From assembly GCA_965235115.1 (NCBI GenBank), contig OZ249436.1, positions 3,970,001 to 4,034,000 on the forward strand: a stretch of 64,000 bases of DNA, written 5' to 3'. This stretch comes from Laetmonice hystrix (taxonomy: Eukaryota). The number at the start of each line of letters is the position of its first letter. Positions within the stretch are counted from its first letter, which is position 1. A program made the translations under genes and the position numbers. Below, in pieces: positions 1 to 64,000 of this stretch. The notes under the pieces were generated by a model. The model was not told the DNA's origin. It saw only the letters and a program-made list of their open reading frames with translations, and did no database searches.

Positions 1-191
1 AAAAAAAGGCAGTGTAGTGACCCCTGGTGGCTCTGTAGGCTGGGAGGGTAGCCGTAGGGTCTGGATAGATGGCTGCACCCCCAAGTTTGAGGTGGGTCTC
101 TAGGGTAGAAAAATGTGGCGATCTATTGAGTATGTATACGGTATGCTTGTGGTTTCATTGGTCATTACCTCAGCGCTTTCTATTTTTGCAG

Positions 192-3100
192 AGAGGGGAT
201 TGCACCAGTAAATATAGAATCCACAGAGGAAAGATGGACAGCCATTGTCATCTATCTTGAAGGTCAGTTGGTGAATTTCAGAGCTTTGCAGAGATATTTT
301 TACTACACTAGAATTCTCCAATTCCAAAAGATTTTCTCACCCCACAAAGTTTGGCTATGAAGGTACCACTACCAGGCCTTTTAAAACTTATTCTAGAGCC
401 CTAAGAACTCAGGCATGTATGCACTTTGTTAAATGTGTTCACACTAAACTTCACTAAAGCCATGCATAAAAACTTTTGTTCTCATTTTAAGGGCTGTACC
501 AATGTGACATGAAAGGCAAGATTGATTTGAAACTCATTAAAGATAAGGGACACGATTTTGAAATTGCAAAGGTAAGGAATTGTATCAAATAATATTTTTT
601 ATAAAAAGAGAAAACAAATATGTGATTTAAGAAATATATTTGTATAAATATTAATTGATTATCATCAAGTTTTATGCCTTAGAGTTCCAAAAGGAGAGCA
701 TAAGAACTTCCATGGGTCCAGAGGGTACCTGACTACAAGTACTAGTCTTTATTGTGTAGTGCTCAGCATTGCTAAACATGCTTAATACATATAAATTATT
801 ACTGCAGGTATTTCTCCTCCTGATGTCTGCATCACTGCTCTGTGAACGCAACCAAATCTTTGTGGAGCGTGCCATGTCAGTGGAGACAAATCTACAGCAC
901 GAACTTCGAGAAATGGTCGAGTGGGTCGTTCAGCCCAACCAGAACTTAGTCGACCTTGATGCCTCCACGTTTCACCAGGTGCTCTGTAAACCTCTGGGTG
1001 AGTGTCTGTTTAAAATTCTAAGTGAAGATAGCCATATATCATTTTTACAAACTTGTGAAATTTAATTGGGGGTCTTGATTTGAATAAACAGTTGGGTTGG
1101 ATTGTTTATCACCTGGTGAATTACAATGGGTGTTCTCAAGTCAATACCAGGTCAACGTCCAGCCATGAGATCTTCACTTCATGCCGACTACAGGCAAACT
1201 GGAATGTTGGATTTCAATTAGATTTCTCCATTTCTGTGGGGATACATATTGATTTATTTAGTCAGAGGCCTTATCTGACCTAATAGCCCATGTCTACATT
1301 TTAAAAATGAGATACTCGCGTATTACATAAGTTTCTCCTGACATGCTCAGCAGCAAGTGAATAAAATCATAGGGACAACTTAGAATAGAGGATCATTTTC
1401 ATCAAATTAGTGGGCACTAATTTTTTTTGATCATCCTCCAAATTTTAATTTTGAATAGGAAGCTTTGGGGTTCAATAGGATTTGCAGATGCAGGTGTATT
1501 TGTATAATTGCTCAACTTGAAACTTTGTCTTATAAATAAAAATAATGGAATGTTGCAAGTTGCAAGCCCCTTTGTTTTCTTGACTTGTTAATTCAAGTTT
1601 TCTTGCATCAGTAATCTTTGCTTACAATTTACTAAAGGAATAGCCAGACAGTGCCTCATCCTGTAGCATATTTTATAATCATTAATATAAACTCTTATTA
1701 CTCGCACTAAATCTATTAACAGGATGAATTCTTTGTTGCACTGATTTGCTATTCAAAGCAGCTTGGGATTTGTCCATAATGTAATGTTGCAGGCCAGTGA
1801 GGTTAAAACTGGGTTCTGAAATAGATTGTAGAATTTGGTTTGTTGTCAAGTCAATTTTGAAAAGTGATAGTATTGAAGAATGCGGTTTTAGTCACTGGAC
1901 TGCAACCTCTGAATGCTTTGTTTGCTTGTTTCTTTGGATTTTTCTGTATTTCCGTGAAACTCTAAAGATTAGAGTGTCCCACTTAATGATGAAAAACTGC
2001 CCACCTTTATGGCACTTTAGACCCAATTACGTTTTTACAGGGCCAGGAGGTGATATTACTATTACTGACCTCGGTTGGAAAGGTCAGTATGTCTCCCACT
2101 CTGATTATTTCCCTGACCCCCTAGTATTCTCAAAACATAGGTCAAGGTGTAAGCAGTAAACGGTGTCACCGACAAGGCAGTCCAACTTTGAATATCACAG
2201 TGATCAAAGGTGGTCAAAGTTCTAGGCCAACCTTAAAAAAATCTGGCCGTATGACTCAAAACTTTGCAGTTGGAATTTTAGCACCCAAACCGAAGGGGCA
2301 GGGGGGTTTCTAATTTGCTCGCCGTATATGCATGTTCATAGAACTTTTAAGCAAATTCTTAAAAGTGTATACCCATGAGTCAAATTGTATAAAAATTTAC
2401 AAAATTGACAATGACCAGGGCAATAAGCAGGGCAATGTACACTGTATGCTAATTTATTCTTAGGTAAGAGCGATATGGAGGCCCAATTTCTTTTTTTCCC
2501 CCCCAAATAACACTGGAAACAGTGCAAGATAATGCAATATTATTAGTTATTTTTTTGGTTTTGTTTTGCTCCATTTTCCCGACCTTGAGTGGGAAATCAA
2601 GGTCATGCATATTTGCGATGCATGTCCAAAATTTCAGTCTTGTGTGAAACATTACATAATAATCGGAATCGGGGGCAGTCCAAGGATGACACGGGTCTAA
2701 CATTTGTGAGATTCATTCAAAATGGCCACTTGGTGGCTATCTTAGATATATGAATGTGTTTATAAACATTTGGAGCAATAACTTTGGGGAAAAAAAGGTC
2801 TGGCTTTCTTCCAAACTTGGTGGCAAGTGAAGGCATATGAGAGGAAACAGGCATGCCAATGTATTTCTATAAACTAAGGTTAGGAAGTTTTAGTTTCATT
2901 TGTCACTATTTCCCTTTACATTGAGTGACCTTACAGTTTACGGAGTCAGGAATTGTTGGTTTCCCCAGCTGCTGTTGACACTGATTTCATGCTTTTCAGT
3001 TGAGATTTGGTTGTCTAATTCAGCAGCCACACCTAGAGTGGAACTCTGCTCCAGTTTTCACACTGTCTCCACCTCCCAAGTGTGACAGACAACCTTTTAA

Positions 3101-6100
3101 AAGTTTTTTTTTACCTTAGAATAATTTTACATGTTAAGTGCAGAAAGTCTTAGTTAAGCACAGTATTCAAGTCGGCAATTTTTTTTCTCTGATTGACAGA
3201 TCTAGGGCTTCTGAGTGCAACCCCTCAGGCTAGCTCCACTCCCCAGGCCACAGGCCCTCGAAGCTGTACAGGCAGAGCCACGCCTTGTACAAATATATAC
3301 AAGGCATTACAAGGTCGGCTCACGTTACCTTCTTGTCAATCATATGGTGGCAGACGATGCATGTAGTATGAATGTGGCAATGTGATTAATGATCTCAGTG
3401 CAGTGCATGAACAACAGGGGAATGCGCCGTCATTTATGATATAAAATAATCCCATAAGATCAGAAATTCAGACTCTCGCATCTTGTCATGAAATAGTCCC
3501 ATAAGTGTTAGTGCAGAATGTAACTTGTACAGACGGACCCCCAATTATATCTGACATAAATAATGTATTTGCTAACTTATGATAACCTATTTAATTAAAG
3601 AAAGTGGATGCTTATATAATATGAATTGTTTTTTTGTTAGCGCCTCTGTCTTAGTGACCAATGGCTTGGCATTTACCTGTCTCTGAATGTGTGCTTTTAT
3701 AATGCTTTATTAATCTAAGTTCTAACACTCTTCAGTAGCTTCCTGTGACATTCATTTAATGTGTAGCAAATAACACCGATTGAATTTGATATGTGTGAAT
3801 TATGATATCAGGACTTGGTTCAATATTTGTTACCTGGTAAATACATTTGTTTTATCAAGAGACGACCTTTATGGCATTTCAGAGAATGTTGGCTCGACGC
3901 CAGTTTTTTCAACAAGTATTCAGTCCGGAGGCAGCATCCTGGCCCGGTTTACATCACCGGGTCCATCCAATATGAGCTCTCCGATGTCGCCGGTACAGCA
4001 GATGGTCCAGTCACCTCATATGGCTAATAAAGTGAGCAAATTTACAGGGATGGGAACTATTACAGGCGATCGATTACGATTACTATTACTATTACTTTGA
4101 AATTTTACGATTACTATTACTATTACAATTACATTATTTCTAATCTATTATAATTACTATTACTATTACTGAGCCATCTATTACAATTACAATTACTATT
4201 ACATTTTTGCAAGCTGCTTGATCCCGACAAAGCAAGAGCAGTTCAAGATAAAAGGAATAGCCGTAGCAGCTAGCTCTTGTGAGCTGTTCACACCTGAGCA
4301 GCTCTCATTAGCGTACCCAGGGGGGTGCTCAAGCACCCCCCTCAATTTGCCCAATCTTTTTTTTTTTGGGTGCGCTTGTTGCCCACAGCCCCCCACAATT
4401 TGCAGCGCCTCCGACGTTGGTTATTTCCAGCACCCCCCTGAGTCCAGTTTCTGGGTACGCCACTGGCTCTTGTGAGCTGTTTACACCATAGCAGCTCTTG
4501 TGAACTGCTCACAGTCACACATTTGGCTTTGCTTGGTTTCTGAGCTTTCACACCCTGCCCCTTGCATTTGCAAGGGGCAGGTGTGAAAGCTGCTTAGATT
4601 CAAAAGAAACACTGACAGTGGTTTGCTCAATGCAGTTGGTTGTGATGGTTTAACTTAGCCTTAGCTTTTAATTGGCCATATTGTTCTCTTCTTATTGCTT
4701 ACTTTTTAATAACACTGAATAAAAGGGAATGTAGGAACAAACCATTTGGATAACAGAATATTGTTATTTGGATATAATAGAAAAATAATATACTATTACT
4801 CTATTACTCTGCCTTCTATTACTATTACTATTACAATTACTTTAGGAAATTCTCAATCTATTACTATTACTATTACTATTACTATTACAGGAAAATCGGG
4901 CTATTACATATTACAATTACATATTACATATTACTATTACCCCATCCCTGCAAATTTATCATTACCATTTTATTATGAAAAGTTTGGAAATGGTTGTTAG
5001 AATCTTTTCCTTTAATTTGAGGAGTGACATCAAGCTCCGCATAGTATAATGGAACTGTACGGATATCGTCACAATTGTGACTGATAATCTCTTCAGAATT
5101 TTTTTCTTCAGTTCGAAACTTTACCTATCCATTCCCAATAGCATGACCAATGATCCCAATAAGGTATTATTCAGCAATGTACCCATTTAAGTGATGATGT
5201 GACTTAAATCACACCATCTGTTTCTGCTGAACTGTTTTGTTCTCTGTCTTTAAAAGGCATGTTTGTTTCTCATTTTTAGATACGCCTGCAGCAGAAGGAG
5301 CAGCGTATAAAGGCACTTGAACGGGATCTTAGGTCAAATCGTCAGCTTTTGAAGGAATATGAGGCAGAGATAGAGGAGAAACGAAGCGAAGTAGATATTA
5401 AAGGTTTGTTGTCAAGATATGTTTGTTAGAACTTTATGTTTGGGGTTACAGTGCAGGCGTGTTTCATCCACCTGTTAGAGGTAAATGTGTTTTAATAGAG
5501 TCAATAATTAATGTTCTGTTTTCTCTTGATGCGGCTACAGATTCCAAGTTAACAGAGCTTGTCAAGCAACTACAAAAAGAAACCAATAAGTCCATACAGC
5601 TCGAGTTCCAGCTAGAGGAGTTACGTGCCCTTGAAGAGGTGACGCAAAAACAGAGTGTGCAAATAGAAAAGTGAGTGGCTTTAACTAAGGGCAACTAGAG
5701 AATCTATTAAAAACAGGGCTTAGAAAATAGTAAAAGTAATTTGTAGCCTCACCTTGCAGTTTGGGCAAGTTAGTAGTAACCAAGACTTGTATGAGCGCAA
5801 ATATAGGTAACAACTACTTAAGACAAAAACCCAGGAGATTGCAGACGTAAGTAATAAATTTGATACAGCCAACATAAAATTGCTGGTGTGTTATAAGTTT
5901 GTAATGTCATTCATTTAAAATAAAGCCGATTATGAACCAGAGGCAACCTTTTTATTTTCAGTCTTGTTGCTGAAAATTCTGAGCTGATTACAACACGGGA
6001 GAGACGACTACAGTTAGAAAAAGAGAACGATCAGCTCTTCACAAAAGTTCATTTGCTGCAAGAGCAGGTAAAGTTTCATAATAAAATAACGTAGGAGTTT

Positions 6101-9100
6101 GTTTGTTGGGTGCTTTAGAACCTTAGAAAGGATGAGAACTATTGAAATAGATGGAAAAACGCTATATAATAAATTGGGAGGAAATTTGTATCGTGATATA
6201 TGTATCCACTACAGATGTATCAGAGTGTAGTTTGTGTCACAAAATTATGTATGTCTCCCCCCCCCTCTTTTGCACATGTATCAGTTATCTGTGATTTGAA
6301 ATATTCGGAAAAATATGTGCAAAGACCACGACTGCTTTATTTCAGATACTTCAGTTTGAAAGTTTAAAGGAGCAGATGAAGATTTATGAATCCAAACAGC
6401 AGCAGTATGAGAGGGTCAAGACAGAACTATGTTCTACTCTGGAAGCCAAGAATCATGAGATTGAAAAGCTGAGAGAGTCGACAGAGACGGCTCAATTAGA
6501 GCTGCTTCAACTGACTGAGCAGCATCAGACTCGCATGCTTCAGATGACGAGCCAGCTGGAGATGGCAGCCCCACTGTCAGACTCATCCGGAGAGTCACTC
6601 GGTCATTTCATTGAGAAAGACTTCAAAGAAACCGTGGATAAACTGCAGGTGAGTAAAGCAGGGATCTTGACAACAAGAGTGCCTGTAGTGAAAATTCTTT
6701 GGAAAAAAAAAAAATTTATATATGGTACAACTTGATCCATGGGGTGTAAATCCTAATCAATGTATTTAGGGAGTCTATCTCAAACTTCTCGCCATTATGT
6801 GTGAAATGTTGTCTTGGCTTTTGACACTTAGTCGACCTCATAATTAATCTTTAGGAGGATGTGAGCCGCCTGGAACAGGAGACCCAGGATAAGACCAGTT
6901 CTATAGAAGAGTTGAGCGTGCGATGTGATCAGCTCAACACCAGCTGTGACCAGCTGACCACTACCAACGCCAACCTCACCAGTAAGGTTAATGAGCTGAC
7001 CTGTTGCTGTGAAGAGCTTACCAGTTCCAATGCTAAGTTGACCTGTCGTTGTGAAGAGCTGAACTCGAGTTGCAATCAGTTGAAAACTACCAACAGTGAG
7101 CTGATCTGTCGCTGTGATGAGATGAACAAGACCATTGCAGAGCTGACCTGTTGCTGTGACGAGCTGACCAGTGCCAACAATGAGCTCACCCACAACTGTG
7201 AGGAGTTGACCAATGCCAAGGCTGAGCTGACCTGTAAGTGTGACGAGCTGACCAGTGTCAACAGTGAACTGACCTGTCGCTGTGACGAGCTGACCAGTGT
7301 CAACAATGAGCTGACCTGTCGTGGTGATGAGATGACCAAGGCCAACTCGGAACTCGCCCGCAAGTGTGAGGAGCTGAACAGTGTCAAGGCTGAGCTGACC
7401 TGTTGCTGTGAGGAGCTGACCAGTGCCAACAATGAGCTCACCCACAACTGTGAGGAGTTGACCAAGGCCAAGGCTCAGCTGACCTGTAAGTGTGACGAGC
7501 TCACCAGTGTCAACAGGGAACTGACCTGCCGCTGTGACGAGCTGACCAGTGCCAACAGTGAGCTCACCCACAACTGTGAGGAATTGACCAATGCCAAGGC
7601 TGAGCTGACCTGTCGGTGTGACGAGCTGACCAGTGTCAACAGTGAACTGACCTGTCGCTGTGACGAGCTGACCAGTGTCAACAATGAGCTGACCTGTCGT
7701 GGTGATGAGATGACCAAGGCCAACTCGGAACTCGCCCGCAAGTGTGAGGAGCTAAACAGTGTCGAGGCTGAGCTGACCTGTCGGTGTGAGGAGCTGACCA
7801 GTGTCAACAGTGAACTGAGCTGTCGCTGTGATGAGCTGACCAGGGCCAACTCTGAGCTCAACCACAACTGCGAGGAGCTGACCTGTCGCTGTGATGAGCT
7901 GACCAAGGCCAGCACTGATCTGACCAAAGTGAATGAGGAGCTGACCAAGACCAACTCTGAGCTCAACCACAACTGTGAGGAGTTGACCAATGACAAGACA
8001 CAGCTGACCTGTCGCTGTGATGAGCTGACCAGTGTCAACAGTGAACTGAGCTGTCGTTGTGACGAGCTGGTCAAGGCCAACTCTGAGCTCAACCACAACT
8101 GTGTGGAGCTGACCGATGCCAAGGCTCAGTTGACCAGCCGTTGTGACGAGATCTCTAAGGCCAACTCTGAGATGACTCGCAACTGTGAGGAGCTGAATAT
8201 TGCCAAGGCTGAGCTGACGTCTCAGTGTGAAGAGCTGACCAGTATAAACCAAGAGCTGAGCTGTCGCTGTGACCAGCTGACCGAGGCCAACTCTGAGCTC
8301 AACCACCAACATGACGAGCTGACCAATGTCAACAGTGAACTGAGCTGTCGCTGTAATGATCTGACCAAGGCCAGCACCGAACTGACCAAAGCGAATGAGG
8401 AGCTGAACAAGGCCAGCACCGAACTGACCAAAGCGAATGAGGAGCTGAACAAGGCCAACTCAGAGCTGACCCAGGCGAAGACTGAGCTTACCTTCTGCTG
8501 TGACCAGTTGACCAGTGCCAACAGTGAGCTAGCCAGTGACAAAACTGAACTAGCAAATGAACGTGACCAGTTTTCAAGTCAGTTGGAAGAGTTGGTTGCT
8601 GTGCATGAAGACCTCAAGGTAAGTTTGACGTAGTTTGAGGATATCTGTAGCAATCTAATCTTTAGTGAAACAAGTATAATTTTTTATCCTCCAAAAATTA
8701 CTGTAGACCTTGATAGTTGTTGCATTGCATAGACAGGCCCTCATGTTGCCTCTTTGTTCATCACACAGGGGAAGCTCAGCAAACAGGCAGAAGATCTGGA
8801 TGAGAAAGACTCATCCATTGCTGACCTGACTAGTTCCAACCACCAGCTTCTGCAGTCCACCAACGAATTGAATGTCCTTCGCACTCAACTTGAGGATCAG
8901 TTGAAAGAACTGAGCGCAGCCCAGGAACGCCTTACATCATCCCAACAGGTAAGATTGTCAGTAAACTTGGGTAGTAGGTCCAGGCCTTGAATTACACGAC
9001 AGCATCGATGGCGTGCCTTTTCCATGTATCGTAAATTTGCCGTCGTGCCCTTGAAAAATCTTATGGTGTTTCTTATGCATCGACGGCAGTTTTTGCCATG

Positions 9101-12100
9101 CCCCTGTCAACCTCTAATTCGAGGCCTGTAGGCCTACTTACTGAGTGAACATGATGGTTAATTTTACATTCCTGATGCATGGTGCAAAATTTGACTGTTG
9201 TCAAAAATAGCCTCTGGGCTCATGAAAAAAGGGGGTAAGTGGTGGCTTAGGGGTACGGGCAAACCAATTCAGGATATGTATTAATTAGAAATTGACAATC
9301 GAGGGAAATTGTACTTTCTACATTAAGTAAATACGAGTATGTGTACTAGTGTTTCTACCAATGCAGTTCTAGTATTATACAGACCTGTTTTAGCATAACT
9401 TATCCAAAGTGATGCCAACACGATTGCTAATATCCGCTTCCTTTTGTTAGACTGATGTACAGCAGTATGAGAGTGAAATCCAGAAGAGGAACCTTACCAT
9501 CCAGGATCTGGGGGCATGTGTTGATAAGTTAAAGAAGTCCAACACAGAACTGTCGGCACAGAAAGAACAACTGAATGCTGCAAAGGAGGTCAGTCTTGTT
9601 GAAGATGTTTTTTTTTTATTTTGCAAACAAAGGTTTTTTCTTTTCTTTTCTTTTTTTATACTAAGTAGATACTTGTTCCCCAGAAGCTTTCAAAAACGTA
9701 CAAAAATACTCTGGGCATTGTTAGTGGGGGTACCTTATTAACCTAAATAAACAAATTAGTTCTCTATAATTAAGGGTTTTGTGGAGAAGACGGCGACATC
9801 AACCAAACAATAGTTAATTGGTAATATTCATTTGTATGGAGTATATTCTTTTAAAGATGAAAAAACAATTTTTTTTCGATTTCAGGCATTCAAACAAAAA
9901 TGCAGGATACTATAGATGTAAGGAAGTTATACCAAAAAAACAGTGCAATATGATATCTTGCAATCGCGTGTCCAGTAAAAGTAGATTCACAGTGGTATTC
10001 CAAAAGTACAATTACATGTATTAGGATTAATATTCTGGTATCAAGCCTTCTCATTAACCCTGTGATTTATTATAGAGCCATTCCTAACAATAAGGGTTTC
10101 AATTTTGACATAAATTGATGGCAAAAATTGTATAGAGGCTGTGTCTCTTCTGTCTCGGTACCTAAAAAAAAGAGCCTAAAAACATATTTTAAATCTTGTT
10201 GACAGGCTTTGGAAACAAAAGCATCTAGAGAACAGCAAACCAGGGAACAAACAGAAGCTGAATTTAAACAGCTTGAAACCGAACTACGACAACAACTACA
10301 GGAAAATGAGGTTGAAGTTCGCCAGATTGGTTGCCAACTTGACAGTGTTGAGGAGCAGCTGCGACAAAAGACCAAAGAGTATCACGCAAAGTCCAGAGAC
10401 CTCTGTGCATCTGAGGAGACAATAGCTGCTCTGCAGATTGACATTCAGAAGTTGGAAGAACAGATTGAATTGTCTCAAAATGAGCTGGAAACTACAGCCA
10501 GCAGAGCTGACGAGCTGGAGAAACAGCTTCAAAAAGCTGAAGAAGAATCGGTGAGCCTCCGCAACGAACTTGATGGCGAGTGTGGACGTCTAGAGGTGAT
10601 CGAGGAGGAGCTGATGGTGTCCCATCAACAGGCTGAAAACATGGAGGAAGAGCTGCGGGCTCAGCTCGAGGAGGCGCAGGAGGCACACGATGTTCTCCAG
10701 AGGGAGCTCACCGTGATGCAGACTAAGACAGCAGACATGGAGGCACAGACAGAGTCTGGCCACTTGAAACTATGTGACATGGGTGACAAACTTCGCAAGT
10801 TCATGTATGAAGCATCACATCGGGAGGATGAACTGAACCACATGTTAAAAACTGCTGAGGAGAACCGCTTATGTACAGAACAGATGCTGGACGACGCCAA
10901 GGAACAAGTTTCAAGCCTTCATCAGGACCTTGAAACGTCCCAGCACAAGATCGCTGCACTCGAGGACCAAGTGTCCGACTCTCAGAGCCGCACCGAAATT
11001 ATTGAAAGTCGATTACGCGCATTCATGGAGGAGAAGGAAGAGGAGCTTGAAACTGCTAAAGTGGAGCTGACCTCATTGATGGCGGAACTGACCGACAGTG
11101 ATAACAAACTGAAGAACACTCGTAACAAACTCAAACAAACTCAAGAACAACTCGAGCAAAGAGAAGGAGAGCTTCACAAGCAGACTCAGGAGGCGTCTGA
11201 AAGGTCGGAACAACTGAACAAGGAGCTTTCTGATGCCCAGGAGAGGATTATAAACCTTGAGCGATCATCCCAGGAATCGGTGCACAAGATCTCGCACCTC
11301 GAGGAGACACTGAAGGTGGCACAAGAATCTCTCTTCAATCAGGAGAAAGAGAAAGAGGACGCGAAACATGACTTGCTTCAACAGCTTGCCAACTCCCGTG
11401 TGAGTCTGACAGGCAAGGAAGAGCACCTTGGAGCCCTGCAGGATAAGTTTGCTCGGCTCAAGGAGGAGCTTGAGGCAGCCAACTCCCGGGCCCGTGACAT
11501 GCAGGACACCCTGTCCATCTACGAACAGAGGTCTGCAGATCTTGAAACCCGTCTGCACCAGTCGGAAAGCGAGGCGGAGCAGACTCAGATGAAACTTGAG
11601 GCTGATCTTGAGCATGCTGAAGAAGAAATTGAAACGCTCAATAATAGACTTTCTGCCCTTCAGGAGGAAAAAGAAGAAACAGTTGCAGCATTCACAAAAG
11701 GCCAGAGTGAAGTTATCTGCCAGGCTAAACAGAAAGAAGCTGAACTCACTAAGCAAATAAGCCTGTTTAAGTCTGAGGTTAGCATTCTCCGTGAGGACAA
11801 AGAACGAGTTCTCCAGCAGTTCAAGGAGGCGGGAGAAGGATCATGTCAGGTTGAGAACAACCTTCGTCAACAGGTTCTGGAGCTACAGCGAGAGCTGAGC
11901 GTGCGCCAGGAGCGCCTATGTCGCATGGAGGCTGACGGGGTGAATCATGTGGCCAGCCTGGAGCAGGCTCTGAACCAAGCCACCACGGAGCACCTAGCAG
12001 TGTGCACTCAGCTTCAACAGCAGCACGAGCAGCAACTTGTGGAGGTGAAGAACAGATGTGAACAGTATGAACAACAAGTTCAGATGTTGAGGGAGGCCTT

Positions 12101-15100
12101 GAACAAATCTGATGCTGAGGTTCAAAATGCAGAGACCAGACACAATGAGAAGCTTACCAGGCTCCAGCGAGAACACCAAGAGGAGCTGCAGGTCCTTGGC
12201 AAGCAGATCACCACACTGAGTCATCGCAACCAAGAGCTTACCTGCTGGGAGTCATCGGAGAGGACGAGCATCAAGGACTTGGAGGACAAGGTTGCCACAG
12301 TGCGGGAGGAGCTTGCCCGGGCATGCTATGACAACACAGTGGTCACCATGAAGCTCGAGGCCACTAAAAAGGAGCTGAAAGCGACGGAGGAAGCGCAGGA
12401 GGGCAGCCAGAGCCAGCTCAGAAAGGATATTGACGACTTGATAGGTCAGTTGAAGCAGGCCAGAGAAGAGTATGAAAGTTTGAGCAGTTCTACAGAGGAC
12501 CAGAAGAGGAAGCTGCATGATGAGCTTCAGAAAGCTCACATGGACAGAGAGGAAGTGGAGCGCATTCATGTGGAGGAGCTCACTTCCCTGGAGAGCCGTC
12601 TCCAGGAGATCGAAGAAGTCCAGGATGAGAAGGTGGAACAGCTCAAACAGAAATGTGAGGAGACAGAGCAGAAGTACGAACATGAGCTCAACGGCCTCAA
12701 ACAAAAACTGCACAAGGAAACCCGCAAGTATGAGGAAGAGATATCTCAGCAGCGGGACGTCAACTTTGAGCAGGCTGCTGAGATTGAGATTAAGTACCAG
12801 TTGGAGGTGGAGCAATTAGAAGGTCAGCTCAGCAAGGCACAGTCTGAACTTGGCCACAAAAAGGTAAATAATAAATGTCAATGAATGTTTGCAAAAGTTT
12901 GGTTGTGTCAAGTTTCTGCTTAATTAGTGACGTAGTAAGTAAAGAGTTGGGTAAGCTGGAAACATTGGGGTAAGTCATCTTGTCGGGACATGGATATTCA
13001 ATACTTTAGAGGGGAATTCCTTTCAGGATAGAAAGCTTGTAATTTATGTAATTATGTAACTTTGTAATTTACCTTGGAGGCATTTCTTCCCGCACATTTA
13101 CCAGCATTTGATTTGATTATTCCACAGGAGTTGCTTGCAGCAGTAGAGAAAAAAGCTGCCGCTGCCCAAAACGATGCTCACGCTGAGGTGCTGGCTGTGG
13201 AGAAGGAGAGGCTGAACCTGGAGACAAAACTAGAGGCAGCAGAGAGACAGATGAAAGCACTCAAAGCCGACTATACCACTGCCATGCGTCAACAGGTACG
13301 AGACTAGAGTTATGTCTGCACAGCACAATCTTAGCTTCATTTCCATTCAAGACATTTAGTAGTGTTCTTGAATTCACACATAGGATTTTGGACTAGGCAA
13401 TTTGATGCCAGTCATACACCAGTCTTCAAGAGTCGTTTCCAGCTGTCTCGCTATCATTTGATATCAGCTTCCAAGGGATAATTTTTTTCTCGATCAAAAA
13501 TAAGTGGGGGGTGATGAATTTTAGTCAAGTAATCGTATACTGTTTTGTCCTCCCTGTCCTTGCATGTGATCAATACAAGATTTTTTTTTTTATTCACCAG
13601 GAAGCAAAGTCAATGGAGAATGTTGAATTGGTACAGAAGTTGAGGCGACATGAGCGCGAGATTCATGGCCATTTAGAGCGAGAAAAGCGCCACCTAGCCG
13701 CTCACCAACGGGAGATGTCGCAGGCTGCAGACATGAATGCCAAGTTACAACAACAGCTGGCTGACAAGGATGTGGAAATTCAAAAAAGCCATGGAGAATT
13801 TTCAACTGAGGTACAGTTATGAAAATGAATTGCTCAGATGTCATTGAACAGAGAATCCATTGAGTTAGTCTGGAAAGTGGTTTAGATTTCCCTAAGATGC
13901 ACACTGTGATGTTGTACAATTGGTAATTAACGAATCGTTACGATGGAATTGTGGTTTTTCAGATGGAGAAGAGGTTGACAGCCATCCAGGACCAGTATCA
14001 GGAGCAGCTGGAAGACATGGAGTGTCGTAGTACCAATCACTTGGAGCAGGAGATCCGCAGATGGCAGCAGAAGGTCGAGGAGCTGAACCAGTCGTTTATC
14101 AAGGTAATGTAGTTACCCAAGGATTTGGCATGAAATATGGCAACTGAAAACCTGGAGATATTTGTCATAAATAGACCTTTGTATCAAAGGATGTTGGCTA
14201 TTTCATCCTGGACATACCCACCTATCACCAACAAGTTGTAATGTCTGTGTACAGTTAATTGTCATGCTATATCGTGAAATAATATATGTACTAATGAGGT
14301 ATTGTAATTAGCCTTTCGTGTCATTGAACATTCTAGAATTTGTTGTGAGGAAAGTGAGACCTTTGTTCAACCTTTGGTTCATGTGAAAATGACGTCAGTC
14401 TTGTAGATTGCCTGATTGAGAAGTACGATGGATACATGTACAACTAATAATTTTCTCAATTCTCTCTACAGTTGGAAGAGTTGCATGCAGCCTCCGAAGC
14501 AGAGAGACAACGTTTGAAAGAGACTGTAGATGACTACAGCTCTCGTAATGAAACTCAGGCCTCTCAAGTTCAAAATCTCCAGAATAACCTGCAGCAAATG
14601 GAACATGAGCGGGGCTGCCTCGAGCAAAAAAATAGAGAACTAGACACCGAAACCTCCACCCTCAAGGGTAAACTTCGTGAGGAGGAGACATTGCAGAAGC
14701 GTTTGAGTGAGTTATTTGACCACCTTGTTTGCCAGCTGGGCAAAATACATTTTGAAATTCTCGAGTTTAAGTGGTGACAATTTATGTGATTCGGGCCAAG
14801 AATTATTTGATCCTGTCATATAGACCTCTTCTTACCTCGATAAGTCAGTCTAAAACAAACGTCACTATTTGTATGACCTACTGGTTCTGAAAAATCGGCA
14901 ATAAAAAGTTGGAGCAAAGTCTTTTAAATTTTATCAGGTGGCAATCCTGACATTGTAGGACCCGCTTGAATCTCCATTATCAAGTGAACAAATGACAATT
15001 GATTTGTCCTCCATGTTGTAGCCAACCAAGTGTGCAGCCTTGAGGCACAGCTTGATCACATGGCTAAACAACTGAAGTCTGAGGGTCGGACACGTAGCCT

Positions 15101-18100
15101 CGTTCCTCCTCCACCTCCGCCCGAGTTTGTAGCTCCGTCTACACCTGCAAACAACAAGTTTAACAAGGATAAGACTGGCAAGGACGTCCCAACATCTCCA
15201 GGTAACTACTTAACCTGATCATTGGTCTGACTTCTTTCTCATGAGGGAAACTTGTCGATCTCTTCTACTTGTGGCAATGAGCTATTTTGGTTTTGAGAGA
15301 GACCAATAGAAAAGCTATTTGTATGCTAATTATAACACCTGTTGTTGTGCAGACTTTGTGCGGCCGTACGATCTTCGTGCACGTTCAGTATCAACAGCAA
15401 TCAGCATGAGTGACTTGACGGTGACTCCTGGGGCAGAGGGTCGCTACATCTCTCGACTAAGGTAATTTTACATTTACTCTGTAAAACCTAAACGGCACGG
15501 CTCAACATTCGCCGGAGGATGTACTCTCCTCCATTTATATAATGATCTTCATTGTTTGCATTAGGATACTCATCCAGCTGTGTGCTAGCTTCACTCTTGA
15601 TCTAATATTCTGCTATCTTCTCTCAGCATGGGGCAGACACCTAAGAAGAGTCCTACAGATACCGAGATGAGTTGTGCAACGACAGACAGTGCGACCTCGG
15701 TCAGATCAAAGCCTGCTCGGTTAAGCATGAGTAGTAACTTCTCGAGCTTCAATCCTAACCGATCTCGGAATGTTCCATGTAAGTATTAAAGTAATCATAA
15801 AAATAAAGAATATATATGGATTATTGATTTATTATCGACGTGTTTGAAGAGATATTCAGGCCTGTGATTTTTCCGGTTTTTGCCGGATTTTCGGCTTTTT
15901 TTGTATCCAAAAGTTAGCCCTCTGTGATTGATGCAAACCCGTTGAGATCTTATAATTCATATGTAGGGGGGTGGGTGTAAAACTTGTCCAAATGGGTCAA
16001 AACTCGCCAGCAAATGGTTGGAAATCATTCCAGTATTAACATTAATGAAACCTCCAAAATGCATCAGATTGCACCATTTTAAACAAGAAATTGTCATATT
16101 TTTCGCCGAGGGAGGGGACACCCCTCCCACACCAGGTGCAGGTCCTGCCACTAGTTGCACCACAAAAGTTCAGATTTTTTCTCCTTCACCTGATCACACC
16201 CCTGGATATTGAATGGATACAACATATGCCCCTTATTGTATAGAGTGTTATGGCTGAGATGTTTTAAGGTCTGTGTTTGATATGAATGACAAATATTGAT
16301 ATTGTATAGATGTTTTAAGGTCTGTGTTTGATATGAATGACAAATATTGATATTGTATAGATGTTTTAAGGTCTGTGTTTGATATGAATGACAAATATTG
16401 ATATTGTATAGATGTTTTAAGGTCTGTGTTTGATATGAATGACAAATATTGATATTGTATAGATGTTTTAAGGTCTGTTTGATATGAATGACAAATATTG
16501 ATATTGTATAGATGTTTTAAGGTCTGTGTTTGATATGAATTTTTTCCCTCCCTGGTGTCTCCAGTTGGAATGGGTGCTCTCTTCTCGGAGGAAAACGAAC
16601 CTCCGGAGATGGAGTGGACACGGCTATCCGAGATTCAACGCCGTAACACGCTGTGTTTACCACACCTCAAGTCAAGTTACCCCGCCGAGCTACAAACAAC
16701 AAAACCATCCAAAATATCTGAGAAAGATCTGCAGCGAGGTGACCCATTGAACTTATCTCAGCTGGAGCATCCCAACACCCGGGGCCACGTCCGTAAAAGG
16801 TCGTCAACGGATATGCTTGTACTGGAGGAAGAGGAGGAGAACCGGAGAAAGGTGGGTTGGCTTTGAGATCTCCTCTGTTCTTCTATAAACTACCTGGGTT
16901 TATATTTCAGACATGGCAGTTTTCTGTGGATCGGTGCATTTCCACTTTTGTCTCGGCCAAAATCATCTTTTCTGAGATATATTGAAATATCAAAATGTAT
17001 ATGTTGGGGTTGGGGGTGAAAACTTGCCTAAATTCTTCACAACTATGCCATTGAGTCAATCCAACCAATAAAATGTCAATATCTATCTATACTCAAGGGA
17101 GAGAGGACCAGGGTGTTGTCCCTGGGTCATAATGGGAGCCTAGGTGGCCCCCATACCAAGCCCTATTGTCAGCCTTACGTCGATGGCGCACATTCTCCTC
17201 AAGCTAGATCACTCTCATGTTTGATTTTACGAAACAGATTATTATTAATTAGAAAATATTTGTAATTCATGTAACGAGGAGATAGGGTGATTGTGTGTAA
17301 ATATGATTGTTTGATAATTTATTCAGTGTCCGTGGCCTCGTAGACAGGTAAGCCTACACCAGAGGTGAATGCAGTACTAATATTAGTTGTCCTAGTTCCA
17401 CACAGCCTTGCCCTTTTTCTGTTGACTTTCCTAACCTTGCCATATCTTATTGTGTTTGTGCAGACCATAGCTGGCGTACAGACCCGAGCTAACTCTGCCC
17501 TCGGGGGTTCCTCGGGGGTTTCCCTCAAGGTTTATCCCCACTACAGCCCCAAGGGGGGTAACCCCAAGCACAAGGTCGCCCGTAGCTCTCCCAGAGGGGC
17601 GCTCCCAGCTGGGATGGGCCGGACACCAGGACGACGCGAGACTGCTCAGGCTAACAATCCCAAACCAGCCACTCCTCGCAGGATCACACCCCAGAAAAAG
17701 GGAAACACCCCACAACATCGTAGAAACACACCACAGAAGAAAGCAGGAAAATCAAGCAAAGAAAATGAGGGTGCACAGGTTGGAAATCTATATTGGCATT
17801 ATAACCGGGCAACTCGCGCAAAATATTGTTAGGTGATATTGGCAATATTGTGGGTTGACATATTCTTATGTATGGCCACGCTTAAAATTTGAAAGGGGCT
17901 TATATATGAACATTTAGTGAAGTTTGAGAAAAATCCTTTATCATTTAGTCAATAATTAGGACACTAACTGCAGCCATCCTGCTTGTCTAACGAATGCTTT
18001 AGTACAATAATACATAAGCTTATGGATTTATGGATATGCAGTGTGCTGGCTTTGAATGCTTTGAGGGGTGAAAGGCTGCTAAAGTAAAGCATTGTGACTG

Positions 18101-21100
18101 GCTCAATACACCCTTTCAGACTCTAAATCTTGCCATTTTAAATAATGTTCATATTCTTTAAATAATTGTGTCACCGTCGTTTCCACGTGGCAGCAGCACT
18201 ATCGCCCCCGTGCCCGTGGCGAAACATAAGTGTGGCATTAGATAGGATGACGAAATGCTAATCTGAGGCTGGATGCCGTAGTGCTATTTGTTATGAACTA
18301 TTGTGGTGCATTTAGGAGCTCTTTAACATCGTCGAGCCTATCGAGACATTTTTTCATAACAAATAGTCCATCTGAACACATTTCCCAATATCCTGTCAGA
18401 TCTCATGAACCTGTGCACCCATAATCTATGTACCTCACAGGTGTCCCTGGGATTTAAAGAAGTATTGAGGAATTTTTCCTGCCACTTTAAGGGTGCACAG
18501 GTTAATGAGGGCTGACCACATTGTGATGTCTCCTTTAATTTTTACATATTCTAAAATAGTATTACCACCACTTAAGTTTCTAATAGGTGATTTCCAATCG
18601 ATCTTATTGAACTCTGAATTTTGAAATTGTAGGGAAAGATGCCACTGAAGGAGGCCATGTCATTTAACATTGGTTTTACGCCCAAGAAGTCGACAAGACG
18701 TCTGACGAATTTCATTCGGGGGAAGAAGAAAGCCATAGACGAGACTCCTAAGGTGAGTTCCCTCGTAAAATTGTTCGAGAATCGTGCCACTGTGCATCCA
18801 TCCCCCACTCCTTCCAGAGCTTTGAAAAGGGTGTGCAGATCATCAGTCTTCCAAACACCCACGGTTAACGGGTTTCCTTCGACTACGCGTGATCCATGCA
18901 AGCTCAAGTTAGAATTTGAGGGATTGGAAGTTGCTACAAGTCAACCATGTCAACCCCCAGCTCTGTGCCTCTCTCAACATTGCTCCAGTTTGCCAGGTAA
19001 AGATGAGGATGATCCCAATGACCAGGAATTATCTGAAGTCTTCCTTATTGCTGGAAACCTAGCTCACCTAAACCCTATTGGACAAAACGGGACAAAAGTT
19101 TCACAGGAGAAAGGACGTGTAAGCCAAGCGAGGGATGTGGATTTGAGGCAGCCAAACTGGTCACAGTATGAGGACAGGAGGCGGTCCAGAGCCAGTGAGC
19201 GGAGGATTTCAAAGGATGGAGACAGAAGACGGTCCAAAGATGGCAACCGGAGGCGGTCCAGAGAATTAGAGAGAAGAAGATCAAAAGAGCTGGACAGGGT
19301 AAGCTCAAGGGATGTGGATAGGAAAAGAGCAAAAGACATGGACAGGCTATTTTCAAGAGAGCTTGAGGAAGGCATTCCGGCAAAACTTCAAAAGTTAGCC
19401 TTGGGTTCACTAACACCCAAGACCCCAATAGGTGCTTTAACAAATGGAAGACCCTATTTAAGGAATTCAGAAAAGGTAATATCGCTTTCAAATGATGTTG
19501 AAAAGAAGATGCTGAAAGGAATAGGTCACCTCACAGGGACGCTTGTTAAAAGGGCAAAGGAAATATTTTCTCCTTTACCTCAGAAAAAGGCTATGAAAAA
19601 CTTGTCAGAGACTATATTGTCAAAAACACAAACTCCAGTAAACTCGCCAAAGCTGCGACAACAAAATCCTAAAGTCACCAAATGGAGCCTTGATATATAG
19701 GGCAGAAACTGTGGACAAAAGTAAATCCTATGCACTTCAAAGAAAAGATTTTTTTTTTTAAATGAATGAAATGAAATCCTTGTTTTGAAGAATTTACTAT
19801 AAAGGAGAGTTAGGAATTTACAATGTGCATGTTTCTATGAATGAGGTGCTTGTTATGGGTGAACTAACCTAAACCTGTAGTTTTGAAATTATAAACATTT
19901 TCAAACGTATTATTTCTTGCTTAATACTAAATGATTTCGTAGTCCTGAATTAGGATTGCCATGTTTCAGGAACGAGGTCCTTGACTGTTACTTTTTCCAT
20001 TCACCCCCCCCCCCTTCCTTTTTGTATGTAACTCAAAAGGCTGAAAATGAAAAGTATATTATGTCTTTCTGTGTTTGCCCTTGCCCCCCCCCCCCCTAAA
20101 CAAACTAAAGTTAGCGGAGGATTAGTGGCAACTAAATTATTTGTATATTACTGGTATGTTGGTAAATAAATTTGAAATATTGAGAATCATGATTTTGTGT
20201 TTGAATATCTTAGTCGTAAAACTAAAATATCCAGCTGAAAATACAGTTCTCTGGTTACCAAATAACAGAAACAAATTTTCTTCAGAGCAGTCAGATTTAA
20301 AATGACTACTTGTACATTAAGAGCAATCTCATAAGTGTGGAGAGTATGCGACAGGTTTCCGTTTAGTTAGTGCCAGCAGTTGTTTGACTGTGCTGTGTGG
20401 ATTGATGCGACAGACTCGGTTCTATGGTAGACTGGTAACAACCGTCAATGAGAGGACCTCTGTACAATGAATGTTGAGTTTTCTCTCTCTCTCTGCAGTC
20501 AGGAATCTCAAATTGACACCATGTCTGACCGTCACGGTAAATACTTAAGAAATCAGTGCAGTATATCGTGCCAACAGTTATCGGTGTGTGCTCCTGGTCA
20601 TGGTTTCTAGTGCTCTAAGCAAACATACAGGGTTCAACATTGAATGTAGTGGCTTTCTGCTTGGCTTTTAATTTTATTACAGCCAGATATCATCGGAATT
20701 ATTTGGACAAGGGACATGTAAACCATGATTTCGAGGGGCAGTAAAAAAATGGAAGTTTATGCAATAAGAGTTAACTTTTCAATAAATGTTCAACCCTGAC
20801 CAGTTTTTCACTGTGTGGGTGCGGTATAGTGTGCTGGGGCAGAGGGCACTTGGGAATTTCAAGGGATTTACTCTAAAAATTGTGCATCCATACTAGACTT
20901 TTGGCCAGTCCGTACTATTTTGGACGACACTTAAACTTAGCCATCCACAGTTGTACGGTACCTCGGATAGAAGAAAGATCGGTCCCCTTTGCCTGCTAGT
21001 CTACTGCCAGGCCGATGTGTGAAACCCACAGCACAGTACAAACGCACCCATACATTTAGTTCTAAGTGAAGCAGGCGTAGCATTAAATTTGTGCTGGTAA

Positions 21101-21550
21101 TTTATTATGTAAACCCTGTTTTAACATACCGTAACCCAGGAAGGTCATCACAAGGTTTGGATATTGGTTCCTGGCAGTGTTGATAGTGTATTTGTTTTCA
21201 CTGCACCAAAGCACCTCAAGATACGTTGTATTTGCACCGAGTGTCACACCATTGTTACAATATTATCCCATTTGTCTAACATTGTTTGACATCAGTACTT
21301 CCCGATCATGTGTCCACTGTCAGAGGTCATTCTTTTGTTAAATTAGACAATTCTGTTTTTCCATTCGCTAAAGACTTGAATAATTGCACACATCCTGTTA
21401 ATGATCTTTCTCCTTGTAATAAATTCAGTCGAGCCATGTTAGTCAAGGAATAGTGATTATAGAATTTGTTTGTGATGTCATCTTCGGTTGTCATTCCAGG
21501 TGATGAAGGGCTCAAAGAAACCGCTTGGAGAAAACAATGAACGACGTTAG
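192..21550 (+). CDS. NUMA1: Nuclear mitotic apparatus protein (NuMA)-like, multi-exon, 5'-partial
   Basis: Phase-consistent GT-AG exons: 192-262, 492-571, 808-997, 3200-3313, 3883-4031, 5280-5403, 5541-5670, 5962-6067, 6346-6648, 6855-8618, 8769-8948, 9451-9588, 10206-12863, 13128-13295, 13601-13810, 13963-14103, 14472-14706, 15022-15201, 15353-15461, 15627-15778, 16565-16851, 17464-17778, 18633-18752. It then either reads through to TAG at 19700 or splices to 21500-21550. NuMA-like motifs: CH-domain end EIAK|VFLLLMSAS, SPMSPVQQMVQSP before the coil, LTNQVCSLEAQLDH at the coil end, WTRLSEIQRRNTLCLPHLKSSYPAE (cf. vertebrate RIAELQQRNRVCPPHLKTCYPLE) and AMSFNIGFTPKK (cf. SMAFSILNTPKK). Confidence 0.88.
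2585..2870. repeat. Dispersed repeat fragment (second copy at ~28030-28290)
   Basis: Shares ggtcatgcatatt, cattcaaaatggccacttggtgg, catttggag, gaaggcatatgag and catgccaat, in the same order, with 28030-28290. Confidence 0.7.
4045..4950. mobile_element. Non-autonomous hAT-like element with (ATTACT)n subterminal repeats
   Basis: TIRs CAGGGATGGG...CCCATCCCTG; perfect 8-bp TSD CAAATTTA (4037-4044 and 4951-4958). Confidence 0.85.
4306..4465. mobile_element. MITE nested in the hAT element (5-bp TSD)
   Basis: TIRs CATTAGCGTACCCAG / CTGGGTACGCCACTG, flanked by GCTCT. Removing it restores the host motif gcagctcttgtgagctg. Confidence 0.75.
6855..8618 (+). CDS. NUMA1: NuMA exon: Cys-rich 14-aa (42-bp) tandem-repeat coiled coil
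   Basis: Acceptor ttag at 6854, donor gtaagt at 8619. 1764 nt, phase 0/0, no stop. Consensus ELTCRCDELTSVNS. Confidence 0.85.
8981..9128. mobile_element. Small CAG...CTG MITE
   Basis: TIRs CAGGCCTTGAATTA / TAATTCGAGGCCTG; flanks TAGGTC/TAGGCC (6 bp, 1 mismatch). Confidence 0.65.
10206..12863 (+). CDS. NUMA1: NuMA large coiled-coil exon (886 codons)
   Basis: gacag acceptor, gtaaat donor, phase 0/0. E/Q/L/K-rich heptad sequence matching ORF 10209-12884. Confidence 0.9.
15857..16204. mobile_element. CAG...CTG MITE with 6-bp TSD
   Basis: TIRs CAGGCCTGTGAT / ATCACACCCCTG; GATATT on both sides. Confidence 0.7.
16257..16540. repeat. 51-bp minisatellite (~5.5 copies) ending ~25 nt before a NuMA acceptor
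   Basis: Unit agatgttttaaggtctgtgtttgatatgaatgacaaatattgatattgtat. Confidence 0.95.
16565..16851 (+). CDS. NUMA1: NuMA tail exon with the conserved microtubule-binding-region motif
   Basis: GMGALFSEENEPPEMEWTRLSEIQRRNTLCLPHLKSSYPAELQ; ccag acceptor and gtgggt donor. Confidence 0.88.
18395..18516. mobile_element. Short inverted-repeat element
   Basis: gtcagatctcatgaacctgtgcaccc ... gggtgcacaggttaatgagggctgac are imperfect inverted repeats. Confidence 0.55.
18633..19700 (+). CDS. NUMA1: NuMA terminal exon, long read-through form (internal donor after 18752)
   Basis: Phase-0 acceptor at 18632 and an open frame to TAG at 19700; AATAAA at 20165. The first 40 codons carry AMSFNIGFTPKK, followed by a consensus AAG|GTGAGT donor. 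Confidence 0.7.
   Translation, partial: GKMPLKEAMSFNIGFTPKKSTRRLTNFIRGKKKAIDETPKVSSLVKLFENRATVHPSPTPSRALKRVCRSSVFQTPTVNGFPSTTRDPCKLKLEFEGLEVATSQPCQPPALCLSQHCSSLPGKDEDDPNDQELSEVFLIAGNLAHLNPIGQNGTKVSQEKGRVSQARDVDLRQPNWSQYEDRRRSRASERRISKDGDRRRSKDGNRRRSRELERRRSKELDRVSSRDVDRKRAKDMDRLFSRELEEGIPAKLQKLALGSLTPKTPIGALTNGRPYLRNSEKVISLSNDVEKKMLKGIGHLTGTLVKRAKEIFSPLPQKKAMKNLSETILSKTQTPVNSPKLRQQNPKVTKWSLDI
21500..21550 (+). CDS. NUMA1: Putative alternative NuMA terminal exon (VMKGSKKPLGENNERR*)
   Basis: tcattccag acceptor in phase 0 with the 18752 donor; AATAAA signals downstream at ~24313 and ~24584-24602. Confidence 0.5.
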   Translation: MMKGSKKPLGENNERR

Positions 21551-22109
21551 ACTGACCGGGGGTTGTTCAGAGGGTAAGGGCCCCCTTGTCGACACGGTAA
21601 CTCTGACCTTGTCGTTTGACGTAGGATGACATCGGGTTCTGTTCCGGGGGGTTCATAAAAACCCTCCAGCCTTCCACCATCGGGAACGTGCATGCTTCAT
21701 CAAAACATCTTCAAGAACACTTTCCCAGCTCAGACACAGAAATCATGAAGCCATCAACAAATTTGGTGGATTATATTGTTTAACCTTGACATATTTGTAT
21801 CAGCGTTCTGCTACTCATTTGGAAATGGCCTTATGATTTACAATACTATGGTATCCATGATTTGTATTATATGATGCACTGTAAATGTATTTATGACATA
21901 GATTTAGTGCTGTAGGTGTAGAACTAGAAACACGTTGGAATTAGCAGTCAGCAACCCATGATTAGCCAGAAACTGGTTAATTAGTATTTGAAGGCCTGCG
22001 GTAAGCATTGGACTCCTGGTTGGGTTCTTCTTTATTAGTATTTGTAATGTCGGGATAATTACCATCCTTCCACATGTGCCTTGAGCGTTTGATCAGGACC
22101 AAACCAGTT

Positions 22110-23188
22110 GGAAACTTGGATGTAATCCACATACCTTGAGCCGTAGTTTCCTCAGAAAACATGGATGTAATCCACATACCTTGAGCCGTAGTTTTCTCCG
22201 AAAACTTGGATGTACTCCTCATGACTTGAGCCGTAGTTTTCTCAGAAAACTTCGATGTAATCCTCACGACTTGAGCCGTAGTTTTCTCAGAAAACTTGGA
22301 TGTAATCTTCATGACTTGCGCTGTAGTTTTCCCTGAAAACCTGGATGTAATCCTCACGACTTGAGCCGTAGTTTTCTCAGAAAACTTGGATGTAATCCAC
22401 ATACCTTGAACCGTAGTTTTCTCTGAAAACACGGATGTAATCCACATACCTTGAGCCGTAGTTTTCTCTGAAAACACGGATGTAATCCACATACCTTGAG
22501 CCGTAGTTTTCTCAGAAAACTTGGATGTAATCTTCATGACTTGCGCTGTAGTTTTCCCTGAAAACCTGGATGTAATCCTCACGACTTGAGCCGTAGTTTT
22601 CTCAGAAAACTTGGATGTAATCCACATACCTTGAACCGTAGTTTTCTCTGAAAACTTGGATGTAATCCTCATGACTTGAGCCGTAGTTTCCTCAGAAAAC
22701 ATGGATGTAATCCACATACCTTGAGCCGAAGTTTTCTCTGAAAACTTGGATGTACTCCTCATGACTTGAGCCGAAGTTTTCTCAGAAAACATGGATGTAA
22801 TCCACATACCTTGAGCCATAGTTTTCTCTGAAAACTTGGATGTAATCCACATACCTTGAGCCGTAGTTTTCTCTGAAAACTTGGATGTAATCCACATACC
22901 TTGAGCCATAGTTTTCTCTGAAAACTTGGATGTAATCCACATCCCTTGAGCCGTAGTTTTCTCTGAAAACACGGATGTAATCCACATACCTTGAGCCGTA
23001 GTTTTCTCTGAAAACACGGATGTAATCCACATACCTTGAGCCGTAGTTTTCTCTGAAAACCTGGATGTACTCCATGACTTGAGCCGTAGTTTTTCCTGAA
23101 AACTTGGATGTAATCCTCATGACTTGAGCCGTAGTTTTCTCAGAAAACCTGGATGTAATCCTCATGACTTGAGCCGTAGTTTTCTCAG
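22110..23188. repeat. 45-bp minisatellite (~24 copies) in the probable long NuMA 3' UTR
   Basis: Unit cttgagccgtagttttctcagaaaacttggatgtaatccacatac, with an internal GTTTTC-nnn-GAAAAC palindrome. Confidence 0.95.
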
Positions 23189-24668
23189 TTTTATGGGGGT
23201 ACTTTTATACCTTTTCTGCCAGTTTCAAAAGTTTCTTGATGGTCACTCTTGTTATTTTAGGCTGCTCAAAACCATTTTATCTAAGGAATTTTTGTCTGGT
23301 TACCCCCACAATTCTGTCTATTGCAATATTTTTATCAAAATGCGGATAATTTCGGATAAAATGGCATGCCTTTTATGGAAAGGAAAAATATGCTCTTCTG
23401 CAAGACCCAAAGGTACTTAGTGAGAGAAAGTCGTTTTTCGTCAAACATTGCCACAGGGATAGCGAAGGAGCAGCATTGTAAATAAGTGTCTTAGTTCATG
23501 TAAGCTGTCAAAATGTACATAGCTTAACGAAGATTAGAAAAAAATATTTAGAGAGCAAACTAAAGGTCTTGAACTAAATGATGATGAGAAAACATGTTTA
23601 AAGAAGAAAGATGTTGAGTTGAAATATTCAGATGTTACACTGTGGTTGATTAATAACTGGTTGAAGGATTGAATTGGTACAGTTTTACTCTGTCAGTATG
23701 AATGACTTGACTGTGCCGTCGTGATGTTAGTGCAAAGTGTAAGTGTGACAGGGTAACTGGCCAGAATCCTGGACAATCATGTGCCATGATGTAGACTTGT
23801 CAAAGTTACATGAGCGCCTGACCTCCTAGATGTTGAGGTAAAGGTCTTCCAATCCAACATTGTAGTCTCTGAGATATCAGTTCAGCGTTATTACTGGTAA
23901 CTATTGCTTATTTATCAGATGTTACGCAACATCAAAATCTTCAAGATGTGCTTTCATTGCCAGAGCTTTAACCAAAAGATTTTTAATAGCTCTTTTAATG
24001 ATTGTATTCATGTGTATTTCATAGCAAATAGCGGTTTAGCGTTAAGCTAGCCTTACACAAGACTATTTTTAATATTTAATTTAAAATGTATATAAAGTTG
24101 TAGAAAAATCATGGTTTTACTCCCTGTCGTATTTTGTTTGGTTGTCAGATGTACTTGCACTAGTTGGCGTTTAGTAGTAGGGTATGTGTATTACTGTTAG
24201 TGTGAATGATAGCAGCATTAGAATCCTTTCTTATAGTATTCTATACATTTTCGATACACGATACACTGTAACCCAGCATAATAAGTACTTCATAAATTTA
24301 TTTATATTAATGAATAAAGTCCAATAGGTATGTTGTCTCTTCAAATCATACAGGCCACATATTGATAATGCATAATTAATTAAACATTTTCATTTTGTAG
24401 CTGTTTTATACTGACCAAGTTAGCCAGGTTCCACATGTAATGCAAGCCTTGTTAGCACGCTTCTTGTTGAAATGTTGAATCATGACAGTTCACACCCACA
24501 TTCTGGGTTCCTGCGTCTTATTCTAATCATGGCGATATCCTACTACTTTATTTTGTATATAGTCGCAATCCGAGGGAGCTTGTAATAAAGATTCTTAATA
24601 AACCTTTTCTTGTATTTTCGGTGAGTTCTTGAAGATAACTGGAACAGAAGGGTCTTGCATGAACTTAA

Positions 24669-25095
24669 AGGGATGGAAAACACCCACGGCAAATAAGGTT
24701 TCGTAGACCGAATGAAACACCAGCATTTACCTCAGGACAATAAATGCCACAATTACATTGTCTGAATGAAGTAATTAACGTGTAAACGCCCGATGTGTGA
24801 CGCCGCTGGTTCTGCTTGTGTGTTCATATTACCTCGGACGTTTACAAACGTTGGGACTCCAAATATCGTGTAGACAAGGTCTGTGAGCAGAGTAACACTT
24901 AATGTTACGCAATACGCCGCGGTGTGCAGCATTCGGCTTCGATGAACACACAAGAAGGTCAAGGTTAGAACCAGCGGCGTCATACATCAGGCGGTTACAC
25001 GTTAATTACTTCATTCAGACAACGCAATTGTGGCATTTATGCTGGTGTTTCATTTGGTCTACGAAAGCTTATTTGCCGTGGGTGTTGCCCTGCCT
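24669..25095. mobile_element. Kolobok-type palindromic MITE
   Basis: TTAA|AGG...CCT|TTAA; ~130-145 bp imperfect TIRs (cacccacggcaaataag...cttatttgccgtgggtg; ttgtctgaatgaagtaattaacgtgtaa...ttacacgttaattacttcattcagacaa). Confidence 0.85.
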
Positions 25096-25146
25096 TTAAA
25101 GCGACACTCGTCCTTTAGCGTAGTGCGATAGGCTTCGATCCGCAGA

Positions 25147-25320
25147 AGGATAAAAGCAGCACCGCTGAGTGCCCTGAGGGCCATATTGTGGTGGGTGCCC
25201 TCAGGGCATATTATTCTACAACTGTATAATTAAAATGGATGCTCTGCAGAGGCCAGATCCATGCGCAGAGCAGGCGGCCGCCCTCAGGGACAGGGCACTC
25301 GGCGGTGCTGCGTTTATCCT
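25147..25320. mobile_element. Small foldback element
   Basis: aggataaaagcagcaccgctgagtgccctg is inverted as cagggcactcggcggtgctgcgtttatcct; internal tgccctgagggc/gccctcagggca. Confidence 0.6.
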
Positions 25321-27166
25321 GCCTTCCATCCTAACGGTCGATTTACTAATAAAGGTTATGCAGGTTATTTCGGAGGGACAACAAACCGAGGTACATTTAA
25401 AAATAGACCCTGGACAATAGAAGCAAATGGACGGTGACCCGACTCCGCCAATGCCCATGCACATAAACATAACCATACTCTTTCCATCCAAATGACGTCA
25501 CTGCATAACCTCTCCAGCATCGGGACTGGCGTCTATAAATAGCGCATGGACCGCTCAATGCTGAAGGACGAGACTGTCGCTTTAATGATAAAACCATTGA
25601 CCCCCCAACATGCTGACATTGCCTTGACGAATTCCCCCGAACTCGGAAAGAGCTTTTAGTCCCCAATATCGGCGATCCCTGTATGTAGACAGCGATTTCT
25701 CAGAAATGTATGGGTCAAATTGTATGAAACTTACACAATAATCGGGGACAGTCTGAGGATGCACGCATCAGCCATCTTACATGCAGCCATCTTACATGTA
25801 CGAGTACTCAGTAGGCACATTTCGATCAATAACCCAAGCAAAATAAGCCCGATTTCTGTCAAATTAGACCCTAGGTGCAAAGGGGCATCGGAGTGGATTT
25901 ATGTATGCCAATTTAGTCACCACATCGCAGTACGAGCGAATTATGAGTGCCATTATCAAGCGCCATGGTTGAGTGGACACGGGCGAGTCCCAACGACAAT
26001 GACCACCACAGATCTAAGTGGTGGCAACCAAAAGTGGCAACCTCTATTGGGATCACTCGCTGTCGGTATTGGTAGATAGCCTACCGCCACTCCCTTGTGA
26101 ACCTCATCAACCTCGGTGGACCTCAACACTCGGGTTTACACCCTCTTCTTTCGGCCCACCTCGGTGTGATGTGACACATCGGTGGACCTCAACACCTGGG
26201 TTGACACCCTCTTGTCTTGGCCCATCTCGCGTCACGAGGCGACATGTCGCTTTAATCTCAGACGACTGAGAAGCGTACATTGACCACCCCTTGTCACGAC
26301 TCATATAGCATAAAGTAGCAGTGGCGTTTAAGCTTGGTGGAACACATTTCTCACCGAAGTTGCGTCGAAATATATTTAAGGGACCTAGAAAGTTCTAACT
26401 GCACATAATAAATAATATTTTCTAATTATCTTAGCCTATAACTTTATTGAAAAAGTAATGCCCCGAATTCAGTAGGCCTAAATATATGAGAAAAGCAGAA
26501 AGCGATCAAGAACAAGGTTGATCATTGGTACCACCATGAAAAGGTGGTGGTCACACCGGTCACGGTACTTGACTTTCTATGGCCGGTCGGGGCGACTCGG
26601 ACGAGTCCCAAGATCCAAATATATTCAACTGGACCAACGAACCCAGCGTCATTTAGGGGTGTTCGCCATTCATTTCTCAAACTGCCAACGTGATGACTAA
26701 GTGAGATAGACCACGGCCACCCCTCATGTCTGTCTCCATGCAGGTTTACACCTCTGGCTTCACCCTCGGATCCTATCCCTCAGATCAAAGCAAATATGGC
26801 GGCCATATTTGTTTACACCACCACCTCCCCAATTATTTCCTCGATTTCTGTCCGAGATAAGGCACTTCCTGTTTTTTGTCTGCATTGGGCTACTTCTCAC
26901 CACAGACAGTGGCGCCCGCATGCGAGCAGGTTGAGCCTTTGATAGCGTGCTGGCCGAGCACGGGGCAGGGCCAGTGAAGACAATAGTACTGGAACGACCC
27001 AACCTTTCCCTGCTACGCATACGAGGATTATTTTAGGCACATTGGGAAACAGCAGTATACCATTTTAGCAAATTTTGAATTTTGGAATTTGTCCCCATGT
27101 CTCTCACCACTTAAACAATGTTAGTGACTCTCACATAACCAGACTGAAAGTGTGGGATCACTTTAA

Positions 27167-27673
27167 AGGGGCATGCTATGAAACACGTTTTGGAGGATTT
27201 CCGGCAATTATCCAACATGACCGTGTTATTAGGGATCCAAGTAAATAATCCTACCACAGCATTTTGTCCTCCGACGTGTTTTCGCTGCGTATGCAGCACA
27301 AGTAGGTTCTATACGACCAAACGCATAGATTTCTCCCGATAGCACATCTCCCGCCATAATTTGGTAGAGAACCTCCTCCCATCGACCCGTGTAATTGCAT
27401 ACTGCGTCACATCCTTCGTGTGCACTCTCTGCATCTACATGCGAGAGGGTTCTGCGTGTCACGTGTGTCAACAAAAGCCACGTGCAAACGGTGGGCGGAG
27501 CCGTTTTTCCAGATGGCCAGCAAGGGAGCCTCATAAACTTCGATTTCTCACGCAAAATGAAACTGATAAGTCTGTCTTTGTTTACCAAGCAATTTTAATG
27601 AAGGATCTCTTTATGAAAATAGCAAAAGTTCTCTGAAATACCGATTTTTCACGTTTCCTCATAATATGCCCCT
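27167..27673. mobile_element. Kolobok-type MITE
   Basis: TTAA|AGGGGCATgctatgaaacacgt ... acgtttcctcataatATGCCCCT|TTAA. Confidence 0.8.
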
Positions 27674-27695
27674 TTAACACAGTTACACTGTTTTG

Positions 27696-27930
27696 TATGG
27701 AATACCGGCGACATCATGCGAGAAGCGATATGGGACCGAACAGTGTCAATTTAGCACATAGAATGTTTCTTATTAACACCGACATCAAGATCCACTGCTC
27801 AATTAGTGCCTATTTAATATAACAATAATTTTGGGGCTAAAGTGAAAACTAACACTAACCCTAGGCCTAACCTTTACCCTAACCCAAGCACACTGTCTCG
27901 CATCTCGCATGTCGTCGCCGGTATTCCATA
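27696..27930. mobile_element. MITE with 6-bp TSD and internal CTAACC motifs (second copy ~42815-43000)
   Basis: TIRs TATGGAATACCGGCGAC / GTCGCCGGTATTCCATA; GTTTTG on both sides. A highly similar 5'-truncated copy lies at ~42815-43000. Confidence 0.8.
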
Positions 27931-28029
27931 GTTTTGGCTCATATCTAACGGGGCAAGATAACGCACTAGTTATACTATAATTGACATAGGAAGTCGTAGG
28001 CGAAGTTTCGTTTGGCGCCATTTTCCATG

Positions 28030-28290
28030 ACCTTGAAAACTTGAAAGGTCAATCACGGTCATGCATATTTCCAAAACAGTTGAGGATAACGACATAATCT
28101 TGAATGAAACATTACCTAATTATCAGGAACGAGGCAGGTCAAACATATATTTGTGATATCATTCAAAATGGCCACTTGGTGGCCATCTTGGATATAAGCA
28201 CATTTGGAGTAATGACAGAATTGTCTGGATTTCTTTCAGTTTTGGTGACAAGAGAAGGCATATGAGGGGGAAAAGACATGCCAATTTATT
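28030..28290. repeat. Dispersed repeat fragment (same family as 2585-2870)
   Basis: Collinear shared blocks with 2585-2870. Confidence 0.7.
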
Positions 28291-28338
28291 TTGTGTTCAG
28301 ATTAAACCAATCATATCGGCCTACCTTCTATAAGATAA

Positions 28339-29615
28339 CGTTTGTGAGGTCTGGGGCGGAGGTTTAGGATGAGGTTTGGGACTAGGAGGTTAGGGTTAGA
28401 TTATACAGGGATAGGATAAGTTTGTGAGGTCTGAGGACTAGGAGGTTAGGATTAGTTTGTGAGGTCTGGGGCGGAGGTTTAGGATGAGGTTTGGGACTAG
28501 GAGGTTAGGGTTAGATCATACAGGGATAGGATACGTTTGTGAGGTCTGGGGCGGAGGTTTAGGATTAGGTTTGGAACTAGGAGGTTAGGGTTAGATCATA
28601 CAGGGATAGGATACGTTTGTGAGGTCTGGGGCGGAGGTTTAGGATTAGGTTTGGAACTAGGAGGTTAGGGTTAGATCATACAGGGATAGGATAAGTTTGT
28701 GAGGTCTGGCGCGGAGGTTTAGGATGAGGTTTGGGACTAGGAGGTTAGGATTAATTTGTGAGGTCTGGGGCGGAGGTTTAGGATGAGGTTTGGGACTAGG
28801 AGGTTAGGGTTAGATCATACAGGGATAGGATAAGTTTGTGAGGTCTGGGGCGGAGGTTTAGGATTAGGTTTGGAACTAGGAGGTTAGGATTAGTTTGTGA
28901 GGCCTGGGGCGGAGGTTTAGGATGAGGTTTGGGACTATAGGAGGTTAGGGTTAGTTTGTGAGGTCTGGGGCGGAGGTTTAGGATTAGGTTTGGGACTAGG
29001 AGGTTAGGATTAGTTTGTGAGGTCTGGGGCGGAGGTTTAGGATTAGGTTTGGAACTAGGAGGTTATGATTAGTTTGTGAGGTTAGGGTTAGATCATACAG
29101 GGATAGGATAAGTTTGTGAGGTCTGAGGCGGAGGTTTAGGATTAAGTTTGGAACTAGGAGGTTAGGATTAGTTTGTGAGGTCTGGGGCGGAGGTTTAGGA
29201 TGAGGTTTGGGACTAGGAGGTTAGGGTTAGATCATACAGGGATAGGATAAGTTTGTGAGGTCTGAGGTGGAGGTTTAGGATTAAGTTTGGAACTAGGAGG
29301 TTAGGATTAGTTTGTGAGGTCTGGGGCGGAGGTTTAGGATTAGGTTTGGAACTAGGAGGTTATGATTAGTTTGTGAGGTTAGGGTTAGATCATACAGGGA
29401 TAGGATAAGTTTGTGAGGTCTGAGGCGGAGGTTTAGGATTAAGTTTGGAACTAGGAGGTTAGGATTAGTTTGTGAGGTCTGGGGCGGAGGTTTAGGATGA
29501 GGTTTGGGACTAGGAGGTTAGGGTTAGATCATACAGGGATAGGATAAGTTTGTGAGGTCTGGGGCGGAGGTTTGGGACTAGGAGGTCTGGGGCGGAGGTT
29601 CAGGATTAGGTTTGG
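28339..29615. repeat. Complex G-rich minisatellite with telomere-like GGTTAG motifs
   Basis: Modules gtttgtgaggtctggggcggaggtttaggatgaggtttgggactaggaggttagg and gttagatcatacagggataggataa in variable order. Confidence 0.92.
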
Positions 29616-29742
29616 GGTTCGGAATATATAGTTTTAGTTCTTACGACCAATGTCCATGCCGACGTAACTATGGGGGATCTTGCCGTTGTTAGATCTATAC
29701 TCAGCGCGTTATTTGACGCCACGTCGTGCAGGCAGACGATAA

Positions 29743-29865
29743 TTTATTGACCTTGATGCCAATGTCAATCATTCAGTGTCGGTTGATCGCTGTTAGATTG
29801 GATTTATTGACCTTGATGCCAATGTCAATCATTCAGTGTCGGTTGATCGCTGTTAGATTGGATTT
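29743..29865. repeat. 60-bp tandem duplication
   Basis: tttattgaccttgatgccaatgtcaatcattcagtgtcggttgatcgctgttagattgga x2. Confidence 0.9.
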
Positions 29866-30809
29866 CACGCATGCGTCAAGCATTAGTTGACATGCTGCTG
29901 GAATTGAAATGATAAGTATGGATATTAGTTCCGACTTGTGGCAGCAGGTGTCAGGACTATTGTTTTATTGATTTGTGTTGTGTATCCCTACGTTGTATCG
30001 TCGCACCTTTAATTGTACGGCATTAGAAGTATTACTACAAGGTCACAGCAACACAATATACCTTTCAGAGTGAACGGTGGAGTTTTTGTGTGTTTATTTT
30101 GAGTTTTTTTTTAAATCATTCCTACGTCACCACATTAAATTTGAAACAAAAAAAAACAAAAAAAAAACTGGCAAATATAGAACTTTATTTGAAGAATGGT
30201 AATAAGGTTTCCTTATCTGGTAGCAGCCCTACCAATTCAAAATAAAGAACTTGAAAACGACAACTGCATTGGTGTATCTTGGTGAACTCGTTGTAGCTGA
30301 AAATGATGTAACATAGTTAAGTGAAAGTCATAGGTCACAATGCCTCAAATTGACTAAGTGTGCTAATAATATAATAGATCCTAATGTTACTGGCATGATA
30401 TCGATCCGGTTCACAATATAATGTAGGCATATCAGCTGCAGATCAACCTTACATTGAAATACTGGTACCAGGTCGGCATGTACTATAGGGGGCTGCTCGA
30501 AACACTGCATACTAAACCCAGGCGTACGGAGAAACAGTGCGGTCCCCCTTGCCGATTATAACCTTTAAAAAAAAAAAAGAAGCCAAATTCGGAGCACTAG
30601 CAAACGCTCCTTATAGGTTAGCTCCGGACCTCGGGGTAGCTATAAATATACCCCCTGGTCCCACCAGGTACTGATAGCACCCTAGGGGGGTTATGCTGGT
30701 CCCAGTGACCGTGGATGTTTTAAAAACGTGTGGAGAGAGAAAGAAACGTTGGGATGATGGAGTGTGACGGCGAACGTCTGAACCTCCTGGGACCGGGCGG
30801 ACGAACGAC

Positions 30810-30826
30810 CCGCCAGAGGGCGCTAA
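30810..30826 (+). promoter_or_regulatory. CTCF-like motif
   Basis: CCGCCAGAGGGCGCTA resembles the CTCF core consensus; motif match only. Confidence 0.35.
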
Positions 30827-31154
30827 CCCGGACCACTCGCAAACAGTGGGCCGCCAATAGGTGAGTCTGCTCTCATTATCCGCCAATATCTACTTTTTTT
30901 TATCATAGAGCTTTTTTCAGTTGACCCTGCTTGCCCCCTTCCAAAATACTATCCATTTGGAGGTCTTATAGGACCCCCTATAATTGGCCAGAATCGGACG
31001 CCCCCCCCCCCTGGAAAATTTAACTGGATATCTATATTCCTTATTTGATTCCATATTAGGCTATATACGGGCAGCGGTTACAGTATAGAACACGTTGCCA
31101 GTTTGTCCTGTATTCTCGGGTAGGCCTACACAGAGACTGACACCAAAGCATAAA

Positions 31155-31299
31155 TAGAGAGAGAGACAGATCGACAGACAGACAGAGACAGAGGGAGAAA
31201 GGGACAGACAGAGACAGAGAGAGAGAGAGGGACAGAGACGGACAGAGGGAGGGAGAGAGAAAGGGACAGAGACAGAGAGAGGGGACAGAGACAGACAGA

Positions 31300-31330
<31 letters not shown>
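31155..31330. repeat. Imperfect (GA)n/(GACA)n microsatellite
   Basis: Visible purine-rich dinucleotide run. Confidence 0.9.
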
Positions 31331-32098
31331 CTATAGGCTGAGGCGCCGCCTCCTCTGATTCTATAGGCCAGATAAGACGATCCCTGAACAAAAAACAAAA
31401 GGATAGATCTATTTTGAATTTTTGCAGGCGAATCGTATAAATGAGTATAGAGTTATGTCCTCTAATAATATACATGTACGTTAATAACCTATAAATACAA
31501 AAAAATCTGTCCGGTAGTCCGTGGTGTATATACCAACCGCGGATATCATGAAGGCATGACGCTTGTATCACAAAGTTTACAGTGAATTAAGCAAAGTAAT
31601 CAAATATTTATACCCCAATTCCTGGCCAATTTGACTCTTGGCACAAAATGTTCGGTGATCAGACAGTGTGATATCCGACTGAGTGGATGGTTAGTTTTCA
31701 AACAGGCCCGCTCATCGCCCGATCCTTGATGTACCAAGGCCGGTAATTATACACCGTGGCCGGAATGTATGCACCTTCCGCCAGTGTGAACCGTGTTAGG
31801 TCCGCCAAAACCACTTGGGAAATCGCATATACATTTCCAGCATTAAAACCACACATGCCTTGTTGATAGACAGGCGATGGTGTCATTACATTACAGCACG
31901 GTACATAACTCTTATTGCTGCGGTGATGGTTATTCATAAATACAAGCTTTGGGTTTGAACACAGTAGCAGTGCACCTCGAAAAAAGACGGATTGAGGCAA
32001 AGTGTTTGGGCTATTCAACCCTCAATTTACGAGTCGCTAAAATCGTCCTGAGGTATAGTTAGACATCAGCCAATATAAAAGGGTTGGCTCCAGAGAGA

Positions 32099-32218
32099 AT
32101 GTATTTCGAGGATCAAGAAACCCATGCAGGCAGAGCCAAGGCTCGGAAGTTACTCGGTCTCACGCGACGTAAGCAGTGGGCATCGCAGGTCTGCAGGTAA
32201 CGTGTGAAGACGGTCTCT

Positions 32219-32279
<61 letters not shown>

Positions 32280-35200
32280 ACAGAGAGAGACAGAGAGAGA
32301 GAGACAGAGAGAAAGAGAGAGGGGAGAGAGAAAGGGAGAGCGAGAGCGAGACAGAGACATAGAGAGAGATAGGCCTATAGAGATATATCGGGTGGATAAA
32401 AAAAAACGCCCCGAACTTTAAACTCCAATATTTCAAAAAGTATTGATTGTAATTCAACGAAATTTTTCTTACTATCACTTCATGATGTTGTCTCTTAGTT
32501 GTTAATGTTACAACTCAATAGCTTCGATAATATTTCCGTAGCGCTAAAAACAAAAATCATTGTACAAAAGCGCAATGCCGGGCTAAAGCGAGTGGTAGTC
32601 GCACCAGAGTCCCTGGCCTCACACTAGAGTAGGTGGTCAATCGGTCCCCCGTTTTCACTTCATACTGCTCTCAGTCTCTTTTTACATGCGCCAATGCACT
32701 TCCTGATCTCTGATAGGGAATTATCTTCCCATTATTGGGAAATAAGCAGCGTTCTGAACGTGTTGCTAAACGTGATAATGATACGATTTCCCTTAAACTT
32801 CTGGTTACAGTCATATCGTCCTAATGTTGCAGTTTCTCTGTAGGGTTTGGCAAATTAAACATCTGGGTTTCTCTAGAAGTACTAGGAATAGCACATAATT
32901 TATTATATCTAGTGGTTCACAACATTTTACATATTGTAAAACATGCAAAAACTAAATATTGAAAACTTTTGTACCCAAGGTACAATGTGGTGCATCAAAC
33001 AGGTGTCAAATTGGACACCTGGCAGCTGCATGATATTTGACCTAATTCCGGCATTGTGTTTTTAGACACTGATTTTTGTTTTTAGCGCCACGGGATTAAT
33101 ATCAAAGCTATTGAGCTGAAACTTTAACATACAAGAGATAATATCATGAAGTTATATTAAGAGAAATTTTATTGAATTATAATGCACAGTTATTGAAATA
33201 TTAAAGTTTAAAGTTCGGGGCGTTTTTTTTTATCCACCCGATATATATAGAGAGGGAGAGAGACAGAGAGAGGGAGAGAGGGAGAGAGAGAGGGGAGGGA
33301 GGGAGGGAGAGATAGAGAGACAGGCAGACAGACAGACAGACATGCAGACACAGAAACAGGGAAAGAGAGAAGCAGCGGATGCTTCTAATGCTGTTTTCGA
33401 TCCCGTGCATGGTTGGGATTGCCAAGTGGGCTCATTCAGGGTTTCGATCCCGTGCATGGTTGGGATTGCCAAGTGGGCTCATTCAGGCTTTCGACGCAGG
33501 GCAATGACAAACAAAAACATGAGGCAGCTAGACAATTTTAAAAAAAATTGTTATTAAAGGCGAAGCCATTATACTCTCCCCTAGCAAAATGGCCTTGCCC
33601 TCCAGGACTTTCTTTATAAGCAAATCACTGGGGGTGTAGGGGGGATGGAAAGAGCGAACATGGCCTATATGTAAGCCGATATGTATAAGATACCTTAATA
33701 TTGTATTCAATTTTCAAGGACGACCGTGGCAGTTGGCCCACCCAAGATATTATCAGGGTTCGACGACTGGAAATACCGCCGCAGAATAGTAGGTGGAACT
33801 TCAGATGCTGATGCATCATCAGAACATAGACCCAAGTTCTCCGCTAGAATCCTATACATGTATATCAGGTCAGGGTCCCGTCTCACTAAAGGCTGGTTAA
33901 TAACCAGATCGTTAAGTTAACATAGGAGTGAATGGAATGCTGCTGGTTACAGTAACCATCAGCCTTCCATTCACTCCTATGTTAACTTAACGATCTGGTT
34001 ATTAACCAGCCTTTAGTGAGACGGGCCCCAGGTAGCTGCTTTAAGATCCAATGTGTTAGGATCCACCATGTCTGATGTAACGTTCCAATGTGTTAAGTTC
34101 CACAATGTCTGATGTTAAGATCCAATGTGTTCAGTTCCACAATGTCTGATGTTAAGATCCAATGTGTTTGGAGAAACACAAAGTCTGATGTAACTTTTGG
34201 TGACCCGCTTCCTCTGCAGGTGTGGCGTCGGCTGCAGGGACAGCTAAAGGAGGCGACATCTCGCCTCATCCTCTGGGGTTCCTCTTTCAAACGGATCGAA
34301 GGTACGCCTATCACTCAACCTCCTATTGTATACAGACAACCTAGCTGCCTACAGCCCCCCCCCTACCATTATCAAATCCCTGGATCCCCCACTTGGTTAA
34401 AGAGGGGACTGAAAAATTCCATAATATTCGATTTTTTTTTATCATACATCGTCCGTTTCTACCATTTTATAGACACACATGTAGGACTAGTTTAACTTTC
34501 AAGGTGCCACAAGCTCGGCAAAGATGTCTTCAATCCCATTAGTAGCTAACAAGTCATCCGTACCCTATTGCTAACAAGTCATCCGTACCCTAGTATCTAA
34601 CAAGGCCAAGATCTGACATTAACCGTTTCTCATGCAGGGGTGTTTGGGAATGGTGTATCGTCGTACTTCCGGTTCCTGCGCTGGCTCTTCTTGCTTAACG
34701 TCATCATATTCACACTCCTGTTCCTGCTTGTCATCGTGCCTCAGGTGAGCTAACGTCATCATATTCACACTGACAGCTTGTCATCGTGCCTCAGGTGAGC
34801 TAACGTCATCATATTCACACTCCTGTTCCTGATTGTCATCGTCCCTCAGGTGAGCTAACGTCATCATATTCACACTCCTGTTCCTGATTGTCATCGTGCC
34901 TCAGGTGAGCTAGTCCCCTCGTCAACATCCCCACTAGAGGGTTAGCAATAGGCCCCCTGGATTCGGATTAACTTTTTTTACACACGCTGTACTGATAGAT
35001 TTAAAGTTTTTACCACCAAATTTCTGTCGTCAAAATGTTACAATGTTTGACCTTCAGGCGGCATTCACGGAGGTTTCTCTTCACAGCAGCCATGACAACT
35101 CCAGCCAACCCATTCCCTCCAACCTGACGTCACGGGAAACCTTCAATGGGACGTGTAGTGCCAAGTACAAGGCAGACATCGACTTCTCTTTTGTGCAGTT

Positions 35201-38200
35201 AAGCCTTGATTTCGCACAAGGCACTGTAAGTATCGGATAAAGCTATCTACGTGTTATACTTTGCGAGGTATAATATAGTGTGGCCTTGAATTATCGACTT
35301 ATATGCGGGCCAATACATACGTAGGTTCCCACTCCGTTTGGAGCGCATGGCTAGTAGTATATGGACATGGGCCTTAGTAGTAGGCCTATGTGGAGGGTGT
35401 TACCTGAGCCTCTGGAAATTACAAATTATAACTGGATGCTGTTCCTATATAGGGGTTTTATATTTAAAAGTCGAAGTTCGACAATGTTTTTATGCCAACC
35501 CGACATATGCGGGCCTACGTAGTGGCCCACTCCGGTTAAGGGACATCGCTAGTAGTCTATGGACATGGGCCTTGGTATACGGCGGCGTAACCTAAGTCTA
35601 TGGACATGGGCCTTGGTATACGGCGGCGTCTATGGACATGGGCCTTGGTATACGGCGGTGTAACCTAAGTCTATGGACATGGGCCTTGGTATACGGCGGA
35701 GTAACCTAAGTCTATGGACATGGGCCTTGGTATACGGCGGCGTAACCTAAGTATATGGACATGGGCCTTGGTATACGGCGGCGTAACCTAAGCTAGTCTA
35801 TGGACATGGGCCTTGGTATACGGCGGCGTAACCTAAGTATATGGACATGGGCCTTGGTATACGGCGGCGTAACCTAAGCTAGTCTATGGACATGGGCCTT
35901 GGTATACGGCGGCGTAACCTAAGTCTATGGACATGGGCCTTGGTATACGGCGGAGTAACCTAAGTATATGGACATGGGCCTTGGTATACGGCGGTGTAAC
36001 CTAAGTATATGGACATGGGCCTTGGTATACGGCGGCGTAACCTAAGTCTATGGACATGGACCTTGGTATACGGCGGCGTAACCTAAGTCTATGGACATGG
36101 ACCTTGGTATACGGCGGCGTAACCTAAGTCTATGGACATGAGCCTTGGTATACGGCGGTGTAACCTAAGTCTATGGACATGGGCCTTGGTATACGGCGGT
36201 GTAACCTAAGTATATGGACATGGGCCTTGGTATACGGCGGCGTAACCTAAGCCGAGAGGAAATTAAAACCGGATTCTTCTCTCAAAGTAAACGAAAAGGA
36301 CATCTGTGTTACCGTGGTCTCTCCTCTGCGCAGGGTTGGATGGAAAATACGGTGTTGTTCTACGGGGTGTTTACAAACGGTAGATTATCTCTGGATGGAT
36401 CGGGAAGTAAAGATGGTTATTCATACAACATGCCGCTAGCATACCTGACGGTGACGTTGGCCTACATGGCGATTTCCTTCTACCTCATCATCCAGCAGTA
36501 AGTTGTCGATAGCTTTCCAGGAGCGGAAAGGAAGCAGTCATTAAAAGTCAACGAAGTGTCCCTAAAGTCTGATATCTCAGCAATGATTTATGATATAATA
36601 ATTAAAAGTCTGATATCTCAGCAATGATTTATGATATGATAATTAAAAGTCTGATATCTCAGCAATGATTTATGATATAATAATTAAAAGTCTGATATCT
36701 CAGCAATGGTTTATGATATAATAATTAAAAGTCTGATATCTCAGCAATGATTTATGATATAATAATTAAAAGTCTGATATCTCAGCAATGGTTTATGATA
36801 TAATAATTAAAAGTCTGATATCTCAGCAATGATTTATGGTATAATACTTAAAAGTCTGATATCTCAGCAATGGTTTATGATATAATAATTAAAAGTCTGA
36901 TATCTCAGCAATGGTTTATGATATAATAATTAAAAGTCTGATATCTCAGCAATGGTTTATGATATAATAATTAAAAGTCTGATATCTCAGCAGTGATTTA
37001 TGATATAATAATTAAAAGTCTGATATCTCAGCAATGATTTATGATATAATAATTAAAAGAACCCACACACCTCCCGTGTGGTGATGCTGTTTTAGTCCCT
37101 TTAATAATCATTTACTTCACGTTTACCCCCAGAACTGATGTAAACTTTCGGGACGAGCTGGTCCACGGATTTAACAACCAGTCCAAGTCTCGGTGTTACT
37201 CGAACATGACGTTTGCCGGATGGGATTTCTCCTTGACCAATGTTCACACTGCACAGATCAGGCACAACAGTAAATACAACGAAATCAGGGTAAGGGACCG
37301 ATTCGTTTAGTCGGTGACGTCGCAGACTGCTCATCGCGCGTAGCCAGCGACGTCGCCGACAGGTCGCTGAGATCGCCCGGCGATGTCGGCCTAACGTCTT
37401 TAAACTATACCAAATCGTCGACACGGGCTCATATTCCCAACAACCTGTCAAATTTTTAGTCAGCGACACGCTAAGTAAGATTGGCTCCTAACAAAAATTT
37501 CAAGGATAACATTGGCATATAATTACATTAAGCTGTACGTTCGTTCTTCACTTTAATTCACTCCGTTTGTACACGTTTTGCAACAATGTATCTTGAAAGT
37601 TTTAGGGGCACCGTTGGCCAAGGGCGGGGGGGGGGGGATTGTAACATACCCACGAGGACATGTCAGGGTTAGAATAGTGCTAAGAATACTAATACATCTT
37701 GAGTTTATTCAAATTCTTCCAAATTCGTTGTGCTCTAGGAACGTTTGGCTGAGGAGCGGCTCCACGCCCGCCTCATCTCACGGACATTCAGACAGAAGTG
37801 TCGACTGTACGCTGCCCGACTTGTCATCAACGTGTTTGTCTTCGGGATTCTGGCCTGTGCTGCTTATATGATATACTACGCTACTCAGGAGTCAACAGAT
37901 GTAAGTCGGACAGAGCTCTCGGTTGTTTTGGGGGAAGAATATAAAAGTGTATATGTGAAAGGGAAGAAAAGAGAGAGAGAGAGCCAAGTCCTAACCTTGT
38001 TCGACCGTTGCAGTTCAAGGATCGTGAGGATTACTCGCGACAACCTAACCTTGTCGGACTGTTCATGTTGTAGTTCAAGGTTCGCGAGCATTACTCGCGA
38101 CAACCTAACCTTGTCCGACTGTTCATGTTGTAGTTCAAGGATCGCGAGGAGCACTCGCGACAACCTAACCTTGTCCGACTGTTCATGTTGTAGTTCAAGA

Positions 38201-41200
38201 ATCGCGAGGATTACTCGCGACAACCTAACCTTGTCCGACTGTTCATGTTGTAGTTCAAGGATCGTGAGGATTACTCGCGACAACCTAACCTTGTCCGACT
38301 GTTCATGTTGTAGTTCAAGGATCGTGAGGATTACTCGCGACAGCCTAACCTTGTTCGACTGTTCATGTTGTAGTTCAAGGATCGCGAGGATTACTCGCGA
38401 CAACCTAACCTTGTCCGACTGTTCATGTTGTAGTTCAAGGCTCGCGAGGATTACTCACGACAACCTAACCTTGTCCGACTGTTCATGTTGTAGTTCAAGG
38501 ATCGCGAGGATTACTCGCGACAACCTAACCTTGTCCGACTGTTCATGTTGTAGTTCAAGGATCGCGAGGATTACTCGCGACAACCTAACCTTGTCCGACT
38601 GTTCATGTTGTAGTTCAAGGATTGTGAGGATTACTCGCGACAACCTAACCTTGTCCGACTGTTCATGTTGTAGTTCAAGGATCGCGAGGATTACTCGCGA
38701 CAACCTAACCTTGTCCGACTGTTCATGTTGTAGTTCAAGGATTGTGAGGATTACTCGCGACAACCTAACCTTGTCCGAATGTTCATGTTGTAGTTCAAGG
38801 ATCGCGAGGATTACTCGCGACAACCTAACCTTGTCCGACTGTTCATGTTGTAGTTCAAGGATCGCGAGGATTACTCGCGACAACCTAACCTTGTCCGACT
38901 GTTCATGTTGTAGTTCAAGGATTGTGAGGATTACTCGCGACAACCTAACCTTGTCCGACTGTTCATGTTGTAGTTCAAGGATCGCGAGGATTACTCGCGA
39001 CAACCTAACCTTGTCCGACTGTTCATGTTGTAGTTCAAGGATCGCAAGGGTTACTCGCGACAACCTAACCTTGTCCGACTGTTCATGTTGTAGTTCAAGG
39101 ATCGCGAGGATTACTCGCGACAACCTAACCTTGTCCGACTGTTCATGTTGTAGTTCAAGGATCGCGAGGATTACTCGCGACAACCTAACCTTGTCCGACT
39201 GTTCATGGAGTATGTGCCTTCACTCGCCATCACCGTTCTCAATGTTGTCGTTCCTCTCTTGTTTATGAAAATTGTCATCGGTGAAGATTATCATCCGGAC
39301 TTCGAGGTTCGCATTACTTTAGCCAGGTAGTCATGTTTCTTTCTACATATAGGCATGTGCTTCTTGCAGAAAACGTTTACTTGTTCCCTCCTAATATATG
39401 TCAAAATGTATACAGTTACACAATCAGTCAAGATAACCCAAAGAAATCACTATCAAAGTTCTCGTAGTGTTGGATTGATTATCGTATAGTGAAGTCGAGT
39501 AGGCCCTAAATGTGCAGGAATTCCTTGCTTTGTAGGACCGTGTTTCTCCGCCAGGCGTCGCTAGCAGTACTTCTCGCGACGCTCTACTACCAGATTACGT
39601 GCGAGCCTCGTGATGACTGCCTGGTCGGACTACCCCCTGACTGTCCCCAATTACGGGTTAGAGTTTGTGTAAACATGGTCGGACTACCCCCTGACTGTCC
39701 CCAATTACGGGTTACAGTTTGTGTAAACATGGGCGGACAACCCCCTGACTGTCCCCAATTACGGGTTAGAGTTTGTGTAAACATGGGCGGACTACCCGCT
39801 GACTGTCTCCAATTACGGGTTAGAGTTTGTGTAAACATGGTCGGACTACCCCCTGACTGTCCCCAATTACGGGTTAGAGTTTGTGTAAACATGGGCGGAC
39901 TACCCCCTGACTGTCTCCAATTACGGGTTAGAGTTTGTGTAAACATAAAGAATAAGAATAAAGCGAAGCACTATTTCGACTTTGATTTTGACTCAATTGC
40001 ATTTATTGTTTCAGTGTTGGGAAACATACGTTGGGCAGAACTTGTACAGGCTGATCATCATGAATTTTGTTGTCAACGTTGCCACAGTTGTTGTCGTTGA
40101 TACTACTATACGGTTTGTAAAGCAGCACTTAATGCCAAAAAAGGCTTATCCATAAATTGCTTTTAATCATTTGAACTATAAGGATTTTTTTTTAAAAGGT
40201 TGAAAAGCAAAAAGTCTGAACGATAGAAAGAAGAATCGTTCTAAAAGGAAAAGGAAACACGTTTGAAAAAACATGACGCAACAGAGGCGTTGATGATAAC
40301 AAAATACAGCACGTTTTCACATTTTTAGAGTCATCGGTACAAAATGTTCACATCCGTTTCTGAAGATGCTTTGTGAAGAACAAGAATTCCCAATCCCAAA
40401 GAATGTTCTCGATCTCGTCTATGCTCAGACACTTTGTTGGTAAGTCTCACCATTATGTATGGCTCTATATTTCTAGTATAGCATAATGTTAGGTCTCACG
40501 TCCCATTATGTATGGCTCTATATTTCTAGTATAGCATAATGTTAGCTCTTACCATTATGTATGGCTCTATATTTCCAGTATAGCATAATGTTAGGTCTCA
40601 CCATTATGTATGGCTCTATATTTCCAGTATAGCATAATGTTAGGTCTCACGTACCATTATGTATGGCTCTATATTTCTAGTATAGCGTTATGTTAGGTCT
40701 CACCATTATATATGGCTCTATATTTCTAGTATAGCATAATGTTAGGTCTCACCATTATGTATGGCTCTATATTTCCAGTATAGCATAATGTTAGGTCTCA
40801 CCATTATGTATGGCTCTATATTTCTAGTATAGCATAATGTTAGGTCTCACGTACCATTATGTATGGCTCTATATTTCTAGTATAGCGTTATGTTAGGTCT
40901 CACCATTATATATGGCTCTATATTTCTAGTATAGCATAATGTTAGGTCTCACCATTATGTATGGCTCTATATTTCTAGTATAGCATAATGTTAGGTCTTA
41001 CCATTATGTATGGCTCTATATTTCTAGTATAGCATAATGTTAGGTCTCACGTCCCATTATGTATGGCTCTATATTTCTAGTATAGCATAATGTTAGGTCT
41101 CACCATTATGTATGGCTCTATATTTCTAGTATAGCATAATGTTAGGTCTTACCATTATGTATGGCTCTATATTTCTAGTATAGCATAATGTTAGGTCTCA

Positions 41201-44009
41201 CCATTATGTATGGCTCTATATTTCTAGTATAGCATAATGTTAGGTCTCACGTACCATTATGTATAGCTGTACATGTATATTTCTAGTATAGCATAATGTT
41301 AGGTCTCACGTACCATTATGTATGGCTCTATATTTCTAGTATAGCATAATGTTAGGTCTCACGTACCATTATGTATGGCTCTATATTTCTAGTATAGCAT
41401 AATGTTAGGTCTTACCATTATATGCCTCTACATTTCTAATGTAGTATGTGGCATTCCTTTCCAGGCTCGGTGCATACTTTGCACCGCTCGTTCCAGCTAT
41501 ATCTGTGGTTAGTCTATTTCTCCTCTTCTACTTGAAAAAGGTGAGTGTACTTAGAACGTTGAGACTTTCTGTGACTATACATCAGTGGGGGATCCTGGGG
41601 GCAGGGAGCTCGGGCCGCCCATAGATTCTTTTGATGAAGAAGCATTAGTAGGCCCTACAGTCATAATCAAATCATGCCAAGGGTAGCGATCGAGGTTAAA
41701 AAATTCACTGGGCCCCCCTTATCAAATTCCTGCATCCCCCTCTGTACATGTATGTAGGCTACATTTTAGTATAGGCCCGATCCAAACCAACCAACAAACC
41801 CCCAAGCGCTTTATTTATTCAATTAATTCGAAAAAATGATATATTTTGATCAATTAATAGTGCCTCGACCAATACTACTGCAGCTCATTTTTAACTTTCG
41901 CAGATTTTTAATACAGTAGCTAGGGTACTCAGTTGTAGGTGAAGATATGGAACCCGTAATGTACGCCCTGTTTCGACCTTGCCGTGTTGCAGGCCACGGT
42001 GTTGTACAACTACACGCCGTCCAAGCGTCCCTACCGGTCCTCCAGGTCACATGTTTTCTTCATGGTCGTCCTGCTGACTGCCTTCATTCTCTGCTGTCTA
42101 CCGCTCGGCTACTGCATCTGGAGGTAGGCGCCCTCTGACGGGAGGCGGCCGAAACACAGTCAGACCGATACCCGCCAGGGGTTCTATGGCGTCCATACTG
42201 TAATATTACCGATAGGCGGCGCTAGCGGTCTGACTGCGGGATTCTAAAAGGCTAAAGCAAACTAGAAATTGTTCAGTCCGAACAGGACGTCTCCCCTTTT
42301 TTAAAGTAATGACATCATATAATTTTTGAGAGGACTAATTAGTATGAAAGTAGTGTGTTGCAAAAGCAATGATATGGCTATGGCAGATTTTCTATGCGAA
42401 AGAAAAGATATAATAATAGTAGTAGCGGTATGTATGAAGGAATGTATGTATGTATGTATGTATGTATGTATGTATGTATGTATGTATGTATGTATGTATG
42501 TATGTATGTATGTGGGTAGGGGTGTGGGTGTGTGGGTGTGTGCGATGTGCCAGCTGTGGTAGGGAGTTGGTGGTTGTTGGTGGAGCGTGGAAGTGTTATG
42601 TAACTCAGTCAGGTGGCCAGGAGTATGGCCGGGGTTGCCGGGCACTGAGAACACTGAACGACCCCTGAACGAGCCTTGACTGCGCGGTTGTGGGATCTGC
42701 GGTGGTGGGGGACGGGCGGCCGGCCCACGATTTTTTCCCCCAAATTAGTTCCGGACCCCATTCTAGCTTTCATTGGCATACAGCCAATCAGTGAACGCCA
42801 GACTCTATCGCTCGCGATATGGACCGAACAGTGTCAGTGAATGTTTCTTATTGACACAGACATTAAGATCCACTGCTCAATTAGTGCCTATTTAACAATA
42901 ATTTTGGGCTAATATGAAAACCAACACTAGCCCTAGACCTAACCTTTACCCTAACCCAAACACACTGTCTCGCATCTCGCATGTCGTCGCCGGTATTCCA
43001 TAGCCATGTGTGTGATTGTTTCTGATTGGCTGTATGATCATGAGAATCCAGAACTAATGTGGGAAAAAAATTCGCAGCCGCCCGTGTAGGGGTTTGGGGG
43101 GGGGGGGGAGTTACCACGGCTGAGAAGGACGCCTGACTGGGGGTTGGCGGGGGTTGGCGGTGGTTGCCAGTGACAACGGCAACAGGTCACAGGCCGTGGG
43201 AGCGGGCCGCTGGGGAGTTGTTTACCGTTACGCGACCGTTTACGGAATGGTCCACTTCTAGGCCTAATAAGTCGGAAACTATTAACTGTAGAGAAAAACA
43301 CTTTGTAGCGGTTGTAGGCAAAGACCTGGAGATTCTTCTCCCCCAAGTTTCATAAAGATACGGTCAGGGGTTTGGGAGATATAAAAGGCTTCTCTAAGGT
43401 TGGCACGGTACTGAGGTCAAAGGTCATGATGTGCTAAAAATAGCAAAATCCCGAGAAAATATCCACAGTTGTCTTTTCCCCAAATTAGGACTTTCTAGCC
43501 CCGGTAGTTTTTGGCCTGATGTCAAGTAAGCGCCCAACCACTTCAAAAAATGTTGAAGGTCACACAGAGGTCATTTGGGGTCACACGAACGTGTCCTCCG
43601 GGAAATCTAAATTTGGCACATAGATGACCCTGCTGACCAAATTTGATGTTATTCCACCCAGTATTTTCCGAGTTATGGCTTTGGCAAAAAAATGGCACGT
43701 GCCATTTTTTTTAGATCAGCCGCCATCTTGAAAGTTCTAGGTCAACCAAACTGGTTTTCGAACTTGTCCAAGCCCCGGATGAAAGAAGGCCGACATACCA
43801 ATTTTGGGTCGATTCAGGCTATTTTTCTCGCGTTATCGTGATCACAGCACAAGTTGGCACATTCGTGCCACGGAAGAGGTCAAAGGTCAAATGGCACTAT
43901 AATTAGAAACAAAGATTTTTCAGAAGGTTCTGTCGGGGCATTTCAAATTTGATAAGTCCCTCTCTAACAGTGGCCGAGTTATTCCAAAAAGAAGGAAATA
44001 AAAGAAACA

Positions 44010-44072
<63 letters not shown>

Positions 44073-46030
44073 CGGTCAGAAACAGCGTGCAAAACAAAAC
44101 GTCTCCCCCAGCTGGGGGGAGACGTAATAATGAAAAAAGAAAGGGAATTATCTAACATCTAAATATCTCGAACATTCTGCGGTTTCTGAAAGTCATTGTA
44201 AAAAGATCATAACACAGTCTTGTAAGAAAACGGCAAAGGGTTTCAAGATTAACCTAAGAACTTTCAGAAAGGACGAGGTGGGGTTTTAACGATGTTTTTA
44301 GCAAAATCTTTTCCTTGAACTTCACAGAATTGTTAAAACCTTGGTAAACGTTTGTTTTTATATGGACTCCACGTTTAAGCCTCATTATCCGCTTTAAGAC
44401 TAATGTAATTTTAGCATGTCAGCTTTCAAAGGCAAAGTGTCCAACCATCCAGATTTCGTCGGAATTTTCCCGGTTTTATTTGAAAAGTCCCGAATCCCGG
44501 CGCAACCTCGTTCGGGATAGCAAAAATCCCAATTTTGAAGATCTGCTCCCACAAGCAACGAGCCAAGAAAGATATTTTTGTCAAAAGAGGACAGGGGGAG
44601 AGGGGGGTTATCAAAAAAGTACTCTTTGTACGCTTGTGAAAATGTTGAAAATGTTGAGCCACCCCTAACTGTTATCGCCTAGAACGTACCTCTCTGCCCG
44701 CCTGACTGAAATGACTGTTGTTCAGGGTTGTACCATCACGCGGCTGTGGACCTTTCCGACAAGATGACCACGTTTATGACGTCATCACAGAGGCCGTCCA
44801 ATCATTGCCCAGATTCGTCCAGTACATCTTAACGTTGATGACGTCAACAGCATCCCTCGTGGTTCTCTTGGTTTCACTCATGTATGTTTTGTCCATCTCC
44901 TCCTTTAATTCCAAAATCTATAAATAGCACATGTCACGATCACATGAATCTTACATTATTAGGATCAAGGAAACGAGAGTGCTCCTTTAAGAGGGAGGCT
45001 TACAATAACTCCAGTTACCTGGCTTAGACTGACTGACGAGGCCTAATATAAAGGGTTATGAGCTAAACCAGTAAAGAGTAGGCACGAACGACCAAGAGAT
45101 GAGGTAGATTTTGAAATCCCATTTGAAATGCCTGCATTTGGAATCGCGTGTAGGTATATATTTTTTTTATTAACATAACTTTAACTTTAACTTTAACATA
45201 ACTTTTACCAGTATGAAGGGACTCGGAGATAAGTACAGTCCGGTCTTCCGTCCCTTCTGATCTGGACTCAACTCGAGTTCCTTACATGTCGTGTTATGGT
45301 ATTAATGATTACACGACTCTTATTTGCAAACCTAGCTCTTTTTTTTATCCCGGTCAGGGTTAAATATCATCGTAAATAATTAATACTACTCGTTGGTTCA
45401 CACGAGTGATGGAGTGAGGTATTTTGCAGCCTCCTCGTGTACTACTTCCGGTCGACGTCCAGAGGTCGCCAGGGTGTGATCGCACTCCTCAGGGAGCAGA
45501 TAGCCTTGGTAAGTCGATAATACCTTGTCATACTGTAGCAAAGGTCTGAACAGACTGTGTTGGTGGTACGCCTGAACCTGAGGACATCTATATATATCGA
45601 CCCCCCCCCCCCCCGCCCGCCCCCCGGCAAGCGAAGTTTTCAAAATGTCCGGTTAGACCCTCACCTGTATGCTATTTATAGCTCCTCTCTTGCGCCATAT
45701 ATGCTCGAAATATCGCTTTTTTTGTCTACCACACTAAGATCTATGACATGAATCTGATCTAAAAATCGATAACTTCGTCCCCACGTGACCATTGACCGGT
45801 CACTCAGTATACAAGCTATCCATTATCGCCCTCAGGAGTCACGTGACAAGCAGTTCCTCCGGGCCCGCCTCAACGAACTGACGGTAGAGGGCGCTGCAGG
45901 GGACCAGGTGGTGCCAGAGTCGCCAGTCGCGGCTGGCCACGTGACAGTGGACACCCCTCCTGGACACCATCAACTGTTTAATGTTCACAGAGCGCCCATG
46001 GCTGATACCGAAAGTTACGCTTCAAACTGA
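32099..46030 (+). CDS. TMC7: Transmembrane channel-like protein (TMC7-like), multi-exon; 5' end uncertain
   Basis: Exons: 32099(ATG; or acceptor 32094)-32196 (less certain), 33719-33788, 34220-34301, 34638-34744, 35058-35225, 36334-36497, 37133-37289, 37739-37900, 39154-39326, 39536-39656, 40015-40112, 40329-40439, 41465-41540, 41993-42123, 44726-44881, 45430-45508, 45836-46030 (TGA). TMC hallmarks: [113 protein letters not shown]. The family is firm; the paralogue name is tentative. Confidence 0.9.
32221..32370. repeat. (GA)n microsatellite
   Basis: Pure then degenerate GA run that resumes at ~33250-33350, beyond the inserted MITE. Confidence 0.9.
32388..33241. mobile_element. Tc1/mariner-like MITE with ~190-bp TIRs
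   Basis: TA|TCGGGTGGATAAAAAAAAACGCCCCGAACTTTAAAC ... GTTTAAAGTTCGGGGCGTTTTTTTTATCCACCCGA|TA; inverted similarity extends inward (gcgctaaaaacaaaaatca / tgatttttgtttttagcgc). Confidence 0.85.
33395..33487. repeat. 47-bp tandem duplication
   Basis: tttcgatcccgtgcatggttgggattgccaagtgggctcattcagg x2. Confidence 0.9.
33874..34028. mobile_element. Near-perfect 155-bp hairpin MITE (PIF/Harbinger-like, CAG TSD)
   Basis: CAG|GGTCCCGTCTCACTAAAGGCTGGTTAATAACCAGATCG...CGATCTGGTTATTAACCAGCCTTTAGTGAGACGGGCCC|CAG; the arms pair almost to the centre. Confidence 0.85.
34042..34195. repeat. ~37-bp degenerate tandem repeat (~4 copies) just upstream of a TMC acceptor
   Basis: gttaagatccaatgtgttcagttccacaatgtctgat and variants. 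Confidence 0.8.
34696..34911 (+). repeat. 55-bp repeat x4 duplicating a TMC exon 3' end plus donor
   Basis: aacgtcatcatattcacactcctgttcctgcttgtcatcgtgcctcag|gtgagct; donors after 34744, 34794, 34849 and 34904. Confidence 0.92.
35553..36251. repeat. 41-bp minisatellite (~17 copies), TMC intron
   Basis: Unit agtctatggacatgggccttggtatacggcggcgtaaccta. Confidence 0.95.
36563..37058. repeat. 41-bp AT-rich minisatellite (~12 copies), TMC intron
   Basis: Unit aaaagtctgatatctcagcaatgatttatgatataataatt. Confidence 0.95.
37991..39207 (+). repeat. 60-bp minisatellite (~20 copies) made of a TMC acceptor plus exon start
   Basis: Unit ttgtag|ttcaaggatcgcgaggattactcgcgacaacctaaccttgtccgactgttcatg; the last copy runs into the unique exon (FKDREDYSRQPNLVRLFM-EYVPSLAIT). 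Confidence 0.95.
39623..39946 (+). repeat. 54-bp minisatellite x6 made of a TMC exon 3' end plus donor
   Basis: Unit ggtcggactaccccctgactgtccccaattacgg|gttagagtttgtgtaaacat. Confidence 0.95.
40443..41421. repeat. 49/53-bp minisatellite (~19-20 copies) filling almost a whole TMC intron
   Basis: Unit ccattatgtatggctctatatttctagtatagcataatgttaggtctca(cgta); the intron is 40440-41464. Confidence 0.95.
41583..41744. mobile_element. CAG...CTG MITE with 5-bp TSD
   Basis: CAGTGGGGGATCCTGG / CCTGCATCCCCCTCTG, flanked by TACAT on both sides. Confidence 0.65.
42260..44128 (-). mobile_element. Helentron-associated non-autonomous element (HINE/DINE-1-like) with nested insertions
   Basis: One end has the stem-loop acgtctccccc-agct-ggggggagacgt (44099-44125) next to a (GAAA)n microsatellite. 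The other end has the matching subterminal acgtctcccc (42287-42296), a short hairpin tgttc-agtcc-gaaca and aactagaaa. Both flanks are A/T-rich. Confidence 0.7.
42443..42512. repeat. (ATGT)n microsatellite
   Basis: Pure tetranucleotide run. Confidence 0.95.
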
Positions 46031-46167
46031 CAACATGGATCCATGCGGGGCCACGTTCTTGGTGCACGGTCTCTCTTCTTGTCAGTCACTGGTCTCTTTG
46101 TGTGGGTTATGTATTGGTCTGGATTCCGTGTGACGGTAGGGCTGTTCCACTCGTGTTTTCCTTGTGA

Positions 46168-46177
46168 AATAAATAAA
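46168..46177 (+). terminator. Polyadenylation signals (overlapping AATAAA) for the TMC gene
   Basis: aataaataaa ~140 nt after the TGA; another AATAAA at 46788, just past the 41-bp array. Confidence 0.5.
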
Positions 46178-46201
46178 GAAGTAAATAAATTCATAAATGA
46201 C

Positions 46202-46783
46202 TGTATGCTGACCAGGGATTATCATTCCTTGACCTGGCGTAATGTATGCTGACCAGGGATTATTATTTCTTGACCTGGCGTAATGTATGCTGACCAGGGA
46301 TTATTATTCCTTGACCTGGCGTAATGTATGCTGACCAGGGATTATTATTCCTTGACCTGGCGTAATGTATGCTGACCAGGGATTATTATTCCTTGACCTG
46401 GCGTAATGTATGCTGGCCAGGGATTATTATTCCTTGACCTGGCGTAATGTATGCTGACCAGGGATTGTTATTCCTTGACCTGGCGTAATGTATGCTGACC
46501 AGGGATTGTTATTCCTTGACCTGGCGTAATGTATGCTGACCAGGGATTATTATTCCTTGACCTGGCGTAATGTATGCTGACCAGGGATTATTATTCCTTG
46601 ACCTGGCGTAATGTATGCCGACCAAGGAATCCTTGACCTGGCATAATGTATGCTGACCAAGAATTATTATTCCTTGACCTGGCGTAATGTATGCTGGCCA
46701 GGGATTATTATTCCTTGACCTGGCGTAATGTATGCTGACCAGGGATTATTATTCCTTGACCTGGCGTAATGTATGCTGACCAG
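46202..46783. repeat. 41-bp minisatellite (~14 copies) at the TMC 3' end
   Basis: Unit tgtatgctgaccagggattattattccttgacctggcgtaa. Confidence 0.95.
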
Positions 46784-48649
46784 ACGAAATAAACCGTTAT
46801 TTTTAAACCTTCTCATCGGTCAAAGTTTTTGTCTTCATGTCCTCTTCTATCGTTTACTAGTAAACCTCCCTTTTTAAAATTTAACCATATTTTTAATTGA
46901 AAGAAATTTAGGACAGTATCATAGGCCTATCATGGTCCTAAGATCTAGATGTTTCCCCCTCGACTTAAGCACATATATGATATCCCACATCCCCGCTGCA
47001 GCCTCTGTCCTCGGTCTCAGCTCGAGAAAGGTGATAGACAATCGGCCAGGTGTCGGTCAATGCCAATGTCTAGACCGGTTCAGTAGAGCATGCAAGGTGT
47101 CGCACGCTCCAATGAACAGGGTTCTGTTAAAGTGGGTCGCGACAGACGCGGGACTCTCAGAGAACGTTCCTGTGAACAGATCTAGGTCAACTCGTCTCTC
47201 TCCCACCAACCACCGCTATATGTTAATGTTAGTCTGAATGTCTCCAACAATTCCCTTGTTTATACTACGAACAACATCGCACACTGTGTCATTGAACTCA
47301 CTTTGAAAGGACAACTCTCCGCAGCGCGCCGTCAACATTGGTTGAGCCAGGAAAAAATACCACTCTCCCTATACTGAGTTATCAGTGGTGAGGTAAGTTT
47401 TGCCAAGCTCATATCATTCACACACTTACTATACGATATCACTGCATGTATCTACTTATATTGAGGCACATTATACGTGGTTTGTGTTCAAACCACAAGC
47501 TTAAAGTCCGGATCTTCATTGTGTAGCCTAGATACACACTTCTATTGCCGCCAGGGTCCTCAGATAGTGCCTGTGAGACAAATCCCTTACAGACAACATC
47601 TAGTGCTGAAAGTGGACGTGATCAACAGATTATACTACACCAAACCTGACAGGCTTGGACAAGGCCTGGTACGGGGTGTATATCACTGAACACGTCGACA
47701 ATCATCTCATAACTAATCATGATAGACATGCACTGATTATATAGGTATATAATTATGTAGACCCACGTATTGACGTATTAAGGTACACTACTGAACAATT
47801 GCATGAAGGCAGTCAGTCTTGATGTATTCGTGACAATATCTGACAGCTTTCCTCTTCATCATTATAGCGCTATCTTTAGCAGGTTGATTAATTTCACAGC
47901 GAGCAAGTAAATAAGGTTGATGCTTCCAGACAAAATGAATTAACATGGACTTAATGAGGCCCCATATAAAGGTCACGAACATTGGCTAGTAAACTATAGG
48001 CCTTTATTATAGCGAAACACTTGAAGTCGGGCTGATGGCAGACTTTCGGTGGTCGTATAGTGTACAGACAATAATGAGGTAAACCGTCTGAAGGTCGGTG
48101 GCCCCTATTCATACAGGTTGACCTACGATAGAGTTCTTAAAGGGGATTTCCCTACTTGCATTAGTTGCCCTTGGTTCGAGTTAATGGGGTCTGCTAGGCC
48201 AATGGTGATAGGTTTTATATCGAAGTCGATCCTCTATACACACGTAGCCAGGCCAGGGCAGATACAGGGGATGGCCATCTGTTCGATCTCATGGGGGGGG
48301 GGGGGGCGCATGTATAACAGCTTTTATTTCCTCCACCCCTTTTTTCAAAACTCTGATCTACCTGCGGTGTATAGGCTTCATACCTATATGCTACATGCTG
48401 GCTGCCATGTATGGGGTATTATTAGGCCTATAGGAATAGTGAACGTTTAGGATGCGTTGGCGGTGAGATAGGGCACGACGGCCTATTTACAGGTCCTGTT
48501 TTATATGAGGATTGTGTGATATTTACCCGTGATATTTATTATTAGATTTCTATTATATCGCACCCGTTTCTATCTCCTGCAGCACGACAGTGCCCGTTGT
48601 GAGTGACGGATAGCGTTTCCCGGGCCTGGCCGAGGCTGCAGACGACAGG

Positions 48650-51600
48650 ATGGTCCAGGGAACAATACCACTTCTCGTCTGCTTTATTGAATGCGTCCTT
48701 TTTGGCGGGACGATGTACGGGTGGCCATCACTGGTTTATGTCCTAAAACAAGAAGGAGTCTATCACCATCTGTGCCCGCTAGAGTTTCCTCCAAACCAGA
48801 CAGGCGATCGAGTTGTTGCCAACGCCAGCGTCCGGGGCCGGCCGACACTCATTCAGACGTCCGAGTGGCCCGTTGTCACGTCGTCGCCCATGGTTACAAC
48901 GTCTCACGACACCCGGCGCGAGGGCCGACATGACCACCGCTATGACCTGCCGTGTGAGCCTCAGGATCACCACCTGGCCTTGACCTTCATTCTCTGTGTC
49001 CTCATGCAGGGCGTGTCATCGTTTCCACTGGGACGACTGTTTGACTGGGCCGGCCTTCGATCTACCCGTCTCCTGGGCTGGTACGTGAAACCTCCAGGCC
49101 GACATCTCAAACAGACAACAGGCCCGGAAGGACCTGAAGGGGGTGGGAGATATTTTCATCAGCCAGAAATTCCGAAATCAAACTCCTTTTTTCACTCTGA
49201 AAATGTCCCAAAGACGAAATAGGCCTACATGGGCACCCCTAGGGGTGGGGGGGGGGGGGGGGGCAAAGAGACAGTTGTCCCCCTAGGGAATACTAATGAT
49301 AGGCCTATTTGGCACCCCGCGTTTCTGTTGCCTTCTTAAATTCGCAATTTCGTCAAGGACAGAGAGGGCAGCCTATAAGCTGAACACGGAAGAGGAGAAT
49401 CGAATACAAAATGTAGATAGGTCGCTGGCAGTAATAGGCCTACTTCTGGTTCCTATGAATGTGTCTTCGTGTAATAATCATAATCATGTACATGTAGTTT
49501 ATTGAAACACTTCATGTCCATTTTCAGTTTCGTGGGGTTTGCTGGATACAGCATGCTCGCATTCACACACGAAGGAGGTAATGTGAATTTAACTATCCAT
49601 TAATACAATTAAAAATTCGAAATTAATGCACTTAATGGGAAAACTACAATTAAAGTGGCATCCCAAATTCCGCAAATATTCGCCCTTGGACCCCAGTGGC
49701 ACCATGTTAACATTTCAGGTTCGAGCGATAAGCGAAAGTATTTTAAAAATGGAATGGAAAAATATGTCCCTGCTGGCTGGTGACCACGGCGTCATATCCG
49801 CGAGCTCCCAGGCCGCACTGGCTTCAGAAAATAGCAGTCGGACCGAACGGTAGCTCAGGGCCCTAACATAACATTTTTTGGAGGTTCAATTAGTTATTAT
49901 TACAGATAGACATTTCAATTTGTTTAAAAAATTCTTTCGCTTATCGCTCGGAACCTGAGATTTTAACAAGGTTTCACTGGGGTCAAAGGTAAGAGTATTT
50001 GAAGAATGTGGGGTGCTACTTTAAGTGAAAACATGATGGGTTTCATGTAACGATGGCCTACTTCTTTCGTGACATCCTGTCTGGTTGCTTAGAAGGGAGG
50101 CAGTTTGGGGGAGGATGCAGTTTCATCGTGATCGATTCAGTTAATTTTTCCCAGAAACTCACGCGATAACATTCTCTACAAACAATTACGTATCCTGAAG
50201 TAGGCCTATAGTCTACGCTTGGCATAATGTTTTTAAATTGAGATCCGCAAAAGGTCAGTTATTGCCCCTATGTATTTTATGGATAAACTTGTACATGTAC
50301 TCGACCACCAGTCCTCCTGTCCGCCAGCTGGATATACGGACTGGACACAAATATATCTGCGGGCTGATGCCACCAGATGTCAGCACCTGACGTGCCTATA
50401 GGGCATAGGCCTATAGGCGGGTCCCCTGACTCCCTCGCCTGGCAGAGCGGCATTTAGAGCAGGGGGGCAGGGTATGGTCAAGGTTTCTAGGTCACAATGC
50501 CACAGTCGTCCAATTAGCGCCGATGATCGTTTTCTATCACGGTCACCGTGTTCGTGTAACCCAGATAGGCGTTTGTGTCCAGACCCTTTTTTTGAGCGAC
50601 GAGCGGCTTCTAGCGGAAAAAAGGGTACGGTGATCGAGACTAATGTATTATAGTGCCAGCCCTCCATACTAATGAAAGACATTGGTTGTTCATCATTATA
50701 GTTATATTGTTCTATTTTGATTTGTTTAATATCCTAGAAGCATCATGGCTGATCTATGTGGCGAGTTCGTTGTGTGGGATTTCCATGACAATCATCGTAA
50801 TGACCAACTGCTATGTAAGTAGTCTCTACATAAAAGTCTAAGGTGGAGTAATACGACCTGGCACTTCCTTCCCAATAAAGATTTATATCTATTATTTTCA
50901 CTGAAAGGCCTTTTTACGAACTGGGCCCATATAGGTCTATATCAAAACATATATCTCACAAATAGGCCGTTTTGATAAACGAGTTCTGCAGACTGTACGT
51001 TGGTTTTACTACCCCGTACCCCATTTTCCTACCCCGATTTGGTGGGAAGTTACCCTGAGGGGGTAATCCCAGTGTTTAGCTGGCCGTTTGTATTATGACG
51101 CGGCGGTGTGTGTAAATTTGTCTCCAGGTGGCGCAGTTGGCGGGCAGTCGGACAGCCACTGTGGTAGCGTTGTATAACGGTGCTGTTATGGCCTCTCCTG
51201 CCGTACTCCTCATCATTAAAGTACGTCCTTTTATACATCCTCAAACTCAACAAGGGTCGCTCCAGTGGAGGCCTAGTAGTTTCTCTTCGTTTAGACCGAC
51301 TGACAGGCATATAAAAGCTGACATTTACACAGATACAATTGGGACCATATCTCTAATAGATACCGTTCCTTTATTGATAAAGCCTGAATTTCTTCCTTTT
51401 TTACGGGGTGGGTCGAAACGGGAAGGGATTACATGTAAGGGGAACCATTCGATAAAAGTGTTATAAAAGTTGATATAAGCTTAGATATAAATTTATGTTG
51501 ATACTTTTATGCGTAGCCCAGATATATAGTTACGGTGCGATACTTGACATTGTATTGTGTAGGACCCTCTTAACATGCTTCCATTAAATTACTATCCATT

Positions 51601-54600
51601 AAATTTATCTCTTTCACAACATTAATTTCCCGCGAGAAAAGATCTATACAAATTAGCATTTTTTCCTAGTTGGCGTCGGCTTATTTCATGCAGAATTGAA
51701 GGACCCTATTAAATTTAATGAGATGAAATTCTTGTAGAGTCTAGAGTAGACTGATTAAGTTACCTGTGGATTAAGTTACTGTGGATTATCAGAGTCAGGA
51801 GGATAGGTTTTGTCAGACATTGTATTCGGGGTCTAGTAGGTCTATAATCTAAGAGAGGCAGTCGGTAATCTTACCCGATCATCCCCCAATCACGTGACAG
51901 TTGCTGTACGACGCGGGCGTCTCCAGGACGACGACTATGACGATATTCTCCTTCACGTGGATCGTAGTCGTCATCAACACGTGCGTCCTCCTTCCTAAAT
52001 ACAAGATTCCGGTCCTTGAGGCTGACGGCCACCCCCTCCGCCGGGACGGCCACCCCCTCCGCCGGGACAGCCACCCCCTCCGCCAGGACCAGGGACCCTT
52101 CACGTCCTCCCCACCGGCCGCCTCCCCGGACTCCGCCACCGAACTCCGCTACATCCCCACCAACACGGCCATCGTCGACGCACACAGTACCTACATCCCT
52201 GAGTACGAGTTGCTGTGGTCGCGAGGCCTGCTGCAGGAGTCGGAACCTGTCGACCTGGAGCTGTCGGAGGTCGGAGGTAGCTCAGGTCAGTCAGACCCAC
52301 CGCCAACGTCAGCTAACACCACCGGTGACAGCCGGAAACACTGGGCGACGTACATCCGGTCATCAGTTTTCTGGCTCTTCCTGTACTGGTTCGCCGCCCT
52401 CCACCTGCGCGCGCAGGTCTTTATCAGTACCTTTAACACGTGGGTATACACCTTGGTGAAAGGAGACGCACAGCAGGGTGAGTTAAACAGGGTGTGCTTC
52501 ACTGGGGATAAAATATGGGTGAGTTAAACAGGGTGTGCTTCACTGGGGATGGAATATGGGTGAGTTAAACAGGGCCTGCTTCACTGGGGATGGAATATGG
52601 GTGAGTTAAACAGGGTCTGCTTCACTGGGGATAAAATATGGGTGAGTTAAACAGGGTCTGCTTCACTGGGGATGGAATATGGGTGAGTTAAACAGGGTCT
52701 GCTTCACTGGGGATGGAATATGGGTGAGTTAAACAGGGTGTGCTTCACTGGGGATAAAATATGGGTGAGTTAAACAGGGTGTGCTTCACTGGGGATGGAA
52801 TATGGGTGAGTTAAACAGGGCCTGCTTCACTGGGGATGGAATGTGGGTGAGTTAAACAGGGTCTGCTTCACTGGGGATAAAATATGGGTGAGTTAAACAG
52901 GGTCTGCTTCACTGGGGATGGAATATGGGTGAGTTAAACAGGGTCTGCTTCACTGGGGATGGAATATGGGTGAGTTAAACAGGGTGTGCTTCACTGGGGA
53001 TGGAATATGGGTGAGTTAAACAGGGCCTGCTTCACTGGGGATGGAATATGGGTGAGTTAAACAGGGTCTGCTTCACTGGGGATAAAATATGGGTGAGTTA
53101 AACAGGGTCTGCTTCACTGGGGATAAAATATGGGTGAGTTAAACAGGGTCTGCTTCACTGGGGATGGAATATGGGTGAGTTAAACAGGGTCTGCTTCACT
53201 GGGGATGGAATATGGGTGAGTTAAACAGGGTCTGCTTCACTGGGGATGGAATATGGGTGAGTTAAACAGGGTCTGCTTCACTGGGGATGGAATATGGGTG
53301 AGTTAAACAGGGCCTGCTTCACTGGGGATAAGGTGACGTAACGTGACGTACCATTTTCCGTGACGTAATATGACGTGACGTGACGACAAATTATACCGCA
53401 ACATGTTTCAGTGAGCCATTTCACCAACGTGTACGGTTTCATCAGTGTATCCAGTATCGTCATCTCGCCAGTGTCTGGTATCATTATGGACATCCGCCGC
53501 AAACGGCTCAAAGGTCAGCAACCAAGTGGGCCTAGATACTGGCGTGAAATGACAAAAGGAAGCAAGTCCAACTTTCATCAAAATCGACTTAAGTGTAAAT
53601 TTCGATTCAGGGAAGTAAGTCCTATCTATCAATGGGTGTATTTCTGCTAAACATCCTTCTATAAAGCTATCAGTCACATGACAGAAGGAAGCATGCCCAT
53701 CCAACTGCACTGCATTTTTCGAAACTTGAACTTTTGGACTTGCTTCCTTTTGCCATTTCACGGCAGTATATTGTCTATCGGCCTACAGGCATACCTACAC
53801 ACATAACCAGTGGCATATTTAGAAAATCCAGAAGAAAATGAAGGGGGGCGGGGGTATCACTGGGCAATGTAGGAGCCTATAATTATATGTACATCTGTTC
53901 ATATCCCGGAGACATGTGTTTGGTTTATTTTAGCGAACATTTAGAGTCACAATTATCGTAGCTAGAATCCGATTTCTTTGGATGACACAGAAATGTTCTC
54001 CAATGTTTTGCAGTAAATGAACGTTATGGCTTGCTTGGTGCGATGGCAGCAGCGCCATCTTTAACCATCACCACGTCGGTTGCCATTCTGGTCAGCATGT
54101 TGACCTTGCTCAAGGTCGAATGGTGTATCTACGTCACAATCGCAGCGTTCACTATTCTTATGGTCTTCCTCTACCCAACCGGTATAGCATTTATTGGACA
54201 AACGTAAGTAGGTCGTTGTCCAACGCACAGCGAGCTGTGCAACCTGGAATATTTAGTTTCCCCACAATAAAGGTATCTTAGCTGCGTTTGGCACAAGGTC
54301 CCCTATTCCTCACTTTTAGACCCCGACCCTGCTGATTGATGTTTAAGTTGTCCGTCCTTCCTCGTTTTTAATATCTGTTGACAATCATTTAGAGCCTTCC
54401 CGGTGAGACTTGGGCCTATGTAGGATTTTATTTTTCGTACTAGATACTTTTATGCGCACGTAGTGGGATGTCTATAGGCCTACCTTTCGTTTCTCCCGCC
54501 AGGTGGCCCTCATGTCACTATGGAACCCTGTTCGGTGCGACTGTCACTGTGCTGGGGGTCGTGTCTTTCCTTCAGTATCCCTTTGTGATCTGGGCAGGTT

Positions 54601-55257
54601 CGACGGCCAGAGGAGACCTTCCAGTAAGTAACTATCATTGCCCATGGCCCGGGTTTTAACTTTTCGTTCATAATCTCCATAATCAAGGGTTGAGTCTCAA
54701 ATGGCGCACATTTTGAGAACAAAAGAACGAAAGACTGGGCCCAGGCTTTAACCCTGAATACGTCGAAATAATGAATAGGGCTAAAATGTATAATTATAAC
54801 CAGCTATAATCACGACAAGCCGTATAGAAGCAAAACTTTACTTACAATCCTCTCCTTTCTGAAAAAAAAAGAATTGTCATTAGGGCTTAATCGGGTATTG
54901 ACGATGGGATAATAATGAACGAATGTTTACATAATCCTGAAGAGTTTATAACAGTGTCGTAAAAATGTTCTCCGGAGACAGCTCTCGCTTGTGTTGTCCT
55001 GTATATCGTGTTTGTATCAGTCCTGCGTGGTGATCCTCCGAGGAGTCGTAGATCTCTGGCCGTCTGGCCAGGTGTGTCCCAAGATAATAACATAATCAGA
55101 TTTATCTTTCTTACAGATGAATACGGTGCTACTCTTTACGGCCGTCCTTACCTTTCTTCATCCGGGAAACATCTTCTTTCAGTATCGGAAACGGAAAAGT
55201 CAAAACGGAAATGCCTCATTGTCCGACAGCGCCCTCTCTCGGAGAGCTCAGGAGTGA
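48650..55257 (+). CDS. SLC43A3: SLC43-family MFS transporter (SLC43A3 / equilibrative nucleobase transporter 1-like), multi-exon
   Basis: Exons: 48650-49080, 49528-49577, 50738-50814, 51128-51220, 51901-52477, 53412-53513, 54014-54203, 54503-54623, 55117-55257 (TGA); all phases join. Motifs: ECVLFGGTMYGWPSLVYVLKQEGVYHHLC, FPLGRLFDWAGLRSTRL, ALYNGAVMASPAVLLIIK, SPVSGIIMD, WPSCHYGTLFG, FLQYP, FLHP. An in-frame stop lies upstream of the ATG. A likely non-coding first exon ends at 47392 (gag|gtaagt), with an acceptor at 48582. Confidence 0.85.
49654..50020. mobile_element. Kolobok-type MITE in an SLC43 intron
   Basis: TTAA|AGTGGCATCCCA...TGGGGTGCTACT|TTAA; ~90-bp imperfect TIRs (cgagcgataagcgaaag / ctttcgcttatcgctcg). 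Confidence 0.82.
52476..53330 (+). repeat. 41-bp minisatellite (~21 copies), each containing the SLC43 donor G|GTGAGT
   Basis: Unit gg|gtgagttaaacagggtctgcttcactggggatggaatat, starting exactly at the exon end (52477). Confidence 0.95.
53539..53766. mobile_element. TA-flanked MITE (Tc1/mariner-like)
   Basis: TA|CTGGCGTGAAATGACAAAAGGAAGCAAGTCCAA ... TTGGACTTGCTTCCTTTTGCCATTTCACGGCAG|TA. Confidence 0.8.
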
Positions 55258-55470
55258 GGGACGCTCCGCTCTAGACTGACGTACGTCACGTCATGCAGTA
55301 CCGTACATCCCTTCAGCATTTATTCACGTATAAATAATCTACGAACGGTATCAACGCCGTTTAATAGAGGATTTGTTGATTACAATCGTCTTCGGAGAAC
55401 AGTATTGATACAGGCGTATTATGCATATCTATAATAGTTACAACGTTTACAACGTTATAACCAATTCTCG

Positions 55471-56243
55471 TGTGAGTAGTCATTATTTAGATCAGGATGA
55501 ACACTTTTTGAATGCCACCGTTTGGCGTGTATATTTGTACCTTGATGCCGTATTGAGTGGTCATTATTTAGATCAGGATGAACACTTTTTGAATGCCACC
55601 GTTTGGCGTGTATATTTGTACATTGATGCCGTATTGAGTGGTCATTATTTAGATCAGAATGAACACTTTTTGAATGCCACCGTTTGGCGTGTATATTTGT
55701 ACATTAATGCCGTATTGAGTGGTCATTATTTAGATCAGAATGAACACTTTTTGAATGCCACCGTTTGGCATGTATATTTGTACATTGATGCCGTATTGAG
55801 TGGTCATTATTTAGATCAGGATGAACACTTTTTGAATGCCACAGTTTGGCGTGTATATTTGTACATTGATGCCGTATTGAGTGGTCATTATTTAGATCAG
55901 GATGAACACTTTTTGAATGCCACCGTTTGGCATGTATATTTGTACATTGATGCCGTATTGAGTGGTGATTATTTAGATCAGAATGAACACTTTTTGAATG
56001 CCACCGTTTGGCATGTATATTTTTGTACATTGATGCCATATTGAGTGGTCATTATTTAGATCAGGATGAACACTTTTTGGCGTGTATATTTGTACATTGA
56101 TGCCGTATTGAGTGGTCATTATTTAGATCAGGATGAACACTTTTTGAATGCCACCGTTTGGCATGTATATTTGTACATTGATGCCGTAAAGAACGTTTAC
56201 AACGTTAAAACCAATTCTCCTGTGAGTGGTCATTATTTAGATC
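55471..56243. repeat. 81-bp minisatellite (~9 copies) downstream of the SLC43 stop
   Basis: Unit gagtggtcattatttagatcaggatgaacactttttgaatgccaccgtttggcgtgtatatttgtacattgatgccgtatt. Confidence 0.95.
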
Positions 56244-56523
56244 GGGAAGAAAAATCAACGACTATGGTGGTCCCCCATGCATGCTTCAAAAAGGATTGAA
56301 AATGGTAGAAATTCACTGCAATAATTTCACCCGGACAATTTTGGATTATAAGATCTATCATTTAAACTTATGTGGAAATTATTTGGTCCTTTCAGGTAAT
56401 TGACTGGTTTACTTTGTATACCTTGTAAGCTGCCTGAGACATTTATTCCCACTGAGATTTGTATCATAACTGTACGAAATCTCACGGTCTGCTTATAGAT
56501 TTAAAAGAAGAATGAAGACAAAC

Positions 56524-56605
56524 TTGTTCATGTACACAGATACACTGATACACCAGGATGTAATTTGTTCATGTACACAGATACACTGATACACAAGGAT
56601 GTAAT
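56524..56605. repeat. 41-bp tandem duplication
   Basis: ttgttcatgtacacagatacactgatacaccaggatgtaat x2 (1 mismatch). Confidence 0.9.
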
Positions 56606-57860
56606 TCTCTATCTGTTGCAACCCTTTCACTCCCCGGTAATGCTGTGGTGCACTGGCGTAATGTTGACTGTCGTGCAGAAGCCTATTCCACATTTATTCA
56701 TCACGTTCAGCTTGTGTCCCCAGCCACGATATATCTGGTTTAACGATGGCGACTCCAAGGGTAAAGTAGAAATGAAAACGAGGCTGCGCTAGCAGTCTCT
56801 TTGATGCCACGCCACCGAGCCCGACAAAGTAATCCCCACCGCGTATTAACAAATATGTCATCGTTATACCGCAATGATCAGCTGGCACTACTTACGAGGA
56901 CGCTCAGCAAACTGTACGTGCGCATGCGCGGGCCGGAGGGTAATTTTGTTTGTTTTAGAGTAGTGACAACTGATGGTTTGTGTCTTAATGACTGGCAATA
57001 ATTGGTCGCTGTCTCCCTATACAGTAGAACAAGGGCGGCCGGCAAGTGGCGGGTTGACTGCCCCCCCCCCCCCCCGCCCACGCCTCCTACCAACCGGAAT
57101 GGCATACTTCCGGTAGCGTTCCCGTTCTTATAATGAAGACAAAATGCGCCCCTGCTTGGAGCCGATACTGTGAAACTGTTAAGGAATTAATGCTTCATTT
57201 GATCCTATCCTTAAAAACAATAGAGGTACAAGAAGACGCAGCAAGAAAATTAGAGGCCGGAAAAAAACGTTGTTGCCATTTTTTGTGCCCATAGGAAGGG
57301 GACAATTACCAAAGGATCGAATAGATTGTGTCAATTAGATGTTTTTCGCAGCAACCCGGCCGATGTCGGACTTGATGGCTATAATGAAACTTAAGAAAGG
57401 ATAATGAAACTTGCCAAAGGCCCCCCCAAAGCACTTACCCCTTAATTTCCAGGGCTCAAGTATGACCGATGTCCTAATGAAATGGGCTTGGGCTCATTAT
57501 GTGGTGGTACGGCACACGGTACAATGTATGTAACTGCAGCAATAAAGTGCTGCCAGATTGACTCGGCCTCGCAGTTAACGCCAATCCCAGGCTGCCAGTT
57601 GGCTTCAAGGAGGTCCCGGAAATGAGGTTGTTCGGGGCTGACTTCCGGCGGGACTAACGCCAGCCACTATCGGCCGGACAACCAAATGTTTAATTAACGG
57701 CTAGGCTAATTAAGACCTACGGTTGGGGCGCCAGCAACATAAAAATCTGTCATGTCGGAGGCTACATTCTTTATCTGGGAAACTTTAGGCCGTCGACCAC
57801 GTTAATTAGAAGACCATTATAATTGCTGAAAGGTATATATTGGTTCTTTACTTGGAAACA

Positions 57861-57967
57861 TCTTCTTCTTCTTCTTCTTCTTCTTCTTCTTCGTCTTCTT
57901 CTTCTTCTTCTTCTTCTTCTTCTTCTTCTTCTTCTTCTTCTTCTTCTTCTTTTTCTTCTTCTTCTTC

Positions 57968-57998
<31 letters not shown>
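57861..57998. repeat. (CTT)n then (CAT)n microsatellite
   Basis: Visible trinucleotide runs. Confidence 0.95.
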
Positions 57999-57999
<1 letters not shown>

Positions 58000-59789
58000 G
58001 TATCATGATCTAATCCGTACCTAGATGATGTGGGTTACTTTACCGATGTTAGCGGATTTTGTATCCTCGCGTATTGTTTAAAAGGCGCCCAATGACAGTG
58101 ACAAAAGGACGTCAAATACGGATATATGTGTATACGCTCTTAAAATGGAGAAAAAACTCCAGAAAAATAGTAGAGATGGAGGGATTCTACAGCTTCCCAG
58201 TCCATTTGTCTTGATCTAAATCCTATTTTTAGGTCCTGATAATATAGACCTAATATATTAAAGGTGCATTCCATCACCAGGAGCCTTGCTGTTTGAGATT
58301 GGAGCTTTGTGTTTGAGAGGACGTACGACTGGTGAATAAAATATATTTTATGAATCTGCTTCAATATGGCTAGAGCAACATCATCCTCAAGGCCCAGGCT
58401 TTTTACAGATTGCTGTGGCAAAGATTAGGTCTGATGACTCGGGCTAATATCACTGGTGTTTTAAGTACATCTCGTCAATATTCGTACACACAATGGGATG
58501 CTCAGATCGGGTAAGAAACCCGGCGACAAGATGGCTACAATTATTATTTATGATCCTCTTTTTAGCTGTAACTGAGTGGGCCTAATGGATTAATAGGGAC
58601 CCAGCAGGGCATTCGGAACCCCAGTAGAAGTATTGATTGCGACGCAATAAATTAACGTTATCCAAAAGTGGAAATCACCATCCTGAAATATTTATGAAAA
58701 CATGAGGTCCGTGGCCCCTTTAATGAGACCATTGTAGTGTCCAGGGGGCCGTTGCAAAAATTTCCGCTCGCTAATATTGCCATTGAAATTCAATGGCAAT
58801 TTTAGTGAACGGGAATTCTATAGGATCTCCAAACTGTTCGTTAAATATCTATTGTGAAACTTTTAATGTTGGCCATGCACGATTGACGATATAAAGAGCT
58901 ATGTTATACGGGGTCATCATTGTCTATAGGCCCCCAGTTTTGTAAGACATGGTCTGACTATATGTCGGCCATCTAGCTTCCAAACACATCAAGGGTCGAT
59001 GGCTGAGACTACACGTTCTACCTGTCTCTCCATGCTGCATGGCGGCTTTTAGCGAGGCAATCTAAACCATGAATTAAAGATTGTCGATAACAACTCCTCT
59101 CTCGGTGATAAATAATGGGTTCGTCACGGTTTTGCTCCTTCTAGAAAATAAATATTTGCCTGTATTTTATTGAGATCAATTTAAGCTGGAGCCAGTCTTT
59201 CTGAAAGAAATTCAAATGCTTGCAGACAGTAGGCCTATACCGTCCGTGTTCAGTAGTCAAGTCATGTTGGCGTAAAATGGGAAATATTGAAAGCTGGACG
59301 AATTCCAGGTTGAAAAATGTACGGTTATAACGTGATTTATAGCTCCATATGACCCAGATAGCTCGACTTCAATAAAGACCTAAACAGGAGAAACATGCAG
59401 AGCATGCAGTAGTGGCACGCATCCATGTCAGCATGCACGTGAAGCGTGCAAACCCAGCCAGCATGTGCGCGTCAGGTTTCATCTTTACAGGTGCCCCTTG
59501 TAGATTACGGGTTCTGCGTCGGTGTAGGTGGCGGTGTAGGTGGCTATACTCTATGGCTTCCGTCCGTACTAGGACTCATGCAGAAGTAGCCCCCCCCCCA
59601 CCCCCACCACCACCGCCACCACGCCACCACGCCACCACCGCCGCATGCTCATCCATGCACAGTGTCAGTTTTCTCCCTGGGGCATACCTGGCCCAGATTA
59701 TAGTCTCACGGATGGGTATGGTTTGAACCATTTCCCTTGCCAGCATCTTCCGGAAATCAAGGTAAAAACTGAAAATACACCTCTCCCCA

Positions 59790-62700
59790 GCCTCAACTCT
59801 AACACTAACCCTTCAACCCGTCCTCAGACCTTACACTAACCCTTCCACCCCGTCCTCAGACCTTACACTAACCCTTCCACCCCGTCCTCAGACCGTACAC
59901 TAACCCTTCCACCCCGTCCTCAGACCTTACACTAACCCTTCCACCCCGTCCTCAGACCTTACACTAACCCTTCCACCCCGTCCTCAGACCTTCCACTAAC
60001 CCTTCCACCCCGTCCTCAGACCTTACACTAACCCTTCCACCCCGTCCTCAGACCTTACACTAACCCTTCCACCCCGTCCTCAGACCTTACACTAACCCTT
60101 CCACCCCGTCCTCAGACCTTACACTAACCCGTCCACCCCGTCCTCAGACCTTACACTAACCCTTCCACCCCGTCCTCAGACCTTACACTAACCCTTCCAC
60201 CCCGTCCTCAGACCTTACACTAACCCGTCCACCCCGTCCTCAGACCTTACACTAACCCCTCCACCCCGTCCTCAGACCTTACACTAACCCTTCCACCCCG
60301 TCCTCAGTCCTTACACTAACCCTTCCACCCCGTCCTCAGACCTTACACTAACCCTTCCACCCCGTCCTCAGACCTTACACTAACCCTTCCACCCCGTCCT
60401 CAGACCTTACACTAACCCTTCCACCCCGTCCTCAGACCTTACACTAACCCTTCCACCCCGTCCTCAGACCTTACACTAACCCGTCCACCCCGTCCTCAGA
60501 CCTTACACTAACCCCTCCACCCCGTCCTCAGACCTTACACTAACCCTTCCACCCCGTCCTCAGTCCTTACACTAACCCTTCCACCCCGTCCTCAGACCTT
60601 ACACTAACCCGTCCACCCCGTCCTCAGACCTTACACTAACCCTTCCACCCCGTCCTCAGACCTTACACTAACCCTTCCACCCCGTCCTCAGTCCTTACAC
60701 TAACCCTTCCACCCCGTCCTCAGACCTTACACTAACCCTTCCACCCCGTCCTCAGAACTTACACTAACCCTTCCACCCCGTCCTCAGACCTTACACTAAC
60801 CCGTCCACCCCGTCCTCAGACCTTACACTAACCCGTCCACCCCGTCCTCAGACCCGTACACTAACCCTTCCACCCCGTCCTCAGACCTTACACTAACCCG
60901 TCCACCCCAGCCTCAACTCTAACACTAACCCGTCCACCCCGTCCTCAGACCTTACACTAACCCGTCCACCCCGTCCTCAGACGTTACACTAACCCTTCCA
61001 CCCCGTCCTCAGACCTTACACTAACCCTTCCACCCCGTCCTCAGACCTTACACTAACCCTTCCACCCCGTCCTCAGACCTTACACTAACCCGTCCACCCC
61101 AGCCTCAACTCTAACACTAACCCGTCCACCCCGTCCTCAGACCTTACACTAACCCTTCCACCCCGTCCTCAGACCTTACACTAACCCTTCCACCCCGTCC
61201 TCAGACCTTACACTAACCCTTCCACCCCGTCCTCAGACCTTACACTAACCCTTCCACCCCGTCCTCAGTCCTTACACTAACCCTTCCACCCCGTCCTCAG
61301 ACCTGACACTAACCCTTCCATCCCGTCCTCAGACCTTACACTAACCCGTCCACCCCGTCCTCAGACCTTACACTAACCCTTCCACCCCGTCCTCAGACCT
61401 TACACTAACCCTTCCACTCCGTCCTCAGACCTTACACTAACCCGTCCACCCCGTCCTCAGACCTTGCACTAACCCTTCCACCCCGTCCTCAGACCTTACA
61501 CTAACCCGTCCACCCCGTCCTCAGACCTTGCACTAACCCTTCCACCCCGTCCTCAGACCTTACACTAACCCTTCCACTCCGTCCTCAGACCTTACACTAA
61601 CCCTTCCACCCCGTCCTCAGACCTTACACTAACCCTTCCACCCCGTCCTCAGACCTTACACTAACCCTTCCACCCCGTCCTCAGACCTTACACTAACCCT
61701 TCCACCCCGTCCTCAGACCTTACACTAACCCGTCCACCCCGTCCTCAGACCCGTACACTAACCCTTCCACCCCGTCCTCAGACCTTACACTAACCCGTCC
61801 ACCCCGTCCTCAGACCTTACACTAACCCTTCCACCCCGTCCTCAGACCTTACACTAACCCTTCCACCCCGTCCTCAGACCTTACACTAACCCTTCCACAC
61901 CGTCCTCAGACCTTACACTAACCCGTCCACCCCGTCCTCAGACCGTACACTAACCCTTCCACCCCGTCCTCAGACCTTACGCTAACCCTTCCACCCCGTC
62001 CTCAGACCATACACTAACCCTTCCACCCCGTCCTCAGACCTTACACTAACCCTTCCACCCCGTCCTCAGACCTGACACCAACCCTTCCATCCCGTCCTCA
62101 GACCTTACACTAACCCTTCCACCCCGTCCTCAGACCTGACACCAACCCTTCCATCCCGTCCTCAGACCTTACACTAACCCTCCACCCCGTCCTCAGACCT
62201 GACACCAACCCTTCCACCCCGCCCTCAGACCTTACACTAACCCTCCACCCCGTCCTCAGACCATACACTAACCCTTCCACCCCGTCCTCAGACCTTACAC
62301 TAACCCGTCCACCCCGTCCTCAGACCTTACACTAACCCCTCCACCCCGTCCTCAGACCTTACACTAACCCTTCCACCCCGTCCTCAGTCCTTACACTAAC
62401 TCTTCCACCCCGTCCTCAGACCTTACACTAACCCTTCCACCCCGTCCTCAGACCTTACACTAACCCTTCCACCCCGTCCTCAGACCTTACACTAACCCGT
62501 CCACCCCGTCCTCAGACCTTACACTAACCCTTCCACCCCGTCCTCAGACCGTACACTAACCCTTCCACCCCGTCCTCAGACCTTACACTAACCCTTCCAC
62601 CCCGTCCTCAGACCTTACACTAACCCTTCCACCCCGTCCTCAGACCTTACACTAACCCTTCCACCCCGTCCTCAGACCTGACACTAACCCTTCCATCCCG

Positions 62701-64000
62701 TCCTCAGACCTTACACTAACCCTTCCACCCCGTCCTCAGACCTTACACTAACCCGTCCACCCCGTCCTCAGACCTTACACTAACCCTTCCACCCCGTCCT
62801 CAGACCGTACACTAACCCTTCCACCCCGTCCTCAGACCTTACACTAACCCTTCCACCCCGTCCTCAGACCTTACACTAACCCTTCCACCCCGTCCTCAGA
62901 CCTTACACTAACCCCTCCACCCCGTCCTCAGACCTTACACTAACCCTTCCACCCCGTCCTCAGTCCTTACACTAACCCTTCCACCCCGTCCTCAGACCTT
63001 ACACTAACCCTTCCACCCCGTCCTCAGACCTTACACTAACCCTTCCACCCCGTCCTCAGACCTTACACTAACCCGTCCACCCCGTCCTCAGACCTTACAC
63101 TAACCCTTCCACCCCGTCCTCAGACCGTACACTAACCCTTCCACCCCGTCCTCAGACCTTACACTAACCCTTCCACCCCGTCCTCAGACCTTACACTAAC
63201 CCTTCCACCCCGTCCTCAGACCTTACACTAACCCTTCCACCCCGTCCTCAGACCTTACACTAACCCTTCCACCCCGTCCTCAGACCGTACACTAACCCTT
63301 CCACCCCGTCCTCAGACCTTACACTAACCCTTCCACCCCGTCCTCAGACCTTACACTAACCCTTCCACCCCGTCCTCAGACCTTACACTAACCCGTCCAC
63401 CCCGTCCTCAGACCTTACACTAACCCGTCCACCCCGTCCTCAGTCCTTACACTAACCCTTCCACCCCGTCCTCAGACCTTACACTAACCCTTCCACCCCG
63501 TCCTCAGACCTTACACTAACCCTTCCACCCCGTCCTCAGACCTTACACTAACCCTTCCACCCCGTCCTCAGACCTTACACTAACCCTTCCACCCCGTCCT
63601 CAGACCTTACACTAACCCTTCCACCCCGTCCTCAGACCTCACACTAACCCTTCCACCCCGTCCTCAGACCTCACACTAACCCTTCCACCCCGTCCTCAGA
63701 CCTCACACTAACCCTTCCACCCCGTCCTCAGACCTCACACTAACCCTTCCACCCCGTCCTCAGACCTTACACTAACCCTTCCACCCCGTCCTCAGACCTT
63801 ACACTAACCCTTCCACCCCGTCCTCAGACCTTACACTAACCCTTCCACCCCGTCCTCAGTCCTTACACTAACCCTTCCACCCCGTCCTCAGACCTTACAC
63901 TAACCCTTCCACCCCGTCCTCAGACCTTACACTAACCCTTCCACCCCGTCCTCAGACCGTACACTAACCCTTCCACCCCGTCCTCAGACCTTACACTAAC
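59790..64000. repeat. 32-bp C-rich satellite (~130 copies, runs off the window end)
   Basis: Unit gaccttacactaacccttccaccccgtcctca; the period is confirmed by recurrence at a 480-nt (15-unit) offset. Confidence 0.97.

Follow-up and report, generated by a model that had tools for sequence, protein, structure and literature searches.

Tandem repeats that straddle an intron–exon boundary, and thereby multiply splice signals, are known in amphioxus as mirage minisatellites, and have been reported in Adh3, the globin genes BflGb6 and BflGb9, troponin C and PGBD5 (PMC3087553, PMC3902484). In the excerpts available from these reports, RT-PCR suggested regular splicing, and a block of NMD is not mentioned. 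In the human CBS allele c.844_845ins68, as described in the extracts consulted, splicing selects the distal member of a pair of identical acceptors and removes the copy (PMC1802585, PMC7490669), a choice credited to G runs located between the sites (PMC1802585). The VNTR in intron 7 of human F7 supplies five to nine identical functional donors, and the exon-proximal one was reported to be used alone; in-frame spare donors are unused as well, the choice being positional rather than a matter of stop avoidance (PMC1557585). In the intron 18 VNTR of ABCA7, use of a spare donor within the repeat results in a premature stop subject to NMD; retention of one unit, exon skipping, and an expression 33% lower between the longest and shortest genotypes were also reported (PMC5954066).

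We analyzed a window of 64,000 nucleotides of Laetmonice hystrix DNA (contig OZ249436.1, positions 3,970,001 to 4,034,000), in which intron 8 of a putative TMC7-like gene carries an array that is a mirage minisatellite, a class already described in amphioxus (PMC3087553). Its unit is of minisatellite size and arranged head to tail (60 nt, 20.0 copies, 96% matches), it spans the boundary and carries a duplicated splice signal (54 exonic plus 6 intronic nt; 20 AGs), and the host gene is intact, the array ending with the authentic exon (659 aa through unit 20). As far as the amphioxus repeats are described in the excerpts cited, the likeness includes a tandem unit that straddles the boundary and multiplies splice signals (acceptors and donors), a unit length inside the 10–72 bp quoted for Adh3, and edge copies that have diverged more. 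Haplotype length differences, demonstrated in amphioxus, are hinted at here. Unlike BflGb6, with 3–6 copies, the TMC array has 20; also unlike the amphioxus repeats, its unit has 6 intronic nt, so that the branch-point motif is exon-derived, and its acceptor triplet is an in-frame stop.

With CBS 844ins68, the TMC array shares the duplication of an intron end plus an exon start with identical 3′ splice sites, but the CBS allele, according to the extracts, has two copies of 52 intronic plus 16 exonic nt and contains G runs, whereas the TMC unit lacks them. The F7 VNTR, on the published excerpt, resembles two donor arrays of the same TMC7-like gene, the repeated signal being a donor there and an acceptor in the intron 8 array. 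ABCA7 represents the published form of the “rheostat” that the first-pass annotation had raised, with expression falling with repeat length; as excerpted, it concerns a donor and a 25-nt unit and was measured on RNA, whereas the TMC array concerns an acceptor and is known from DNA. None of the other papers listed in the literature search appeared to deal with a multi-copy acceptor array.

The intron 8 array and its host gene

The start of exon 9 is repeated 20 times in tandem (copies begin at 38014 + 60k, k = 0 to 19), placing an acceptor every 60 nt inside intron 8, with AGs that end from 38013 to 39153 (Table 1). The presence of 20 tandem copies of an acceptor plus exon start, noted in the first-pass annotation, was confirmed by the copy-by-copy positions and by TRF (period 60, 20.0 copies, 96% matches, score 2241, far above chance). 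The unit is formed by 54 coding nt (FKDREDYSRQPNLVRLFM) and 6 intronic nt. The first acceptor (ending at 38013) is CAG, as had been annotated, but the sequence does not establish the ancestral status ascribed to it; the remaining 19 (38073 to 39153) are TAG. All 19 junctions read Met-Leu-stop in the TMC frame, in agreement with the previous claim that the next acceptor is itself a stop, and unit 20 continues into EYVPSL.

Table 1. Features of the TMC7-like gene and its arrays (positions in the window).
Feature	Position	Strand	Remarks
TMC7-like gene, 15 modelled exons (numbered 3–17)	34220..46030	+	659 aa without internal stop; PF07810
Second array: exon 4 donor, 4 copies	34696..34912	+	Spacing 50–55 nt; spare donors all break the frame or stop
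Exon 8, strong GTAAGT donor, phase 0	37739..37900	+	Junction and phase shared with three paralogues
Intron 8, unique purine-rich 5′ part	37901..37989	+	
Exon-like stretch carrying the first (CAG) acceptor, with CTAAC at −20	37990..38013	+	Equals unit end minus 6 nt
19 spare 60-nt units, each ending in a TAG acceptor that is an in-frame stop	38014..39153	+	
True exon 9, 173 nt, after the 20th acceptor	39154..39326	+	Intact frame
Third array: exon 10 donor, 6 copies, 54 nt	39622..39946	+	5/5 spare donors in frame and stop-free; multi-copy depth

The 20 copies comprise 11 distinct types with a mean divergence of 3.7%, and the units of the assembled allele are approximately 2% off the consensus. 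No spare AG has been lost, and 15 of the 18 spare TAG acceptors are identical to the last acceptor from −30 to −1. A CTAAC motif resembling a branch point is present in every copy, with its A at −26, but at −20 for the first acceptor. Since only 6 nt per unit are intronic, a working branch-point motif has to be supplied by coding sequence; for exon 9, both this motif and the pyrimidine stretch lie in sequence of unit 19 that derives from the exon. The CAG edge acceptor is present on both alleles (two distinct entry contigs).

When the exons are joined via the last acceptor, the 659 aa reading frame has no internal stops. Three exons matched PF07810 with 32–38 bits, above the Pfam cut-off of 25 (40015–40134, 40324–40467 and 41439–41567). 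The model starts at exon 3, and the candidate exons 1–2 are out of frame as drawn. Among named homologues, the best are TMCs of brachiopods, annelids and molluscs (about 33%–43% identity); identity to a protein named TMC7 is 42.5% over 630 aa, and five of the ten clusters looked up bear the name TMC7 or TMC7-like. Judging by the names of these matches, the gene appears to be TMC7-like. The top protein match (P0003) was set aside as unrelated repetitive sequence, and a search for proteins homologous to the 58-aa exon yielded 13 candidates, none with E ≤ 0.001. The TM3–TM4 segment obtained via the last acceptor has 49 aa, and measures 42–54 aa in 26 of the 28 full-length homologues aligned (380–1100 aa, out of 100 matches); one extra unit would lengthen it to 69 aa. 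The open frame and the homologue-like loop, together with the stops met from the other acceptors, bear out the annotation's claim that an intact channel results from the last acceptor alone.

Short-read depth and the second allele

In short-read contigs, the unit reached 8–17 times the single-allele depth (8.2–17.3 across three runs, all from one sample and one study). The pooled value was 12.5 single-allele equivalents, which is contig depth and not a copy number, while 11.4 is expected from the assembled allele alone and 22.8 from 20 units on both alleles. This weakly hints at a shorter second allele. The second allele shows two exonic differences, both synonymous, and 6 more that are intronic; positions 39282, 39343 and 39346 are among those that differ between the alleles.

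Origin of the array

In the assembled allele, an intron segment and the exon agree at 18 of 20 nt, with a local score of 15 that was reached in 0 of 300 shuffles; none of the other 13 acceptors in the gene scores above 8. The microhomology pointed out previously is thus real, but it did not hold up as a simple duplication seed: the matching sites (37990 and 38044) are 54 nt apart, and a simple microhomology crossover, which would predict that period, was rejected because the observed one is 60. A slip with a 6-nt bulge at the microhomology is a possible seed, and the stretch 37990..38013 is probably an eroded edge copy. Slippage or unequal exchange may have copied the last 6–7 nt of intron 8 together with the first 53–54 nt of exon 9, after which tandem-repeat turnover would have raised the copy number to 20.

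Other arrays in the TMC loci

We found 13 junction-spanning arrays in four of the six TMC loci of this genome, three of them in the TMC7-like gene; an uncertain array (C8 locus, 41 nt × 9) was excluded from this count. Six are located at acceptors and seven at donors, and their effects on the frame are of every kind. Judged by these six loci, splice-junction arrays are common in the genome. Two of the 13 keep the frame and contain no stop, one of them an acceptor array in which this applies to 10 of 10 spare sites; hence, a stop is no general design, and the special role that had been attributed to the stop and NMD is weakened. The number of intronic nt per unit in the six acceptor arrays is 6, 14, 32, 39, 44 and 49, the intron 8 array having the fewest. 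The homologous acceptor in three paralogues showed no array like that of intron 8. The earlier reading had overlooked the two donor-duplicating arrays of the TMC7-like gene, as well as the fact that mirages are a described class. All four array-bearing loci are situated no more than about 4 Mb from a contig end, and the two array-free loci further inward; we do not claim that arrays occur only near chromosome ends, as repeat cover along eight 5-kb samples of C1 was patchy (0.63 at 27 Mb, 0.50 at 43 Mb and 0 at 72.5 Mb).

Selection of the acceptor

The reading that we favour, with a probability of roughly 0.7, is that of a neutral mirage minisatellite from which the last acceptor is used. Use of the last acceptor agrees with the intact gene and with the TM3–TM4 length of the homologues. 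The varied frame effects of the 13 arrays also speak for this reading, as do the published cases: regular splicing suggested by RT-PCR in amphioxus, distal choice in CBS 844ins68, and exclusive use of the exon-proximal donor in F7. The spare copies drift neutrally: 4 of their 15 distinct variants are synonymous, close to the neutral share of 22% (p = 0.76), and the synonymous nature of both exonic differences of the second allele points in the same direction. Because the local signals of the copies are identical, acceptor choice must depend on position, and since an intact channel is obtained from the last acceptor only, the spliceosome must pick the last one among near-identical sites, in line with the earlier suggestion that 1 of 20 near-identical 3′ sites is chosen.

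The new last acceptor would be functional, considering that the codons copied for Pro-Asn-Leu happen to place a CTAAC 26 nt before the AG; the motif is observed, and it presumably serves as the branch point. By analogy with CBS 844ins68 and the amphioxus mirages, this acceptor may be favoured by its position, either through cross-exon pairing with the exon 9 donor or through unique exon 9 elements; it defines an exon of 173 nt, versus 233–1313 nt via the others. The 19 spare units, whose drift is observed, would be removed with the intron. Any leaked mRNA from a spare acceptor would carry a stop 173–1253 nt before the next junction and would probably be degraded, as a by-product with no selected function.

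Several observations count against this reading. The first acceptor combines CAG and CTAAC at −20 with a 113-nt intron and a strong donor, and either cross-intron pairing or first-come splicing could favour it. At +4 to +6, the exon 9 donor (GTAGTC) deviates from the consensus, which would weaken cross-exon pairing. The repeat unit contains no GGG, and it is to G runs that the distal choice in CBS is credited. The excerpts on amphioxus describe regular splicing with no mention of an NMD block, and at ABCA7 a spare donor is indeed used, with expression falling as the repeat lengthens. Finally, the choice of acceptor is here deduced from the sequence.

Masking of the spare sites by RNA structure was rejected, since the fold of three units (z = −1.75) was equaled by 10 of 200 shuffles. 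A 7-bp hairpin in each unit (DNA z = −2.66, 2/200) is also present in the true exon and cannot discriminate between sites. Re-splicing from within the array was likewise discarded; to the eye, all four GT sites in the unit make poor donors, and three of these shift the frame.

Alternative readings

An unlikely alternative is that the mirage leaks and behaves as a passive rheostat. A sizeable share of transcripts would skip exon 9 or use a spare acceptor, most likely that of unit 19 (233-nt exon), that of unit 18 (293-nt exon) or the first one; these transcripts would be destroyed, and productive TMC mRNA would fall with array length without any need for selection. ABCA7, as excerpted, provides a precedent (PMC5954066), the spare acceptors match the true one locally, and the pooled depth weakly hints at a short second allele; however, the scatter of this depth between runs of a single sample tempers the hint, regular splicing is described in the excerpts on amphioxus and F7, and in-frame stop-free arrays are tolerated in the TMC7-like gene and in one paralogue. 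A wider proposal, which we regard as rather improbable, is that the array is length-polymorphic and sets the level of productive TMC mRNA in a graded manner via its stop-bearing spare acceptors. With such arrays at very many junctions of this genome (13 in six TMC loci), the length of splice-site repeats would then generate variation in expression and isoforms throughout the genome of this animal, and would do so by fast mutation; in-frame arrays, by adding repeat peptides, would be part of this.

It is very unlikely that the long allele is weak or null, with cross-intron pairing taking the first acceptor, most transcripts being destroyed, and the animal kept alive by paralogues or by a second allele that is shorter. 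The quality of the first acceptor behind a strong donor, the depth hint, and the five further TMC loci in the genome would fit this possibility, but the 15 exons are unbroken in the assembled allele, the unit divergence of about 2% is comparable in size to the differences between alleles, so the array must have some age, and such arrays also exist in three other TMC loci.

Even less can be said for selected unproductive splicing, in which the CAG-to-TAG stop and the copy number would be kept to tune channel dose. All 19 repeated acceptors are TAG, versus the edge CAG on both alleles; CAG in their place would turn the array into an open repeat of 20 residues, and every spare AG has been kept. 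Nevertheless, a single founding change accounts for the 19 TAGs, and with 15 variants over 60 positions the chance of sparing the AG is near 0.6. The window from −20 to +3 contains 3 of the 15 variants (p = 0.11), no significant excess of conservation at spare acceptors; moreover, the homologous acceptors of three paralogues lack such an array, and the frame effects of the 13 arrays look arbitrary.

The chance that the genome holds a single unit, multiplied by the assembly, is negligible: no contig was found to span the whole array and the three runs come from one sample, probably the assembled one, but unit-to-unit junction contigs had a depth of 441–526 versus 21–54 in single-allele entry contigs, one contig carried a variant unit, the unit exceeded the single-allele depth in every run, and 11 unit types are distinct.

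Significance

Taken alone, the intron 8 array is an unremarkable example of a class already described. Gene predictors may mistake its spare units for exons. As a natural experiment, it offers 19 spare acceptors with equal local signals that differ by position only, and their usage could reveal whether exon or intron definition operates in an invertebrate and how the choice decays with distance. If length did tune expression, this array would give the ABCA7 VNTR a counterpart among invertebrates. As far as the literature searched goes, the 13 arrays in four of the six TMC loci extend mirages beyond lancelets.

Structure of the acceptor array and its host gene

The TMC7-like gene was modelled as 15 exons (34220-46030; the model lacks N-terminal exons) that, when spliced via the last acceptor, encode 659 aa with zero internal stops. 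A profile search gave PF07810 matches in three exons downstream of the array. Searching with exon 9 yielded 100 matches, and the model was aligned with the 28 of them that are 380-1100 aa long; the top aligned homologue, named TMC7 (Lingula), showed 42.5% identity over 630 aa, and further named matches came from molluscs, an annelid and a priapulid (names were obtained for 7 of 10 clusters). These sequence comparisons suggest that the host is an invertebrate, probably a lophotrochozoan, and do not place it further.

The reported position of the array was borne out by TRF (period 60, 20.0 copies, 96% matches, 38007-39207). Exon-start copies lie at 38014+60k, and the acceptor triplet is CAG at the first site and TAG at the remaining 19. 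We observed that, as the first-pass annotation had claimed, each spare junction reads Met-Leu-stop in the TMC frame, whereas EYVPSL continues from unit 20, and that only acceptor 20 leads to an intact channel in the 659-aa model. If a spare acceptor were used, the stop would lie 173-1253 nt upstream of the next junction. The TM3-TM4 segment has 49 aa in the model versus 42-54 aa in 26 of the 28 homologues (two are truncated), and would reach 69 aa with one extra unit, if the stop is ignored. Three paralogues share this phase-0 junction with a single exon start.

Eleven types were distinguished among the unit copies (mean difference 3.7%), and all but three of the 18 spare TAG acceptors are identical to the last one over positions -30 to -1. 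Every unit contains CTAAC, whose A sits 26 nt ahead of the following AG; at the first acceptor this distance is 20 nt. Since only 6 nt of each 60-nt unit are intronic, the smallest number among six acceptor arrays compared, the branch-point motif and pyrimidine stretch of the working acceptor are copies of coding sequence. A 7-bp hairpin occurs in each unit (38022-38040 and each 60 nt onward; DNA z=-2.66), unit positions 7-24 hold 11 of 15 variants, and CpG transitions account for 4 of 15. If intron 8 were retained, a stop-free frame of 509 aa (37739-39268) would run through the whole array as a 20-residue Cys/Ser/Arg-rich repeat and end 58 nt short of the donor of exon 9; a Pfam search of this frame gave no family above the cut-off.

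Choice among the acceptors

We consider, with a probability of about 0.7, that the array is a neutral repeat whose last acceptor is used. Position would select the acceptor, the exon-proximal site being preferred to give a 173-nt exon. This choice is supported by amphioxus mirages, tandem arrays spanning an exon-intron boundary, whose splicing looks regular by RT-PCR (PMC3087553), by the use of the distal acceptor in CBS (PMC1802585, PMC7490669) and by the exclusive use of the exon-proximal donor in F7 (PMC1557585). Against it, the first acceptor would give a 113-nt intron after a strong donor, the donor of exon 9 deviates from consensus, and the unit has no G run. In addition, spare sites leak at ABCA7, with an effect that scales with length (PMC5954066), which favors leaky, length-dependent splicing, an alternative that we regard as unlikely. 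Folding tests of the units revealed no RNA structure that discriminates among acceptors.

A null allele is improbable, and selected regulation even more so. Among 15 distinct variants in units 1-19, four are synonymous (neutral share 22%, p=0.76), and three fall in the -20 to +3 window versus 5.75 expected (p=0.11); therefore, neither coding constraint nor clear acceptor conservation or decay is evident in these units.

Read contigs were obtained from three runs of one sample, probably the one that was assembled. Over 39120-39700, unit-to-unit junction depth was 441-526, whereas two distinct entry contigs had 21-54 and the unique exon had 53-62; this is far above single-allele depth, so that an assembly artefact, with a single unit in the genome, is extremely unlikely. 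The two entry contigs represent two alleles and, judged by length and mismatch counts, both end in the CAG acceptor. Pooled unit depth equals 12.5 single-allele equivalents; 11.4 would be expected from the assembled allele alone and 22.8 from two alleles of this kind. This hints at a second allele with a shorter acceptor array, although the ratio varied from 8.2 to 17.3 among runs and contig depth is not copy number. The exon 10 donor array had a contig depth of 7.7 versus 3.0 expected from one allele, a hint that it is longer on the second allele. The second allele departs from the assembled one at six intronic sites and at two exonic sites, where both changes are synonymous. The contigs over 39120-39700 showed no spliced joint (none of the runs is recorded as RNA).

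Origin of the array

An intron/exon microhomology had been proposed as the seed of the duplication. The match is real (20 nt, score 15, 0/300 shuffles; score <=8 at the gene's 13 other acceptors), but a plain crossover there was rejected, because sites 54 nt apart cannot yield a 60-nt unit. The context of the first acceptor equals the unit end minus 6 nt, the gap falling between two GTT triplets. The exon-derived CTAAC motif may have allowed the first duplication to survive. Exon-like stretches also occur upstream of two of five paralogue acceptor arrays (p=0.02; 0/300) and are absent at the other three. We read such stretches before first acceptors as eroded edge copies, consistent with the escape of cluster boundaries from homogenisation noted for amphioxus mirages in PMC3087553. 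If so, the CAG site, previously taken as the ancestral acceptor, need not be ancestral. Alternatively, slippage at a match that predates the array, with 6 nt bulged out, may have formed the unit.

Other arrays in the gene, its paralogues and the window

Arrays cover 22.5% of the window, and 6 of the 14 modelled introns hold a long one.

Location and properties of further arrays (C1, contig of the same genome)
Array	Location	Strand	Properties
Exon 4 donor array	TMC gene		4 sites; spare donors disruptive
Exon 10 donor array	39622-39946		6 sites, 54 nt; spare donors 5/5 in frame, stop-free
L028, TMC paralogue	G000:C1:71433475-71435302	minus	43-nt array; 39 putative GC donor sites (GC-AG intron)
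L029, TMC paralogue	G000:C1:71439044-71439777	minus	51-nt acceptor array; 10 detected spare sites, all in frame and stop-free
49-nt array	40444-41438		begins 5 nt past exon 12 donor; 995/1025 nt of intron 12
41 nt x 14	46202-46783		directly after several AATAAA motifs, probable TMC gene 3' end
41 nt x 21	52476-53329		next gene, transporter-like by eye; starts exactly at donor, G-GTGAGT 21 times
32-nt array, at least 131 copies	59802-64000		extreme GC skew; extends past window end

An exact 41-nt period is common to five unrelated-looking arrays (35554, 36564, 46202, 52476 and 56524). Two exons of the next gene were searched without a Pfam match.

Thirteen junction-spanning arrays (6 acceptor, 7 donor; one further uncertain array excluded) were found in four of six TMC loci; six is a lower bound on the loci, and the 17-20 kb examined per paralogue did not always contain the complete gene. 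The positions of the six loci suggest that arrays might be tied to chromosome ends, but eight samples of 5 kb taken along C1 did not bear this out. With the first exon 10 donor the loop has 46 aa, compared with 42-48 in the five closest homologues; each spare donor would insert 18 residues, including two cysteines, into this loop, which precedes the TMC domain. Use of the L029 spare sites would add hydrophobic 17-residue repeats ahead of TM1.

Two of the 13 arrays are in frame and stop-free, one being an acceptor array in which this holds for 10/10 spare sites. Splicing may scarcely use the spare sites, or it may use them with products that are tolerated and need no NMD; on either view, the stop of the 60-nt array is not a general design. 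Such arrays in other invertebrates were not found in the literature searched, where most subscription papers are missing. As far as they could be tested, the features that define mirage minisatellites (PMC3087553, PMC3902484) are present in the 60-nt array; the class is already known from amphioxus, and the TMC array is an added case.

Follow-up and report, generated by a model that had tools for sequence, protein, structure and literature searches.

The window analysed here is a stretch of 64,000 nucleotides from Laetmonice hystrix (GenBank assembly GCA_965235115.1, contig OZ249436.1, positions 3,970,001 to 4,034,000 of the forward strand), and all positions below are counted from its first letter. 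It harbors a TMC7-like gene on the forward strand (34220..46030) that is modelled with 15 coding exons, its 5′ end lying outside the model. With the exon-nearest splice site taken at every repeat array of the gene, the model is open over 659 amino acids up to a natural stop. The membership in the TMC family is illustrated by Pfam family PF07810, which scores above its cut-off on two consecutive exons: the exon 40015..40113 (+), which opens with the TMC signature CWETYVGQ, matches positions 1-30 (E 1.9e-9) and the exon after it covers positions 35-68, so that the domain starts at CWET. A tblastn comparison with four homologues returned matches to the exons in order. The gene product is 42.5% identical to Lingula TMC7 over 630 amino acids, and nemertean, annelid, and mussel proteins come next, which makes a spiralian invertebrate the probable host. 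By name, three of the six homologues that were looked up are TMC7 proteins and none bears another TMC number. A word-indexed protein search with one exon gave 13 candidates, none of them significant.

The CWET motif opens TM6, and the loop preceding it is extracellular (PMC12250529). The preliminary description of this DNA had taken CWET as the start of the TMC domain after an extracellular loop, which is borne out by the Pfam match and by the topology described for the family; the array discussed below sits in this TM5-TM6 loop, directly before the TMC signature (PMC12250529). The cysteine of the motif, C667 in worm TMC-1, is described as forming a disulfide, and its loss blocks surface delivery (PMC12250529). 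Worm C667 aligns with the CWET cysteine of the TMC7-like gene. The TMC7-like proteins of Lingula (XP_013388941.1), Lineus (XP_064645080.1), and Dimorphilus (CAD5114164.1) share with the gene the exon order, the CWET signature, the CGPF loop and, when the first donor of the array is used, a TM5-TM6 loop with four cysteines.

Structure and reading frame of the 54-bp donor array

The exon 39154..39326 (+, 173 nt) is followed by an intron of 209 nt and by the exon 39536..39656 (+, 121 nt), which encodes TM5 and the loop and ends at donor 1. Across this exon end, Tandem Repeats Finder reports a minisatellite at 39622..39946 (+) with a period of 54, 6.0 copies and 95% matches. The unit is composed of the 35 terminal exon nucleotides and the 19 initial intron nucleotides, so that it straddles the exon–intron boundary in head-to-tail copies and reiterates the splice signal: GT is kept in all six copies and an identical 9-mer in five. 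The six donors 54 nt apart that had been described are confirmed after 39656, 39710, 39764, 39818, 39872, and 39926, and the anatomy of the array agrees with the minisatellite origin that had been proposed for them. Donor 1 (after 39656, +) and donors 3-6 (39762..39932, +) read CGG/GTTAGA, the slash marking the splice point. Donor 2 (39708..39716, +) reads CGG/GTTACA and is weakened by the loss of the G at +5 (G>C), which lowers its matrix score to −2.1 versus 2.6 for the other five array donors. The introns left by donors 3-6 are predicted to measure 250, 196, 142, and 88 nt, respectively. Downstream of the array lies the unique remainder of the ancestral intron with the acceptor TTTCAG (39947..40014, +), and we infer that this intron measured 88 nt before the expansion.

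All six donors would join to 40015 in frame and without a stop, as the preliminary description had it; in the 15-exon model the products are open to the natural stop and range from 659 to 749 amino acids, with 4 to 14 cysteines in the loop. The units of 18 amino acids would indeed add residues in frame, with the amendment that each extra unit brings two cysteines. The 54-nt periodicity of the recurring unit likewise holds, but the copies are not identical. They carry five distinct substitutions, all missense (R>T, V>G, L>Q, P>A, and P>L), so only copies 1 and 5 equal the reference unit. Each copy additionally contains two more GT sites 6 and 12 nt past the donor (e.g. 39662-39668), namely AGA/GTTTGT and TGT/GTAAAC, which likewise keep the frame and whose use would lengthen the protein by two or four residues.

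The in-frame, stop-free state of the array is not surprising and not far from chance. In a null model comprising every possible 20-100 nt duplication across any of the 14 donors of the gene, the duplication is in frame and stop-free with a probability of 0.136 over all donors and of 0.328 at the 39656 donor. Splice sites are reiterated by four arrays in the window, and the probability that at least one of them is open is 0.44 when the donor rate is applied to all four. Arrays occupy 4027 of the 9831 modelled intron bases (41%). When a unit is placed randomly in sequence that is non-exonic or at a boundary, it spans a splice site 17-24% of the time, so the three of seven minisatellites in modelled introns that do so (p about 0.15) are not clearly in excess.

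Ancestral donor, copy divergence, and sequencing runs

The exon 39536-39656, aligned from 39537, is 69% identical to residues 354-395 of a Dimorphilus protein (P0027), which continues from 395 straight into CWES at 396. The loop, taken as the stretch between the TM5 anchor and the signature, was measured in 21 of 24 homologues of at least 300 amino acids, three being unmeasurable; the top hit (P0001, an unrelated repetitive sequence) and 61 hits below 300 amino acids were excluded before counting. With donor 1, the loop has 36 amino acids and four cysteines. The six best-scoring homologues have 30-38 amino acids and four cysteines, and they belong to a group of ten of the 21 with loops of 30-39 amino acids and four cysteines. 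Ten others have loops of 46-69 amino acids with two cysteines (four in one of them), and one further homologue has a loop of ten residues. In C. elegans TMC-1, about 210 residues are unaligned in the loop region (455 to 667). None of the 21 measurable homologues, none of which is closer than 44% identity, has more than the four loop cysteines obtained with donor 1, and no tandem cysteine unit was seen in their printed loops. Since donor 1 yields the homologous loop and the Dimorphilus match reaches it, these alignments establish donor 1, at the level of sequence, as the original site. On the same comparison the TM5-TM6 loop tolerates changes in length, which counts in favor of a ladder of isoforms, and it is not known to carry added cysteines.

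The 54-bp copies mutate as neutral DNA, although the comparison has few changes to draw on and would lose power if the loop were relaxed. Five missense changes out of five have a probability of 0.22 under neutrality, of 0.067 at a dN/dS of 0.5, and of 0.006 at 0.2. No constraint on the reading frame, as a selected coding repeat would show, was found among the copies. As a control, the 19 upstream copies of a 60-bp array in the same gene, which lie outside any full protein, show 11 missense changes among 15. In the true exons, both allele differences found in the sequenced runs are synonymous (2/2).

The window is covered by four sequencing runs of one sample. In three of them, collapsed contigs of the 54-bp repeat reach about 5-6 times the flank depth, and the fourth has no coverage there. 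The depth in these three runs indicates that the array is real, and an assembly artefact as its source is ruled out by the raw data. The contigs of two runs contain 31-mers that are absent from the window, which hint that the other allele differs in the array, and the commonest unit type stands at 5-6 times the flank depth versus about three copies in the window. Contig depth is a poor measure of copy number, however, and incomplete assembly of the array would produce the same picture. The 60-bp array is entered from two different flanks in the runs, representing two haplotypes, and the depth suggests that both carry this array. None of the four runs contains splice joints, and their contigs cross intron sequence. 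One run (X4, share 0.25) had been considered as possible RNA, which was rejected as its two contigs cross intron sequence as well.

Other arrays at splice sites

The TMC7-like gene contains two further junction arrays. The first (34696..34912, +) repeats the strong donor CAG/GTGAGC four times in units of 55 bp (one copy of 50), and its three extra donors all lead to a stop at amino acid 65, just past the first donor. The second (38007..39207, +) consists of 20 units of 60 bp, each built from 6 intron bases and the first 54 exon bases, and thereby presents 20 tandem acceptors. All 19 upstream acceptors lead to a stop at amino acid 299, and the last acceptor alone is productive. This last acceptor has an upstream pyrimidine stretch and a CTAAC branch-like word that derive from the exon-repeat sequence. 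The intron-nearest sites would leave introns of 153 nt at the 55-mer and of 113 nt at the 60-mer. Since all 22 extra sites of the two arrays give premature stops in an otherwise intact frame, the gene needs the exon-nearest choice. For the frame to have stayed intact, the exon-nearest site must be chosen with sufficient frequency, with which leakage is compatible. At the 55-mer and the 60-mer, substantial mis-splicing could go unseen because products with a stop are degraded, but not at the 54-mer.

A 41-bp array of 21 copies (52476-53329) lies at a donor of the neighboring membrane-protein gene, which spans about 48600-55260 and which we take to be SLC43-like; a Pfam search with two pieces of it returned no family. 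The array recreates G/GTGAGT 21 times, and its 20 extra donors all lead to a frameshift or a stop. A 49-bp array of 20 copies at 40444-41438 starts five bases past the donor at 40439, and its copies yield only a weak look-alike donor, AG/GTCTCA.

Splice-site choice and relation to known repeats

By its structure, the 54-bp array is a boundary-spanning minisatellite of the type known from the amphioxus “mirages” and from human F7 and CBS. Mirages are described for Adh3, troponin C, the globins BflGb6 and BflGb9, and PGBD5 (PMC3087553, PMC3902484). As in the TMC7-like gene, they arise by tandem duplication of a boundary, affect both 5′ and 3′ boundaries and keep the splice signals in many copies; their units measure 10-160 bp, and their copy number differs between haplotypes (PMC3087553, PMC3902484). 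Their splicing is reported to be regular and undisturbed (PMC3087553, PMC3902484). The TMC7-like gene differs in having three arrays, one of which is wholly in frame, stop-free, and located in a length-tolerant loop.

Human donor-spanning VNTRs are described in F7 intron 7 (37 bp, 5-9 copies), CBS intron 13, 6-16 intron 2, lamin B2, and PDGF, and in these the authentic donor in the first unit is likewise followed by sequence-identical pseudo-donors (PMC1557585). F7 resembles the 54-bp array in its copy number and differs in contributing 4 exon bases per unit instead of 35 (PMC1557585). Of its 5-9 identical donors, only the first is reported to be used; 50 extra clones per construct gave no other product, and pseudo-sites that are in frame were used no more than others (PMC1557585). 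The same source cites lamin B2 and PDGF as using the first donor only, and CBS and 6-16 as using two further sites (PMC1557585). In contrast to these VNTRs, the sites of the TMC7-like array are all in frame and its introns are short enough for intron definition. For two identical donors, human data describe exclusive use of the upstream one beside introns of 365 nt, and a preference for the downstream one, through intron definition, in introns under 250 nt (PMC9225289). These precedents are all mammalian or amphioxus.

On these grounds, the first donor probably dominates in the TMC7-like gene, with copies 2-6 as neutral decoys that allow at most minor leakage. The 54 bp across the exon–intron junction would have been tandemly duplicated into a young, unstable minisatellite, which expanded to six copies in the sequenced haplotype. 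The spliceosome would mostly pick the exon-nearest donor, by exon definition or 5′-to-3′ priority, so that copies 2-6 would be removed with the intron to give the normal loop with four cysteines. Any use of donors 3-6 may then be minor leakage, a by-product rather than a selected repertoire. Against this dominance count the weakness of donor 1, the 209-nt upstream intron, the 250-88 nt introns of donors 3-6, the tolerance of the loop to changes in length, and the use of two extra sites in CBS and 6-16 (PMC1557585). In a leave-one-out matrix with 13 training sites, the lowest score among the 14 donors of the gene falls to donor 1 (2.6, in a range of 2.6-8.7). The matrix is noisy and ranked ACA/GTTTGT above the true donor, and it was therefore applied only to the weakness of donor 1 and to donor 2. 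RNA folding of exon and intron found no structure beyond chance that would hide the later donors (z-score −0.18).

The isoform ladder that had originally been proposed keeps its minisatellite origin, its in-frame joins, and its position in the loop, but a functional or selected ladder finds no support. A selected ladder is opposed by the neutral-like drift of the copies, by the four-cysteine loops of the homologues that correspond to donor 1, and by the null products of the extra sites in the sister arrays; the published cases, in which splicing is confined to the first donor or to the leading two or three, also speak against a ladder. Still, a ladder may be a real output in which several donors are used appreciably (more than 10% together) and zero to five extra units of 18 residues and two cysteines are added, as intron definition pulls toward short introns and exon definition toward donor 1. 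Owing to the damage in donor 2, the +1 rung would be faint. In favor of the ladder, each of the six joins is open, the later donors are not hidden by structure, the loop varies in length across the family, and two extra sites are used in CBS and 6-16 (PMC1557585). Against it stand the missense-only drift among the copies, the 0/21 homologues with more than four loop cysteines, the 22/22 null sister sites, and the in-frame pseudo-sites that are not favored in F7 (PMC1557585). Extra cysteines near the CWET cysteine could moreover disturb a disulfide like the one on which the trafficking of worm TMC-1 depends (PMC12250529). The weak donor, the short introns, and intron definition nevertheless keep such a ladder in play as an unlikely outcome. 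Splice products that stay in frame escape nonsense-mediated decay, and those of donors 3-6 would do so. Far less likely is an abundant, allele-dependent ladder in which zero to five or more two-cysteine units beside the CWET cysteine change the trafficking or gating of the channel. Similarly improbable is what this abundance would make of the array, a mirage that turns intron into coding loop with the gene's two other junction arrays ignored.

The same considerations leave a slim chance that the intron-nearest donor (after 39926) is the main site, which would give mostly one long form with 90 more residues and ten more cysteines. This agrees with the rule of intron-centric proximity for short introns (PMC9225289), and the last copy keeps the ancestral 88-nt intron length and its downstream context. 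Applied strongly in the animal, however, the rule would also choose the last donor of the 55-mer and the first acceptor of the 60-mer, both of which generate stops, and thus render the gene null twice. No coding constraint is seen in the copies, and the exon would measure 391 nt versus 76-195 nt for the modelled exons. Lowest in probability stands a dispensable, decaying gene whose junction arrays accumulate regardless of their effect on splicing. The clustering of three junction arrays in a single gene and the 3/7 minisatellites that span a splice site fit such a decay, but the latter are not clearly above the random rate. The 659 codons are without a lesion, the exonic allele differences are synonymous (2/2), and the neighboring gene carries a 21-donor array as well.

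With first-donor dominance as the preferred reading, the array is, as it stands, a further example of a tolerated repeat type. It also offers a natural test of splice-site choice, as stop-generating donor and acceptor arrays occur together with an in-frame donor array in one short-intron invertebrate gene. The in-frame array would expose leakage that is unmasked by nonsense-mediated decay and separate exon-nearest from intron-nearest choice. If long forms were abundant, they would represent a route by which repeats lengthen a protein loop, which could explain the range of loop lengths in TMC proteins. A literature search, which was loose and does not show absence from print, found no published TMC gene with such a repeat. 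UPF3A, NOC4L, and PLIN5 are reportedly further human VNTR cases, on which a separate search returned nothing relevant.

The window holds other repeats as well. An open exon of 588 codons at 6855-8618 encodes a cysteine-rich, coiled-coil-like repeat of 7, 14, and 42 residues, an older and true coding repeat with about 65-80% matches (Tandem Repeats Finder). A C-terminal piece of the same gene at 16567-16851 presumably resembles NuMA. A complex array with periods of 59, 80, and 139 bp occupies 28340-29610, and 131 copies of a 32-bp unit run from 59802 off the window end at 64000; both arrays show a strong strand skew and TTAGG-like words.
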